The position numbers were made by a program, and so were the translations under genes. The notes below the pieces were generated by a model. The model had not been told where the DNA came from, ran no database searches, and worked only from the letters and a program-made list of their open reading frames with translations. A stretch of DNA of 63,035 nucleotides, counting the filler, from Sanchytrium tribonematis (Eukaryota), in NCBI GenBank assembly GCA_018985235.1. It is 17 parts of 17 records of this genome, joined end to end, with 100 filler letters (N's around TTAATTAATTAA, not from the genome) between each part and the next. Parts side by side here need not be neighbours in the genome. Positions count along the whole stretch, not along the records: positions 1 to 17,920 come from JADGIG010000119.1; 16 more parts are not named here. One strand, 5' to 3'. This document shows, in pieces, positions 1 to 63,035 of this stretch. The number at the start of each line of letters is the position of its first letter. Position 1 is the first letter of the stretch.

Positions 1-20
1 CCTTTACCTCTACCTGACAT
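1..20 (-). CDS. Histone H4 (less likely H2A) N-terminus, runs off the window edge
   Basis: Reverse complement reads ATG TCA GGT AGA GGT AAA GG = MSGRGKG; a TATA box and CCAAT boxes lie upstream. Confidence 0.7.
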
Positions 21-42
21 GTATTTGATATGGGGGATGTTG

Positions 43-201
43 TTTATAAAGGGCAATGAGATGCATTCATTGGTTTATTAGAAGAAAAGTAAGAGTCCCA
101 TGTCTATTATTGGTTTAAATGGGTGAAATGTTTCATGAGATTTGATTGGATAGCGAAAGGTTGATTGTTGATTGGATGAATATTTTACAATGAAATATTG
201 G
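43..201 (-). promoter_or_regulatory. Histone-type promoter: TATA box plus five CCAAT boxes
   Basis: TTTATAAA at 43-50; ATTGG (CCAAT on the minus strand) at 69, 109, 145, 171 and 197, all in the orientation of the histone gene. Confidence 0.6.
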
Positions 202-335
202 AGGTTTTTTTAAAATATATTTATTATGCCGTTTGCCAAAGTTACTTCTTTACAATCGGGTTCGTTTAATGATATTTATTGTTATTCATGATTTCTCCGA
301 GATGCCACAAAAATTCTTTTGATCTCCCTGTAACG

Positions 336-1311
336 ATGCCCATTGAACTGTATTCTCCAGAGTTCTATCTCACATGCGCAACTGGTGGCGTTTTAAGTTG
401 TGGTCTTACTCATTTATTTGTCACCCCATTGGATTTAGTGAAATGTAGACTTCAGGTCAACAAAACCCGCTACAAAGGTACTTTGAATGGACTCAGCACG
501 ATTGCAAAGACAGAAGGTATTGCCGGGCTATATCGTGGAGGTCTTCCAACTGCAATTGGATATTCTCTTCAAGGTGCTTGTAAATTTGGTTTCTACGAAT
601 TCTTCAAACACTATTATTCTGAACTCGTAGGGCCAGAAAATGCTGTACAATACAGAACTTGGGTGTATTTAGCAGGTAGTGCATCGGCTGAAGTGATTGC
701 TGATGTTGCGCTCTGTCCTTTAGAAGCATTAAAAGTGAAAACTCAAACCAATGATGCTTTTCAACCAGGATTAATGAGAGGAATTAGAACTATTATGGCT
801 CAAGATGGTGTCAGTGGTTTCTTCAGAGGTCTCAGTCCATTATGGGGTAGACAAATTCCATATACGATGATGAAATTTGCTAGTTTTGAGAAAGTTGTTG
901 AAACTATTTACACAAAATTAGGTAAATCTAAAGCAGAGTACAACAAACTGCAGCAATTGGGCGTTTCATTTGTAGGTGGATATATTGCAGGTATTTTTTG
1001 TGCTGTTGTGAGTCATCCTGCAGATACTTTGGTCTCCAAAATGAATAATGCTAAAAAACAAGCTGGACAATCAGGATTACAATTGGCTTCTTCTATCTAT
1101 AAGGATATTGGATTTGGAGGATTATGGACTGGCCTTGGCACTAGAATATTCATGGTGGGTACTTTAACTGCCCTACAATGTGATTTATACTAATTTAGGG
1201 TTGATTTACGATTCGTTTAAAGTCTACACTGGATTACCAACATCCGGAGGTGTAGCACCAGTGAAAGCAGCCCCATTGGCAGTTGATGGAAAGGATGCGA
1301 AAGGACATTAA
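336..1311 (+). CDS. PIC2: Mitochondrial phosphate carrier (SLC25A3/Pic2 family); exons 336-1179, 1199-1311
   Basis: Three carrier repeats (PLDLVKCR, PLEALKVK, PADTLVSK) and RQIPYTMMKF; removing the 19-nt intron restores LQWLIYDSFKV. Confidence 0.93.
1180..1198 (+). other. 19-nt spliceosomal intron
   Basis: gtgatttatactaatttag; splicing restores the conserved LQW|LIYDSFK. Confidence 0.92.
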
Positions 1312-1359
1312 TAAATGATTTGAAATGTTTTTGAAATTTTTAGATTTTCTCCTATCAAA

Positions 1360-1740
1360 ATGCGTACTGTCGCGGGATGTGTCTGTTGGGATGAATCCAA
1401 AATTTTGATTATTACTTCCAGAAAGAATAAAAACAAGTGGGTGCTGCCAAAAGGTGGAGTAGAGAAAGAGGAAACGAGTGAAATCGCGGCTATTCGTGAA
1501 CTATATGAAGAAGCAGGGATTCGAGCAACAAAATACACTAAATTACATGAAATGAGAATGGAAAGAAAGACAGGAGAACAAAATAGTGTTTGGTATAGTT
1601 GTCAGATGAGTGAAATATTGGATGAGTGGCCAGAAAAGAATGATAGACTACGTAAATTTGTGACTGTTTTAGAGGCTGGAAATTTATTGAAAAATGATTA
1701 TTTACCAGTATTAAATGCAATCAATGATAATAAATTCTAA
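1360..1740 (+). CDS. DDP1: Nudix hydrolase, diphosphoinositol-polyphosphate diphosphatase (DIPP/Ddp1/Aps1) family
   Basis: AGCVC...ITSRK...WVLPKGGVEKEE...AAIRELYEEAG Nudix box; DEWPE..R.RK. Confidence 0.85.
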   Translation: MRTVAGCVCWDESKILIITSRKNKNKWVLPKGGVEKEETSEIAAIRELYEEAGIRATKYTKLHEMRMERKTGEQNSVWYSCQMSEILDEWPEKNDRLRKFVTVLEAGNLLKNDYLPVLNAINDNKF

Positions 1741-1752
1741 TTCATTGTCAAA

Positions 1753-2169
1753 TCATTCTTTCTCCCATGCCAAAACATCTGCAGTTCCTTTGGCTTTTAC
1801 AAAGTCACCCTCTTCTTCGTCCTCATCTTTTTTCTTCAAGTACTCTGCAAAATCAGCACGTTGTCTATATTGATGACTCACGGTCCTTCCACTAGGGTCA
1901 AAATTAGTATTTTCTTCTAAAGTAGGATCTACTTCTAATTGAACAAGCTCAATTTTTGGCTGGTTCTCATATAAAGCTTCTTTCTTCTTCAAAATGTCCA
2001 TGTACATGTCATCATCAAAATGTTTGAACGGGTCTCTCTTTTCATCGTATTTTTCTGTCTTTTTTACGGAATGAAGTACATCTTTAGCCTTTTTAATGTT
2101 CTTACTCGTTGGTTTTTCTAAACAATCTTTGGTAGAGTGTGATTTTGATTTGCAATTTTTGCATTTCAT
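1753..2169 (-). CDS. SLU7: Pre-mRNA splicing factor Slu7, strongly shortened (138 aa)
   Basis: Zinc knuckle CKNCKSKSHSTKDCLEKP, then YDEKRDPF (cf. YDGKRDRW), YRQRADFAEYL (cf. LRIREDIAKYL) and terminal LAWE (cf. FAWE), in Slu7 order. Confidence 0.8.
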   Translation of the reverse strand: MKCKNCKSKSHSTKDCLEKPTSKNIKKAKDVLHSVKKTEKYDEKRDPFKHFDDDMYMDILKKKEALYENQPKIELVQLEVDPTLEENTNFDPSGRTVSHQYRQRADFAEYLKKKDEDEEEGDFVKAKGTADVLAWEKE

Positions 2170-2202
2170 GGTTTCAGGGATATTAATCTAAAATTTACAT
2201 CA

Positions 2203-2724
2203 TTATTTATTGGTTTGCAAATATTTACGATAGACATATTGTCTCTGGACAATTAAAGCTGCTATGAACAATGTAATTCCAATGCCAATACTTGCCAGGA
2301 TTGTAGCAGTTGTTTTCCACGAATTTCGGGATGTTTCCCACTCATCTTTTTTATCCGGCTGCGCTCTAATTTTATTATCAATTGTAGAATCTACTTGTGC
2401 TCTTACTACAGCCAATTTGGTGATGGCCAATGCCAAGTAACCTAGAATTAAAACAAGAACAGCCCAGATGCTACCCAAAGCTACCTTCTCATGCTTTTTA
2501 ATCAGACTTAAGGTGCCCAATAATGCTGCTATAACTAGCATACCTCCTTTAGTCAATGAAATAGCATCAATGAAAGGTTCTACACCATCATAAATATCTA
2601 CTATTCCCCAAACTAATAATATGAAATAAAGGATACATAATCCCTGTTGAATGCTTAAGCAGCAGCATTTGGGCGGTCCCACCGTCACTTCAGGTTTCTC
2701 TTGGTCTTGAACTTGAGTATTCAT
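2203..2724 (-). CDS. Small membrane protein with about 4 TM helices
   Basis: CCCLSIQQG N-terminal motif, four hydrophobic segments, TAA next to AATAAA. Confidence 0.7.
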   Translation of the reverse strand: MNTQVQDQEKPEVTVGPPKCCCLSIQQGLCILYFILLVWGIVDIYDGVEPFIDAISLTKGGMLVIAALLGTLSLIKKHEKVALGSIWAVLVLILGYLALAITKLAVVRAQVDSTIDNKIRAQPDKKDEWETSRNSWKTTATILASIGIGITLFIAALIVQRQYVYRKYLQTNK

Positions 2725-2785
2725 ATTCAAAAAATTGTTTCAAATGTCCTTAACGTCGTCTAAATATCTATTTATTCTATATAAT

Positions 2786-3388
2786 TTAATAAGTATACAC
2801 TACGGTAGTGTTTGCGTATGATTTTGCAAATTCAATAAAAGCAGCCTTCACGTTTCCAACAACATTCATTTGGAAATTTCCAATAGGACAAACTGCGTCT
2901 TCACAATTTGGACCTGGGGTTACACCAGTCAAGGCGAAATAAGCAGGAATAGATATGTCATGAGCGCTTCCGTTATCCAAAACAATAACTTTAACAGTCT
3001 TACCGTTGAAGATCAAATCTACCAAATCAAAACAATTTCCACCTCCCTTGACCATATAGCCATTTTTTTTAGCGAATTCCCAAACCAATGTCAAATCTTT
3101 CATACCACCTTCAGAAGTTTTCACCAGATCACATCCACCATATCCTGCCTCTAATGGAGCTTCCTTGTTGTAAGTATGGTGACATGTTAGACCGCCCCCA
3201 ACCTGATTCTGACCTAGTGCTTCTATGCATTTTGCAGGTCCAGTGGATGCCACCCAACCATTTCCAGCGGGAGCAGATAAATCACTTGTTAGCTGTGTAT
3301 TTGGGGCAGGAACTGTGGAATTTACAGCAACGGTATTGTTCTCAGTCGATTGACTTTGAGGGAGAGCAGAAAGTATGCTAAATAACAT
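2786..3388 (-). CDS. Secreted double-psi beta-barrel (RlpA/expansin/barwin-like) protein
   Basis: Short signal peptide, S/T-rich linker, G.C...GGGNC...GKTVKVIVLD...HDIS.PAY.AL pattern of DPBB domains. Confidence 0.55.
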   Translation of the reverse strand: MLFSILSALPQSQSTENNTVAVNSTVPAPNTQLTSDLSAPAGNGWVASTGPAKCIEALGQNQVGGGLTCHHTYNKEAPLEAGYGGCDLVKTSEGGMKDLTLVWEFAKKNGYMVKGGGNCFDLVDLIFNGKTVKVIVLDNGSAHDISIPAYFALTGVTPGPNCEDAVCPIGNFQMNVVGNVKAAFIEFAKSYANTTVVYTY

Positions 3389-3426
3389 TGCGATTTGGTG
3401 GAGCGTGAGTCTTTTTAACTACGCAT

Positions 3427-3558
3427 TGATCACTCGCACAGATCAGATTGAGGGGTTTATCGCATCATAGGGGCACCAAAAAATGGCACAGATCATGGCC
3501 ATCATTGCAAAGATCATCAATTGATTGACAGATCACCTAGAATGTACAAATTAGATCA
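3427..3558. promoter_or_regulatory. Cluster of six GATCA motifs upstream of the DPBB gene
   Basis: GATCA occurs 6 times in about 130 bp, three of them as ACAGATCA. Confidence 0.4.
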
Positions 3559-3593
3559 ATGGAAAGAAACATAATTAAGACATTGTAAATTTA

Positions 3594-4107
3594 TTACAAA
3601 GTCCCACAGTCAGAAATGACAATTTTCTTTGATGTAGCACCACTTTGGGTACCAAAAGATTCGATTTTCTTCACAATATCCAATCCATCAATGACTTTAC
3701 CAAAAACGACATGTTTGCCATCTAACCATTCAGTTTTGACTGTCGTGATGAAGAATTGACTTCCGTTGGTGTTTGGACCAGCATTTGCCATGCTTAATTG
3801 ACCTAAATTAATTAGATTTACCTGGACCAGTGTGCTTCAACTTGAAGTTTTCATCTGCAAATCTATTTCCGTAGATAGACTTTCCACCAGTGCCATTGTG
3901 ATTCGTAAAATCACCACCTTGCAACATGAATTGTGGGATAACTCTATGAAATGAGCTTCCTTTGTAGCCAAATCCCTTTTCACCGGTACACAAGGCTTTA
4001 AAGTTCTCAGCGGTCTTAGGCACAACATCGCTGTTCAATTCCATGATAATTTTACCCAAAGGTTGTCCGTCAGCGGTCACTTGAAAAAACACACGAGGTA
4101 ATGACAT
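3594..4107 (-). CDS. CPR1: Cyclophilin A peptidyl-prolyl isomerase; exons 4107-3822, 3802-3594
   Basis: [40 protein letters not shown]; the two ORFs are joined by a 19-nt intron giving [14 protein letters not shown]. Confidence 0.96.
3803..3821 (-). other. 19-nt spliceosomal intron
   Basis: gtaaatctaattaatttag; splicing restores [14 protein letters not shown]. Confidence 0.95.
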
Positions 4108-4170
4108 CTTCTTGCAAAGAGGGGAATCTCCTTTTATTTGAATGCGAAAATTTGTTTATTTTTTTGCCAT

Positions 4171-4659
4171 TTATTGCAAAATGCATTTCTTCTTTTTTTC
4201 AGAGTATTCTGAAAGAAAATTAATTTGAACGTTATTAAATGCTCTTTTTCTGTATTTCCGAACATATTCTATGCATTCTAATGGGTCCATGCCTGCATGT
4301 ATTAGTGCTAATCCCACCAAAACTGGCGCTCTACCTATTCCAGATACGCAGTGAACTGCAATCACCTCCCCAGGTAAATCATTTATAAGTCGAAACCATT
4401 CTTGAATTTGTAATTTGTTTGGAATTCCACCATCCACAAATTTAATGTCATCGTGGATTGTTATTCCATCATCTAAATATGGCTGTACATCATAGGTGTT
4501 ATCGCATAGTCTAAAAACATGTCTAATATTAAATTCTTTTAATTTTTGAATAGTCAACGCGGAATGGGTATTATCAGGGCAATGCATGATTACAAATTTG
4601 TATAATTTAAATTCAATAATATTTGACATGGCCAATATCGCAGATAAATCTTTACTCAT
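4171..4659 (-). CDS. PTP4A: Prenylated protein tyrosine phosphatase type IVA (PRL/PTP4A family)
   Basis: FVDGGIP, HCVSGIGRAP active site, RKRAFN, polybasic tail and C-terminal CAAX CILQ. Confidence 0.85.
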   Translation of the reverse strand: MSKDLSAILAMSNIIEFKLYKFVIMHCPDNTHSALTIQKLKEFNIRHVFRLCDNTYDVQPYLDDGITIHDDIKFVDGGIPNKLQIQEWFRLINDLPGEVIAVHCVSGIGRAPVLVGLALIHAGMDPLECIEYVRKYRKRAFNNVQINFLSEYSEKKKKCILQ

Positions 4660-4691
4660 GCTTTTAAAAGTTTCAAAAATTAATTTATTTT

Positions 4692-5108
4692 TCAAAACAT
4701 CATCCATCCAAGTCTATTGCCATGGTTTCTTTGAGTACCAGTAGTGCAACCACCTGAAACTTTTAGCACACTACAATTACCACAATTTGCACATTCTTGT
4801 ACATGTGTGCAGTTACTAATATACCCTTTTTTAGTCAGAGGATCTAAATAACATTTTCCGTCAGCTACGACAGCCACAGTCACATTAAAATACTCCCACT
4901 GATATACATTTTGGCTAAAAATGGTTGTTAAGCCTGTTTCATTACATTGAACTTGAGTCACATTGGTACTACCCTCTATCTTTTTACAATCCCATGTATT
5001 GGCTTTATTACAAGTAATTGTAGGATTAAATGCCTTCCATAAATAGTAGTTGCTGCAATCTGAGCCTACTGAATATAGCATCAAAGAATAAATAAGAGTC
5101 AAAAACAT
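4692..5108 (-). CDS. Small secreted cysteine-rich protein
   Basis: Hydrophobic N-terminus, 10 Cys, several N-glycosylation sequons. Confidence 0.6.
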   Translation of the reverse strand: MFLTLIYSLMLYSVGSDCSNYYLWKAFNPTITCNKANTWDCKKIEGSTNVTQVQCNETGLTTIFSQNVYQWEYFNVTVAVVADGKCYLDPLTKKGYISNCTHVQECANCGNCSVLKVSGGCTTGTQRNHGNRLGWMMF

Positions 5109-5251
5109 TCAAAGTTGACAAACAAAGAGAATTTCACCAGGAAGAGAGACATCACTAAATCATTATTAATAACTGCAGACTTAGCATTCATTCTATTACT
5201 TGAGAACAATTTAATATTTTCTCAAGATTTTCAAAAAGCCAACTCATTAAA

Positions 5252-7273
5252 ATGAACAAACAAAATCACGCGATAAATGAATTTTATAATACACAATTAG
5301 ATTATATTCGTGATTTGGTGACTATTCAAGAGGAATTTATCAATCCAATTGTAGAGAAAAAGATTTTAAATGATAAAATGATAAATATTATTTTTTCCAA
5401 CTTGAGTGAAATATTAGAAATGGAACGGACATTGTGTCATTTACTAGAGAATTTTAAAGCTAATGACCATTTAGATATAGAAACCATTTGTAAATTAATG
5501 GTAAAACACCATTCCAAATACTTTATTTATATTTATTATGGTAGTCATAACCAATTACAATTATCGAAATTAAAAGAAATAGGCAACCACAAGCAATTCA
5601 AATCATTTCTTGAAGAGAAATATACAAGCAACATATTAAAGGGACTTGATTTGGCATCTTATTTAATAAAGCCAATTCAAAGAATATGTAAATTACCTTT
5701 ATTATTTAAAGAAATGAAAGACATTGATAGTGTAAATGTGATTAATCAAGTTATTTTTGACTATCAGAATCTAATAAATATTGTCAATGAGGCAGCCAGA
5801 AAACCAAATTCAATTATTTGGAGTATTGATTTAGATCATGAATATCAAGACCTCAAATCCGAAGATCGCGTATTACTGAGAACGATTGATTGCAAATTAT
5901 ATAAATCTCTAAAAAGAAGTACTAAATTGCTAGTATTCAACGACTTGATATACTTTAGAGATAAAGCTAATTTCTCCCTAAGTATTGAGAACATTAAAAT
6001 ATGCGATATTAGCGATAGCGAAGGAGATCGCTTAAGCGTGGTTTTAGAAGGCGACTGTCCATTACTGATCCAATTCCCTAATTCGGGTGTCAAAGCGGAT
6101 TTTTATGATGTTTTAAAAAAGATTTGCCATGTAGAAATTGAAGTCTATCCAAAAGATTTAGCTCAAAAACTTATGACAGAAACAGCCAATATCGAAAAAC
6201 CTGAGTCCACTAGACGTAAGTCATCCAGATCAAGTGTATTACCTGATGCTGAGCATTCGCAACAAACCATAAAGATGCAATTAGAAAATTATCAAATGAT
6301 GCAAGCAAAGGAGACTATCAATCGACAAGAATCACTTATTAAAGACTTAAATAACGAGGCAATTCAAAAGAGCAATTATATTAAGCAATTGGAATCTCAA
6401 TTGTATGACCGAGACAACCAATTAAGTATACTATCATCTGAAATGGAACAATGCACAATTCAAATCATGAAAGAAAAAGAAAAAGCCACATTATTAACAC
6501 AACAAATCCATTTAATAATGGATGAAAATGACACAAATTCCAAATTGATAACTACCTTTAAAAATCAAATTGAAGATTTAAAAAGCGAAAACTAGCTGTT
6601 CGCAAATGAAAATGTTAAACTAAAAGAATCAATAAAATATATGGAAATTGATGCTGCAGACATTTTAGCATCTAAAATTGATATGGAAGCCCAGCTTGCG
6701 ACTAACAAAATATCAAATGTAGATTTAAAAGTGGAAATTACACAATTAAAATGTGAAATTCAACAAATTAGAGATGAGCCACGTAAAGATTATGAAAAAC
6801 AATTAGTGGAAATGACCATGGAAATTGGAAATAAAAATAATCTAATTGTTGAAATGGAGAAAGAAATAAAGCAAAGTCATTTGAAGATTGTATATCTGAA
6901 TAATGATGTTGACATTTTAAAAAATTTGAATTTAGATCATAAAAGTTTAAAGTTGTTTCTCGAAGAGAAACTTGACTACATGCTATTAAAAGAGACTCAA
7001 TATGCCACGCACACCTCGCAACTATTGCAGCGTATTATAAATCAGAACCAGAATTTTAAAAATGAGAATAGTCTGCTTACTGCTAGTATTTCGAAATATA
7101 AAATTACTACAAATTTAATTTTGGAATGGTTCGAAATGGCACTTGGCAAAAGAAACGAAGATGATGAGTTGAAAAAACTACTTAACTTAGGATCTGAATT
7201 AGTTAATAAGTACGAAGACTTGAAAGAGGATTATGTGAATTTATTGGGCAAATTTCATCAAAATGATAAATAA
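5252..7273 (+). CDS. Rho guanine nucleotide exchange factor (DH-PH) with long coiled-coil tail; in-frame TAG at 6593-6595
   Basis: AINEFYNTQLDYIRDL, IFSNLSEI and LASYLIKPIQRICKLPLLF DH motifs; ORFs 5252-6595 and 6641-7273 share a frame with continuous coiled-coil character. Confidence 0.8.
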
Positions 7274-7419
7274 ATAATTTGTTTGATATTTGTTGTCAAA
7301 AGTGGTTTAACACCAAATAAAACATCAGAATCATTGCCATCAGAATCTTTACCACTACTGTCGTCCTTGGGCCATCCGTGTAAGGTTTTTAAAACAATTA
7401 AAAAACAATCCTATTATCG

Positions 7420-7872
7420 AAGGCACGAGTAATGGAACATCACCATACGACCGGAGTTCCAGCGAAACCTATAGAAAGAATCTACATAGATTTTGGAGGC
7501 CACAGACATTTTACCCTTCAAAGAAACTTTGAAATGATCAATTATGTCTTGATTCTTAATACCAGCAATACTGCCACATCTTTGCAAATAATTTGCATAT
7601 TCCTCTACACCCTAAGAGCCTTGTTTTAGTGCGTAAAAGTCCACAGCACAAAAATCCACTGTATATCGTGCACCCAACACCTTAACAAAACCTTCATAGC
7701 TCGCAAGTCCTGCAAGAACTCCCATCGCAGAGCTAATGTACTCCTGCTGTAAATTGTTCAGCATTTCCCGAAAATACATATGCTCCGGGACATTTAATGC
7801 ATTAACAAAATTCAAAAATTCAAAATGCCAAGTAGTAACTCCGATTCTCTGATCGAACTTATAGTCGATCAC
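7420..7872. mobile_element. Degraded LTR-retrotransposon fragments (integrase piece on +, gag piece on -)
   Basis: PAKPIERIYIDFGG resembles the integrase P..PF.RIHIDF motif; minus ORF 7612-7872 ends in a gag-like F.ALKQG. Confidence 0.45.
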
Positions 7873-8049
7873 GCGTCTTTGCGCAAAATAGGAAATAGTA
7901 TGTTTTGTGTTACCACTGGAGACTTGTAAATCACTCTTAGCTGTTTCGGTATATTTATTTTCATGAGACTTTCCTCAAGTACTGTATTCCATGTAAATAC
8001 CCACTCTTTCACGATATTACTTGATATTTGAGTAGTGCCTCCAATACAT

Positions 8050-8240
8050 ATTCTCTGATGCAAGATCATTTGTTGCCAGAGTGGAATGCTGCCAAGACTC
8101 TTTTAGACCTTTTTTTCAGCAAGACAATGCAACTTGTCCCGTAACTGGTTTAAACAAAACGGTATTGTACTAATTGACTGGCCATCTTGTGGTCCTGATC
8201 TGAACCCAATAGAAGATTTATGGGCGATTAGGAAAAGAAG
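8050..8240 (+). mobile_element. Tc1-type transposase remnant
   Basis: Frameshifted FQQDNA and WFKQNGIVLIDWPSCGPDLNPIEDLW motifs. Confidence 0.7.
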
Positions 8241-8700
8241 TCTTGGAAAAATATAAACAGTTACATAATTTCGCTCCGTTAGCCAGCCAATCAAATTTAA
8301 TGTTCTATCCAATTAACGCAATATCATTATCCAATCAACATCAACGTGATGGCCGAAAAAAAGCTTAAAGGTGGATGTGTAACAGTTTGTGTTCAAATAG
8401 ATTTAAAGTGATTGGTCAGTGAACAAATATAACAATTGAAAAAAAACATTTGTAAAAGTACGAAGTTAAGATCTGAAAAAGCAAGAGAAAAAAAATTTTT
8501 TAAAGACGTTTTGAATAACGTGCAAAATCAAATATCTGATGACTCGTTAAAAACTAATAGATATATTAAAGGTGAATGTTCAAGACTTTGATCAACAACA
8601 ATCAAGTGAATATAGTGTAATCAATAGTGACAATGATTGGATTATCCACGTGTGTAAGAATTGGAATTAGAATCAATAAATATGGACACTCAAAATTAAA

Positions 8701-11391
8701 ATGACTTCGTCAACATCATATACTATTTCGGAAGACTTCCTGTATCAAACTTTTGAACCATTGAATGGTGATTTTACAACCTGGGCAAAGGGACTAAAGA
8801 AATTGCTAAATCAAGAGGAGGATTTAGCGGAAAAGGTCAAAGTGAAAGCCTTGTTGTACTATTTGCCACCATTTGTGCGCAGAGAAGTGATATCGGAAAT
8901 AACATCATTGGATTTTGAGGTGATGATTAGTAAATTGGAAGAAAGATACAAGCCGACAGAAGGATCGGCTGACTTTTATCATGAGGAGCAGAAAAAGGAA
9001 GAAAAAGGTGTAGAATTTGTAAAGAGAATGGAAGAATTAGGAAACAGATTGAAAGTTCCTAAATCAGACATTATGAGACAAATTAAGCTTTCTTTGACAA
9101 AAAATTTAAGTGATAGGGTTGTATCAAACTACTATCCAGATTTACAACAATTAAAGCAAGCGATCAATGATACAGAAAAATTATTAGATACAGAGTTAGA
9201 CGAAAAGAAGAAAAGAAAAGTGGAAAAGTGTAATAAATGCAATAGAATGGGTCATAGTACAGAAGAATGTAACGGACCTAGCAAGTGTTATAGTTGTGGA
9301 CAATATGGGCATAAACAATGGAATTGTCCAAAAGAAAATGAAAAGGGAGAAAGCAATGACAAAAAACCAGATAAAGTAATCAAAAGAGTGGGTTGTGAGC
9401 AGATTAAAGTAGATAAATATCAAATGTTAGAGATAGAAGGAGTTTTAACTAGATGTCTAATTGATACTGGAGCTGATATTTCATGTCTTGGAAGAAATGT
9501 AGTGAGTGATAGAAACATACCAATAGTAATAGAGTCTGGATATGTTAATGGGATAGATGGTAAAGTTAAAATCTTAGGAAGTTGCAAACTGGCAGTTAAA
9601 TTTGGAGATGAGGTTATTAAACAACAATTCACGGTGTTGGATTGTAATCAAGACATTATTATTGGAAGGGATCTAATCGCAAGACAAATTAAATGGTTAT
9701 TTGATGTGGAAAAAGAACAAAACTAATTTAACAATTCAAAAGGACAAAAATATGATTCAAATAGAAAAATGGAAGCAAGATTATGCATACGATCCTTTTC
9801 AACCTGCCAAAGTGAAGCCAATTGTAGTTAAATTAAAAGATAATGTTGATTTAGAGGAGTTACGTCAGAAACCGTTTGGTCGTTACAATAGAGATGACAT
9901 GGAAAAGAAAACTAGAGAATTAGAAGAACAAAATATACTAGTACGTCGTACATCACCTATTGCATCACCAGCTTTCTTAAAGCCTAAATCAAATGGAGAT
10001 TTTAGATTTATTGTGGATCTGAGAAAAGTGAATCAAGTAATGGTATCATGTGGCTATCCACTGCCTTTAATTAAAGATGAGTTACAGAAGTTTAGAGGAA
10101 GTGTGGTGTTTGCTAAGATAGATTGGTCAAATGCGTTTTTTGCCATTCCACTTCATGAAGATTGTTGGTGGATATATGGGATAGCAACATCAGTAGGACA
10201 ATTTGTTAGTACTAGATTATTAATGGGTGGATGTAATAGTACAGGAGAATTTCAACACATTTCTGATACAGCTTTTAAGCATATTAAAAACAAGGCATCT
10301 TATGTAGATGATATGGTCCTGTATTCAAGCAGCGTTGAGGAGCACATGGTGCTTTTAAAGGAATAATTTGGCACCGCTAGTGCTTTAAATTTGCCTATCA
10401 ATTGGGATAAATCAAGTTTTCTAAAAACTAGTGTTACTTTCTGTGGATTTACAATAGATGAGCATGGCTACACATGTAGAGAGAACTACATTATTCAATT
10501 GGAAGGAATACCAGAGCCTACTACGAAGAAACAAGTGCAAAAGCTTTTAGGAATGTTTAATTGGATTAGAGATTTTGTACCTGGTTATGAAAATTTGATG
10601 CATCCAATAAGAAAATGCTTAGTGGATGGACCGTTTAAATGGAGTAATGAAGCAAAAATTGCCTTTGATGATTGTTTATCTATTCTTAAATCAACACGAT
10701 TAATTTTCTTTGAAGGGGGACCATATGAGGTTTATACAGATGCTAGTGGATTTGAGATCGGGGGAACTGTATACGATAAAGGAAGATTATGTGGATTGTT
10801 TAGTAAAGCTTTAGGAGAATCTGAAAGAAGATACTGTACCTTCGAGAAGGAAATGTTTGCTATTGAACACTGCTTTCTCAAATTTGGTAAATTCTTTGGT
10901 AATTCACTAACTTACAGAAGCAGATATAGATAAAGACTTTGTATAAGATTTTTGTACAGGAAAAGGATACATGGAAACAATCCCAGAATCAGAACCAGAG
11001 TTGCCCAAAGCACCAGAAGCTGATAAAATCAATAAGCATCTAAGCAAAGCACACGCATATCATGCTGGTATCGTATCTATGAGACTAATCTTAAAAAATT
11101 TGAGTTGGGACGGAAAGGACAAAGATATAATCAATTTTGTAAAAAGGTGTGAGTACTGTATTGAAAAGAACACACCAAAGCAAACAAAGATGCATTTTAG
11201 GATCCCAAGACATATCGATCACTATGTAGGCATCGATTTAATGGAGATGGACTTTGAGGAGGAAGAATACAAGTACATTGCAGTCATTAGAGATATGTTC
11301 AGTGGGGTATTGCATTTAGAACTACTTATTAACAAGACACCCAGAGGAACTTGCAGGGCACTAATGAAATACTGTTCTTCATTTGGTATTC
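8701..11391 (+). mobile_element. Ty3/gypsy LTR retrotransposon A (gag, 2 CCHC knuckles, protease, RT, RNase H, integrase), disrupted
   Basis: CNKCNRMGHSTEEC, CYSCGQYGHKQWNC, LIDTGAD, FRFIVDLR, YVDD, TDAS, H...H...CEYC, VGIDL; order PR-RT-RH-INT; stop at 10364-10366 and frameshifts. Confidence 0.9.
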
Positions 11392-11950
11392 CAAATGATT
11401 CGTACAATTGGAGTAGAAAAATGGCTTATTAATTTACAACCAATCGCATTTGCTTTAAGAGCGTCAATTTATTTTTCTCTTAAACAAAGTCCATCAGAGA
11501 TGATATTTGGACTTGACATGGTTCTACCTCAATTTAATAACAACAAACGAATTTTTGAATCTCCTACACAATCTGTTATAAGAGATTTAAAATTAACCAA
11601 TAAGAAACGCATTAATCATCCATTTAAAATTAGCGATCTTATTTTATTGCGTAAAGAAGACAGAAACATGACATCTAAATGGGATACTCAACAGGAAGGT
11701 CCTTATAAAATTGTAGAATGTCATACAAATAACGCTGTAACCATCAACAAACATGGATTATTACAAAGAGTTAAGTATAGAAAAGTAATACCATGTAAAT
11801 CAAATGATGGGAAAGATGGCAGAATGTCATGAATTGACATTGGATGTGGCATTTATTGATTAATTGGATGTGAATCCAACATTTAGATCTGCTATTTAAT
11901 AAGAGATCCCTCAATAAATCAATCTATCTTTTCATTTTAGAGTCTATGTG
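11392..11950 (+). mobile_element. 3' end of a second gypsy element (B): integrase C-terminus, polypurine tract and probable LTR start (LTR end not determined)
   Basis: 11392-11456 is identical to 19686-19750; SKWDTQQEGPYKIVE GPY motif; purine tract GGGAAAGATGGCAGAA followed by TGTCA at 11825. Confidence 0.7.
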
Positions 11951-12027
11951 ATGATTTTATTTTTTTTTCATTTCGACTATTTAGAAAAATATCATATTAC
12001 CGAAATTTATGCAAGACAGTTGACAAT

Positions 12028-13297
12028 TTGACTGTTACTGAAGTTTTACAAGGATCCAAATACGGATTTGGAAATGTATTTAATGATAACAATACCGCTG
12101 CTGTTCCAGTTTCAATAAGAGGGTCCAGTTCATTTTTCAAACAGGCTAGAATGGGTCTTTTTGCTATGGTTAAGACTTTCGGATTTCCCCATTTGTTTGT
12201 CACTTTTTCCTGCTCTGAGCAAACTTGGCCTGATTTAGAAGAATATTTGCTAAAGTTTGGAAAAAAACCTAATGGAAATGAAAATATTTTCACCGCTTAA
12301 TCATTACTGCTATGAAAGATTACAAAGCATGTTTAAATACATCCTTAAATTTGGCTACATGGAGAAGTTCATTCCCCAATACTTTCAAAGATTTGAATTT
12401 CAAAAACGCGGAACCGTTTATATGCATATGTTATTATGGCTGGAAAATGAAGAGGGCCCCGATGATATATTGGGAATACAGGGCGATATTCCTTCTTTTA
12501 AAGAACAACCGGAGCTACATTTGTTAGTACGATATCAATACCACAATTGTTCCAATTATTGATTAGGTACTTAGAAAAACGTTAGCATGCAAACTAAAGA
12601 TGTAAAAATCAATGATTACCTTGCAGATTGGCTACTTAAGTGGCAAGGTAATATGGACATCAAATTGGTTTGTAATGAATTTATTTGTAATTATATAACA
12701 AAATACTGCACAAAACCAGAACCCCAAGGACTGCTGGAAGTTAAAGAAAATGAAATTACAGTACCCGTGACTACTCTGTCCATTAAGATTCCTCTCTGTG
12801 AAAGTTTAATAGACAAGAGATATATAAAGCGACCTAAAGAATGCGAACGTATAAAGAATCCTGAAGATAGACAATTACTGTCAAAGATAATTGATGAGTT
12901 CTCAATGATTGACCTCCAATTATTTGAGTACATCATGCAAATAATGCATCACCAAATGTTTCAAATTGCAAAGTTCTACTATTCGGAGATCCTAAACAGC
13001 TACCGCTTGTAAACGGATTATTTTGAAATATTCAAGAAACACATTTTGACCCAAGATTCTGAACTAACATATCTCGTTGACAATTTTTACATAATTGACC
13101 TGAAAAAGAAAAGATCAATACTTGAATTTATAAACTCCAGAATTACTCTAAATACATATAGTGAAGCTGTTCCGTATATTTATCCAACCAATAGAGCCTG
13201 TAATAATCACAACTTGCATTCAAAGTTCATTCTATTTCCTTTAATTTTAAAAACAATAAGAATAGTTACTTTGATTTGCCAAATCACTCAGCTATTA
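12028..13297 (+). mobile_element. Helitron-like Rep (HUH endonuclease) pseudogene
   Basis: RGSSSF...FAMVKTFGFPHLFVTFS...WPDL; RFEFQKRGTVYMHMLLWL (cf. EFQ.RG.PHAHILLW); WQGNMDI...YITKYCTK; many frameshifts. Confidence 0.8.
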
Positions 13298-13394
13298 AAG
13301 TGCACTCAATAAATCTTTTGAATCACGTTCCCCGAATTTACCCCATTTTAACTTCAACTCGCTTTCATCACAATTAAAACAACTATCGAACTAT

Positions 13395-14619
13395 TTATTG
13401 ATTTGATAAAACATATGTATATGCCCTACTACCTCGAGTCACAATATTTCCACCATTTGCATGAACAATTTTATTCAATCTACCTGGAATACCCAAATAA
13501 GATGCTTTTATGTAGTCTATATCCAAATGATTTAAGAATCTATCTTCAATACATTCCTATGTTATCAAATTATACCTTAAATTTCACCATATCTGACCCA
13601 AAGTATAGCATATCTTCAAGCAACATTTCTTTTACTTGACCAATGCACCCTTCAATTGGATTGATATCAGGTGATCTAGCAGGCCACTCTAAACTGTTAA
13701 TATCTGCAGCCGATAATGCCTCCAAAGATCCATCACCCCAATGAGACGACGCGTTATCATCAATAAATGCGTATGGTTCATTATGTACTACTCTATAATC
13801 CGACTGGCTATTTACTAAACTGCTAGCAATTTTGGGAATTATCTGTCTTTGATAGACATTTGCAGTTACACTTGTGTTTGCCTCAAAGAAATGTATAAAT
13901 ATTGGACCAAATTCGTAAGAAATACACATATATGCCATTATTCCACGTGAACGTTGTACCTCACCTTTAAAGTAAGATTGTTTTGAATAATCACCATACT
14001 TTCGGTACACGAATTGCTGACCTGCACTACAATTGTTTAACTCAAAATAAGCTTCATCTCCAAAGAAAATATTGGTCCAAAAGTGAATTGTTACACACAT
14101 CTTTGACAATGCATATCTATATCGTTCGTCCATTTGTCTTTGACCTAATAAACATGCTCTAATCTTGCGACAACATCTCAAATCCAAATTCTTAGCAAGG
14201 AAAGTACTCAATGTTGCTTCTGCACAGTCTAGAAAGCAATAAATGATAATAGATCTTAATGTAACAACACCTTCATTTGCCTCAATATATATTTCAATGT
14301 CTTCTTTCTTATCCATCGGTATTAGTTTTGGTCTTCCAATTCTCTTTGACTCTGAGATTGATGCATACTTTAAATAACGACACATATTATTTACTATCGT
14401 TTGACCACTATGATTACCTACACATTCATTTCCTATTTGATCAAAATTGATCAATTGATGGATGGTTACATCTGGATTTGTCTCGATCAACTTTTTTATT
14501 GTAAATTTTAATGCACCATATATAATGTCCATTCTTTTATATTCGTTTTTGGTGAATTTGTTGGTGTTATCTGGTCTTGGGACTTGTTCTAGTAGCTGTA
14601 AAAGTTCTCGCTTGCTCAT
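13395..14619 (-). CDS. DD34E Tc1 transposase, 401 aa; exons 14619-13576, 13556-13395
   Basis: GRPK, FGDEAYF, IDDNASSH, WPARSPDINPIE (34 aa between D and E); spliced exon 2 gives the Tc1 tail IPGRLNKIVHANGG. Confidence 0.88.
13557..13575 (-). other. 19-nt spliceosomal intron in the Tc1 transposase
   Basis: gtataatttgataacatag; removal extends the ORF by 53 aa with the conserved Tc1 C-terminal motif. Confidence 0.85.
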
Positions 14620-15413
14620 CTTGAAACAGTACAATGTTTCAACCCCATTGTGATTCAAAAGATTTATTGAGTGCACTTTAAGTCAAAATTCCGATTTTTA
14701 CCAATACAACAGCTTTATGTTGTTATTAGTAGAGTGAAATCTTTTTCTGATTTAAAATTTCTTCGTGATGAAGAATTTCCCGAAGGATATAATGAATCCC
14801 CTTTGAAGTTCACGGATGACTAATTAGAATTTGGGGTCGCCCTATTAGGTATTTGATATTTAATAATAAACTTTTAGAAATTGTGATACTGCGATGGGTC
14901 CAATCATATACTGTGCAAGCATTTGGAGAATATAAAGAAATGTCTTGTCCACTTTAATATCAATGAACAGTCACTTGCCGGAAGAAATTTTTGAATATTT
15001 ATCATTGAAAAAATAAAACTCTGAGTTAAATCATACTATTAAATAGTACGAAAAACCACTAGGAAAAATTGATTTGCGAACTACAGAATTCATATAAAAT
15101 TTAGATTATTTTAAGCATTTACTGATCGAAAACGGCGCAGTTATCTCGGTATCCTTTTTACTGCAGGTAATACTGAAAACCAAATTTCTGCGTGTTATTG
15201 ATAAGTGTACCATATATTGGCAAAAGTTTTGAAAATATTATCGGATTTCTTGTCAGTTTTGAGAATTACATTGTTTTTGAGTATTTTAGTGACTTGACAA
15301 TTATGACCAGCAAAAAGGGTAGAGTTGACCAAAAATTAACTTGATACAATCAGGCAATTGTACCAGTACTTTTATTAAGAAGAATAAAGCCTTGTCATGT
15401 ACGTAAATCTGAT

Positions 15414-16600
15414 ATGATGGAACTAAAATATCTTCTCCCCATTCATTTGATGATTCTCTCAGAGACTCAAAAAGATGGCAGTAAGATTAATAAATTGCCG
15501 AATCGATGCAGAGTTTTAAGCAATGTTATTTATGATAATGGTGCACGACCACATCCACATTACGGTATGTGTATAATTGAATTGGATGAAAATATTGCCA
15601 GACGTTGTAGTGCATTTCAAGTATTTCCCACACAGATTACGTCATAAATGGGTTTTATTTTAGAAATAGATCTAATATTGCTGATTTTACTAATGGACTA
15701 TTCCAACTGGACAATCAAAATCAAATATGTATTGGTGATGCCAATTATTCATTACTCTCTCCCAAAAATAGATTTGAGAGATAAGCAATAGCCACAATTA
15801 ATAATCTAAATTATGAGATTATTGAAAAAGATCATAATATCACTCGATATCCGCGTATCACACAATTAATTATCAAGAATATATTCAGAAAATTGAAGAA
15901 GATAAAATCGATGGTATTTCTAGATATATCTTTACGTAATGAATACCTATACAACAAACATCTTGTTCATTATAATTGGAGATTCAACATGCCATATCAG
16001 AATATTAGATTTAAAAAACAATCCGGAAAGATAGCTTTTCATCTATTTATTTGCACTGATTCACATCCATTTATTTCCAAATTGATTAAATGGAATTTTA
16101 AACCAAACAGCAGAAATAACTTTTGTAGCATTTGTAATCAAAATCACGCTTATTTACAAAAACGGCTAGTTTTTTTTTCTCATAATAGACAATTGCTGCG
16201 AAATTTACCAACACAGTCCATTGATATTCACAATAGATTAGTAAACACAACTATACAGTACCACATGTACCTTTGTTATTTGATGGCTATACATTATCTT
16301 GTGATGCATCACTGTCCGAGAACTATATTGGTATTGGTATTTGTGTGGTTCCACCATATTCATTAAACATTTCAACAGAATTACAATTCAAATTATAGGA
16401 TTTTAAATGACAATAAAGGATCAGTCACAATAGCTAATAACTTAATTTTTGGTCACGATCCTTCCAAATATTCCTATTCTTATCATTTTAAAGAAATTAA
16501 TAATAATTTAACGAATATTCCCGTAATTCAATGGGTAAAAGGAGATTCAGGTTATTATCTTAATGAAAGAGCTCATCAATTGGCAAAATGGTGCCATCAA
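15414..16600 (+). mobile_element. Highly degraded non-LTR retrotransposon-like remnant (APE-like and RNase H motifs)
   Basis: ILSETQ...YGMCII and a frameshifted IIGDFN resemble AP endonuclease; IQWVKGDSGYYLNERAHQLAK matches RNase H WVKGH.G..GNE.AD.LAK. Confidence 0.45.
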
Positions 16601-17920
16601 GCTCCATTTAGGCCTTTTTATTCAGTTTTAAAATATAAAGTACATTAAGAAATCAAGTTGACTTAGAATCATGCAGTAATTCAATAAAATTTTACTAAAA
16701 ACCTGGAAATCTATCCAATAAATGATAGCCTAATTTATGGCTTTGAACTAGATCCACAACAGAATCCAAATATTCGATCTCAAAATGAATTTTTGTTTCT
16801 CTCACAAACTCAGAGTAACTAACTATTCCAAAATTTACGAAGTCCAGTATTTCACGCCGAAGAATCTTATCAATACAAATAAAAATTCTAAAGTTTCTAC
16901 TCTTAAATTCCTGAAGAAAATCTCATGTGCGCTGTCATATAAAATCCGAAATTACGTTTATCAACCGTTTCGATCGAAGTAACATCATACCAGCATCATA
17001 TCAGCATCATACCAGCTTTTGTCACATGAAAAAACAGTGTTTGTCTGTATAAACAAATATGGTTCAATCCGACACCGAATAAGTTGCAAAAATTTAAACT
17101 TATCAAGGGTATAACGTTTAAAGCGAGAATCAAAATCTTCAGATGGAACCCGAGCTACAAAGTTGTATCCTTCTACCTTCTTAAAAAAATTCATCATCAA
17201 GGAAAAATAAAACGACATTCGACTTAATATAGATATGCAAACTAAGACTATGAAGAGATTTTGCTTTCAGCATTGTATCCAGAACTAAAGTCAGTTTTTC
17301 GAAGCAAATCTTTGAACATTTCGACATGGTAAATTTTGGAAACTCATTAGAATAATAACTTACGCAAGTTTAGATAAATCACAATTTAAAGAGAGCCAAT
17401 AGCTATCGAACTACAAATTTACTTGGCCCAATAAAGTACCGCATTGTATATTTTTCAAAAGATGGCCAAGAAAAAACTGCAAATTCCAGTTCGAAATGAC
17501 TGAATAATTGGAAGAAGGAGAATCTAAAGATTCAAACGAAAATACCAAAATAAATCAAATTTTCATCAGATTCATTTATTGGAACTTTTTTTTAAATCGT
17601 TATTTTTCAATCTCAACTTTTTAATAAAGTCGCAAGCAGCTTTTATATGACCGACATTTTCCAAATACTCAAATATGAATTCGTTTGAATTCTCCGAAAA
17701 ACAATGCAATTTTACTCTGCCCCCTTCAGTAAAGTATAATTGATCTTTCATATTTTCCAACTCGTTTTCAAACTGGCGCAGCTCGTCTGAAGACCAATCT
17801 TTATCTGCAATTTTTCGTCTTTGTTTGTCGAAAAGTAATACGAGTCGTTTCGTTGATCTTTCGGAATTCTGCTTCTTTTTCTTTGATGAGAAGTCACTCG
17901 TTTCTTTGCTGGTTGAGACA

Positions 17921-18020
17921 NNNNNNNNNNNNNNNNNNNNNNNNNNNNNNNNNNNNNNNNNNNNTTAATTAATTAANNNNNNNNNNNNNNNNNNNNNNNN
18001 NNNNNNNNNNNNNNNNNNNN
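17921..18020. other. Artificial contig spacer (first of 16)
   Basis: N44-TTAATTAATTAA-N44; also starts at 19751, 37712, 39541, 41369, 43196, 45023, 46838, 48653, 50462, 52267, 54068, 55869, 57668, 59463, 61254. Confidence 0.98.
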
Positions 18021-19750
18021 CATTCCAAGAACTAATGACCTCTTTAAATGGTCATCTTTCATATGTTCTAGTTTACATTGACGATATTCTTATCTTTTCT
18101 CATAATCTAGAACAACATTTATTTCATTTGGAAACTGTTTTCAAAATATTACGTCAAAACGATTTGGTTCTTAAGAAATCCAAATGCGTCTTTGCAGTCT
18201 CGGAACTGCCATTTCTAGGCTTTATTTCAACCCCCACAGGCCTAAAACCGAATCCATCTAAAATAGGCCTAAAACCGAATCCATCTAAAATAGAAGCATT
18301 AAAAGCAATTCCACTACCGTCAAGCTCTAAACTAAGATCTATTATTGGTTGCATTCAGTCGTTTCGAAGATTTATGCCACAATTGGCAACTCACCTGGCT
18401 CCATTAAATGAAATGACTTCAAAGAAAGCAACATTTCAATGGAATTCTTATTTACAACACCAATTGGATATTTGTATTGATTTTCTTGTTAATCGTACAC
18501 TCTTATACTATCCAAATTTTAGTCTCACATTTCACATAAGAACAGATGCATCTGATGTTGGTACTGGTGCAATTGTTTATCAAATTGGTAATAACGACGA
18601 AATACATCCAGTTCACTTAACTCAGTTCAACACAACGCCGTAATTTCTCCATTGTAGAAAAAGAGGCTTTTGCTATTTGCTCAATTTTGCAGCATCTCAG
18701 ATCAATGCTTTTAGGACAAAAATTGCGAATATATTGTGACAATCGCAATGTAATTTACATGGAAAATTGTCAAGGCAAACAACTACAAAGAATGGCTTCT
18801 CAAATTTCCGAATATTAACCAGAAATTATCCAGATTTCAGGTAAAAACAATCAAGTCGCGGATTTATTATCTAGAATATACGAAACAAATGATTGTTTAC
18901 CAGAACAAGTATTTGCAATTTCAGATTTTCCATTGTCATATCAATATATTTCAGACAAGCAACATTATGATCCAATCTTGATTAAATGCATTAAATCATT
19001 ACAAGATGATAATTTCAAATCACAACTAACAATTAAAGAACAAAAGAAACTTTAATTTCTTTTGATTAAAGTTGAAGAAAATACAACAATATTGTTCCAT
19101 AAAGAACAAATATTTATTCCAAATTCAATTCAAAATGATATCTTAACATGGACACATAATATCTATCAACATCCAGGACAATCTAAATTTATTGCTATTT
19201 TGAAGCATAAATTATTTTGGGATACACTCTATAAAGATGCCAAAAGATATTGCAATAACTTTTAAATATGTAAAACATCTAAATTAAATAGTAAACAATA
19301 TGGCAAATTAACGCCAACAACAATCCATGATAAGATTCAACCGTTTGAAATACTTGCAATTGATATACAAGGAAAATTACCAACAGTCACTGATAGGCAT
19401 GGCGTGGAATATCGTTTTATTCTAAGTATTTGCGATATAAAGTCGAGATGGATTGAGCTCATACCTCTTTCTGATCATACGGCGTCTACAATATGTGATG
19501 CTCTTGATGATGGGTGGTTTAGTCGCTATCCTCGTCCCAGAGTACTATTAATTGACCAAGGAAAAGATTTAATTGGTAAAGAAATGATGGAATTAACAGC
19601 AGCTTACGGAATTAAAACAGCAACAACATCAGCTTATATGTCCACGGCAAATTCTGTCTGTGAACGAGTACATCAAACAATTAATCAAATGATTCGTACA
19701 ATTGGAGTAGAAAAATGGCTTATTAATTTACAACCAATCGCATTTGCTTT
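18021..19750 (+). mobile_element. Ty3/gypsy element B pol fragment (RT, RNase H, integrase), disrupted
   Basis: VYIDDILIFS, KKSKCVF, TDASDVG, GKNNQVADLLSR, H..YQHPG, AIDI, DQG, ERVHQT; several in-frame TAA, a frameshift and a 27-nt tandem duplication (18239-18292). Confidence 0.9.
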
Positions 19751-19850
19751 NNNNNNNNNNNNNNNNNNNNNNNNNNNNNNNNNNNNNNNNNNNNTTAATT
19801 AATTAANNNNNNNNNNNNNNNNNNNNNNNNNNNNNNNNNNNNNNNNNNNN

Positions 19851-20981
19851 TAAATTTGATCGTATTTAATGTAATCTTTGGTAATGATTCAAATCCAAAT
19901 TTATCTTGCATTCCTGAGCACATAAATAGTTAATGCTTTCGCTTGTCTTTCGGACTTGATAATTTTTTCAACTAAGAAATTCGTCTCTTTTGAACGAAAC
20001 AAACAAACATCAGCTGTGTGCAGTTCCAATATGGGAGCTGCATTGACCCCTAAATATAGGTAATATATGAGAACCAATCATAGCCATCATCAGAACACGT
20101 GATTGGTACAAGGGGTTCACAAAACAGATTAATATCGGCTCTTCCCAAATAAATATCTTACTTCACTTTAACAAGCTGCTGTACATAACTTGTCAAACCA
20201 CCCGGAATAATAATCAGTATAATGATTCTTTCTTACAATATGCTTTTACTAGCTTGGATCGATGAGATGAAGCAGAATCGATGATCAATGCTTTTGGTTT
20301 ATCTTCATCTTTTTGAAATACAGAGGGTGGAAATACTTATGGATACATTTAATAACTAAATGTTCATTGATACATGCTTCTGCAATTTCTGTGATCCAGC
20401 AGCTGTTTACAATATTTATCTTTTCCTCGCCTTTTTTAATGGATTTCTTTTTTGAAAATAACAAGTGGTTTGACGAGATCCCCATTTGGCTTGCTAGCAA
20501 TTAATGTAGTTACTCTTAAAGATGCAAATCCAGTACCTTGCATCGCAACATGTCTATTGACACGAGGTTCTAAAGTAATTCGCTTCGGATCCTCCATATA
20601 ACATGCTGTTTTATCAGCAAGAACTATCTTATTACGTGGAAAATCTCTAGTTTGCTCATTTAAGTATTTTAAAAACTTAACATTACGTTCAACTATGCCT
20701 TCATCACTATAGTCACACAAATTGGAGACATAGAAATCTCATATTTTTTTGCAATATCTACCTGTTACTTGCCTCTGCTACTTTGATAAATTTTAATTTA
20801 GTGTTTATCAAGAGCTGCATTCGTATGTGCATTTCAAGGAGTTACCCCAAAAGAGATAGAAGAAGCTAGAACATTTTTTATTTTTTTAAAGTGAGTACTC
20901 ACTATACCAATTATAACACATTTTGAGTATTTATAAAGTTAGTGAGTAGGTTACTGTATCTAATTAGAGCAAGTACTTGTA
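19851..20981 (-). mobile_element. pogo/Tigger-like (DDE_1) transposon remnant
   Basis: IVLADKTACYME...TLE...V.MQGTG....RVTTLIASKPNGDLVKPLVIFK; candidate terminus TA-CAAGTACTTGCTCTAATTAG near 20981. Confidence 0.65.
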
Positions 20982-21019
20982 CTATTCGAGACAATACGTT
21001 ATTCATTTCTGCCACTTCA

Positions 21020-21469
21020 ATCTACGATTCATCACTGAACAATTAGGTACTCAAATCTGTATTTTTGTGCTCTTTTGTCCATGCAAATCGATTGGCACGT
21101 TGAATTGGTGTGATTAGATGCATTTTATATTTCTACCTCCTTTTAATTTTCATTTTATTGGTTGTTTATAATAGAGTTTCATATCCCACTATGCTGGCTA
21201 AATGTCTGTTTAATTTCTAACAGAGTTGATGGGTTGAGTTTTTACCATTCTTGCAATTTGACGTTGATCGCGTTCTGTCAATATTTTCTTCTTTCCGTGT
21301 TTAATTTTGGAATATACTGAGTGTCAAGACTTTTGAAGTTCTTGACATCACTCACAGTGCTTTTTGGTACCTTTGTTAACCTTGAAATTTGATATACTAC
21401 CTTCTTAGCGATCAATTAAGCCAAAATGGCGCTTCTTTTGACATCAGAAATCTTTTGAACACGCGTCAT
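21020..21469 (-). mobile_element. Tc1 transposase N-terminal remnant
   Basis: MTRVQKISDVKRSAIL...ISRLTKVPKSTVS HTH, GKKKILTERDQRQIAR and FSDES, with stops and frameshifts. Confidence 0.6.
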
Positions 21470-21859
21470 TTTTTGATGTTCGTACCTCAAATCCTTTTAA
21501 TTAATATTGTGCGATCAAATATTATCGAACAGACCCATTGATTGGTAATTTCTCTTTAAAAAAATCAATTTTAAATTTGCCAAAAAAATTCAATATTTTT
21601 TGCGACTGAACGCCTTAGTTATTTGTACATTTTAAAGGCGCTAGGTAGAATAAAACACGTAAAGGTATGATCTGTGGCTTGTGAGACATCTTATACACTT
21701 GCGAAGTGCTTTCAAAGCAGACACCGGTAAAGACTTAAAAAAAGCTTTACATGATCTAGAATTTCAAAGTCTATCTTTAGAAAGAAATTTCAAGAAAATA
21801 TAACTTAACTCCAAAAACAATTCGAAACTAGAGGAAAAATTCGCAAAAAATTAAAGGGA

Positions 21860-22210
21860 AAGATAAAATGAAATTTGCAAGTATTGAAGAGATTACTATT
21901 GAAGGAATAAAGTTTAAGATGGAATGCAAAATGATTTATAATTATGAATTGATTAAAACATGGATTGAAAACCAAGAATTAAAATGTGTATTAGATAGAT
22001 CTCCCACATTATTAATAAACTGTTACAAAGCAATGTGAAAAGGAAACGGATGAGTCAACAGATATTCTACATAATCCATTAATATTGAACTAGCAAATTC
22101 AGCTGAACAACACATTTATGATGTTAGAAAAAAATCTGCAAATTATACTGAAGATAATATTTTATTTATGGATGAACCTGCTCTTTGGATGGAAGTTACT
22201 TTATGAATGC
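21860..22210 (+). mobile_element. Possible second pogo-like remnant
   Basis: DNILFMDEPALWME resembles the pogo first-aspartate motif NMDET; otherwise decayed. Confidence 0.35.
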
Positions 22211-22654
22211 AAATAAAAAAATGGATCAAAAATTAAGTCGTTTTTTGTAAATGCAACAACAAGTGCAGCTAAATTAGACACCATTAAGGTGAAAGTGATT
22301 GGTAACTCAATGATTATTAATCAAGACTACATAATCATCTCATTAGCACATATAACTTTATCTCAAAAATAAATTGAAAAATCAAAATCCGATATTTCCA
22401 ATCACCACTTTTATAATTAAGGTTCTATAGTAAAACGATTAAATATTATTTTAAAAAAATGGAGAAATGTTTAAGATACACTACAAAATACCAATCTTCT
22501 TCATCATTAAGACATTCATGTCAATAAAATTGACACGGACTTTGTTTCTTGAGACATGCTTACCATTAAAACCAGCGTGTGATGTCTTGTGTTTAAAATA
22601 ATAAATGTACGATTTTTTGAAACAAAATTCAAGTTATATTTTTCAACATTTATT

Positions 22655-23026
22655 TTACGGTTTGTTCATCGATGAAATTGAATTCTTTCTTTCTCTTGTC
22701 TGCTTGATTCTCTCGTCACGATCTTTAGCTTTCTCTCGCTTCTGCTGCAAGAGCGCTTGTTTATTTTGTTCAGCGCGGTCCATTTTTGAATTAAGCTCTT
22801 TCTCGCGTTGGTTTTTAAGTTGCTTATCATTCAACGGTGCTGGTGCAGCTGATTTAACGGTCAATGGAGGTAACTTCTTTTTCCCTTGGTCTGTCGCGTT
22901 ATCATCCAGTGGGATTTCAAAAGCAGTAGATGGAGCAACAGTGTTTGTTGCTTGTACCTCTGGATTGACTTGTTTTCCAGTTTTTTTTGAATTTGAATTC
23001 TTCTCTTGGGAGCTCGTGCAGCCCAT
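22655..23026 (-). CDS. N-acylated stathmin-like coiled-coil protein
   Basis: MGCTSS myristoyl/palmitoyl motif; AFEIPL...KKLPP...ELNSKMDRAEQNKQ resembles the stathmin domain. Confidence 0.55.
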   Translation of the reverse strand: MGCTSSQEKNSNSKKTGKQVNPEVQATNTVAPSTAFEIPLDDNATDQGKKKLPPLTVKSAAPAPLNDKQLKNQREKELNSKMDRAEQNKQALLQQKREKAKDRDERIKQTRERKNSISSMNKP

Positions 23027-23056
23027 TTTTTAACAAAAGCCACTTTAGAGAAATAT

Positions 23057-23443
23057 TTATTTGTTATGGTGATTTCTTTTCTTTTGACTCTTTCTAGCGC
23101 GTTTAGCCATTCTCTTCTCTTTAGCACCCCATACTGTGCCTCCTTCAGTGTTTTCTACTTGCATAAATTCAAATTGGGTGGTTTCTCGCTTTGCTTCTGA
23201 GTTCCAAAGAGTCTTAATGGTGTTGATATTAGCTCTATCTTGTACGGCATCTTTTGAGTCGATTAGAATCTCTCTAAATGGGTTATCAATTAAATGAGGA
23301 GCAACAATTTTTGGTAGTTTCTCTTTAATGATTTGATATTTATCTAAGTCCATCATTCTCTTTTGCTCAACAGGGAGATTATTTTGCTTACGTCTTATGG
23401 CTGCATTGACTCTTCTGGATTTACTTCTAATCGATTTTGCCAT
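23057..23443 (-). CDS. LLPH/DUF2423-like small basic protein
   Basis: MAKSIRSKSRRVNAAIRR N-terminus and basic C-terminus. Confidence 0.7.
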   Translation of the reverse strand: MAKSIRSKSRRVNAAIRRKQNNLPVEQKRMMDLDKYQIIKEKLPKIVAPHLIDNPFREILIDSKDAVQDRANINTIKTLWNSEAKRETTQFEFMQVENTEGGTVWGAKEKRMAKRARKSQKKRNHHNK

Positions 23444-23471
23444 TTCTCCAAGTTGTTTGTCCCTTGAAAAG

Positions 23472-23963
23472 ATGCAAAAATCAAAATTCTCAAAAAGACC
23501 ACTTCGATTCAAGTCAAAGAAATTCAAAAGAAGACCAAAAATTATAAAATCACACTGCTATATGAACAATAATATGATGAGTGTATTATTGAAAAATCGA
23601 AAATTTGTCTGCAAAAGAACGATTAAATCAAAAGGAAAATTGACGCATTTTATAGAATCAACAGCGGACTTGACTGCTAAGAAGACATTTTTTATAGGTT
23701 CAAGCATACTAGATAGATTACCATTTACACCCGTTGATTTAAAAGACGATGTTTGTACATGTTTTGTCAGTGAAGGCTCCTTGAAAGAAATGAACACAAT
23801 ACATCACCAATTAAAAGAGCATAAAGTGAATCCAACTGAATTGGAGATATTTGAAGATATATATCTCGATAAAGAAGATCCCATTGATATGACAAAGCAG
23901 GTAAAACCCACAAAATCATCGCTTTTCATTTCGAAGGAAATTCTTGACTTTTGCTGCCTTTAG
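23472..23963 (+). CDS. Hypothetical basic protein
   Basis: 163-aa ATG ORF divergent from the LLPH-like gene; ends TAG GAA TAA with AATAAA. Confidence 0.5.
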   Translation: MQKSKFSKRPLRFKSKKFKRRPKIIKSHCYMNNNMMSVLLKNRKFVCKRTIKSKGKLTHFIESTADLTAKKTFFIGSSILDRLPFTPVDLKDDVCTCFVSEGSLKEMNTIHHQLKEHKVNPTELEIFEDIYLDKEDPIDMTKQVKPTKSSLFISKEILDFCCL

Positions 23964-24278
23964 GAATAAATCAGTTTATTAAACTCAGTATTGCGCAACT
24001 TTCTCTAGTATGATGAATATTATGATGGCGGCTAATTGAAATATTAAATCACTTTTCTCAACGTCAGCAAAATTTGTCACGAAATGGCTCATAAATTGGC
24101 TTTCTTGGAATATTCCATTTACGGGTACTCATGTTATAGTTTGAATGGAAACGCGTTGACTATTTGACTACGTTACTTAGACCCATTGATCATTAAAATC
24201 GAGATATTACTTAGATTGATTTTCTTTTACTTCAAAATCATTTTCCAGAAATGGCTGTGGCTTAATTCTATTTTAGAA

Positions 24279-24434
24279 ATGACGCCAAAATCTGCTCATG
24301 AACATCTTCGCGAAGTTCAATTCAAACACCTCGTTAATGAGCTTTTCAAGTTTGAAGGTCAACCAAATCCGTGTAAAATCACTCATCAAAACTACTCAAC
24401 CATTTTAAAAAATAGATTAACTCGCGCAGAATAG
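24279..24434 (+). CDS. Possible small hypothetical protein (51 aa)
   Basis: ATG ORF with AATAAA shortly downstream; no recognisable motif. Confidence 0.25.
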   Translation: MTPKSAHEHLREVQFKHLVNELFKFEGQPNPCKITHQNYSTILKNRLTRAE

Positions 24435-24520
24435 AACTCTAGAAATAAAAAAGTCAATACATTCTTTTGTATTTTTCCATTTTTCTTTAAAGTGGCTTGT
24501 TTTTTGATTTTTGACCAGAA

Positions 24521-25397
24521 ATGTCTGCTTTTGGTGATTTTAAACCATTATGCCTCAAGACAGTCCTCCCATTCTGTAAAGTATTCAACAGTGACACAGT
24601 AATTCCATGGAAAGACTCAGCTCAAACATGTCAAGCTTCTCGAGTTACTTCTATAGACTCTGATTTGGGTGAGATTATTGCTTGTTTCCTCGCATTTCTA
24701 GGAACATTAATCATTGCATATAGGACATACACGAAATACGCGGCAGTAGGACGCATAGAAATGAATATTTTGAATATATTTTACGGAGGTATTTTACTAA
24801 CAAATGTTTTACTGGGAGTTCCTAGTTTAAGTGATCATTTACCACAAGTAGCAGCTGCGTACTGTGCTTTTATATGTGGTTTCTTCTGGGTGCTATTCAT
24901 GAATGGATTCGTCGGATATCAAGTCGTTGAAGATGGATCTGTGTTGAGTGTTTGGGGAATATTGTTATCTAGTTTATTATTTTCATTTATTGGTGGATAT
25001 TACTCATATGGTGTCGGATGGGGTGGCATCTCTTTATTACCAATCCCCAAATCCAATTCCCCTACACTTTATGGCATATTATTAATATGGCCACTCATTA
25101 GCATGGTTTTATACTGCGGATTAATGGTTATTTTAGTATTCAAGAATTTAAGTCAGCGTAAGCCCATTGTTTACCTGTTTGTAAGTGCCATTTTGATGAT
25201 ATTTTCATGTGTTTTCTCCTTTGCGTTGACAGATCAAATTTGCTCAGGAAGCAACAAAAGTTTATCCGGATTACCATTTGGTGTGATATTTGGATTCCTA
25301 GCATATTGTATGTTATTCAAGTTTTGGTTTTCCATCACAGAGGGTATTTTTAATTTATTTAGACCAATTTGGTGATTTTGATGATGACAAGGTTTAA
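24521..25397 (+). CDS. CHS7: Chitin synthase export chaperone Chs7; exons 24521-25343, 25363-25397
   Basis: FGDFKPLC...LPFC, KYAAVGRIEM, NGFVGYQVVEDGS, IC...GLPFG, KFWFSITEDQF after splicing. Confidence 0.9.
25344..25362 (+). other. 19-nt spliceosomal intron
   Basis: gtatttttaatttatttag; gives SITE|DQFGDFDDDKV ending at TAATAAA. Confidence 0.85.
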
Positions 25398-25405
25398 TAA
25401 AAGAT

Positions 25406-26146
25406 TTATTTGTGAGTTCTCTTTAATCTTTTCGTTTGAAGCTGTTGCAAGTACTTTTCGTCAGTGCTCGCTATGATATACTTTAATCTTTGATTATTCC
25501 CAAATTCAAAATTTAAATTCAACGATTTTATCAACATGGTTGATTTTTGCAACAAGTCTTTCATATTGTCAAAATTTGACAATTTAAACTCGTTTAATTT
25601 CTTTTTTAATCCTTTCTTTTTGGTAATTAAAGCAAGATATGATATTTCTACTTGAATGTCCAAATAGGTCACTTGCTGCAAATCTAAACCATTGACTGCA
25701 AAAACAAGATCATGATATGCATCAAACATGGCTATCAAGGTCTCTCGGGTGTGTGTTCTATATTTGGCACTAATTTCGAATTTCAGGTTGAATTTCTCAG
25801 TTTCTTGTTCATTTACATTGTGATTTAATAGATTTTGAACTAATAAATTCAATTGGATAGTAGATTTAAATTGAAATTGGTTTAATTGCTTATGTAGCTG
25901 CTCCTCTAAGTAAGTTGGAAATTTATGTAATATCTTATTTGGCCAATATGCCTTGCTTTTGCATAATTCAGGTTTTGCATTCAATTTTTCGAGAAATTGA
26001 CATAACTTATCATGAACAGATTCTTCTAAAGTGAATGCATTCGAGGATTCATCCATAGATTGCTCCTGGGTTGAACCAGCGACATAGCCTCTTTCAAATA
26101 CTTCATTTGAACTGAATACACAAAATGTTAATAGCAATAGAAACAT
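25406..26146 (-). CDS. Hypothetical secreted protein
   Basis: Signal-peptide-like MFLLLLTFCVFS; 246-aa ORF; TAA within AATAAA. Confidence 0.6.
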   Translation of the reverse strand: MFLLLLTFCVFSSNEVFERGYVAGSTQEQSMDESSNAFTLEESVHDKLCQFLEKLNAKPELCKSKAYWPNKILHKFPTYLEEQLHKQLNQFQFKSTIQLNLLVQNLLNHNVNEQETEKFNLKFEISAKYRTHTRETLIAMFDAYHDLVFAVNGLDLQQVTYLDIQVEISYLALITKKKGLKKKLNEFKLSNFDNMKDLLQKSTMLIKSLNLNFEFGNNQRLKYIIASTDEKYLQQLQTKRLKRTHK

Positions 26147-26257
26147 GTTTGAGAAATGACATCATTAAATTGCAAATTTGAATTCATGGAGAATCTCCGT
26201 TAAACTTTGTGAATGTGTATTTACATTTAAATTCAATCCATCCCCATTTCTATTTCA

Positions 26258-27133
26258 ATGAGTTGTAAAATTGGATATCAAGGATCTCCATTTAATTACT
26301 CTCATATTGCATTACAAGAAATGTGTAAAAAATACAAAATTAAATCCGATTATCAACATTATGACACTTTTGATGGATTATTTACATCTGATAGTGACTA
26401 CGTGTTCTTTGCCATTCAAAATAATAGTGCGTTGTTAAATGATGTCTTTGAAAAGATGACAGAACATCAATTTAATATTTGTGCTGAATATTTCTTTGGG
26501 ACTAGTTTAAATTTAGTTGGGAATGGAGAATTGAATGATGTGAAATATATTGCATCTGTGACACATTTGACAGGTATTTGTAAAAAGTATTTAAGTCAAT
26601 TTAACGGAAAATATCAAATTATCAATTTTGATGATTCTAGCAAGGCAGTTGAATTTGTATCCAAATCTGGTAAAGAATATGCTGCTATTGCACCACAATA
26701 CACTGCCAAACAATACAATTTAAAAGTCATTGCATCCCAAATTGAAGATTCAAATGCAATCACCAGATTCTTTTTGTCTACGAAATTAGACTCAAAAATG
26801 AATGAATTCAATTTCAAGGTACAGAATGAGCCATTTAAAAGCACATTTATGATAAAAATCACGAATACATCTGGTTCTTTGTATAATGCCATTGGCACTT
26901 TTAGCAGCAGACAAATCAACATCTCTCAAATTGAGTCATTTCCATCTGCAAGATCTAATAATTACAATAGTCCATGGGAGCATTACTTTTTATTGGATGT
27001 AGAAGGTAGTTTAAAAGATGCAAATGTCTCAAAAGCAGTAGAACATTTAAAAGAATTTGCATATGTGACTATTTCAGGATCTTATGCCAGTTTGGTGTAT
27101 GATCAACCACTTGTTAGTTCAGTAGGCGTCTAA
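26258..27133 (+). CDS. PHA2: Prephenate dehydratase (PDT + ACT)
   Basis: IGYQG..NYSH, IQNNS, IED..AITRF, GSLYNAI..F..RQINISQIESFP, HYFLLDVEG, GSY. Confidence 0.9.
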   Translation: MSCKIGYQGSPFNYSHIALQEMCKKYKIKSDYQHYDTFDGLFTSDSDYVFFAIQNNSALLNDVFEKMTEHQFNICAEYFFGTSLNLVGNGELNDVKYIASVTHLTGICKKYLSQFNGKYQIINFDDSSKAVEFVSKSGKEYAAIAPQYTAKQYNLKVIASQIEDSNAITRFFLSTKLDSKMNEFNFKVQNEPFKSTFMIKITNTSGSLYNAIGTFSSRQINISQIESFPSARSNNYNSPWEHYFLLDVEGSLKDANVSKAVEHLKEFAYVTISGSYASLVYDQPLVSSVGV

Positions 27134-27214
27134 ATAAATCATTGGTTTCAATATTTTCTGATTGGTACAAGAAATCCGACGTTGCTTCTTTTATTTGAAT
27201 TTATTAAAATCAAC

Positions 27215-27760
27215 ATGAAAGATATTAAATCTGTTTTATTTATCTGGTTCTTTGTATCTGTACTAATAGACTTGGCAAGTTATCCAATTCAGTGGTATTT
27301 TTTCATGATTGGTTTGTCAGGCCATTTATTTGGTTTATTTGCCATTCTAATTCACAAAATTGATATTTTACAAATTGCCTTGTATTTTTACACATTTACC
27401 GTCTACTTCAATGTCATTGCATTATTGTTTTATGCATTATTTCTTGTGGATCAGCCTAAAAATTTATATATTTCACTTGACAATTTGATTTTTTGGATTA
27501 TTGGAATAGTATTTTACATGATTATTACCGGGTTATTTACTTTAATGGCTTTTAGTAACTTTATCGAGGATTTGAAGTTTGATTTGTGGCAATCGCATTT
27601 ATCTAAACAAGATAAATTAGATCATTCCTACATTGGAATTGATATTTTACAAGATTCTTTCATTCAATCACATTGTAATGATCAATTATTGACTATATTA
27701 GAATCTACAAGATTCCCAATTGATATTGAGACAGTGTCAAACCATACAGAAGAAGAATAA
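27215..27760 (+). CDS. 4-TM membrane protein (lineage-specific family)
   Basis: Four hydrophobic segments and polar tail; resembles the ORFs at 32128 and 32869. Confidence 0.65.
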   Translation: MKDIKSVLFIWFFVSVLIDLASYPIQWYFFMIGLSGHLFGLFAILIHKIDILQIALYFYTFTVYFNVIALLFYALFLVDQPKNLYISLDNLIFWIIGIVFYMIITGLFTLMAFSNFIEDLKFDLWQSHLSKQDKLDHSYIGIDILQDSFIQSHCNDQLLTILESTRFPIDIETVSNHTEEE

Positions 27761-27764
27761 AATT

Positions 27765-30700
27765 TTATTTACACAATATTTGCAATCTTACATTTGCCTC
27801 TAAATATCCTTTATCAAGTGCTTGCTGGTAATAATTAACAGCCTTATTGATATCCTTGGTGACATCCAGTCCAAATTCATAGATAATACCCAATGAAAAT
27901 AATCCAACTTTGTCTCCATTTGATTTTTCATACCAAATTCGTGCTTTTGTAAAGTCTTTCACACAGCCAGAGCCATTGTAATACATGGTACCCAAATTGA
28001 CACATGAATTTGGCTCATGTAAATCAGCACCTTTTTGAAATAATTCCATTGCTTTTGCATCATTTTTAGCAACATATTGACCATCTCTATACATGGTGCC
28101 CAAATTGTTAAATGCGACTGGATGATTCAATTCTACTGCTTTTGAAAAGTACTCTACTGCTTTTTTATAATCAATTGGACATCCAGAGCCTAGTTTATAA
28201 CAGATCCCAACTCGGTTAATTGCAACAATTTCCCCCAAGTTTGCAGATTGCAAAAATAGTTCAAATGCTTTTACCTCATCTTTTACGACTCCCTGACCAT
28301 CCGCATATAGATTCCCAAGATTATTAAATCCCACAGCTTTATTTAATTTCATCGCTTTTTCAAAATATAATTTGGCATTTGAAAAATCACGCAAATCTGT
28401 ATAAATATTGCCTAAATGACATATTGCCTCATCATATCCCTTTTGAATCGCAATTTTATATAATAGAATTGCTTTTTGAACATCTTTAGGAACGCCCAAT
28501 CCATTTAAATTCAAATATCCCAAATTAAAGAAACTCACAGATTCTCCCATATTTGCAGCTTCTTGATAATATGAAGCAGCCATTATATTATCAACTGCTA
28601 CACCATACCCATTTCTATAAAAAATACCCAATTGATTATACGAGGTATAACTTCCCAAGAAGCTACCGAGTTCATAATATTTCAAAGCTTTTGTATAATT
28701 TTTGTCTTCTTCATATAATTTAGCCAATGAATGAGCCGCACTACCATGATTATTCTTTGCAGCAGACTCGTAAAAAGTCATAGCCGCAGCTCTATTCATG
28801 TTGCATCCTATTCCATCTCTATTGAGCCATCCCAAATAATATGCCGCATATGCATGCTTTTTAATGCTTAGAAACATTTCATATGCTAGTTTCTCATTTT
28901 TATCAATACTCAATCCAAACAACTTCATAATTGCAACTATAAAAATGGCTAAAGGATCTTTCAAAGGTTTCAAAATTTGATATGCACTCTCAATTGACTT
29001 GCTGCAGCCAATTCCAAAGTAAAGAAATATGCAATTCCAAGTTGGATCACTTTTAATAGTATTATATAGTTTAATATACTCATTCACATTCGATTTGAGA
29101 GCAGTAATCAAATATTGCTCAATATAATAGATTTCATATTGATTCAATAATGTGATGAAATTCTTTTTATATTGACTCGGATTACCAATGGATTCCTCTA
29201 ATTCCTCGTGAATAGACTGCTTTGTGGGCGGACCCACTAGATCTTCAATAATTTCATTTGAAATCAAGGAGTCAGAATTTACATCAAGTAAATCTTCCAT
29301 TTCTTTAACTTTAGTAGTCGCTGATGTATCACCATACTTTTCAGCATTTCTGTAATAATCTAGTGCCAAATTTAGATTTTTATTGATGCCGAGTCCACCT
29401 TCATAAAGCACTCCCAAAGAGTAATGAGAAGCTGCAACATTTGATTTGGCACCCAATTCATAATATTCTCTCGCTTTTACATAATCTTGCGGTACTCCAT
29501 AGCCATAAAAGTAAGCGGTACCAATATTATTAGACCCAACTGCCAAACCTTGACTCTCTGCAGCTTTAAAACATTCTAATGCTTTATCGTATTGCTTCAT
29601 TTCTTGATATAAGTTGCCCAAATGAACATGAGATTGATAATAACCCATAGAAATGGCCACTTGAAAATTTGATTTTGATTTCTCTAAATCTTTTACACAT
29701 CCAGTTCCTACTTGATACAATCGACCTAATACATGATAACTAGCACTTTCTCCAAATTCAGCACCTTTTGAATAGTATTTAAATGCTTCAGACATGTCTA
29801 AATTCTTGTAAATTCCATTTTCATAAAAATGCGCAACTTGGTGGTATCCAGTGGAATAACCACCTTTTGAGGCTTCAAAATACATCTCAAATGCCTTTCT
29901 TTGATCTATTTCTACACCCATACCATCTTTGTAGCACCAAGCAAGATAGAAATATCCTGGGGCAATTTTCAATTCTGCTAATTTTTTGTAATATTCAACT
30001 GCAACATTTAAATTTTTAACGGTCCCTGCACCATATTGAGACATGAATCCTAAAAATAGATTAGCAAGTGGCTCAGTACAAGACTTGAAAATATTGAAAA
30101 TATGAGTCTCATTGTTTGCAAAATGGATGGAAAAGTAGTCTAGAACATTCATGAAGAACTTGCTGGAGTACTTGAATTTGATTTGGTCGACAAGAGACTT
30201 GAATGCGTTCATTTCTATAAAAAATAACTCAATATTATAAATTTGATTTGTATTGATTAATTTCAACAAAGCTGCTTCAAATGTATCTATATCTTGACCA
30301 ATTAGGGCATTTTCTACTAGCTTAAATAAAGGCAAGCCATTAGTACCATCTAAATTGACACTTTTCTTAATGATTTGAGGTGTCGGGGACTTGATTGAGT
30401 TTGGAGAGGATGAGCTCGTTGAGCTATCATATTTAGAGTCGTTTTTGACATCTTTTGTCGGAATAGATTGTGTAGAAACCTGCTTATTCACTTGTTTGGA
30501 TGGCTTATCCAGTAAAGCAACCATTTCTTTCATAGAAATGCGGTCTTTTGGATGTTGGGTCCAACCTTTAATGATAATCTCAAAAATCGAACCATCAATC
30601 TCTTTTGCTGAATATGGCCGCATACCTTGTCCAACTGCCTTTTCCATATCTTTGGAACCCATATCTTTCCATGGAATCGTTTTCGTGCAAATTTCCCCGA

Positions 30701-31979
30701 GTACGATTGAAAATGAAAATACATCTCCAGCAAATGGGAAATCTTTTCGAGACTGTAAGTGCTCCGGAGAAATATCCCAATATTCTGGTGCCCTCCACTG
30801 GTCAGTTCCTGTAATTCTACTTTTTCCTAGGGACGACATATTGGAGGAGTTTGTTAATTTGGCCATTCCCAGGTCGATAATACGCGGAAGGAATAATTTG
30901 TCTAGCATGACATTGTTAGATTTTATATCATTGTGTGCAATCCCGTTGGCATGCATATACGCCAAACCACGGGCAATTCCCAGCTGAATTTTATTCAAAT
31001 GTTCTGACGGTAGATTCTCATCAAAATATAACCAGCTGGATAGTGTATTATTATCCATGTACTCAGTAATGACGGCCAGATTTCCATCAACAGTGCTAAC
31101 ACCATAAAATTTTACAATAAACGGAGATTTCTGCAACATTTCAAATGCTTTGACTTCTTTTAGAATGGCTTTATTTTTGAGAAAAGCATCTGATTTGACT
31201 TTGTAGCTACCAGGATCTTTGAATGGAATATCTTTCATTCTTTTAACAGCAACGTTTATCCCAATCCATTGGCCTAAATAGACGGTACCAAAGGAGCCAC
31301 TTCCCAGTTCTTCTTCTGTATCCACGACCAAGTCTTTGATGTAATCTATCTCAAATGGCTTGGATTTTTCGATTATAACCTCTTTTGTGACCTGAATCTC
31401 TTGAACCGTCACTTGCTGATTTTTTGAGTTCATTAGCTGCTCAAACATCATTTTCATAGCTTTAATTTCATTCTGAGATGCTTTGATATTGTCGTTGACA
31501 AGTTTTAAGACTTGGGCAGAGTCATCTGTGTTCATTTTATCCATTTTACCAATTAAAATCTCCAATTGACCAGATATCTCTGCATCGTTTTTATTCAATT
31601 GGGAAGTATCTTCTTTTATATCTATCGTGTTGCATACAACGAGCTCGTTAAGCAGTCTCGACAACTCCTCGTTGAATTTTCCAAACTCATCTTTAAACTT
31701 TTCAGCTTTAATCATCTTGGTGATCAAGTTTTTATCCTCAAAACGCGTGATAAATTTTGAAATCTCTCCCATGGTGTTCAATAATGTATTCAAAGTATGA
31801 ATCGTAGTCGTAGAAAATGTTTTATTTCCCATTTCTTTTAAAATCAAATGTAACCGAGTCAGTCTAGTATGAAGCTGCTTCGCTTCATCTAAATTATCAC
31901 AGGCTAACTTAATCCTTTCTAGAATTGGTAGAATAAAGCCAATAACTTCAAAAGCTTTCCCGATCAATATTACTTCCAT
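27765..31979 (-). CDS. MLKL-like N-terminal helical domain + TKL protein kinase + two arrays of Sel1-like repeats (1404 aa)
   Basis: Four-helix N-terminus (N..EAKQL..RL..L...L), GSGSFG, VAVK, HNDIKSNN, DLG, GTDQWRAPE, DVFSF; many (N)LG..Y..G.GV.KD..KA..Y repeats. Confidence 0.88.
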   Translation of the reverse strand: MEVILIGKAFEVIGFILPILERIKLACDNLDEAKQLHTRLTRLHLILKEMGNKTFSTTTIHTLNTLLNTMGEISKFITRFEDKNLITKMIKAEKFKDEFGKFNEELSRLLNELVVCNTIDIKEDTSQLNKNDAEISGQLEILIGKMDKMNTDDSAQVLKLVNDNIKASQNEIKAMKMMFEQLMNSKNQQVTVQEIQVTKEVIIEKSKPFEIDYIKDLVVDTEEELGSGSFGTVYLGQWIGINVAVKRMKDIPFKDPGSYKVKSDAFLKNKAILKEVKAFEMLQKSPFIVKFYGVSTVDGNLAVITEYMDNNTLSSWLYFDENLPSEHLNKIQLGIARGLAYMHANGIAHNDIKSNNVMLDKLFLPRIIDLGMAKLTNSSNMSSLGKSRITGTDQWRAPEYWDISPEHLQSRKDFPFAGDVFSFSIVLGEICTKTIPWKDMGSKDMEKAVGQGMRPYSAKEIDGSIFEIIIKGWTQHPKDRISMKEMVALLDKPSKQVNKQVSTQSIPTKDVKNDSKYDSSTSSSSPNSIKSPTPQIIKKSVNLDGTNGLPLFKLVENALIGQDIDTFEAALLKLINTNQIYNIELFFIEMNAFKSLVDQIKFKYSSKFFMNVLDYFSIHFANNETHIFNIFKSCTEPLANLFLGFMSQYGAGTVKNLNVAVEYYKKLAELKIAPGYFYLAWCYKDGMGVEIDQRKAFEMYFEASKGGYSTGYHQVAHFYENGIYKNLDMSEAFKYYSKGAEFGESASYHVLGRLYQVGTGCVKDLEKSKSNFQVAISMGYYQSHVHLGNLYQEMKQYDKALECFKAAESQGLAVGSNNIGTAYFYGYGVPQDYVKAREYYELGAKSNVAASHYSLGVLYEGGLGINKNLNLALDYYRNAEKYGDTSATTKVKEMEDLLDVNSDSLISNEIIEDLVGPPTKQSIHEELEESIGNPSQYKKNFITLLNQYEIYYIEQYLITALKSNVNEYIKLYNTIKSDPTWNCIFLYFGIGCSKSIESAYQILKPLKDPLAIFIVAIMKLFGLSIDKNEKLAYEMFLSIKKHAYAAYYLGWLNRDGIGCNMNRAAAMTFYESAAKNNHGSAAHSLAKLYEEDKNYTKALKYYELGSFLGSYTSYNQLGIFYRNGYGVAVDNIMAASYYQEAANMGESVSFFNLGYLNLNGLGVPKDVQKAILLYKIAIQKGYDEAICHLGNIYTDLRDFSNAKLYFEKAMKLNKAVGFNNLGNLYADGQGVVKDEVKAFELFLQSANLGEIVAINRVGICYKLGSGCPIDYKKAVEYFSKAVELNHPVAFNNLGTMYRDGQYVAKNDAKAMELFQKGADLHEPNSCVNLGTMYYNGSGCVKDFTKARIWYEKSNGDKVGLFSLGIIYEFGLDVTKDINKAVNYYQQALDKGYLEANVRLQILCK

Positions 31980-32127
31980 GATATTGGCCTAGTCAGATAG
32001 ACATAGCTACAAAGTGGGTCAATTAATTCAAAAGACAAAGTCCCATTGCACTCAGGACTTTTAGATCATTTGATTGGGTATTAGACAGGGATTTCCCCGT
32101 TTAACATCGTTGTCGAATCATTCCAAA

Positions 32128-32715
32128 ATGAGTTTGAAGTCAATTTTATTATTAATAATCTGGCTAGGGCTATTGACGGCATTTAACATGTACTATTTTA
32201 CCCTGAAGGGCATCCTGATTTACCTATTAGCTGCTGCATTCTATATAGTTTGCATTTTAACGTTATTTGTTAAAAACATTAGATTCAAGCAAATTATCTA
32301 TGCTATTTATGCCATTGTATCCATGGCATATTTTACCGTATTCGCCTTAGAATTAAATCAAATGAACTTTCAAATTTCATCCCAATACAATAATTTCATT
32401 TTAACATGCACATTTGCATACTTTATTGGGACTATTATTTCATATTACATCGTTTATTGGCATTTAATACATCAAGAAAAGGATTACAAGTCTAAAAGAT
32501 TAAGTGCGTGGATTCAAAACTCATTTGATAATCCTCACATAAATCAGCGTGATTTTTATCCAGTTCGTGATCCAGAATCTCATAGTTCTAGTATCACCAA
32601 GATAGTGACTGAAATGGTGACTTCCGGACCATCTTCAGATGAAGCATCACCTAATACAAGCAGTCTCGGATCTAATTTAAGCAACCAAAGCAACCTAACC
32701 GTCAGAAATAAATAA
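32128..32715 (+). CDS. 4-TM membrane protein (lineage-specific family)
   Basis: Four hydrophobic helices and S-rich tail; TAA within AATAAA. Confidence 0.65.
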   Translation: MSLKSILLLIIWLGLLTAFNMYYFTLKGILIYLLAAAFYIVCILTLFVKNIRFKQIIYAIYAIVSMAYFTVFALELNQMNFQISSQYNNFILTCTFAYFIGTIISYYIVYWHLIHQEKDYKSKRLSAWIQNSFDNPHINQRDFYPVRDPESHSSSITKIVTEMVTSGPSSDEASPNTSSLGSNLSNQSNLTVRNK

Positions 32716-32868
32716 TTTTAGAATCCCCTGCTTGGTTGACACACTTGATGTATTTCAATTGGCGTGCTTCTAGCCATTTCGCCTTCAAATCGAGGTAATA
32801 TAGATTATCATGTGATTGGCCAATCATTCATTTTTACAAATTAAAAACGATACACACTCCAAATCACA

Positions 32869-33468
32869 ATGTTGAGACTAGATAAACCAAAGCATGAAAT
32901 CCCATTATCTCTCTGGTTCATTACTTGTATAACGTATAGCATCTACATTATCATTTATGATCAAGATACGGTCACATTGGTTTCCAACATTTCAAATATG
33001 GTCATCAACATGGCAGCATTAACCATACTATTCGTGAATCATATTAATGCAAAAAAGGCCATATTTATTCTATATTTGGTAGTTTCAAATATCATTTTTG
33101 CTGCGTATGTGATTTCCCAAGATTCTTTCCCAACCTTAACAAGTGAAGCCGCTATGGTATATTTCCTAGGAAATGTGATGGTTTATATATTATTTTCAAA
33201 ACATATCCAATTATCACAGCCAGGTTTCGTATCTGCAGAATTACCAATGACTAGAGATTCCAATATTGATCTTAAAACAAGTCAGTTGGATGCATATGAA
33301 TTACAACTTACCACACCTAGTCCTTCAAAAGATCCTATTCCTAATATAGTAGACCCTATAGCGTCAGATTCAATTGTCGAACAAACAGAATTCGATGAAA
33401 CAGCACAAGAAAGTCAAGATTTAGTAGAAAAGCAAGAATTACATGAAATCGTATCTAAAAATCAGTAA
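32869..33468 (+). CDS. 4-TM membrane protein, probable tandem paralog of 32128-32715
   Basis: LFVNHINAKKAIFILY versus LFVKNIRFKQIIYAIY; YFLG versus YFIG. Confidence 0.65.
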   Translation: MLRLDKPKHEIPLSLWFITCITYSIYIIIYDQDTVTLVSNISNMVINMAALTILFVNHINAKKAIFILYLVVSNIIFAAYVISQDSFPTLTSEAAMVYFLGNVMVYILFSKHIQLSQPGFVSAELPMTRDSNIDLKTSQLDAYELQLTTPSPSKDPIPNIVDPIASDSIVEQTEFDETAQESQDLVEKQELHEIVSKNQ

Positions 33469-33478
33469 ATTATATTTA

Positions 33479-34559
33479 TTAAGTAGTAAATCGCTCCGCA
33501 ACATCAAATAGCAACACCGTTCTCGTTCTCTGTATTTTAGGTGCAAAATCTGGTGCTTTATAACTGGCTCGTTCTCCCATGACCACTAAATTAATTTAAA
33601 TTACATCGATGTAAAAAGAAGTCTCTTCCAACAGCATCTTTTTTAATAATAGGTGGATCTGGTAATTCTGGAAAGAAGGGAGGAACGCCTTTGCGAGTTG
33701 CAAACATCAATTTGTAACCATCTGGATGGGGTGTTACAGCAGCAATCACATGATTTTGTTTAGAGGTATTTGTTTTTATGTCATATACAGCACCAGGTTC
33801 TACAAAAACAATCGTCACAATGTCATTTCCAATATGTCTTTTTTTCTCAATTTGTTGTCTGTCATGTGGATTATGAGGAAGAAAAGCAGCAACATGGAAC
33901 ATAATTTCATATCCCTGCCACTTGGTATACAAAGATTTATCACCAGTCAAACTATTTTGAACATCAAGACCGGCTTTATATTCTTGCCAGCCTTTTAATT
34001 TTATTTCTTCACCTAAAAAACTCAAAAACTCTTTATAAGCAGGTGTACCATCTTTTTCTGTATTTCCAAACATTTCTTCTTCTGTAGACTGTCCATTTTT
34101 AATATGCGTGAGTCCAAATTTGTAACTACGAATCACTTGTCTTTCTTCCATACTCAATAATTCATTGGGTAAACTAGAGTCTTTACTAATTTGAAGTAAA
34201 TTAGTGGGAACTGTTTCTGTACATGCCCGAATCACAGCATACGGAGTAGGTCCGAGTCCAAATAATTTCCGGATGAATGAATTTTGAACTTGATCATATA
34301 AACACGACAATCTAAGGGATCCATCTGGTGATCTAACAAGTACTTTGTACGTAGCACCATCTAATATCACAGATACAGCCATAGGGCCCTTTGGAGATTT
34401 GGGAATCAACAAGTTCAAGTGAGATTTACCAAGAAAATTATCTCTATAATAAATAATATCTTTTTCACATTCTTGTAATAAACTATCGTGAACTCCCGTC
34501 ACTCTCGCATTTGGGTTCGTGGACTGAATTTCAAAATCAGAGCCAGTCGCTTTCAACAT
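33479..34559 (-). CDS. Rap GTPase-activating protein (Rap1GAP family); exons 34559-33605, 33585-33479
   Basis: YKFGL...GQSTEEEMFGN, YKAGLD, EIMFHVA, KKRHIGNDIV; spliced tail LVMGERASYKAPDFA...RTR. Confidence 0.9.
33586..33604 (-). other. 19-nt spliceosomal intron
   Basis: gtaatttaaattaatttag; restores FFLHR|LVMGERA (cf. FLLTKLINAENA). Confidence 0.92.
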
Positions 34560-34595
34560 GTTTCAAAATGACACGTCGCATATTTTTTCAAACAA

Positions 34596-35594
34596 ATGAA
34601 AATCGAATTACATACTGGCAAGAAACTGGATCATCCTGATGATATTAAAGACATTCGTGATAAATTAAAAGATGCACAACATTTATCTCTTCAAGGTAAT
34701 TCACTCAGCGTCGTGGTTTGTGAAATATTGGGTGCAGATTTGCATCAATTGTCTCATTTAGACATTCATGACTGTTTTACAGGCAGATTAAAAGCAGATG
34801 TACCTATATCTATGGACCATCTATTCCGAAATTGTCTCAATTTACAATATTTGGATGTAGGCCATAATGCGTTGTCTGCGTTGGGTGCCAAACATTTAGC
34901 CATTTTTCTACAAGATTCTCATTTAAATACACTATTATTAAATAATACAGGTATTGGTATTGAGGGCGTCAAGCATTTATCAAAAGGACTCGAGAAATAC
35001 TGTCAAAATCATCCTAATGGACCTCCTTTAATTCGATTTGAATGCGGTAGAAATAGATTAGAGACTGGCAGTCAATATTTAGTGACTGAATTAGAGAAAT
35101 GCATAAATTTGAAAGTATTAAGATTGCATCAAAATGGAATACGACCAGAATCCATTAAAATATTGAGCCATACTTTAAGAGGTAGTTCAGCTGAAACAGG
35201 ATGCAAAAAATTGGAAATATTAGATTTGCAAGATAATTCATTCATGTGGGAGGGATCAGAAGCATTTGCTGATCAATTATTGCCTAATCTCAAGCAATTA
35301 AAAGAATTAAATATTGGAGAATGTTTAACAAAAGATAAAGGGGGTTGCTATATTTTACAGCAAATCGTGAAATTAAAGGAATTACAAGTCGTTGATATGA
35401 CATATAATGAACTAAACATGAAGTCATTGGGATTTATTAATGGAAATGTGGAATATTTCAAAGAGAGGGAGATTAAATTGAATGGAAATGTTTTTGACGG
35501 TGAAGGAGAATTGGCTTTGAAATTGATGGATCTCATTAAAACAGATGAATGGGATGATTTGGAAGAACCAGATTCAGATGAAGATGGTGAATAA
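34596..35594 (+). CDS. RNA1: Ran GTPase-activating protein (LRR)
   Basis: LQGNSL, DCFTGRLKADV, LNNTGIG, CGRNRLE, QNGIRPE, LDLQDNSF, acidic tail. Confidence 0.92.
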   Translation: MKIELHTGKKLDHPDDIKDIRDKLKDAQHLSLQGNSLSVVVCEILGADLHQLSHLDIHDCFTGRLKADVPISMDHLFRNCLNLQYLDVGHNALSALGAKHLAIFLQDSHLNTLLLNNTGIGIEGVKHLSKGLEKYCQNHPNGPPLIRFECGRNRLETGSQYLVTELEKCINLKVLRLHQNGIRPESIKILSHTLRGSSAETGCKKLEILDLQDNSFMWEGSEAFADQLLPNLKQLKELNIGECLTKDKGGCYILQQIVKLKELQVVDMTYNELNMKSLGFINGNVEYFKEREIKLNGNVFDGEGELALKLMDLIKTDEWDDLEEPDSDEDGE

Positions 35595-35681
35595 ATATGA
35601 TTATTTCAGGGAATGGGCAATTTCAATGAAAATCCGTACAAAAAACAACTCTGAAACACCAAACTTTTACCCTTTTTAAAA

Positions 35682-36708
35682 ATGATTTCTAAACTCAAAT
35701 TAGTTGTGATTTTAGTATTTCTGACCATCCACGCTACCACATTACACGTATTTATCCAAATACCCGCGTATATCTTCATCAAATTGAACCCACTTATTAA
35801 AAACAAACAAATATACACTATTTGTAGCCAGCAAGCATTAATTGCATGGGGACATGTCAGCGTGATTATTATGCAATATTGTTTACCAGTCACACTCGTA
35901 CTATCTGGACTATCCAAATTTCCACGTGAAAATGCGATTGTTATTTCAAATCATTTAACTTATGCAGACTGGTTATTTTTATGGATGATTGCTCATTATA
36001 ACAATAGATTAGCAGGTATCAAGATAATTTTAAAAGAATCACCCAAATATGTCCCAATATTCGGATCTGCCATGGTTTTATTCGAATTCATATTTTTAAA
36101 AAGAAAATGGGAGCAAGATAAACCAATGCTAGCTCATAAACTACAATCTCATGTGAATACCAATGACATGTTCTTGATGATATTCCCAGAAGGCACCATT
36201 TTAGCAGATGATACATGCGCAAAATCAAAAGATTTCTGTCTCAAAAATAATTTGGTAAATTTCATTTATTTAGAAAGTATCCGACATGACACTCGTACCA
36301 CGCACAACAGGACTCTCATTTATCACTCAGAATATAGAATATGATGCCATTTATGATTTTACAATGGCATTTAAAGATTTAAGCAAGCAAGAATATCCAT
36401 ATCAAAAATATCCACTTTTAAGCATGTTAACCACTTCTAAATACCCTAAAGAAGTCCATTTTCACTGTAGAAGAATCCCCAAATCAGATATCCCACAACC
36501 CATTGATCAATGGCTTTATAAAATATTTGAAGAAAAAGATGAAATGATTCAAAATTATTTGAAAACTGGTCAATTAAAGCACCCGACTGATGTAGAATAT
36601 CATGAAACTAGATATAAACCTGCTTTTAAAGAATTTCCCATTCAAATTGCCTATTTATGGTGTTTGATGGCTTTATTTGCTGGAATTTACTTGAACAATA
36701 AATATTAA
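35682..36708 (+). CDS. Lysophospholipid acyltransferase (LCLAT1/Cst26-like); exons 35682-36254, 36274-36708
   Basis: NHLTYADW, FIFLKRKW, IFPEGT, LVPRTTG, IYDFT, WLYKIFEEKD. Confidence 0.9.
36255..36273 (+). other. 19-nt spliceosomal intron
   Basis: gtaaatttcatttatttag; joins the two ORFs as NNL|KVSDMTLVPRTTG. Confidence 0.92.
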
Positions 36709-36861
36709 ATATTAGAAATAATTCATTCCTCAGAAGATTGTACTTCTTTGAATATCACGATTTCTTATTTTGCATCTTGAATCATTTGATTTTCAATAGT
36801 TTTAGAATGGCACATCGCAAAAAGGCGGAAGAGATTATTTAGTTTGGCTAAAAGGATATAT

Positions 36862-37711
36862 TTATTGAATCTCACGCTGTAATGAACTTCCAATGGTCGA
36901 TCTGCGTTGTTCTATTCGCTTTCTGACAGGTGGACTTCTAAATAATCTCTCCAGTCCACACGTAATAGCAATTAAAATGGCCAATGCACTAAATAGGTAG
37001 ATGAGAATGGTCTGATATGATTGAAGAATGATGGCATTGGTAGATTGATCAAAATTTGAGATGGTTTGCGAGTAAATGGTAGACGAAGTTACATCAGATG
37101 CATTTGTTTCAAAATGGGTAATTGGTTGGGATGGCTTCCTGACGATTCTAGTGACAATTTCACGGATATTTAAAGATCCTTGAGTCTCATTTAATGTATT
37201 GATGGACACCAATGGTATATATGGAGATGAATACTCCTCCCAAGTGTGTGAATTTGATAAATTGGTAAATCGCACAGATGTCAATTGACTCGTAGAAATA
37301 CTCAATTGTGGACTTTTAATACATTGAATGTATTCAGAAAGATGTTCGATATTCAAATGATTATGACTTAAATCACATCCACGCAAAGCTGATAATGAAA
37401 TTGGATTTACAATCAATTCGGTAAATAAATTGTTTTGAATAGTCAATTGTATTGGATTTCCTAGGATATTCAATGTACCGTATAGTTGATTATTTTCTAA
37501 TGCAACATATTTGGTGGATAAAGGGAATATCTTGTCGCTCAAATCGCCTTTAAACTGGTTATTTTGAATATAAAATTCAATGACTTTTTTTGGAATTCCA
37601 ATGGATCCAATTAATTGGTTATCACCCAAAGAGATAGCTGTAATTGATTCAGAATCTAATGGAAATAATCCCGTAAAGTGATTATCTCTTAGCCATGCTG
37701 TATTTAATGAT
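36862..37711 (-). CDS. LRR receptor-like protein, 3' part (LRRs, S/T stalk, TM, short tail)
   Basis: L..NQL.G plant-type LRRs, CDLSHN, one TM near the C-terminus; 5' end cut by the spacer. Confidence 0.75.
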
Positions 37712-37811
37712 NNNNNNNNNNNNNNNNNNNNNNNNNNNNNNNNNNNNNNNNNNNNTTAATTAATTAANNNNNNNNNNNNNNNNNNNNNNNNNNNNNNNNN
37801 NNNNNNNNNNN

Positions 37812-39540
37812 CTTTACAAGAATCAAATGGATATTTTCAAGTTTTTACTCGGTAAATCCAATCAAATGTCACGATATAATGCATTTATGACTGCTATTCG
37901 ATATGGTAAATTGGATTATTTGCAATTATTATACGCTGAATTTGATTTAAATCATATAATTCATCAGAATCCACCACATTTTTACCAACCTATCGAATAT
38001 GCAGTGCGTCAAAATCAATTAGCCATTGTCCAATTTCTGATTGAAAAGGGTGTCAAATTGCAAGATTATCCCAATTTATATGAAATTGCCATTTCTACCA
38101 ATTTTAAAGAGATTTCAGACTATTTAGAACCATTTTACAAGGAATTTATCACTATTGATACATTATTACATGCCGCTGATGCATTAGATGAAGATGCCAT
38201 TCAAATTGCATTAGATGCGGGTTTTGATATCAATTCACAATTAAATGGGAAATCAGTCATTTCTGCAGTCCTTACAACTTATATGAGATCTAATTCACAT
38301 TTAGTCAAATCAATGATGGGCAATGATTTTGAAAAAGAGAGAGAAATCAAGTCCAAAATAATTTCATCTTTAGTTTCAAAAGGGGCAAATATCAATTTAC
38401 TCGATGAAAATGGACAATCTCCATTATTTAAAGCCAATTTACACATGTTTGATGTGGATATCTTAAAGGAAAATGGTGCTGATTTCAAAATTATCGATAA
38501 TAAGGGCAAAAATATCTTGCATTATAAATCAACAGATTTAAAGAGTATTCAGAAACTAATTAAAAATGGAGCAGATGTACATGGGATTGACCATCATGGA
38601 TCTACTGTATTCATGGAATCGGTCAAATTACATTATCAATTTAATCCAATGGATGTTTGGGATATTCAAAAATATGAATATTTGATGGATTTGGGAGTAG
38701 ATATCCATGCTATAGATGATCAAGGTGCTAATGCACTACTATATGCTGTTCAAATGTGTTTATTGCCACTCGTTAAAGTGCTCGTTGAAAAAGGATTCGA
38801 TTTGCACTTGTTTGATAAAAATGGTAAAAATGCCATTTATTATCTATTAAACAACCATGAGAACCCTAGAAAGTACTCTGAGACACTCAGATATCTCTTA
38901 GATCAACACGTCACAGTTAATTTTGAAGATCATTTTAATGGAATTCCATTTTTACACCAATCTTTGAAAATCTATTTAAATGCATTTATTCCTGAATTTG
39001 TCAAATTAGGTGCTGATATCAATGTGTTAAATGAAGATAGACAGTCTATTTTATTTAATAGATTAGAACCAAGTGAAATTGAGACATTTATCAAATTGGG
39101 TGCAAATGTGAATTTATTGGATAAAACAAAGAGAAATGCAGCCATGTTTAAAGCAGATAAAGAAGACAATACATATACATATCAAGGACTATCTTTGATT
39201 GAAATGAAACCATTTATTGATAATGGGTTGGATTTGCATCAAAAAGATGAAAATGGCAAATCATTGATTTTATTGGCATTTAGAGTGGGTACATTAGAAT
39301 TAATTGAATATTTGATAGCCAAGGGTGCGAATATACATGATAAAACAATTAAAGAGTCTAATGCAATCCATTTTGCAGCACTCCGAAAACCTGTTTATCA
39401 TAAAAATGAAGAAACCAAGCAAATATTTGATTATTTAGACCCTAAAGATGTGAATCTGGTTAATGAATCTGGTGATATCCCATTAGTCTATGCAATAAGT
39501 GCCAATAATTTAATATCTGTCCAATATTTAGTGAAACGAG
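37812..39540 (+). CDS. Ankyrin repeat protein (partial at both ends)
   Basis: Many L...GA(D/N)IN..D.NG repeats; open across the whole contig. Confidence 0.85.
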
Positions 39541-39640
39541 NNNNNNNNNNNNNNNNNNNNNNNNNNNNNNNNNNNNNNNNNNNNTTAATTAATTAANNNN
39601 NNNNNNNNNNNNNNNNNNNNNNNNNNNNNNNNNNNNNNNN

Positions 39641-40032
39641 GATGATAAATGTCGCTCAACAGCACTTAAATACATTCCTCTAACTTCTTTCTCAGAAGCC
39701 GAATTTTCATATAATTTACAGTCAACATGGAGCGACTCGTCATTCAAAACCACGATATAAAATTGCTTGCCATTGTAAATAATTGAGACGTTCTCCAAAT
39801 TATCCAGCGAATTGGGATCAAAACTCAGTTTAGGAGATATAGCTGTAGTTTCAGAACGTCCAAAAAATCTAGCCATTGGATCAACTACAGATGATTCATT
39901 TGAATTTAAATTAATTTCGTTTTTCAATATTTCAACTGGCTCGGTACAATATCTCCGAAGTAACTGTTTCAATTGTCTAGATCTAGTAGTTTTACCGGAA
40001 GATGGAAATCCAGTAATTGTAATTAAAGGCAT
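39641..40032 (-). CDS. KTI12: KTI12 (Elongator-associated P-loop protein), 5' part
   Basis: MPLITITGFPSSGKTTR; Y.NSASEKEVRG...SAVERHLS. Confidence 0.9.
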
Positions 40033-40054
40033 AGACAATGTTTCCTCCTTGAAC

Positions 40055-40477
40055 TTACTTGAATAGACTTTTCATAAATGTTTTGTGCTCTGAGTTGTTA
40101 ATTGTATCATTTAAATGTGCTTTCTTCTTGGGCGGTTCTATTTTTTCCGTAAATATTGTGTCTTGATCCCATTTTCGTTTCATTTGATAATTTGTAGAAA
40201 TCTCAGTTGGCTCTTCGTGTTCTAACTCATCCAAGAGATCCTCGATATTATCACTTATTTCACTGTCTGATTCTGAATTTTTTGAAGCAGCTTGAGAAAG
40301 TTCTGAAGAGCTGTCATAGTCAACCAATTTTTCAACTATTTTAACATTCTCTTCTGCCACTTCATTCTCAATCTCCCGCTTCTTCATTTTCATTTCTTTA
40401 GGAAGATCCCTAGAACTTTTAAATGAATTTTTATAATTAAAATCATCTAAACGAGTCCCGCCTTTTGCTGGTTTCAT
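40055..40477 (-). CDS. CWC15: Spliceosome-associated protein Cwc15, shortened (140 aa)
   Basis: PAKGG...SSRDLP...MKKR N-terminal motif; KRKWDQDTIF and LNDTINNSEHKTFM (cf. KRRWDDDVVF, VNDTLRSEFHKKFM). Confidence 0.85.
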   Translation of the reverse strand: MKPAKGGTRLDDFNYKNSFKSSRDLPKEMKMKKREIENEVAEENVKIVEKLVDYDSSSELSQAASKNSESDSEISDNIEDLLDELEHEEPTEISTNYQMKRKWDQDTIFTEKIEPPKKKAHLNDTINNSEHKTFMKSLFK

Positions 40478-40505
40478 CCCAAGTTTGCAAAAGATTAAAA
40501 TTTTA

Positions 40506-41368
40506 CTAAAGTTGATGTTCTCTAAGCTTGCGATGTAGCTCTGTGGGCACAGTTCCTTTGGTTTCTGGTATAAATTTGGCCATTATGACAAAACCAAAAA
40601 CTCCATATGCCACAAAAATTAGAAATACGTATGAATTTAACAAGGCTGTCAGCGGGATAAATCCAAATGACACGAGAAAATTGCTGATCCAGTTTACAGG
40701 GTTAGCAATGCCATTGGCTATGTCTACGGTTGTTCCATCAAAAAGCTCTCCAATTAATATAAATGGAATCACACATAAACCGACGGAGAAACCAGTAACT
40801 ATTGATATAAAAAATACAAAAGCCAACACTGGTAAATGAAATAACATACCCAACATTAATCCAAGTTGAGAAATTGATGTCCATACAATACTTATTAGCA
40901 GCAATTTTTTTCTTCCAATTCTTTCAATCAGAAAAGAGGAGCTCAAAGTAGAAAATATATTATATAGAGCTATTAGTAAAGAATAAAAAGCAGCTTGAGA
41001 TCCGAACAAATCTTTCAAAATAGACGCCGAATAAAAGAATACAACATTGATACCAGTAAGCTGCATGCTGGAATGGGCGGCAATGAGACCGATAAGTAAT
41101 TTGAGATACATTTTGTCTTTAAGCATAGACCATAACGAAAGCTGAGGCTCGTTGTCTGTTTTCTGGGCCCAGGCGGATATTTCTTCGATCACGTCATGGT
41201 TACTTGGACGAAGGGTCCTGAGAATACTTTGAGATTTTTGCATATTAGCTTCTGATTGCATATATAAATATTTTGGGCTTTCTGGACAAAAAAATATAGC
41301 AGCAAATTGAATGACTGCAGTAACGATTGGAAATCCCACGATTAGCCTCCAATCTTTCAAAAGATAAC
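40506..41368 (-). CDS. MFS sugar porter (GLUT-like), 3' part
   Basis: PESPKYL, QLTGINVVFFYS, ERIGRK, PETKG. Confidence 0.92.
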
Positions 41369-41534
41369 NNNNNNNNNNNNNNNNNNNNNNNNNNNNNNNN
41401 NNNNNNNNNNNNTTAATTAATTAANNNNNNNNNNNNNNNNNNNNNNNNNNNNNNNNNNNNNNNNNNNNTTAAAGAAAGTAAAATCCAAAAGAGTATTAAT
41501 TTATTGGATTTAAAGAAAGTAAAATCCGAGCAGA

Positions 41535-42530
41535 ATGGCCAGTGTGATTGAAATGCGTGATATTTTACTCGATTGTCATAAATTAGATAAAAAGAATCAC
41601 CAGAATATTAACAACCTAAGACTAATTTTTGATTACCAGTTTCTTGCAAATGTACCAAGAAACAAATATAAGCCCGTGGACATGAACAAATGTGATTCAT
41701 CATACGATGCTGACGCTTATGCCACATATGAGAAAATTAACTGGAATTGGTACCTGGAAAGACTTCAAATTGCCGAAAACGCGTACCTCCTGAATGAACA
41801 ACAATCGGAAAATGAAGACCAACAAGAATCGCATTCTTTTCGACTACTTGCAAAAGTTTGTGGACTTGATTATGTTGGCGACGAATACGGGTTCCCATAT
41901 TGTCCGTTTTACAAGGATGAATATTTCAAATTTAGTGCTTCTATAGCCCAGAAAAGAAACACGATTTTAAAAGATGCATCGTTCCTGTTAAGACCGCATT
42001 TAGGGGAAGTAACGGCATCGGGATATAAAGAATATTTAAAAGTTAGAGAATTAGATGTCGGAAGTTACCTAGATATCTACAAGATTCATAAAAATATTGT
42101 CATTAATGTCGCCAAATTCATGATGGCTAAATCACAATTAAAAGAGAATCAAAATATTCGTATTAGATTTGGACATGGTGTTTGTCTTTTAGAAAATGCT
42201 GAAACAGAACTACTTTTGGTGGAACAGAAACAGCAGATTATTTCCCTTGTAGAACAGAATCCCAATGTCAAAGTGGAACTGAATTACTCAAGCAATCTTA
42301 GACTGATGCGATTTGATGGAAATGAACACCCATTTTTTAAACTACCAAAACAAATTATTCGCGACTTTCTTGTGTTGGGAACAGATGACAATGGGATTTT
42401 GCCATGTGATTACATAGTCGAAAATGAGAAATTGGAATTGATTCCAGCAGAATTTGCAAGGCTGATATCTCAGAATTTTTTCAAGGATGAAGAAAAGAAA
42501 ATTGTAGTTAAAAGGCTTTTAAATTTTTAA
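41535..42530 (+). CDS. Divergent adenosine/AMP deaminase-family metallohydrolase (start uncertain)
   Basis: GLDYVGDE, RPHLGE, RFGHGV, ELNYSSN, HPF and GTDDNG in deaminase order. Confidence 0.65.
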   Translation: MASVIEMRDILLDCHKLDKKNHQNINNLRLIFDYQFLANVPRNKYKPVDMNKCDSSYDADAYATYEKINWNWYLERLQIAENAYLLNEQQSENEDQQESHSFRLLAKVCGLDYVGDEYGFPYCPFYKDEYFKFSASIAQKRNTILKDASFLLRPHLGEVTASGYKEYLKVRELDVGSYLDIYKIHKNIVINVAKFMMAKSQLKENQNIRIRFGHGVCLLENAETELLLVEQKQQIISLVEQNPNVKVELNYSSNLRLMRFDGNEHPFFKLPKQIIRDFLVLGTDDNGILPCDYIVENEKLELIPAEFARLISQNFFKDEEKKIVVKRLLNF

Positions 42531-42611
42531 TAAAATTTTTGTTTGATATAAGTATTTTAAAGCGGAGAAACATTAATTGAGTCGTGGAGCGTGACGTCGT
42601 ATTGCTGAAAC

Positions 42612-43195
42612 ATGATACTTTCAGCAATTTTGCTCGCTTTTGAATGCGTTAATCCAAAACATGTCCATTTGACTTTTAAGCCAGCTGAAGCTACTAGACT
42701 TTTAAATGCACTCTCCTTTTACGGGGTTCCCGCCTCAATTTTTGTTTCTGCAAATTTTAACCAAAATTTAGTTCAGAGTTTCATTGATTCCGGATTTGAA
42801 GTAGGTTTGGACCTGTCTTCAGATGTACAATTAGAAGTTTCTAGATTTCAGTCAGCCGCAAATATTTTGCCAAGTGCGATTTTAGGATCGTTAACACCGG
42901 ATCAAATCAACATAGCTGCTTCTTTTCAATTGAAAGTAGTAGACAATTTGATTACATTTCCTTTGACTGGTGACCGCGAACTTTTGTTAGATCAAATCAT
43001 TGGAAGCATTAGTTTTGCGCGAGGTTCAATTTTGCAAGGAAACGATGAAACATTTTTTAAGCAATCTGTACGTCAAATTGTTGCTTATTTGAAGACAAAA
43101 GCATTTCGTTTTGTCTCCTTAAGTGAGTGTTTAGGTCAAAAACGAACTCAGTTTCCTGCTACTCATGTATTTCAACCTACTACAAGTGCTATTTT
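42612..43195 (+). CDS. Secreted NodB/polysaccharide deacetylase-like protein lacking catalytic motifs (3' partial)
   Basis: C..PKHVHLTF (no DDGP), LLNAL...VPASIFV, GFEVG, GSI, IV.YLK...FRFVSLSECLG. Confidence 0.6.
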
Positions 43196-43295
43196 NNNNN
43201 NNNNNNNNNNNNNNNNNNNNNNNNNNNNNNNNNNNNNNNTTAATTAATTAANNNNNNNNNNNNNNNNNNNNNNNNNNNNNNNNNNNNNNNNNNNN

Positions 43296-43569
43296 GAGAG
43301 TGCAAAAAGCATGGATGAAATTAAACGACAAATATTGTCAGAATTGGCTAGTTGGAAGCATGAGAAGGAAATCAAACGACGCCCTAGACAATTGAGCACG
43401 TAATATTTATTAATTTAGATTAAATGCGCCTGATTTACAACAGGCTAAAAAAGTGCCAAAAGCCAATTATGAAACGGATAAAGTCAATGCATTGGCTGAG
43501 GAACATACAGATGTCGTGGTGGATGAGGATTTGGAGAAAGAGCTAGCTGGAATGGGATTAAAACAATAA
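43296..43569 (+). CDS. 3' end of a gene resembling a MAP kinase C-terminus; exons ..43399, 43419-43569
   Basis: ESAKSMDEIKRQILSELASW resembles the MAPK terminal helix; the spliced ORF ends at TAA within AATAAA. Confidence 0.5.
43400..43418 (+). other. 19-nt spliceosomal intron
   Basis: gtaatatttattaatttag; matches the consensus and removal extends the frame by about 50 codons. Confidence 0.8.
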
Positions 43570-43696
43570 AGGACATGTGTTTTTTATAAAATGTATTTTG
43601 AATTTTTAGACGTGTTTTGTTTATTTGGACGTCGTTTGTTTATTCAATCAAAATAAACAATTACAGATATAAAAGCACACTTGTCTAAAATTGAAC

Positions 43697-44014
43697 ATGG
43701 TATCTTTGACTAATAAAGAAACACTTGTAGACCCTCTTCAAAATAGAGAGGTTATGAATAGATTGGCTCAAAATGAAGCAGAAATAGCCCAAAACCCGAA
43801 AAAGTTCAATCAAGAGTTGAAGAAAGATTTGGATTAAGAAATCAAATTGAATGACCAATTAGGCTCTGATATTGAGCATTTAACAGTCGAGATGATGCAT
43901 TTAAAATTAAAAATCAAAAAATTAAAATACCAACAAAAATATGGTGATTTGACAGAATTAGCTATAAAAGTTGTCAAAGATATGGATGCATCTGATCCAT
44001 CAGTAACTGAGTAA
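43697..44014 (+). CDS. Small coiled-coil protein with an internal TAA at 43835-43837
   Basis: 106-codon frame from ATG, coiled-coil character on both sides of one in-frame TAA. Confidence 0.5.
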
Positions 44015-44069
44015 ATATAATTTATATATTAATTTGATTTTTCTGTCACAAATCAACTAGGTCATCAAA

Positions 44070-45022
44070 ATGCATTTGTTAGAACAGGTAAATCATCAAC
44101 CCACTCCAGAAGAGATCAAAGATTATGCAGATCTACTAGGAATTCAAGAAAAAGAGTATTATTATATAGCAGAAAAAGGATTAACTGGAAATCTACCTCC
44201 AAATTGGTCAGCTATTGAAAATAAAGATGGATTGATCTATTACTTTAATGAAATCACCAAGAAATCACAATGGGATCATCCAAATGACTCTATTTGTAAA
44301 GATGAATATGAACAGGCTAAATTAAACGGGATTAGACAGATTTCTGAAGATAAACATGATTTAATGAAATTATTGAGTGAGGATACGACTAGCTTGAAGA
44401 GGTTATTGAGGGATCCAGATACAGATGAGTCATTAGTGAATCAACTACCTCCTTTGCCTAATATGATTAAGAAGAAGGAGTCTTTGAGCGAGTCACAAAA
44501 AAGAAAAGTTGAAAAATCTGAAAGTATTAAAATTGAAAAGCCTATTGAGAAATCCAGTGAAAAATCAATTGACAAAACACCAAAATCATCTGTGATCTCT
44601 ATTGAAAATGAGATATCACCTAAATTCAAGTCAAAAGCCATGAAAAAATCACAGCATCCTCTCAAAAAAGAATTGAAAAATTCATCTGAAAAAGTAAACT
44701 CTATTGAAGATATTACCAGCAAATACAAAATTGATTTACCGAATGAGTCAGAAATGCTTAAAGAATCGTTGGAGCAAATGATTCATTCATTAATGAATTC
44801 AGAAAGAGAATCCTTAAGAAAAGAATTTGAAATATTGGCTTATAAATTAGAATTGCAATTAGATAAGAGAATTGATGATAAATTAAGCCAGACAGATATG
44901 AATGTATCCAAATTATCAATCAGCAATGATATTAAAAAGGAATTGCATGAAAATATTGAATTAATTGAGAAAAGATTAAATACTCGATTAAATCAAGACA
45001 TTAAAGAATACAGACACGCTAT
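44070..45022 (+). CDS. CEP164: Centriolar distal appendage protein CEP164-like (WW domain + coiled coil), 3' partial
   Basis: PTPEEIKDYADLLGI...YIAEKGL..LPPNW...IYYFN..TKKSQWDHP.D is the CEP164 N-terminal signature. Confidence 0.82.
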
Positions 45023-45122
45023 NNNNNNNNNNNNNNNNNNNNNNNNNNNNNNNNNNNNNNNNNNNNTTAATTAATTAANNNNNNNNNNNNNNNNNNNNNN
45101 NNNNNNNNNNNNNNNNNNNNNN

Positions 45123-45960
45123 AAGATCAAAGAAGATTGTATTATGGGATATACTAAAAAAGGATGGGTTACTCAATCATTATTAATCAAATATCTGAAT
45201 TACATTTTACCATTTGGAAATGCATTGCTTATTTGGGATCATTGTTCAGCACATGGAGCTTCTAGAACAGAAAATATTATGAGTGAATATTTGGCAAATA
45301 AGAAAATTAAATGCTTATATGTTCCAAAAGGTGCAACTGGATATTGCCAAGTAGCAGATGTGGCTATTATTAGATCTTTAAAGTGTAATATCAGAAAGTC
45401 TATTAGAAACTTTTATACTGAACAAGTCAACAATTTATGGGAAAATTCTGAATTGTCAAAAGTATTAAAAAAACCACCTATTGGTAATTTAAGAAAATGG
45501 ATTGTAGAGCATTGGAATCAAGTTCCACTTTCCATTATTGAAAATGGTTTAAAAACATGTTACTACAGTGAAAATATTGGAGATTTGCACATGGCAAAAG
45601 TGAATGATCTGAGTATTTAATATTAATTTAGAAAGAGATTTTTTAAATGCATGGGAAAGAGTCCAAATGTTTGACGAAGTCATGGCTTCTTTAACTGGAG
45701 GTCCAGCATATTCTGGCTCATTTGATTTTTGCGATGATATTGAGATTACTGATGAAGGAATTCCAGTTTTTGACTTTGAAAATCAAACTGAAGAGCCAGA
45801 AGTGATGGTGTATTCATTGTTAAGTGAAGAAGAATAAATATATTGATTTGATAGAACATTTTATTAATATGGGGGGGGAATTGTATTTTTATAGTCGAAA
45901 TCCTATCCAATTTCCCCGGGGGAATTGATTAGGAGGGGGGAATTGGATGGGTAAACACTT
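45123..45960 (+). mobile_element. 3' half of a pogo-like (DDE_1) transposon; transposase exons ..45612, 45632-45837; probable right terminus at 45960
   Basis: KGWVT, LLIWDHCSAH, VPKGATGYCQVADV (DD39D spacing); subterminal GGGGGAATTG x3; ends ...GTAAACACTT-TA. Confidence 0.8.
45613..45631 (+). other. 19-nt spliceosomal intron in the pogo-like transposase
   Basis: gtatttaatattaatttag; removal opens a 68-aa acidic tail ending GAA TAA A. Confidence 0.82.
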
Positions 45961-46432
45961 TATTTGGATGAACAAAATAAAATGACCAGTAATTTACTTG
46001 GACAACTTGAGAAGGTCATTGCACATACGCCTGATAGGATCATTGATGCTTTCAACGAATGGTTTGTAGATTTCTTTTAAATATTTCAATAAATATCCGT
46101 GATTAAAAATAGTTCGAAATATAGAATTGCCAGTCGCAATATCGAGCCAAAGTCTAAAAAGAATGCAAGAAATAAGCAACATGATACATTTGAAACGAAA
46201 AAGACTAGAACAGAAAAATAAATAATTTCATCAATTCCAAAAACTAATATTTATTTTAAGTACAATTAATTTCCGCAGAGCGTTACTAATATATTGTATA
46301 TTTCGCCTAATAATCAACCCAAATTGAGATTTTAAACGATTTAAAAACAATTTGATTGCCAAAGCAGGTTGATTGGCTCCGAATTGATTATGTTAATTTA
46401 AACAATTTACTCGCAAGATCAAGCCAAAAAAA

Positions 46433-46837
46433 ATGACGCAACCAGCTGTCGAGAAAGCAAAGGCTGCCAAGAGATCATGGATCAAAATCGCACTTGGAGT
46501 TACTGGAGTTTTAGGTGTTATAATATTTGTTGTCGTATACATCGTGACTTCACAATATGAATGTGTCAAGGATACACCTGCTACACCATCTTGGTTCCCT
46601 GGAACTGAAATAATTGGATTTATAGGTGAAAAGCAAACTGAAAAAATAGTATTTCATTCCTCGATTGAATATGGTACTTTATTGAGATGTAAAGTTCCTA
46701 ATTACGTGTTTTCAACATCTATTCAACCAGACAAGTTGAAAAATAACACTATCTCTATCTATGCTGATGGTAAGTTTTTATTTCAAAGATCTTACAATTG
46801 CTCCGAGAATGCAGTCAATACTACAAATACGTTTACT
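46433..46837 (+). CDS. Hypothetical type II membrane protein (3' partial)
   Basis: Basic N-terminus, one TM, Cys-containing ectodomain. Confidence 0.6.
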
Positions 46838-47707
46838 NNNNNNNNNNNNNNNNNNNNNNNNNNNNNNNNNNNNNNNNNNNNTTAATTAATTAANNNNNNN
46901 NNNNNNNNNNNNNNNNNNNNNNNNNNNNNNNNNNNNNGGTAGAAGATAAAACAATGTAAGTGGATTGAAAATAAGGAAATTGCCAAAATATAAGGATTAC
47001 ACATTCTACTCAAAAATGGACAATCTGATTGAACAATGGGACTGAATCAGTGGATTGAATCAGCATTGCCGTATTTGTGTCCAGCCACGTATTGATTAAA
47101 CTATTTAAATATATTAGGTAAACTCTTAATTTGCAATAGAATTGAATTTTTCCAAAAGTTTATTTAATGTATAAAATATCGCAGACTAATCAATTTACTA
47201 AATCCATCCTTTCGATCATTTGAAGGGATTATTATTTGAGATTTAAATATGTCAATTCTGGAAGCTCACAGTATTCTGAAAAGATTAATTTGATACAAGA
47301 GAACAATTTATGATACAATAATGGGAAATTGCTCAGTCATTTCGAAATGCCATCAGAGCTTTCATTGTACCGTAACATAGGCATTTTTCAGGATATTTTG
47401 GAGATACTAAAAACAGACTTAATGCTATTGAAAGATATTTATGAAAGAAAGAAATTGAATTTAAAAAGAAATAAATCAATCTCACATGTAAACACACAAC
47501 TTTTAATTGAAAAATAGCAACAACCTAGACTGAAAATATTGTTCGAATTAATCTATAGCATAATACAAATCATGACCAAGAAGAAAATTCATTAGAACAG
47601 CTAATTAAACAGCTTTATTTGAATTGAAAGCATTCGGTAGTTGAAATTTAATTGAATAAAACCGACTTCCATCGTTAGTTATTGCTGATAATTCTCCTCC
47701 TTGATAC

Positions 47708-48331
47708 ATGCAAACTATTTTCAAACTTCAAAAGCATGGAATTCCAGCTATTAAGCAAGCTATATCCAACCCTCCTAAAAACGAGTTCACCAACTACGCC
47801 AATTATTTAACATCAATACTCCCAATTACCCATTACGATTTATGGAAAGACGAACTGGTCGTCCATACAGAGAAATCAAATTTACTAACTGTACTATACT
47901 TTTTAAAAAACAAGCATCAATTCAAACATTTAATGGACATTATTGGAATTGATTACCCTCAGAATGAAAACAGATTTAAGCTTGTTTACCCATTAACTTC
48001 AATTCAGTATAATTCTCGCATTCAAGTTTCTACTACTACGAACGAAGTTGACATGGTTCCTTCAGCTACTCCTTTATTTAAAAGCGCTAATTGGTTTGAG
48101 AGGGAATGCTATGATATGTATGGTATTTTTTTCGAGAATCATCCTGATTTAAGGCGAATTTTAACTGATTACGGGTTTGTGGGCCATCCCTTGAGAAAAG
48201 ATTTTCCATTGAGTGGATACACAGAAGTCCGATATGATGAAGATGCTAAAATGGTAGTCGAAGAGCCAATTTCAATGGCTCAGGAACATAGAAACTTTGA
48301 ATATTCTAGCGCTTGGGATGCTACCAAATAA
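47708..48331 (+). CDS. NDUFS3: NADH:ubiquinone oxidoreductase 30 kDa subunit (nuclear-encoded)
   Basis: GIDYP..ENRF, ANWFERECYDMYG, HPDLRRILTDYGFVGHPLRKDFPLSG. Confidence 0.96.
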   Translation: MQTIFKLQKHGIPAIKQAISNPPKNEFTNYANYLTSILPITHYDLWKDELVVHTEKSNLLTVLYFLKNKHQFKHLMDIIGIDYPQNENRFKLVYPLTSIQYNSRIQVSTTTNEVDMVPSATPLFKSANWFERECYDMYGIFFENHPDLRRILTDYGFVGHPLRKDFPLSGYTEVRYDEDAKMVVEEPISMAQEHRNFEYSSAWDATK

Positions 48332-48752
48332 ATCCGCCTTGCAAACAATACTTTTTGCATTTTTGATTGTAATATCCGCCCTTCATTCTCAGTTGATCTA
48401 TCATTGCAAATTGCCTTGATGTTGAAAGATATTACAATTAAGAAAACAGCTGATGAAGCAAAAAATTAAAGCATTAACACGTGAGTAGTATTGTTATAAC
48501 AAAAATATTAGTATTCAGATTAAGCGTCGCATACCGAAATTTTCCTTAAAAATAATGCTATGAAATTTTTTAAGAAAAAAATTGGCCATTTTTCAAAGCA
48601 ACTAATTTAATGCCAAAGAATTGGGCTCAAGAGACATTCATTAAAAACCTTGNNNNNNNNNNNNNNNNNNNNNNNNNNNNNNNNNNNNNNNNNNNNTTAA
48701 TTAATTAANNNNNNNNNNNNNNNNNNNNNNNNNNNNNNNNNNNNNNNNNNNN

Positions 48753-49442
48753 GTATTATTGATGTCACCATCACCAATGCCACGCCACTAGGAAAGAATT
48801 GCAGTCTTGCAAACAATCCAATGTCACCAGGAGTGTTTGGTAAAACATTTAAAAATCAATGCAACGTGACTGGCGTGTACGTGAAGAGTAACAGCACCTG
48901 TAGGATATTGGCATTGGGTGAATTGACGACTATTGCTTCCAAAACAAGCAGAAAAACATCTGCTTTTCTAACAACAACGGAAACCAAAGGAGCTCCTACA
49001 GCAGCGTCTCAAACGACTCAAGATTCAAAGCCTACAGCAGCTATGACTTCAGTCGTCAGTCAAATGCCACAAGGAACGATAACTTCCATTCCAGCTCCTA
49101 CAATTGTTGTACGTATTTTGCATTTATTTAGGTCCAATTCGCTCAACATCATCCGCTTCTTCAACGTTTGCTAAAGCAAATGAACAAACGACATTATATG
49201 AGACATCTATATTTAGTGATTTTATTGAGGTTCATGACAACAATACGACTGAAGAAACAGCAGCAGCCCCATCTCAATGGCAATCACAACAAATAACTGC
49301 TGAATGGTCGTTGTTCAGAATTATCAAAATATTAATTGATATTTTATTATTTCTACTTATAGTCAGACGGACACCTTCTCAAAAGTTATTCACAAAAAGT
49401 GAATCTCGCGGTGCCACTAGTCGTTTGGGTACTACTTTTTAA
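48753..49442 (+). CDS. S/T-rich single-pass surface protein, 3' part; exons ..49112, 49132-49442
   Basis: Mucin-like stalk and TM; two overlapping ORFs joined by a 19-nt intron. Confidence 0.65.
49113..49131 (+). other. 19-nt spliceosomal intron
   Basis: gtattttgcatttatttag; joins the ORFs as VVR|PIRSTSS. Confidence 0.82.
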
Positions 49443-49507
49443 AGATTTAATAAATATTTACCGAAATCACAAGTATTCTCAAGTAGGTCAATTGAATCTT
49501 CCCTAGT

Positions 49508-50461
49508 ATGTATCTCAATGTTAATGTCTTAAGTTTAATTATGTTGACGCGTCTATCTGGCATCTCTACAGACTGTCCCATCATAATGAATTTCTTAAAA
49601 GCTTTAAATCTTCATTTAACAGATCCATCTTTATTTGAGAGTATCCCCGAGGATTGTTGTTACTTTTTCAACAATAATGGACTATCTAATATAGACATTG
49701 AATGTTCTGGTAGTTTATCTAATGAATACATCACAGTGTTATTGCTTGATCATGTCAGTATCAATGGAACCATCAAAAGTCAATTTATACCCTCCAAATT
49801 ATATTCATTACAAATATCTTATACCCCATTAAATACTACGATTCCGTCTGATCTACCAAATACAATTCAATCTTTTGTATTTGTTTAATAATCAATTATA
49901 CGGAGATATTCCTGAGACTCTTCCAAATCAATTGGTAGCATTGGAATTATCTGATAATCAATTAAGTGGGCAACCCATATCATTCCCATCCGGACTCAAA
50001 CATCTAAATCTTTATCATAATAGATTTACTAAAATGCCCAATTTACCACCAAATCTAGAGATATTACAAATTAACGATAATTTCATAGTAGATCAATTTC
50101 CAAATACATTTCCAAGTACTGCGATGACTATCAATGCAGCAAACAACTTGATTTATGGTAATTATCCCAATCATTTGCCAGATTCCATTCAGGAATTGTA
50201 TTTAAGTCATAATAGATTACAAGGGACTATCACTACATTTCCTGCGTTGTTGACTTATTTTGAAGCATCAGGGAATTTGATTAATGGTACATTTCCTGAT
50301 TTACCATTAAGATTTCTCACAGCAAGGTTAGATTTCAATTTATTGAGTGGTAATCTGCTATTTGCAAAGCCGAGTGGATTGACTGTCCTTCACCATAATA
50401 GACTTGTCAAACAATAATTTGACTGGCAATATTCCAAATGTTTTGGGAAATCCAATTTATT
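49508..50461 (+). pseudogene. Secreted LRR protein with two frameshifts (pseudogene or sequence error)
   Basis: Signal peptide, DCP...DCC cap, LP..L..L.L.NNQL.G repeats; extra T near 49872 and a second shift near 50390. Confidence 0.7.
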
Positions 50462-50595
50462 NNNNNNNNNNNNNNNNNNNNNNNNNNNNNNNNNNNNNNN
50501 NNNNNTTAATTAATTAANNNNNNNNNNNNNNNNNNNNNNNNNNNNNNNNNNNNNNNNNNNNCGCTTAAGCGCCATCCATTTTCAGGGCTGGTTCA

Positions 50596-50631
<36 letters not shown>

Positions 50632-50641
50632 TCCGACTTCC

Positions 50642-50934
50642 CGGTTATTCCATTTGCTTTCACAACGTTGGACCCGACTATATCTTAAATTCTCTTCGAG
50701 AACCCACCAACATCTAGTCTGTGTACTGCATCCATAGCCCAAAGGCCTTAGGACTTGGCTGCGGATTGTCCAATCCTTGACATTTTTACCGTACCCAAGT
50801 GATTAACCTGGCCATGTACTCTCTTTCGAGGTACACTTGGTAGTCAAGGCTCTAAGGAACTCCCCGCACTTTGATGGTGTTGCATGACATGTCATACTAG
50901 CGCAACTTTGTCTTGCGCTTTGGACCACTGAAAT
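50642..50934 (-). ncRNA. Group I intron, subgroup IC1, 293 nt, about site L1066
   Basis: Inserted in GGCCAT^GGAAGTC; exon ends U, intron ends G; P AAAGTGCGGGGA, Q AATCCGCAGCC, R CAGACTAGATG, S AAGATATAGTC. Confidence 0.92.
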
Positions 50935-51048
50935 ATGGCCACCGTCCTGCTGTCTAGATGAACCAACACCTTTTCTGGGATCTAGATGAGCGTATACTCT
51001 GGCACCTTATCCTAGCTTTCGGAGCATCCCGCATCGCCAGTTCTGCTT

Positions 51049-51403
51049 CAATTATACCGGAAGTAGTCATTTGACAATTCAACTGGGCATTTCCTCCCAG
51101 AAGTTCTTCCCTTTGCATCTTTACGGGATAAGCGTTCCAATGCATCGCACACTTTATCATCGTGTGGGTTTAGCACGTCCCTTGAGGCGTCTGCTCAGTT
51201 GCAGACACCCGGTATCTTTCCGCGCGTTACGACGGTCGACTGAACTTGCATCCAGTGACTCGCCACGGGATTGGCCACTATGTGAAGGCTTTCCCCGTTC
51301 CAGATTACCTCGCCGGCGACCTCTTATCTTTCCGGTCGCTCGACTAGCAAGCGTAATACCATGACCATGTCAAGGCACCTTACTATCTCTGGCAACAAAA
51401 CTT
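51049..51403 (-). ncRNA. Group I intron, subgroup IE, 355 nt, about site L958
   Basis: Inserted in TTTTTGGT^AAGCAGAAC; terminal G; IE-type cores GGAACGGGGAA, AATCCCGTGGCGAG, GTCGTAACGCGCGG, AAGGGACGTGCT. Confidence 0.88.
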
Positions 51404-51570
51404 ACCAAAAATGGCCCACTAAGCACTCTGCATTCGTTGCCCAGGTTCAATCAAGTAACGAGGGCTTCTTACATATTGTAAGTTTGAGAATAGGTTAAGG
51501 TTGTTACAACCCCAAGTCCTCTAATCATTCGCTCTACCTCATAAAACTGCTGTGAGTGCCTGCTATCCTG

Positions 51571-51864
51571 CATTGCTCCTTGTACCTCTCGGCACTGGAT
51601 GGACTATCTCTTAAACAGTATTCACTGCCCACTGACGTCTAGTCTCTGAACTGCACTCGTAGTGTTGCCACCTTAGAGTTTGGCTGCGGATGGTTCATTG
51701 TAGCATAGTGCATCTCTGTTACCATACCCCAGGAATTAGCTGGGCCACGATGTACTTTCGCACTTCGCTTGGTGGATGACTCTTTAGAACGTCCCCGCAC
51801 TTTGACAGTGTTGCCACAGATGTGACTTGCTATGGTTTGGCCATATCAATTATCCCCCGGATTG
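51571..51864 (-). ncRNA. Group I intron, subgroup IC1, 294 nt, about site L827
   Basis: Inserted in GTTTCCCT^CAGGATAG; terminal G; P AAAGTGCGGGGA, Q ATCCGCAGCC, R GTTCAGAGACTAGACG, S AAGAGATAGTC. Confidence 0.9.
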
Positions 51865-52366
51865 AGGGAAACTTCGGCAGGAACCAGCTACTAGATGGTT
51901 CGATTAGTCTTTCGCCCCTATAGCCATGTTTGAAGATCGATTTGCACGTCAGAACCTCTGCGGACTTCCACCGGAGTTTCCCCCGGCTTCATCCTACACA
52001 GCCATAGATCACCATCTTTCGGGTCCTAGTAGACATGCTCTTGCTCAGGACGATCACCGTAGATCTCGCCCGGCCGATACTGCCCAAAGGTCGTACCTGT
52101 TACTTTCATTTCGCGCCAAGGTTTGCCACCTTACCACTCGCACGTCTATTAGACTCCTTGGTCCGTGTTTCAAGACGGGTCGCTACAAGCGATTTCGCCC
52201 ACATCCTTCGTGTAGAGCGATCCGTTTAACCGGTGAAGGACGACTCGACTAGCTCATTAAAAATGGNNNNNNNNNNNNNNNNNNNNNNNNNNNNNNNNNN
52301 NNNNNNNNNNTTAATTAATTAANNNNNNNNNNNNNNNNNNNNNNNNNNNNNNNNNNNNNNNNNNNN

Positions 52367-53452
52367 AAATTTATGAATGATTTCTTCAAAATACGCCCTA
52401 TTTTCAGGAGAATTTGTTAAATCAAAGATCAAATCAGTATTTGTTAGGTCTGTTAGTTGGAATTCAAGACCTTCTGCAGATTTAGGGACACTCGGATGTA
52501 ATCGACCAAAATCAATAATTCTAATTACTTTTGGAAGTTTCTCAAAGAAGCCAGCAGTAGATTTTTGAATGGGCAAGTTAAATTCCTCTTTAATTTCAGC
52601 AAGAGTGATAGATTCATCAAACAAATAACCACAAATTTCCTTAATGCTTTCATTGATCCATTTAAATGCAATAAATGCCCTGTAATGAGAGAATAAGTTT
52701 TGTTTTAGCACAGCTTGTCCTCCTTGATCCACATGACTCCCTAAAAAGAAGAGCTCTACTCGAGTGCCTGAATCACTGGGATTGTCGATATAAAGTGGAT
52801 CAAATCCTGCTCTGTTTTCGTGAATCGCAACTGCATGGTATACCTGAAGTATCTTTGGATTAGTCGTAGACATACTAAATTTTGATATTCCTTTAAAACC
52901 AATTTTCTTTAAGCTGGGGACAGTGTCATAAAGTGCCAATAAATCAATATTTGGTCGTATATCTCCCAAAACACTTTTGTAAGATGGATTTTTAATTGTC
53001 TTTTTTAATTTCCATCTAAGATTGGCACTAGTCACGCCGTACTCACATACATAATTGGCAAACATTCTAGCAGTAGCTGCACCTCTGGAGAACCCAAAAA
53101 CAAATAATTTGAAACTTGGAGTTTCTACCAAATTCTTATTAATAACAAGGAATTCATATGCAACGCGAATATTAGAGTCCATTCCATATCCAGTTATGAT
53201 TTTATGTAACTTAGATCCTTTTTGGTTTGTTCCAATGCCAGAAATGTAAATGGCACGATCCTGACTTGATGGATTCTCTTTCACTCTGATTTGAACAACT
53301 TGTCCATTGTATCCAGATCTGTATCTTACTTGTACATTGCCAATAAATGCATCAAATTGTTTCCAAATATTGGACTCAGTTTCAGGAACTGCTGCAGTTC
53401 CATCGAAGAAAATACTTATTGTTGCAGCGAATATGAATACGACAAATATCAT
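52367..53452 (-). CDS. DUF2235 (Tle1-like) alpha/beta hydrolase, probably secreted (3' partial)
   Basis: FFDGT, SNIWK, YISGIGT, AYEFL, FGFSRGA, YDTV, HAVAIHENR, FLGSHVDQGG. Confidence 0.88.
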
Positions 53453-53713
53453 GGTAGGTTCTCAGTTTTGCAATCAAGTACCATAGCGCTATTTGTAGAT
53501 TGTCGCATCAGCATCATTTTCTGTGATTGGCGCCCTCATTAAACCACAGAATTATTGGACCTATTGAGTGGAAGATGCAATCAAAACTCAGAGAACGCGC
53601 ACTGGACAAAAGTTCGACATCCTTGGGCTTTGGAACTTGCCAAAAAGTGTTGAATATGGTAGAGAATATTAAAAAGTTTTTAACAAAAACACAAAAATTG
53701 AAGTCAATCCCAT

Positions 53714-54067
53714 TTATTTGTAAAATGGAAGTGCATCCAAGTCATTAAATATTAAATCTTTGTTTTCATTCAGCAATTTCAAATCTTTGTAGTTGCAGTC
53801 TGTTCCAATAAAATTGAGTAATTTTAAAGAAGGAATTTGAATAATCAATCTTAAAGATTCTAAAGTGATTCTGGCACACCAATTCACACTTAGGTATTCT
53901 AATGGGCATGTCATTGCTATAGCTTTTAATCCATCATCACTCATGTCCACGCAATGGCTCAAATCCAATGATTTCAGCATTTTGCAATTTTGTGATAAAC
54001 TAAATAATGTCAAATCGCTTAAATGGATGTTCCATGCCAATGATAGTCTCTCTAAATTCAAGCAATA
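53714..54067 (-). CDS. F-box/LRR-type (AMN1/FBXL-like) protein, 3' part
   Basis: LERLSLAW..LSD, CKMLKSLDLSHCVDMSDDGL cysteine-containing LRRs. Confidence 0.75.
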   Translation of the reverse strand, partial: YCLNLERLSLAWNIHLSDLTLFSLSQNCKMLKSLDLSHCVDMSDDGLKAIAMTCPLEYLSVNWCARITLESLRLIIQIPSLKLLNFIGTDCNYKDLKLLNENKDLIFNDLDALPFYK

Positions 54068-54381
54068 NNNNNNNNNNNNNNNNNNNNNNNNNNNNNNNNN
54101 NNNNNNNNNNNTTAATTAATTAANNNNNNNNNNNNNNNNNNNNNNNNNNNNNNNNNNNNNNNNNNNNTCAACCATGTATTTATTTTAGTTGCAACCTAGG
54201 TGTTGGTTTAATGGTGCTCCATTAAATTGATCTCTTTAATAAATTTCTTCTTTCTTCTTCTGTGTTTCATTTCTCTCATGTGATACACTACTTCACTTCT
54301 AATTGGTTCAATATCAACTAATTTCATTGGTCAGAAAAGCCATTTCATGTTATAAAGAAACGCGTTTCCCATTTCATTAGA

Positions 54382-55868
54382 ATGAATCTTGTAGATGAAT
54401 TTAGAAAAGACCCCTTCAACATTAACCGTATTGTGACAGCAATCAAAAATGGTGCAGATATTCATGGTAAGGATAGCGATGGATTAACTGGTTTACATTT
54501 AGCATGTCATTCTGGATATATTAAAGTCGTGCAGTTGTTGCTGGAGCGTGGTGCGAATGTCAATTGCAAGACAAATACAGAATCGACGCCGTTACATTGG
54601 GCTTGTAGTAGAGGGAATCTGGAAATAGCAAAGTTACTGCTAGACAATGGTGCAGATATTCATGGTAAGGATAGCAATGTAAATACACCTTTACATTTAG
54701 CATGTGCATCTGGGAATATTAAGGTCGTGCAGTTGTTGCTGGAGCGTGGTGCAAATGTCAATTGCAAGACAAACTCGGAATTGACGCCGTTATATCGGGC
54801 TTGTTATTATGGGTTTGTTGAAGTTGCAAAATTACTACTTGACAAAGGTGCTGACATGAATATTAAAAATAATGAGGGATGTACCCCATTAATGAGAGTA
54901 TACCAGTAAGACCAGGTAGAAGTATTGCGATTGTTGTTTGACAGAGGTGTCAACATAGAGAGTGAGCCTTATCCTGGTCATGCACCACTACATTATGTCA
55001 GCTGGTCTGGCAAAGTGAAAGTAGCACAATTATTACTTGATCGAGGTGCTGATGTTAATCGCAAATTTAATGGAAACACACCATTACACTCAGCTAGTCA
55101 ATTTGGACATGTTGAAGTTGCGAAACTGTTGTTAGATCGCGGTGCTGATATAAATTGCAAAAATTTAATAGGACAAACACCATTGCACGGAGCATGTGAT
55201 TTTGATCGTATCAGTGTTGTGCAATTATTATTAGATCGTGGTGCTGATATTCATTGTAAAAATAAAAATGGGAAAACTCCATACGATTTAGCTAGGAATT
55301 TAGATATTAAAACCTTACTTCAACAATTTCCATCCACGTCCAAATTAAAGGATTTCATCGATAGAAATAAATTTGGAGCAGTCCAATTATTTTATGCAAA
55401 TGATGATAAATTATCAAATTTAAAAATCGTATATGATGGTAAATTCATATCGCCATTATTATATTCCATTATTGTCAAAAGTTTTGATGTGGCAAGTGTA
55501 TTGATTGATATTTTTAAAAATGTGCAAATTGACGATGATAATAATTCTGTAGCAATGGAATATTTATTAAAAATACATTCATTTGACATTCAATTATTGG
55601 ATTTATTGATTACAAAATGCAATTGTATCAATCACATTAATAAAAAAGGACAAACTGTACTATCCATGGCCATTGAATGGAAATCTGTCAACTTGGTGAA
55701 ACATTTATTGCAATATCCAAATATTCAAATTTGTAAAGACACCATTGCGTCTTTATTACAACAAGAGAATCCAATTGTTAAACACCTATTGAGCATGGCA
55801 AAATTAAGTAAAGAAGATGTAACTGCATTATCTAAATCTATTACCATTAACCATCCCTATTTTGAAGA
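54382..55868 (+). CDS. Ankyrin repeat protein with an internal TAA at 54907-54909 (3' partial)
   Basis: TPLH.A...G...V..LLL.RGA.VN repeats; both ORFs share a frame and repeat spacing is kept across the stop. Confidence 0.85.
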
Positions 55869-55968
55869 NNNNNNNNNNNNNNNNNNNNNNNNNNNNNNNN
55901 NNNNNNNNNNNNTTAATTAATTAANNNNNNNNNNNNNNNNNNNNNNNNNNNNNNNNNNNNNNNNNNNN

Positions 55969-57196
55969 GTTCTGGCCAAGCTCAAATCGCACAACTTGAA
56001 CCTGACATCTATTAATTCGACCACCACGAAAGACCCTAGTGCTGACTATCAATTTAACATTCTATTCGAGTCTCCCAAAGAATATGATCTTTCAAAGCTT
56101 AAGGCTGATCTTATGTCTGAGACAGACATCAAATACTGCCATATTACTTCAACCAAAGACGACGAATTTTCAGCATGGTTTCCAAAGCAAATTAAAGACT
56201 TAGACACTTTCGCAGAGAAGGTTATGAGTTACGGGATGGAGCTTGATGCCGACCATCCTGGATTTAAAGATCCTGACTACAGAAAAAGACGATCGGACAT
56301 TACTGAAATGGCAAAAACTTACAAGACTGGAATGCCGTTACCCCACGTTGACTATACTAAAGCAGAATTAGAGACTTGGAAAATCGTTTATACTGAACTT
56401 ACAAAACTATTTTCTACACACGCTTGCTCTGAACATCAGCAAGTTTTTCCTTTACTTGTTCGTCATTGTGGCTATGGGCCGAATAATATTCCTCAAATTC
56501 AAGATATTTCAAACTTTTTAAAGACTTGCACTGGCTTTACTCTGAGACCGGTTATGGGACTTTTAAGCTCAAGAGATTTTTTGAATGGCCTTGCATTCAG
56601 AGTTTTTCACTCGACTCAATATATTAGACACTCTAGCAAGCCGTTTTACACACCAGAACCTGATGTGTGCCATGAACTTCTTGGACATGTCCCGATGTTT
56701 GCTGATCCCGATTTCGCTGATTTTTCTCAAGAAATTGGTTTAGCTTCACTAGGCGCAAGTGACGATGATATCAAAAAATTAGCAACTGTATTTATTTTTA
56801 ACTTAGTTATATTGGTTTACAGTAGAGTTTGGAGTTACCAAAGAAGGTGATGAAATAAGAGCCTACGGCGCCGGTTTATTAAGTAGCTTTGGTGAATTGG
56901 AATATTGTGTTAGTGCAAAGCCGAAACATGTTCCCATGGATCCATGGAAAGCTGTAGAAACAAAATATCCCATTACAGAATTCCAACCGCTTTACTATGT
57001 GACTGAGTCTTTTAAAAAAATGAAGCAACAAGTGAGAGAATTCTCGAAAACTTTGAAGCGAAAGTTTGGAGTTCGCTATAATCCTTACACTGAATCGATC
57101 GAAGTTCTAGATTCCCATCAACAAATCGTGCGATTTATTCAAGATATTCATGGCGATATGGAGGTCTTGTTGGATGCCTTAGAGATACTTAAATAA
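55969..57196 (+). CDS. PAH: Phenylalanine 4-hydroxylase (5' partial); exons ..56787, 56807-57196
   Basis: [46 protein letters not shown] after splicing, [17 protein letters not shown]. Confidence 0.95.
56788..56806 (+). other. 19-nt spliceosomal intron
   Basis: gtatttatttttaacttag; restores [13 protein letters not shown]. Confidence 0.95.
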
Positions 57197-57197
57197 A

Positions 57198-57667
57198 TTA
57201 TTTCCAAAAATTGATTCCTTTCAGAATTTTTTCCAAGGTGTTCTTGGCAATAATTTTCGCCTTCTCCGTACCTTCAAGAAGTAATTTGAGCGCCATCTCA
57301 TCCGATGTAGCACTGTGCTTCTCTCGAATCGGCCCAATGATATTGATTACTGATTCAATCGTTAGAATTTTAAGCTTTGAATGCAAGGAGCTACCTTCAT
57401 ATTTTTTTAATTCTAATACTGTGTCTGTTATTGATTCATTTCGGCAACCAGAAATAACTTGGCAAAGATTCATAATACCGGGTCTACTATCAAGATTATC
57501 CAAATTACATTGATCGTCAGTTATAGCTTTCGATATTTTTTCAGAAATAAGGTTATCTGAATCTGTCAAAAAAATGCACGACTTAATATTTGGATCAGAT
57601 TTGGACATTTTTTTGAACGGATTTCTTAATGATTTGACTCTTGGATTTGAAGATAGTAAAGCTTTCG
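57198..57667 (-). CDS. MSW1: Mitochondrial tryptophanyl-tRNA synthetase, 3' part
   Basis: RVKSLRNPFKKMSKSD, I.L.D....I..KI.KAITD, RPGIMNL. Confidence 0.88.
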
Positions 57668-57767
57668 NNNNNNNNNNNNNNNNNNNNNNNNNNNNNNNNN
57701 NNNNNNNNNNNTTAATTAATTAANNNNNNNNNNNNNNNNNNNNNNNNNNNNNNNNNNNNNNNNNNNN

Positions 57768-58248
57768 ACAAGATCATATTACTCATAAATAAATTTTTGA
57801 GCATTTTCTCGATTTTATTGTATCCAAATATAAACTTTTCAGGTTGGTCGGTAAATCCTTTAATAAACGGATCGCAATTTTGGGCTATTAATTTGAGTAT
57901 AAAATGTTCAGTACTAGATTCTGTCACTTGATCGGCATTTAAAACCAAAACACCATGGATTTTTGTATAGTCAATTATTTCAGTTAGCAAATCAGTGATT
58001 AAAATTCTAGAGGTAACTGATATAACTCCACCTTGTTCATAACCAGAGATTCTCTTTTTGATAGATATTTCATTTGTAGTCGTTGGATTCGGATGATTTA
58101 TAACCAGAACTAAATTACCTTTAGGTACAATAAGCTGCTGAATGAATCTATCTATGATAATTTCCATTCCTAGTCCTTTTGCAAGTACAAGAAGGCCATC
58201 TTCATTTTGTAAATTCGAGACAATGGTGGAGTGGAATGGTAAGTTCAT
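57768..58248 (-). CDS. RAD1: DNA repair endonuclease XPF/Rad1, 5' part
   Basis: DGLLVLAKGLG, Y.QGGVISVTSRILITDLL, ESSTEHFIL, FIKGFTDQPE. Confidence 0.9.
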
Positions 58249-58359
58249 TTTGCCAGAAACTAGGAGGAAATTGAAGTATCAAAATAACATACGCACTTTA
58301 ATACCGATAAAGTCAAGTTATACTTATAAAATATTGCAACCGAATATTAGACAATGTTT

Positions 58360-59462
58360 TTATTTTGGAAACAAATCAGTCAAAGTCCAGTCTGGATAAG
58401 GACCTGATCGGAGAGGATTTTTCAGCAAATAGTCTAAAATTGGGTCTGATAAATTATCAAAAGACTTTTTATCAACTTTAACATTATAAACATTAGCACA
58501 GTGAATTGCCCAATACAGCTGCAAGCAGCCAATACTTTTGTAAACAAAATTATTTTTGTCTGAAAACCAATTTAATATTGCCGATTGTATTCGTTGTTTC
58601 TCGTTTACGGAAAAATCAGAACGGCTTTTTACTAGTCTTTCGAATGTGAAAGAATGAAGCTCGCCATAGTCCCAAAACCCCTGGATATATGTAATAAGGA
58701 AATCAAAATTTGCATGTTCAACAAGATACTTACAAACTATATCACATTCAGGATAATCATTTTCAAAGCTGTCTTTTAATAATTTTTGAATAGAGCTAGT
58801 GTAATAATTCGATTGATCAAGGTCCATTAGTAGATTGAGTGGTGTAGTCGGACTTTGTGAATAAAACACTAGTGTTTTTCTAAAATTTAAGTCAAGTCTG
58901 TAATTTGTCAATATTTTTGAGCAAGATATTTTAACATAATGTTCAATTTCATCCTCTGGCATCTTTAACTCGGATACCAATACGTGGAACTCAAACGAGT
59001 CAGATCGCACAATTGTTTTGAAATTATGTAGTACTTTTCCTACTTCTTCGACCACTTGAAATGCCAACAATCTCATGACTTCATTCATCAAGTCATCCAC
59101 CATTAACGGAGAAATAGGAACACCAAAAGAAGATTTTTCCTTGCACTTGAGTAAAGACTGCTCGATCGCATTGTACCAAATGTCATGCGGTTTTTTCAAG
59201 GTTTTGTCATGAAATCTATTGCTGAAAATCCAGAAGATTGCATGAGTGTAAAAATTCGGATAAAATTGGTTTATGTTTGTGCAGAATACTTGTACTTTTG
59301 GGCTCCCAAGATCTGTAGCTATTTTTTTCCTTTTCTCATATAAATCCGTGTAATCAAGGCGGTCCACAAAATAAAGATTAGATTTGATTGAGCCGTATTG
59401 TCCCTCTAAATCATCGAGACATTGTTTTTTGAAAGTTGAATACATTTTCATTTCTATCTCTA
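58360..59462 (-). CDS. Hypothetical helical protein (weak RINT1/Tip20 resemblance), possibly 5' partial
   Basis: 363-aa ORF ending at TAA within AATAAA; KKPHDIWY and HVLVSEL loosely recall KPEWY and HLIDE. Confidence 0.55.
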
Positions 59463-59562
59463 NNNNNNNNNNNNNNNNNNNNNNNNNNNNNNNNNNNNNN
59501 NNNNNNTTAATTAATTAANNNNNNNNNNNNNNNNNNNNNNNNNNNNNNNNNNNNNNNNNNNN

Positions 59563-59697
59563 AAATCATTTCTTGAGAATGTCATTCGTGATGCTGTTAC
59601 TTATGCTGAATACGCTAAAAGAAAGACTGTTACTTCATTGGATGTTGTTTATGCATTGAAGAGACAAGGAAGAACTCTCTATGGATTTGGTGCTTAA
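59563..59697 (+). CDS. HHF1: Histone H4, C-terminal half
   Basis: [44 protein letters not shown]. Confidence 0.96.
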
Positions 59698-59787
59698 TAA
59701 ATTCAATTTACTCGCAACTATTCGCAATTTTATGTCTCATAAAGATGTTTGTGATTGATTTGGATCCCCTAAGGAGTTTCCTGTGAA

Positions 59788-60846
59788 ATGATTTGGACAT
59801 TACTTTTTGCAATCACTTTGAATTGCGAAAGACCCATGCCAAATGGTGATGTAGAGAAAATCGAATTCAATAGCAAAAACCATCTATTTCACAATGGCCA
59901 TGAAATCAAGATAAGTGATCGTAAAATCCAATTTGTTCAATTACATCACAAACCATTTTCCATTAGAGTCATCAATGTCTATGGATACACTCAATTCCGT
60001 GTTCAACCGCACAACATGGTTCAAATTTATGAAAAGAAATTTGTCTTTAAAGGATTGACTTGTAATTTGGACATTAATCAATTGGCAGATGATGCTTCAA
60101 ATGCACTTTTCATTTGCTCGCATCGCGGCATTGGTCCAAAAGGTAATTTTGGCAACAATTTGGTCAAATATTATGCATTTCATTCGTCACAAAAAGAGAA
60201 TCCAATTATTTTGGAATTTGGCAATCAAATTTCCACACAAATAGAATTCAATGACGAGCAACAGTGGCAAGCTGTCATTAATGGCAATGAAGAAACACAA
60301 ACTACAATTCAACTGACTAATGATCAGGACAAGTTTTCCTTTTTTCATCAAAATGACATTCCTAATGAAGAAACTGAGCAACGATCTATTGTATCCTGTT
60401 ATGTTCTCATTATAGACAATGCATATCCGATTAACAGACTCACAATTGAAAGGCCTTTCTACTCTGATCTCAAGCATATTCGAGCTGAAATTGGAAATAT
60501 ACATTACGAGGGAGAGTTGGATGAATATGGGGATGTTTTAGAATTAGGTGACAATGGCCAATATATTTATGCATTTATGGGTCCAGCTATGACTATTTCA
60601 GAGAAATATTTATTAGAAAATGACATTTATATTGTAACAGAAATAGGGAAATATTACAGGATTCCAGAGGATATGTGGACTAATATTAAATTTAAAATTG
60701 GGGATTGGACTATGAATGGAATGGATAAGAATTTGGAGGAAGTACCTTTTATCGAGAACTATAATTACGTAGAACCAATTGAAACAGACTTATTCACCAC
60801 TAATTTAAAAGAATATGCTCAATTATTGAGAAATTTAAATCAATAA
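59788..60846 (+). CDS. Hypothetical secreted protein (352 aa)
   Basis: Short signal MIWTLLFA, beta-rich ORF, TAA within AATAAA. Confidence 0.65.
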   Translation: MIWTLLFAITLNCERPMPNGDVEKIEFNSKNHLFHNGHEIKISDRKIQFVQLHHKPFSIRVINVYGYTQFRVQPHNMVQIYEKKFVFKGLTCNLDINQLADDASNALFICSHRGIGPKGNFGNNLVKYYAFHSSQKENPIILEFGNQISTQIEFNDEQQWQAVINGNEETQTTIQLTNDQDKFSFFHQNDIPNEETEQRSIVSCYVLIIDNAYPINRLTIERPFYSDLKHIRAEIGNIHYEGELDEYGDVLELGDNGQYIYAFMGPAMTISEKYLLENDIYIVTEIGKYYRIPEDMWTNIKFKIGDWTMNGMDKNLEEVPFIENYNYVEPIETDLFTTNLKEYAQLLRNLNQ

Positions 60847-60963
60847 ATAGTTTAAGTGCATTTTTGGTCCAAGTTTGACGAGTCACGATGTCTCACGCGA
60901 TGTCTATATTCACGTGTTTAAAACATCGCACCTTCAAGCCACTCGTAGTTTTTGGACCACTTC

Positions 60964-61253
60964 ATGTCAATTAAACACGCGATATTTACTCTATTTTCTC
61001 TACTATGGATTCCAATTGCGTATGGCGTATCACCAGATTGTCCATTAATCATTTCATTTGCTAAAGGATTGAATATGCATATTCAGAATGTGAATTTGTA
61101 TAATCAATTGAAAACAGATTGTTGTTCAGCAAATTCTGGATTATATTGTGGGGGAAATACGATTTATTCGATTACTTGGAATGGGATGAATTTGGATGGA
61201 TTTATGAACATGAGTGCGATTCCATCTAGTGTGAATTTAATCAATTTGGCAGC
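60964..61253 (+). CDS. Secreted LRR-family protein, N-terminal part
   Basis: Signal peptide and the same DCP.II.F..GLN...DCC cap as 49508. Confidence 0.72.
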
Positions 61254-61353
61254 NNNNNNNNNNNNNNNNNNNNNNNNNNNNNNNNNNNNNNNNNNNNTTA
61301 ATTAATTAANNNNNNNNNNNNNNNNNNNNNNNNNNNNNNNNNNNNNNNNNNNN

Positions 61354-61498
61354 CGACTCTCACCGAAGAGATTCGTACAACGACAGGAGAAATGACCGAA
61401 GACCTCCTGTAGATCGAAGAGACTCGCGTGATACACACGACAGGCGCAGTGATGAATCTAGAAGCAGACAATCATCATATGAACACCGACGAAGGTAA
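61354..61498 (+). CDS. 3' end of an RD/RS-rich protein
   Basis: DSHRRDSYNDRRNDRR...EHRRR ending at TAATAAA. Confidence 0.55.
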
Positions 61499-61539
61499 TA
61501 AATATACATTTACTTTTAAAATTGAAGTGGATGACAGAT

Positions 61540-63035
61540 TTATTGTTCACATCGACTAGTAGGTATATCCTGATCTCCAGAAATCCATTTCTCGAATGCG
61601 ATACCACATACGATAAGCATTCCTGAAATTCCAAATAAAAATAGCAATATATCTTTTAACTTTTGAGTCCTTGTTTGAGCAACTGCTTTGTAATGTAAAA
61701 ATGCTGGCCAACAAAAGGACAATGGTATGCAGGCAAAGGCACCAATAAACGTAACCAGCAGCTCGAGCTGTGACTGGCCAGCCCAAGCCAAATAGCTTAA
61801 AATAGATACCAATCCAATTCTAAACATGTTTTTTTGCCATTTGTGCCAAATATTATGTTTACCGTTATAAACTTCAGGTGGAAATATGCCTTGTTCTAAA
61901 ATTCGCAAAGCAGGAAACAATTGAAGTGGCCAACTCAAAATGATTGCCAAGACATACAAAAACTGAACAACTGAAAGCATTGGAGTGCCAGGTAGATTTA
62001 GTAAAATCACAGTCTGAGTCTTTTCCCCAAAGGCATTATAAGAAACGGCACCCATTATGGTATAAATAATGCTTACGGTGAACATGCAAACACTCAAGAC
62101 ACGTCCCATTTTTTGGGGTTCTTGCATTGCCTGAGAAATAGGAATTATCAATCCTACGCCTTCAAATGTATAAACTGCAGTTCCTAAAAAAAGAGCAATC
62201 TTGTCAGGAGAATTAATATATTGGATTGTAGGAAGCTCAGCAAATTGATCTAAATCTCCACTCAAGACATACACTACGCCAAATAGAATAAAGACATCCG
62301 CTATAATTGAAGTGTAACTAAAATAATGAATACGTCTGACTAATGACAAAGGGATATAAAATAAGACTTGAGCAAATATCAGCCAAGTTTCATCTGGTTG
62401 AAATTCACAATTAGACCATAAGGCAATTGCATCTTTCATATTATGAGCACAAAATACAAAATAAGCAACACAAAAACCAAGTTGAGAAAATATTATCGAT
62501 ATCAATACAATCACTTTGGCTTTTGGACCGTATAATCTTTCTGCAATATCTCCAAATGATATATTTGGCATTATTTTTGTTACTTCAATTAATAATAACA
62601 TTCCATAATTTGTTAAAAATGCAACAACAAGTAAAGATATGGAACTAAATATGAGCCCTCCATTTAGAAAAGCTCTGGGAAGAAATAAAATGCCAGTTCC
62701 TATGAAAGATTTCATGAGTAGAAAAAAAGTCTTTTTGACAGAAGCACCCGTCATTCTTTGCTGTTGCGAAGTTGGGGAGCCCAGAAGCGGTTGCTCCTCA
62801 TCTGTACCAGAGTCTGAATCTTCAAAATAATATCCACCAGCAAAATTTCCGTATAAAAGTATAAAATCAAGAGTGCTAGGCGTTAATGCTTGTCCCATTG
62901 TGCTCGATCTATCTAATTCGTTGCTGTTTGACAAATGATGCCTTCTGAACTTACCAGGTCCGAGTAGTTCAGAAGCACCTTCAACATCTCTAAGATCGGG
63001 CGTTGATTTGTTTTTCCTAATCTCATAATTATCAA
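61540..63035 (-). CDS. Vacuolar amino acid transporter (Avt3/Avt4, Aa_trans), 5' partial
   Basis: LYGNFAG, LMKSFIGTGILFLPRAF.NGG, SQLGF, GTAVYTFEGVGLIIP, PLQLFPA. Confidence 0.92.
   Translation of the reverse strand, partial: DNYEIRKNKSTPDLRDVEGASELLGPGKFRRHHLSNSNELDRSSTMGQALTPSTLDFILLYGNFAGGYYFEDSDSGTDEEQPLLGSPTSQQQRMTGASVKKTFFLLMKSFIGTGILFLPRAFLNGGLIFSSISLLVVAFLTNYGMLLLIEVTKIMPNISFGDIAERLYGPKAKVIVLISIIFSQLGFCVAYFVFCAHNMKDAIALWSNCEFQPDETWLIFAQVLFYIPLSLVRRIHYFSYTSIIADVFILFGVVYVLSGDLDQFAELPTIQYINSPDKIALFLGTAVYTFEGVGLIIPISQAMQEPQKMGRVLSVCMFTVSIIYTIMGAVSYNAFGEKTQTVILLNLPGTPMLSVVQFLYVLAIILSWPLQLFPALRILEQGIFPPEVYNGKHNIWHKWQKNMFRIGLVSILSYLAWAGQSQLELLVTFIGAFACIPLSFCWPAFLHYKAVAQTRTQKLKDILLFLFGISGMLIVCGIAFEKWISGDQDIPTSRCEQ

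What the first reader, a model, noticed from the sequence alone, without database searches (positions are those of the whole stretch)
1753..2169. Miniature Slu7, matching the short branch-to-AG distance
Seen: the 138-aa ORF starts at the zinc knuckle and stops right after the LAWE motif. Neighbouring genes leave 33 nt upstream and 12 nt downstream, so there is no room for more exons. Established: yeast and human Slu7 are roughly 380 and 590 aa, and Slu7 is needed mainly when the 3' splice site is distant from the branch point. Inference: Slu7 has shrunk because every intron has a minimal fixed branch-to-AG spacing, suggesting co-evolution of machinery and substrate.
Basis: partly seen in the sequence, partly recalled or inferred. 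Interest (0 to 1): 0.7.

Follow-up and report, generated by a model that had tools for sequence, protein, structure and literature searches.

The report
Mini Slu7 beside fixed 19-base introns
This parasitic fungus carries a splicing protein, Slu7, cut to about a third or less of its usual length, and its genes are interrupted by stretches of exactly 19 bases that are likely introns, so the protein has likely shed the part that other organisms need only for more loosely spaced introns.

Summary
The 138-aa ORF (1753-2169, minus) is a divergent Slu7: zinc knuckle, KRD, RxRxDxAxYL, GDFV and AWE in order. It scores under Pfam's cut-off (21.2 vs 27.9 bits), but a 57%-identical relative passes, and a 148-aa relative has the same ends. 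No intron of the local type lies in or beside it. The organism is most likely a sanchytrid fungus. Nine intron-like elements in the window are all 19 nt, with A at -6 in a TACTAAC-like register. Two are fixed exactly by homology, and one keeps its 19-nt register in two relatives. In yeast the Slu7 N-terminus serves long branch-to-AG distances, so its loss fits relaxed selection, but cause is unproven: other parts are lost too, and Cyanidioschyzon lost Slu7 despite long spacing. No genome or RNA was available, so a second copy and splicing itself are untested. I found no report of such introns in sanchytrids, and no earlier scan finding. The uniform 19-nt introns are the more surprising result.

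The parts
1753..2169 (-). Miniature Slu7 gene, 138 aa, no intron of the local type
2122..2163 (-). Zinc knuckle CxxCx4Hx4C (residues 3-16), matches human Slu7 Cys120-Cys133; predicted Prp8 N-domain anchor
   Evidence: role from passages
1966..2049 (-). KRD motif and following helix (residues 41-68); central Slu7 region
   Evidence: K44 R45 D46 invariant in 7 of 7 rows; helix 53-68 in the model
1837..1905 (-). NFDP..RxRxDxAxYL block (residues 89-111), start of the C-terminal globular region
   Evidence: R102 R104 D106 A108 Y110 L111 invariant in 7 of 7 rows; helix 103-115
1762..1809 (-). GDFV..LAWE block (residues 121-136); follows the previous block after nine mostly charged residues in place of the YDPKTR stretch
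1180..1198 (+). 19-nt intron-like element, mitochondrial carrier gene, same contig as Slu7
   Evidence: motif and frame bridging; removal gives 334 aa; Pfam did not score the second exon
3803..3821 (-). 19-nt intron-like element, cyclophilin gene, same contig as Slu7
   Evidence: exons match Pro_isomerase 2-86 and 91-158 of 159; removal gives 164 aa
25344..25362 (+). 19-nt intron-like element, Chs7 chitin synthase export chaperone gene
   Evidence: first exon reaches profile 278 of 287; removal gives 285 aa
33586..33604 (-). 19-nt intron-like element, RapGAP gene; position shared with four relatives
   Evidence: removal gives 352 aa aligning without a gap over 350 aa to Paraphysoderma P0017; relatives' tails
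36255..36273 (+). 19-nt intron-like element, acyltransferase gene
   Evidence: Acyltransferase and Acyltransf_C domains lie in different frames on either side; removal gives 335 aa
43400..43418 (+). 19-nt intron-like element, unassigned gene
   Evidence: motif and frame bridging only; no Pfam hit on either side
45613..45631 (+). 19-nt intron-like element in a DDE_1 endonuclease frame
   Evidence: motif and frame bridging; only the first exon scored in Pfam
49113..49131 (+). 19-nt intron-like element, Ser/Thr-rich unassigned gene
   Evidence: motif and frame bridging only
56788..56806 (+). 19-nt intron-like element, aromatic amino acid hydroxylase gene
   Evidence: first exon ends at Biopterin_H position 205, second starts at 206

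Best explanation
The ORF is a complete, strongly shortened Slu7 in a fungus whose nine detected intron-like elements are all 19 bases long, and it likely still braces Prp8 for exon ligation while having lost the N-terminal arm that such short branch-to-AG spacing would not need. Shown: identity as Slu7, the motifs kept and lost, a relative with the same two ends, the 19-nt elements with A at -6, exact homology at two of them. Inferred from yeast and human structures: the knuckle docks on the Prp8 N-domain, the central part runs past the endonuclease domain, and the shortened C-terminal block touches the RNaseH domain, holding the step-2 conformation. Inferred: the A at -6 is the branch point, leaving a 14-nt lariat loop and a 5-nt tail, so the AG needs no looped-out tail to dock. 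Inferred: selection on the N-terminal arm relaxed once spacing was fixed; the shortened protein would then disfavour introns with longer spacing. The other losses (C-terminal tail, YDPKTR stretch) likely reflect ordinary erosion of peripheral contacts.
For: Identity: Pfam Slu7 best hit; P0003 passes the cut-off, 28.8 vs 27.9; 4 of the 5 longer phmmer hits among 1.84 billion proteins pass the Slu7 cut-off, the fifth (P0008) is an unrelated repeat protein; hhalign of A1 to P0009 97.4%, E 1.4e-11. Completeness: P0002 (148 aa, 54% identical) starts 8 residues before the knuckle and ends at AWE; P0003 ends 4 residues after AWE; no 19-nt GT..YAG near the gene. Introns: a motif with free length gives 9 hits at 19 nt, 0 at 13-18 and 20-30 nt; Markov null mean 0.23 at 19 nt, highest count 3 at any length of 15-25 nt in 60 runs; exact homology at two sites; 19-nt register in P0013 and P0014. 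Mechanism: Slu7 dispensable under nine nucleotides, and N-terminal truncation abolishes help for long spacing (10.1101/212811, passages); the branch-to-3'SS loop lies within 20 A of the modelled human N-terminus (PMC6461851, passages); short, AU-rich introns depend less on S. pombe Slu7 (PMC5728500, passage); Stentor, with 15-16-nt introns and the same 5-nt tail, has no Slu7 or Prp18 detected (PMC9505925). Specificity: RapGAP is 352 aa against a median of 356 in 49 homologues; cyclophilin and Chs7 fill their Pfam profiles; the held part of the sanchytrid annotation table lists PRP17, PRP22, PRP8, CWC22, CWC25, ISY1 and U2AF, but no SLU7 or PRP18.
Against: The ORF and P0002 score under the Pfam cut-off. 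Losses are not confined to the N-terminus. P0010, a 363-aa Slu7 of unknown organism, also lacks YDPKTR. C. merolae lacks Slu7 despite long spacing, so loss and spacing can be uncoupled. P0003 lacks the knuckle: a wrong start call, an intron or real further loss, not resolved. No Slu7 named for A. gromovi appeared. Absence from the annotation table is weak: PRP16 is also absent by name and by the KOG id I recalled, and the second species' sheet is held for 171 rows only. The intron motif was drawn from the candidates themselves, so the test is fair for length only, and introns with another 3' end would be missed. In P0015 a stop falls where a 19-nt intron would put AG, so its intron is not 19 nt (20 nt would fit). 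The lineage rests on RapGAP, which lies on another contig than Slu7. The control set of unshortened proteins is three genes.
Confidence: 0.55

Rival explanations
1. Slu7 and the introns both shrank through general deletion bias and fast evolution in a compact parasite, with no causal link between them.
For: 12- and 33-nt intergenic gaps; stem branch of 0.79 changes per column for the clade; loss at both ends and internally; C. merolae lost Slu7 with long spacing; neutral erosion to a functional floor is proposed for tiny introns (PMC10245619 section 7).
Against: Three other window proteins are of normal length; many core splicing factors are still recognisable in the sanchytrid annotation table while SLU7 and PRP18 are not; the lost N-terminus is the part tied to long spacing.
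Confidence: 0.3
2. Slu7 is split or duplicated: the missing N- or C-terminal parts, or a full-length copy, are encoded elsewhere in the genome.
For: The genome could not be searched. Yju2 halves are reported to work in trans (passage), so split step factors are conceivable.
Against: No other Slu7 piece in the 63-kb window with 7 queries (tblastn). No longer relative among 7,990 candidates scored with A1 (the tool calls this weak evidence). No SLU7 among 3,755 A. gromovi annotation rows, where a normal Slu7 should map.
Confidence: 0.1
3. The ORF is a decaying remnant or an assembly artefact and makes no working protein.
For: Score under the Pfam cut-off; the window holds some broken frames elsewhere; expression is untested.
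Against: Open frame with all four zinc ligands; 51 invariant columns among three sequences at 54-60% identity, concentrated in Slu7 motifs; no differing letter in the X1 contig; third-position GC 0.32, within the 0.24-0.32 of five other genes.
Confidence: 0.05

Closest known systems
Slu7 of S. cerevisiae (382 aa, PDB 5mps_c) and human SLU7 (586 aa, PDB 5xjc_Z)
   Same: Same ordered motifs from the zinc knuckle to AWE; a profile holding this protein and six relatives finds only three PDB sequences, all SLU7. The span matches human residues about 120-333 (counted by me from the alignments).
   Different: No N-terminal arm (human 1-119, with the PWY motif), no YDPKTR stretch (about human 284-310), shorter linker, nothing after AWE (human 334-586, with ADPT and KYGG).
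Stentor coeruleus tiny introns (PMC9505925; passages and table rows)
   Same: Fixed length, AU-rich, branch A mostly at a fixed place leaving a 5-nt tail.
   Different: 15-16 nt with no strong branch consensus, Slu7 and Prp18 not detected at all; here 19 nt, a TACTAAC-like register, and a shortened Slu7 kept.
Mikrocytos mackini 16-17-nt introns and chlorarachniophyte nucleomorph 18-21-nt introns (PMC10245619 section 7)
   Same: Narrow size range and, in Mikrocytos, conserved sequence.
   Different: Mikrocytos has only 17-19 identified spliceosomal proteins and no introns in metabolic or transporter genes; here elements sit in enzyme and carrier genes, the lineage is fungal, and the sanchytrid annotation table holds many core factors.
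Convergent fixed branch-to-AG distance in intron-poor eukaryotes (PMC2483917, abstract)
   Same: Strong 3' consensus and constrained branch-to-AG distance in an intron-poor genome (9 elements in 63 kb).
   Different: [quoted passage not shown]
Cyanidioschyzon merolae reduced spliceosome (PMC10158995, passages)
   Same: Second-step factors are preferentially affected.
   Different: Slu7, Prp18 and Prp17 are absent although 18 of 38 introns have long spacing; here Slu7 is kept in short form and Prp17 is annotated in the relative.

Membership tests
Slu7 (PF11708) | Score at or above the Pfam gathering cut-off | tested here: not met
   21.2 bits vs 27.9, E 2.9e-4; P0002 21.4; P0003, 57% identical, 28.8 passes. 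The protein covers under half of the profile.
Slu7 (PF11708) | Best and reciprocal-type similarity to bona fide Slu7 proteins | tested here: met
   4 of 5 longer hits are Slu7; 97.4%; five longer Slu7 queries hit this locus at E 6e-9 or better
Slu7 (PF11708) | CCHC zinc knuckle followed by KRD | tested here: met
   C3, C6, H11, C16 and K44-R45-D46
Slu7 (PF11708) | RxRxDxAxYL helix, GD motif and AWE of the C-terminal region | tested here: met
Slu7 (PF11708) | N-terminal arm with PWY motif | tested here: not met
   absent in P0001, P0002, P0003; present in 4 of 4 longer proteins tabulated
Slu7 (PF11708) | YDPKTR stretch and ANPT/ADPT..KYG tail | tested here: not met
   absent in all three short proteins; YDPKTR also absent in the 363-aa P0010
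Slu7 (PF11708) | Prp18-binding EIE element | tested here: inconclusive
   Residues 72-80 resemble the yeast stretch around EIE printed (that this stretch is the element is recalled; the element is named), but P0002 and P0003 do not keep it.
Slu7 (PF11708) | Binds the C*/P spliceosome and promotes exon ligation | not testable with these tools
   No partner sequences from this organism were available. The model is weak (pLDDT 63.5, pTM 0.22); its top 7 Foldseek rows are spliceosome entries that hold Slu7, at E 0.35-3 only.
U2-type spliceosomal introns | GT..AG ends with a branch A in a TACTAAC-like register | tested here: met
   9 of 9 GT, TTAG end, A at -6, T at -8; A at -10 in 8 of 9 (the ends and the A at -6 were part of the search motif, T at -8 and A at -10 were not)
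U2-type spliceosomal introns | Removal restores the conserved protein | tested here: met
   Exact for 2 of 9 (hydroxylase; RapGAP), consistent for 3 more (cyclophilin, Chs7, acyltransferase), motif and frame only for 4.
U2-type spliceosomal introns | Excised from RNA as a lariat at the predicted branch A | not testable with these tools
   No RNA data could be laid on the window.
Sanchytriomycota (lineage of the window) | Closest named relative and tree position | tested here: met
   RapGAP 83% identical to P0013, named Amoeboradix gromovi by its source; clade of five rows 100/100, sister to Paraphysoderma at weak 88/66. One gene, on another contig than Slu7.

The most novel reading that the evidence does not exclude
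Sanchytrid fungi have an unreported class of near-invariant 19-nt spliceosomal introns, missed by intron-blind gene calling, and their Slu7 has been cut to a minimal Prp8 brace that has lost exactly the long-spacing arm, possibly working without Prp18: a natural deletion experiment that separates Slu7's bracing role from its 3'-splice-site-reach role.
Probability: 0.4. Interest if true: 0.78.

Novelty: new variant of a known kind. Interest (0 to 1): 0.63.

Why it matters
It gives a natural minimal Slu7 (about 135 residues) that can be copied as a truncation in yeast to test a long-standing proposal: that the N-terminal arm handles long branch-to-AG loops while the rest only braces Prp8. It also adds a fungal lineage to the few with fixed ultra-short introns, shorter than the microsporidian ones I recall (about 23 nt and up; recalled, not checked), in an organism whose relative still shows many core splicing factors. 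In practice, sanchytrid protein sets called without introns carry wrong C-termini (P0012, P0013), which bears on gene-loss claims and phylogenomics. Very diverged short Slu7 genes like this one fall under the Pfam cut-off, so reported Slu7 'losses' in other tiny-intron organisms deserve a second look.

Tried and rejected
Whole-genome search: no genome is held. RNA: no RNA holder listed. Metagenome scan with A1: 597 pattern matches, none confirmed; scan with P0013 gave 11 loci at 31-59% identity, none from the close clade, not used further. Direct PDB searches: the single protein reached Slu7 chains only at E 0.89 and 8.9, and profile A1 found none. Atlas: Slu7 clusters ranked first for P0001 at 0.89, a lead only; P0002 gave generic knuckle clusters. 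Fold model and Foldseek too weak to use. Extra exons considered and rejected: an 11-nt GT..TAG in the upstream gap and, by eye, a 48-nt GT..AG that would fuse the upstream membrane protein to Slu7; neither has A at -6 or the 19-nt length, and P0002 starts at its own Met. A 19-nt GT..AAG over the LAWE codons, seen by eye, would delete the conserved motif and was rejected. A 19-nt candidate at 13575-13557 in a transposase frame does not fit the 3' motif and was left out of the nine. No complex was predicted: no Prp8 or Prp18 from this organism was in hand. Rfam found no snRNA in the window. Earlier-findings look-ups gave nothing relevant. [quoted passage not shown] 2019 are not held; I know them only through citing passages.

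Full report
Observation. The window is a string of contigs joined by N runs and a fixed linker; the first runs from 1 to 17,920. On it, 1753-2169 (minus) is a 138-aa ORF between a convergent Nudix gene (12 nt away) and a 173-aa membrane-protein ORF (33 nt upstream). A contig of run X1 covers 157-4771 with six differing letters, none in the ORF; X1 may be the window's source.

Identity. Pfam's best hit is Slu7, E 2.9e-4, 21.2 bits, under the 27.9 cut-off. The word-seeded search found 3 proteins among 24 candidates of 75-242 aa: the query, P0002 (148 aa, 54%) and P0003 (113 aa, 57%). HMMER over 1.84 billion representatives gave 7 hits: the query, P0003 and five longer proteins. Four of the five pass the Slu7 cut-off; P0008 is an unrelated repeat protein; P0003 passes narrowly and P0002 does not. 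The three short proteins align to P0009 at 97.4% probability. A profile of all seven (P0008 left out) finds only SLU7 in the PDB; this is partly circular, as it holds long Slu7 rows, and I use it for numbering only. I file the ORF as a divergent Slu7 orthologue that fails the score test because it covers under half of the model.

Anatomy. Kept, in order: CCHC knuckle (3-16), KRD (44-46), RxRxDxAxYL (102-111), GDFV (121-124), AWE (134-136). Lost: the N-terminal arm with PWY, the YDPKTR stretch, and all after AWE. By my count on the alignments it spans human residues about 120-333 of 586. P0002 begins 8 residues before the knuckle and ends at AWE; P0003 ends 4 residues after AWE but lacks the knuckle, for reasons I could not resolve without its DNA. 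No 19-nt GT..YAG lies on the minus strand of 1650-2330, and no other Slu7 piece lies in the window. A search for longer relatives found none among 7,990 scored (weak).

Introns. A scan for AT-rich GT..YAG stretches that bridge open frames gave 6 at 19 nt and at most 2 at any other length from 11 to 99; looser settings added more. A motif drawn from these (GTR..WAYTTAG, length free from 12 to 40) gave 15 hits: 9 at 19 nt, none at 13-18 or 20-30, six single hits elsewhere (one is a 5' extension of a 19-nt element). The Markov null averaged 0.23 at 19 nt. The consensus is GTAWTTTWWATTWATTTAG; T at -8 (9 of 9) and A at -10 (8 of 9) were not in the motif and put the A at -6 in the register of the fungal TACTAAC branch site (register recalled). 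Homology fixes two exactly: the hydroxylase exons end at profile 205 and start at 206, and RapGAP without the element aligns over 350 aa with no gap to Paraphysoderma. Three more are consistent and four rest on motif and frame. Two of the nine lie on the Slu7 contig. Four close RapGAP relatives (78-83%) leave homology at the same point; P0013 and P0014 read seven codons and rejoin the window's out-of-frame text, which implies 19 nt; P0016 stops too early to tell, and P0015 does not fit 19 nt. None of this is RNA evidence.

Lineage. The RapGAP's best named hits are Blastocladiomycota and chytrids at 55-60%; P0013, 83% identical, is named Amoeboradix gromovi by its source. The five-row clade is 100/100 on a 0.79 stem, weakly sister to Paraphysoderma (28 of 120 listed rows used). 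I infer a sanchytrid. The sanchytrid genome paper (PMC8371127; passages, section 18, supplement file 4) called ORFs with TransDecoder on contigs; its main text has no 'splic' and one 'intron', in a reference title. Its annotation file, held for 3,755 A. gromovi rows and 171 rows of the second species, shows rows for PRP22 (E 9.5e-215) and PRP17 (E 1.6e-87) in A. gromovi and none for SLU7 or PRP18; counts only, rows not seen, show PRP8, CWC22, CWC25, ISY1 and U2AF. PRP16 is also missing by name and recalled id, so absence here is not loss. Two supplements were too large to read and one PDF held no text; they may bear on this.

Mechanism. In the yeast P complex the Slu7 N-terminus binds Cwc22 and the Prp8 linker and endonuclease domains, the knuckle the N-domain, and the C-terminal region the RNaseH domain; Slu7 is dispensable under nine nucleotides of spacing, its N-terminus sits at the exit of the branch-to-AG loop, and truncating it abolishes help for long spacing (10.1101/212811, passages). 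In human that loop is within 20 A of the modelled N-terminus (PMC6461851, passages). The knuckle and the EIE element recruit Slu7 early (PMC8022279, passages and section 11). With five bases after the predicted branch A, the arm would have no loop to manage, while the kept blocks are those that brace Prp8. I therefore read the protein as a brace-only Slu7 whose arm was lost under relaxed selection (0.55). Whether Prp18 binding survives is open. Stentor fits the trend (PMC9505925, passages and table rows); C. merolae does not (PMC10158995, passages). General erosion is the main rival (0.3), weakened by three normal-length neighbours.

Novelty. Fixed tiny introns are known in Stentor, Mikrocytos and nucleomorphs, short ones in myxozoans, Dicyema and microsporidia (PMC13644364, abstract and introduction), and fixed branch-to-AG distance in intron-poor lineages (PMC2483917, abstract). 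Eight searches (listings only, except for the papers named) showed no report of a Slu7 of this size or of 19-nt introns in sanchytrids; the library lacks most subscription journals. PMC5728500, PMC11142667, PMC13601561 and PMC10459994 were seen as passages; only the first bears on the argument. Verdict: a real, new variant of known kinds; the causal link is plausible and testable but not shown. Interest 0.63.

Noticed in passing
window 50511-52152 (-): Large-subunit rRNA fragment interrupted by two group I introns (50653-50923 and 51580-51874).
   Followed up: no
window 5252-7273 (+): RhoGEF/coiled-coil frame broken by a single in-frame TAG at 6593-6595, then open for 225 more codons; no intron signal there, and the X1 contig shows no other letter. 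Nonsense allele or read-through.
   Followed up: partly
window 54322-55920 (+): Ankyrin-repeat frame broken by one in-frame TAA at about 54907-54909 and continuing in frame.
   Followed up: partly
window 49496-50417 (+): Leucine-rich-repeat-like gene with a frame change near 49880 and no 19-nt element.
   Followed up: partly
window 45123-45834 (+): A DDE_1 endonuclease frame carries a consensus 19-nt element (45613-45631), so a transposon-derived gene appears to use the host's tiny-intron format.
   Followed up: partly
P0010 (363 aa, unnamed): A long Slu7 that also lacks YDPKTR and shares the stretch around RQREDVA with P0002; independent loss of the same element in another, unknown lineage.
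   Followed up: no
P0004, P0012, P0013-P0016: Database proteins for the carrier and RapGAP genes end inside or just past the 19-nt elements, so their C-termini are likely wrong.
   Followed up: yes
window 8680-11832 (+): Degenerate gag-protease-RT-integrase-like retrotransposon frames on the Slu7 contig, followed by Helitron-like and DDE_3 transposase frames (retrotransposon and Helitron labels are by eye, DDE_3).
   Followed up: no
window 27765-31988 (-): 1,407-codon frame with a protein kinase followed by many Sel1-like repeats, by eye.
   Followed up: no

Follow-up and report, generated by a model that had tools for sequence, protein, structure and literature searches.

Introduction

Heterotrich ciliates are reported to splice introns of 15–16 nt that have nearly a single length, start with GTA, are A+T-rich and carry an A at -6 with a 5-nt tail behind it. 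In Stentor coeruleus this is A10 of 15, and the reported U1 ACUUACCU, U2 GUAGUA and U6 ACAGAGA are all kept (PMC9505925); in Blepharisma undulans the intron motif is given as GTAAWWTTTATWTAG (PMC13685798). A branch motif that abuts the acceptor, with a 2-nt branch–AG distance (A at -6) and no pyrimidine tract, is also described in Yarrowia lipolytica, where introns are long (median 204 nt) and the ACTAAC is strict, and a fixed branch–AG spacing is reported for Trichomonas and Giardia (PMC2483917). Encephalitozoon cuniculi, a reduced parasite in the fungal radiation, has a few dozen introns of 22–76 nt with a strict 5' site and a TAAYTT hexamer, and its U1 snRNA is described as not identified (PMC2483917, PMC3629993). 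Introns of 18–21 nt occur in chlorarachniophyte nucleomorphs, where they are A+U-rich, take several lengths, are described as having no discernible branch A, and have been proposed to be excised in a ruler-like manner (PMC6009652). Those of myxobolids and dicyemids (medians 22–27 nt) vary in length, with GTa at the 5' site, a weak, sliding A, ancestral positions and a retained U2AF (PMC13644364).

Here we describe ten 19-nt GT–AG inserts, very likely introns, in a 63,035-nt window of DNA from Sanchytrium tribonematis, a fungus that parasitises algae (17 contigs with N-linkers; 33.6% G+C), 61.6 kb of which were scanned for introns. Each linker consists of 44 N, TTAATTAATTAA and 44 N, and the ORFs that touch one are cut fragments. 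The sanchytrid introns share with those of heterotrichs the GTA start, the A+T richness and the 5-nt tail, together with a near-single length below 25 nt (for a set of ten introns in 61.6 kb) and a conserved A at -6, present in 10/10 introns and in the tail of a relative's protein (P0142); their end is almost that of the Blepharisma motif. They differ from the 15-nt (3n) ciliate introns with a 10-nt loop in being 19 nt long (3n+1) with a 14-nt loop, and they add a recognisable Y-T-N-A-Y branch motif. As the host is a fungus, a shared origin with the tiny introns of ciliates was rejected and the resemblance is convergent, the two having arisen independently.

Among the other systems, Yarrowia shows the same 3' layout, whereas the sanchytrid motif is degenerate and the total length fixed. 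E. cuniculi is likewise a reduced parasite, and its TAAYTT occupies positions 12–17 in 6/10 sanchytrid introns, yet the latter combine 19 nt and a weak 5' site with a density of about 10 introns per 62 kb window and with U1 proteins in relatives. Nucleomorph introns belong to the same size class, but the sanchytrid ones have one length and a clear branch motif and lie in an ordinary nuclear genome; relative to those of myxobolids and dicyemids, with which they share the GTA start, the keeping of an ancestral position and the retention of U2AF (annotated in a relative), they are shorter and fixed. In the literature searched (most subscription journals lie outside it) we found no description of sanchytrid spliceosomal introns, and these 19-nt introns would be the shortest fungal ones in it. 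The fusion of putative branch point and acceptor that the original prediction reported for this window is indeed present, but a branch A at -6 without a pyrimidine tract was already known from Yarrowia, Stentor and Blepharisma, which it did not mention. What is new is the lineage, the single length (against 22–76 nt in E. cuniculi) and a 138-aa mini-Slu7: these introns work like the tiny introns of heterotrichs, but a fungal phylum has arrived at them on its own; its branch motif is clearer, and one of its second-step factors is truncated.

Ten Probable 19-nt Introns and the Genes That Carry Them

Removal of the 19 nt restores or extends the ORF in 10/10 cases, the junctions being fixed by homology in three and supported by domain or ORF completion in four and by motif plus frame in three. 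Junctions were assessed with a homolog HMM test, which scored every GT/GC..AG of 8–120 nt near a break, and with a motif-blind finder, which used a codon model and flat lengths of 12–80 nt without any internal motif; ORF joining as a screen was too noisy alone (at least 424 candidates in 74 groups). In the homology test, the phase 1 intron of a mitochondrial phosphate carrier (1180..1198, + strand) ranked first of 65 candidates (540.7 vs. 506.8 bits) and the phase 0 intron of a phenylalanine hydroxylase (PAH; 56788..56806, +) first of 149 (668.8 vs. 655.8 bits), with contiguous Pfam positions (205|206) over the PAH junction.

The motif-blind finder recovered the phase 1 intron of a cyclophilin gene (3803..3821, -; GTAAATCTAATTAATTTAG). 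Its removal restores the frame between two exons (3822–4107 and 3594–3802 of the gene at 3594..4107, -) with the junction HTGPG|QLSMAN, and the Pfam Pro_isomerase positions are nearly contiguous over it (2–86 in exon 1, 91–158 in exon 2); the predicted branch A14 falls at window position 3808. Also found motif-blind were a phase 0 intron in a DDE_3 (Tc1-like) transposase (13557..13575, -; the sole intron of the ten with A16), which adds 53 aa, a phase 1 intron in a DDE_1 (pogo-like) transposase (45613..45631, +), which adds 67 aa, and, at the lowest penalty, a phase 2 intron in a gene fragment (43400..43418, +), around which we looked for homology support and found none. The two transposases may be domesticated genes or elements that have gained host-type introns; neither has a second copy within the window.

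In the remaining four genes, domains, frame and motif carry the evidence. A phase 0 intron (36255..36273, +) connects the Acyltransferase and Acyltransf_C ORFs of an acyltransferase, with exact ends that depend on the motif, the motif-blind finder having picked a 43-nt alternative. Without removal of the phase 1 intron of a Rap-GAP gene (33586..33604, -) the domain ends at position 154/185 of the Pfam model and 292/341 of Rap1GAP; exon 2 (34 aa) alone gave no PDB or Pfam match. For a phase 1 intron in a Ser/Thr-rich, probably membrane-anchored protein (49113..49131, +), placed by frame restoration and motif only, the finder took the same donor with a length of 64 nt. The weakest case is a motif-based phase 1 intron near the end of Chs7 (25344..25362, +), where the Pfam Chs7 match already ends at 278/287 in exon 1 and exon 2 has 10 aa.

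The ten 19-nt inserts are real and non-random. The pattern proposed in the original prediction matches 12 times when the length is set to 19 nt; over the 48 other lengths between 12 and 60 nt, the mean is 3.9 matches and the highest count 9 (Poisson P = 0.0008). A match at 58110–58128 (-) was rejected, the ORF there being already open and splicing creating a stop, and 5155–5173 (-) was left out of the set as non-coding; this consensus-fitting 19-mer, with TGAT and without coding support, is a possible UTR or terminal intron.

A Single Length

Independently of the motif, 19 nt stands out as the preferred length. The motif-blind finder returned 19 nt in 5/21 introns at its lowest penalty and in 4/12 and 2/5 at higher ones, every other length receiving at most two calls, most of them in decayed elements or gene fusions. 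All five 19-nt calls carry T12, A14 and TAG; the finder missed 5/10 introns and gave different ends for two of these. When matrices of the 5' and 3' ends were scored independently of length at every length from 15 to 40 nt, 11 matches appeared at 19 nt (9/10 introns and two candidates ending in AAG), none at 15–18 or 20–29 nt, and one each at 30, 32, 37 and 40 nt; since the ten introns themselves served as the training set, only the length result is independent. The AAG-ending candidates (33465–33483, +; 59693–59711, -) are consensus-like 19-mers without coding support and possible UTR or terminal introns; if real, they would break the invariance of T17.

Other interruptions in the window were examined as introns and rejected. 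The in-frame stops at 6593 and 54907 have an open frame on both sides, and a frameshift near 49880 and the breaks in decayed retroelements were set aside. Each of the two stops (6593–6595, +, in a RhoGEF; 54907–54909, +, in an ankyrin gene) is single within a long ORF and may reflect an error, a pseudogene or read-through.

The Predicted Branch Point and Its Pairing With Canonical U2

A recount bore out the original alignment in full: G1, T2, T12, A14, T17, A18 and G19 are invariant in 10/10 introns, A3 is present in 9/10, A10 in 8/10 and T16 in 9/10, and position 15 is a pyrimidine in 10/10. An all-A column arose in 0.032% of 100,000 shuffles of the intron interiors (permutation P for A14 invariance = 0.0003), and when only the six introns recovered motif-free are aligned, A fills columns 13 and 14 and T fills columns 12 and 17 (P = 0.0001). 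The context is that of a Y-T-N-A-Y branch site (T12 and A14 in 10/10, Y11 in 9/10, Y15 in 10/10). With canonical U2 GUAGUA, which may not be the sequence of the host's own U2, 50/60 positions pair when A14 is bulged (33 Watson–Crick, 17 G–U), against 18, 35 and 21 of 60 with positions 13, 10 and 16 bulged, and a bulged A14 is the ordinary yUnAy register. The proposal that A14 is the branch nucleotide thus gains support from both motif context and U2 register; the assignment is well supported, if inferred from sequence, and branching at A14 would give a 14-nt loop and a 5-nt tail.

We considered whether A14 might instead mark a site for SF1/U2AF proteins or reflect a bias towards stop codons, with branching elsewhere or at multiple positions. 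TAA stands at 12–14 in 7/10 introns and would give a stop on retention in one phase, A10 is present in 8/10 introns and pairs with U2 at the 35/60 positions given above, and the nucleomorph introns show that introns of 18–21 nt can do without a discernible branch A, as far as described. However, A14 persists whichever of the three phases an intron has, and also in the remaining three introns, which have TTA in place of TAA; a 3n+1 intron requires no internal stop; and the best U2 register is at A14, its position at -6 agreeing with three other lineages. We consider such a mark very unlikely.

A minor-spliceosome origin was also rejected. U12-type introns have the consensus RTATCCTT at the 5' site and TCCTTAAC at the branch, while C makes up 4% of the intron interiors here and ATCC at +3..+6 occurs in 0/10 introns. 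Judged by their sequence, the inserts are very likely introns of the major (U2-type) spliceosome.

The 5' Splice Site and the Distance to the Predicted Branch

The original prediction also noted the lack of G at +5 and proposed that U1 and U2 could hardly bind together and that the pairing of U6 ACAGAGA is probably altered. G at +5 is absent in 10/10 introns, as stated, but this absence is no signal alone (P = 0.82), because the interiors are A+T-rich and G makes up only 3/150 of their bases (2%). Canonical U1 finds only 4–8 of 9 Watson–Crick matches at the ten 5' sites. Human spliceosome assembly is reported to need about 50 nt from the 5' site to the branch (PMC6692369), whereas G1 and the predicted branch are 13 nt apart in the 19-nt introns. 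This leaves no room for U6 and U2 to form their extended helices together, so some protein or RNA change is required. The steric problem is thus real, although the core sites of U1 (+1..+6) and U2 (+9..+15) do not overlap.

Spliceosomal Proteins and a Truncated Slu7

Two core spliceosomal proteins of the host are encoded in the window: Cwc15 (40055..40582, -, stop-to-stop ORF limits; Pfam Cwf_Cwc_15, E 6e-8) and a 138-aa mini-Slu7, a second-step splicing factor (1753..2169, -; weak Pfam Slu7 match, E 0.007). The mini-Slu7 gene is bounded by adjoining genes, and the protein shows the features of its family, a zinc knuckle and, behind it, the Pfam Slu7 region, of which it covers about profile positions 2–100 of 253. 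It aligns with full-length Slu7 at the zinc knuckle, KRD and R-x-R-x-D-x-x-x-YL motifs; the N-terminal region and the entire C-terminal half are gone, as is an internal segment. A profile search with mini-Slu7 brings up Slu7 proteins (15/15 tested are Pfam Slu7, 260–575 aa), while a PDB search with the same profile returned no Slu7 chain. One relative (P0123) passes the Pfam Slu7 cut-off, and the Slu7 proteins of two relatives (148 and 113 aa) stop at the same motif. In yeast, ligation is reported not to require Slu7, Prp18 and Prp22 if the 3' tail is shorter than 7 nt (PMC12393901), a limit also given as 9 nt or fewer (PMC10158995). We infer that a 5-nt tail would make the 3'-site search function of Slu7 unnecessary, which would explain a Slu7 of 113–148 aa.

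For the remaining proteins we turned to the inventory of the relative Amoeboradix gromovi (PMC8371127, MOESM3), whose rows are automatic best-hit labels; the coverage extends over the sheet for A. gromovi and the opening part of the second sheet, for S. tribonematis. Annotated in A. gromovi are U1-70K, a U1A/U2B'' protein, Prp40, the large and small U2AF subunits, BBP/SF1, SF3B1, Prp8, Dbr1 and UPF1, together with a weak METTL16-family match; the part of the S. tribonematis sheet that was covered holds U1-70K and Dbr1 (PMC8371127). Of the factors whose presence the original prediction had left to be checked, U2AF, SF1, Dbr1 and some of the U1 snRNP proteins are annotated in this relative. A search of the A. 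gromovi table by identifier did not recover U1C, Prp39, Luc7, SF3b14, Slu7 or Prp18, and the spliceosome may therefore have lost more than supposed; such absence is weak evidence, since the Slu7 of the window itself has diverged too far for annotation of this kind. An Rfam scan of the window at gathering scores found no spliceosomal snRNA, only LSU rRNA and group I introns, and a U6 motif scan of viral contigs gave 0 matches.

These data bear on whether the introns, real and branching at A14, are spliced by a rewired machine in which U1 is lost or bypassed, U6 ACAGAGA is changed, or both, and a ruler from the U2-bound branch sets the 5' site. A 5' site of only GTA plus A/T with its few U1 matches, the 13 nt where human needs about 50, a mini-Slu7 that shows a changed spliceosome, and the failure to find U1C, Prp39 and Luc7 in the A. 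gromovi table all speak for it, and there are reported precedents in the changed U1 of Entamoeba, the changed U6 of Cyanidioschyzon merolae (C. merolae) and the E. cuniculi U1 snRNA that was not found. Yet both published sanchytrids have an annotated U1-70K, and A. gromovi an annotated Prp40; heterotrichs are reported to retain all five snRNAs, motifs intact, and still to splice introns of 15 nt; and the missing G at +5 is what composition predicts. With U1-70K, U2AF, SF1 and Dbr1 kept in A. gromovi, exclusion of U1 finds no support, and neither does an altered U6, given C or G at +5 in the A. gromovi PAH intron (by back-translation) and the ACAGAGA kept in Stentor. Precedent does not favour snRNA changes in sanchytrids, and we regard a rewired machine as unlikely.

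We therefore prefer, with fair though incomplete confidence, the reading that these are U2-type introns, likely shrunk from ancestral ones, that branch at A14 and are handled by a largely conventional spliceosome. Such a spliceosome would read the 5' GTA through a short contact with U1, U5 and U6, while SF1 and an unmodified U2 GUAGUA would read AYTWAY at positions 10–15 using G–U pairs. Helices next to the 5' site and to the branch would have to be shortened or to form sequentially; branching would yield a loop of 14 nt with a tail of 5 nt, and the AG would be chosen at the minimal branch-to-AG distance, without scanning, which would leave Slu7 free to shorten. As 19 is 3n+1, retention of any intron puts the transcript out of frame and would expose it to nonsense-mediated decay. 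A bolder version, in which sanchytrid introns, the shortest of fungi and animals, are all kept at 19 nt by a ruler and the spliceosome has co-evolved, with Slu7 reduced to a third, peripheral U1 proteins lost, U1 or U6 changed or bypassed, and a branch-bound U2 snRNP placing both splice sites, is one we hold only tentatively and think rather improbable.

Origin of the Introns and Evidence From Relatives

The closest named relatives of the carrier and PAH are A. gromovi proteins (75 and 78% identity), against at best 65 and 63% for other named fungi. In FastTree trees, the window proteins group with A. gromovi and environmental proteins (support 1.0 for PAH, 0.835 for the carrier), which places the host among the sanchytrids as a lineage separate from A. 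gromovi. A metagenome scan with the sanchytrid carrier alignment gave at least 80 loci of at most 63% identity, with no close relative among the matches listed.

PAH exon 2 begins at human residue 324, and human PAH intron 9 (IVS9+1) is reported as c.969+1, after codon 323 (PMC4579200); the 19-nt intron thus has the same position and phase as human intron 9. The shared position makes shrinkage in place from an ancestral intron likely, as judged from the one intron (PAH) for which ancestral position was tested. Seven proteins of the clade, called without intron models, end a few residues past a conserved site, and relatives' proteins break at the same PAH site. From these tails, relatives' introns were inferred by back-translation: a GT-compatible start is found in 7/7, and G at +5 is excluded in five and possible in two. 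At the P0142 break, where 100/101 homologs have His, the tail is compatible with 19 nt that carry T12, A14 and T15 and have a stop at 17–19; the A. gromovi carrier tail fits A10, T12 and a purine at 14. In P0124 and P0125 the AYT motif is shifted one base towards the 3' end, so those relatives may have introns of 20 nt or a different register.

These comparisons also bear on the notion that the inserts are unspliced footprints of mobile elements, assembly artefacts or lesions of pseudogenes. Two of them do lie within transposase genes, and the window holds unrelated stops and frameshifts (6593, 54907, about 49880). On the contrary, the inserts differ from one another at positions 3–9, all lie on the coding strand and break single essential genes, and one coincides with a human intron at a site where relatives break as well. 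A contig from run X1 also spans 157–4771 gap-free, although this run is possibly source data and so not independent. Taken with these points, an artefactual or unspliced origin seems to us scarcely credible.

Implications for Annotation and for Second-Step Chemistry

According to the sanchytrid genome paper, TransDecoder was run on contigs and proteomes were predicted without intron models; its main text does not contain the string "splic". Public sanchytrid protein records (P0001, P0031 and P0126) end within unrecognised introns; records cut short in this way include two of A. gromovi and that of the carrier gene of the window itself. The published sanchytrid proteomes thus include truncated proteins, and some gene losses reported for the phylum may be annotation artefacts, since records stop in introns that were not recognised.

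More broadly, an independent fungal origin of ultra-short introns is added here. That one more lineage converges on a branch A at -6 suggests that the second step has a physical lower limit. Since sanchytrid proteins align well with those of yeast and human, comparison of Prp8, SF3b, the U1 proteins, the branching factors and mini-Slu7 is a direct route to the question of how 13 nt can suffice where human needs about 50.

Other Features of the Window

An LSU rDNA fragment (50562–52266, -) contains two Rfam group I introns (50653–50923 and 51580–51874) and a third insertion of about 350 nt near 51050–51400 that has no Rfam match. The intronless 1407-aa ORF at 27765–31988 (-) holds what we take, by eye, to be a kinase domain followed by many Sel1-like repeats. 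On a fungal contig, the ORF at 52370–53461 (-) encodes a Tle1-like phospholipase catalytic domain (Pfam PF09994, E 1e-29).
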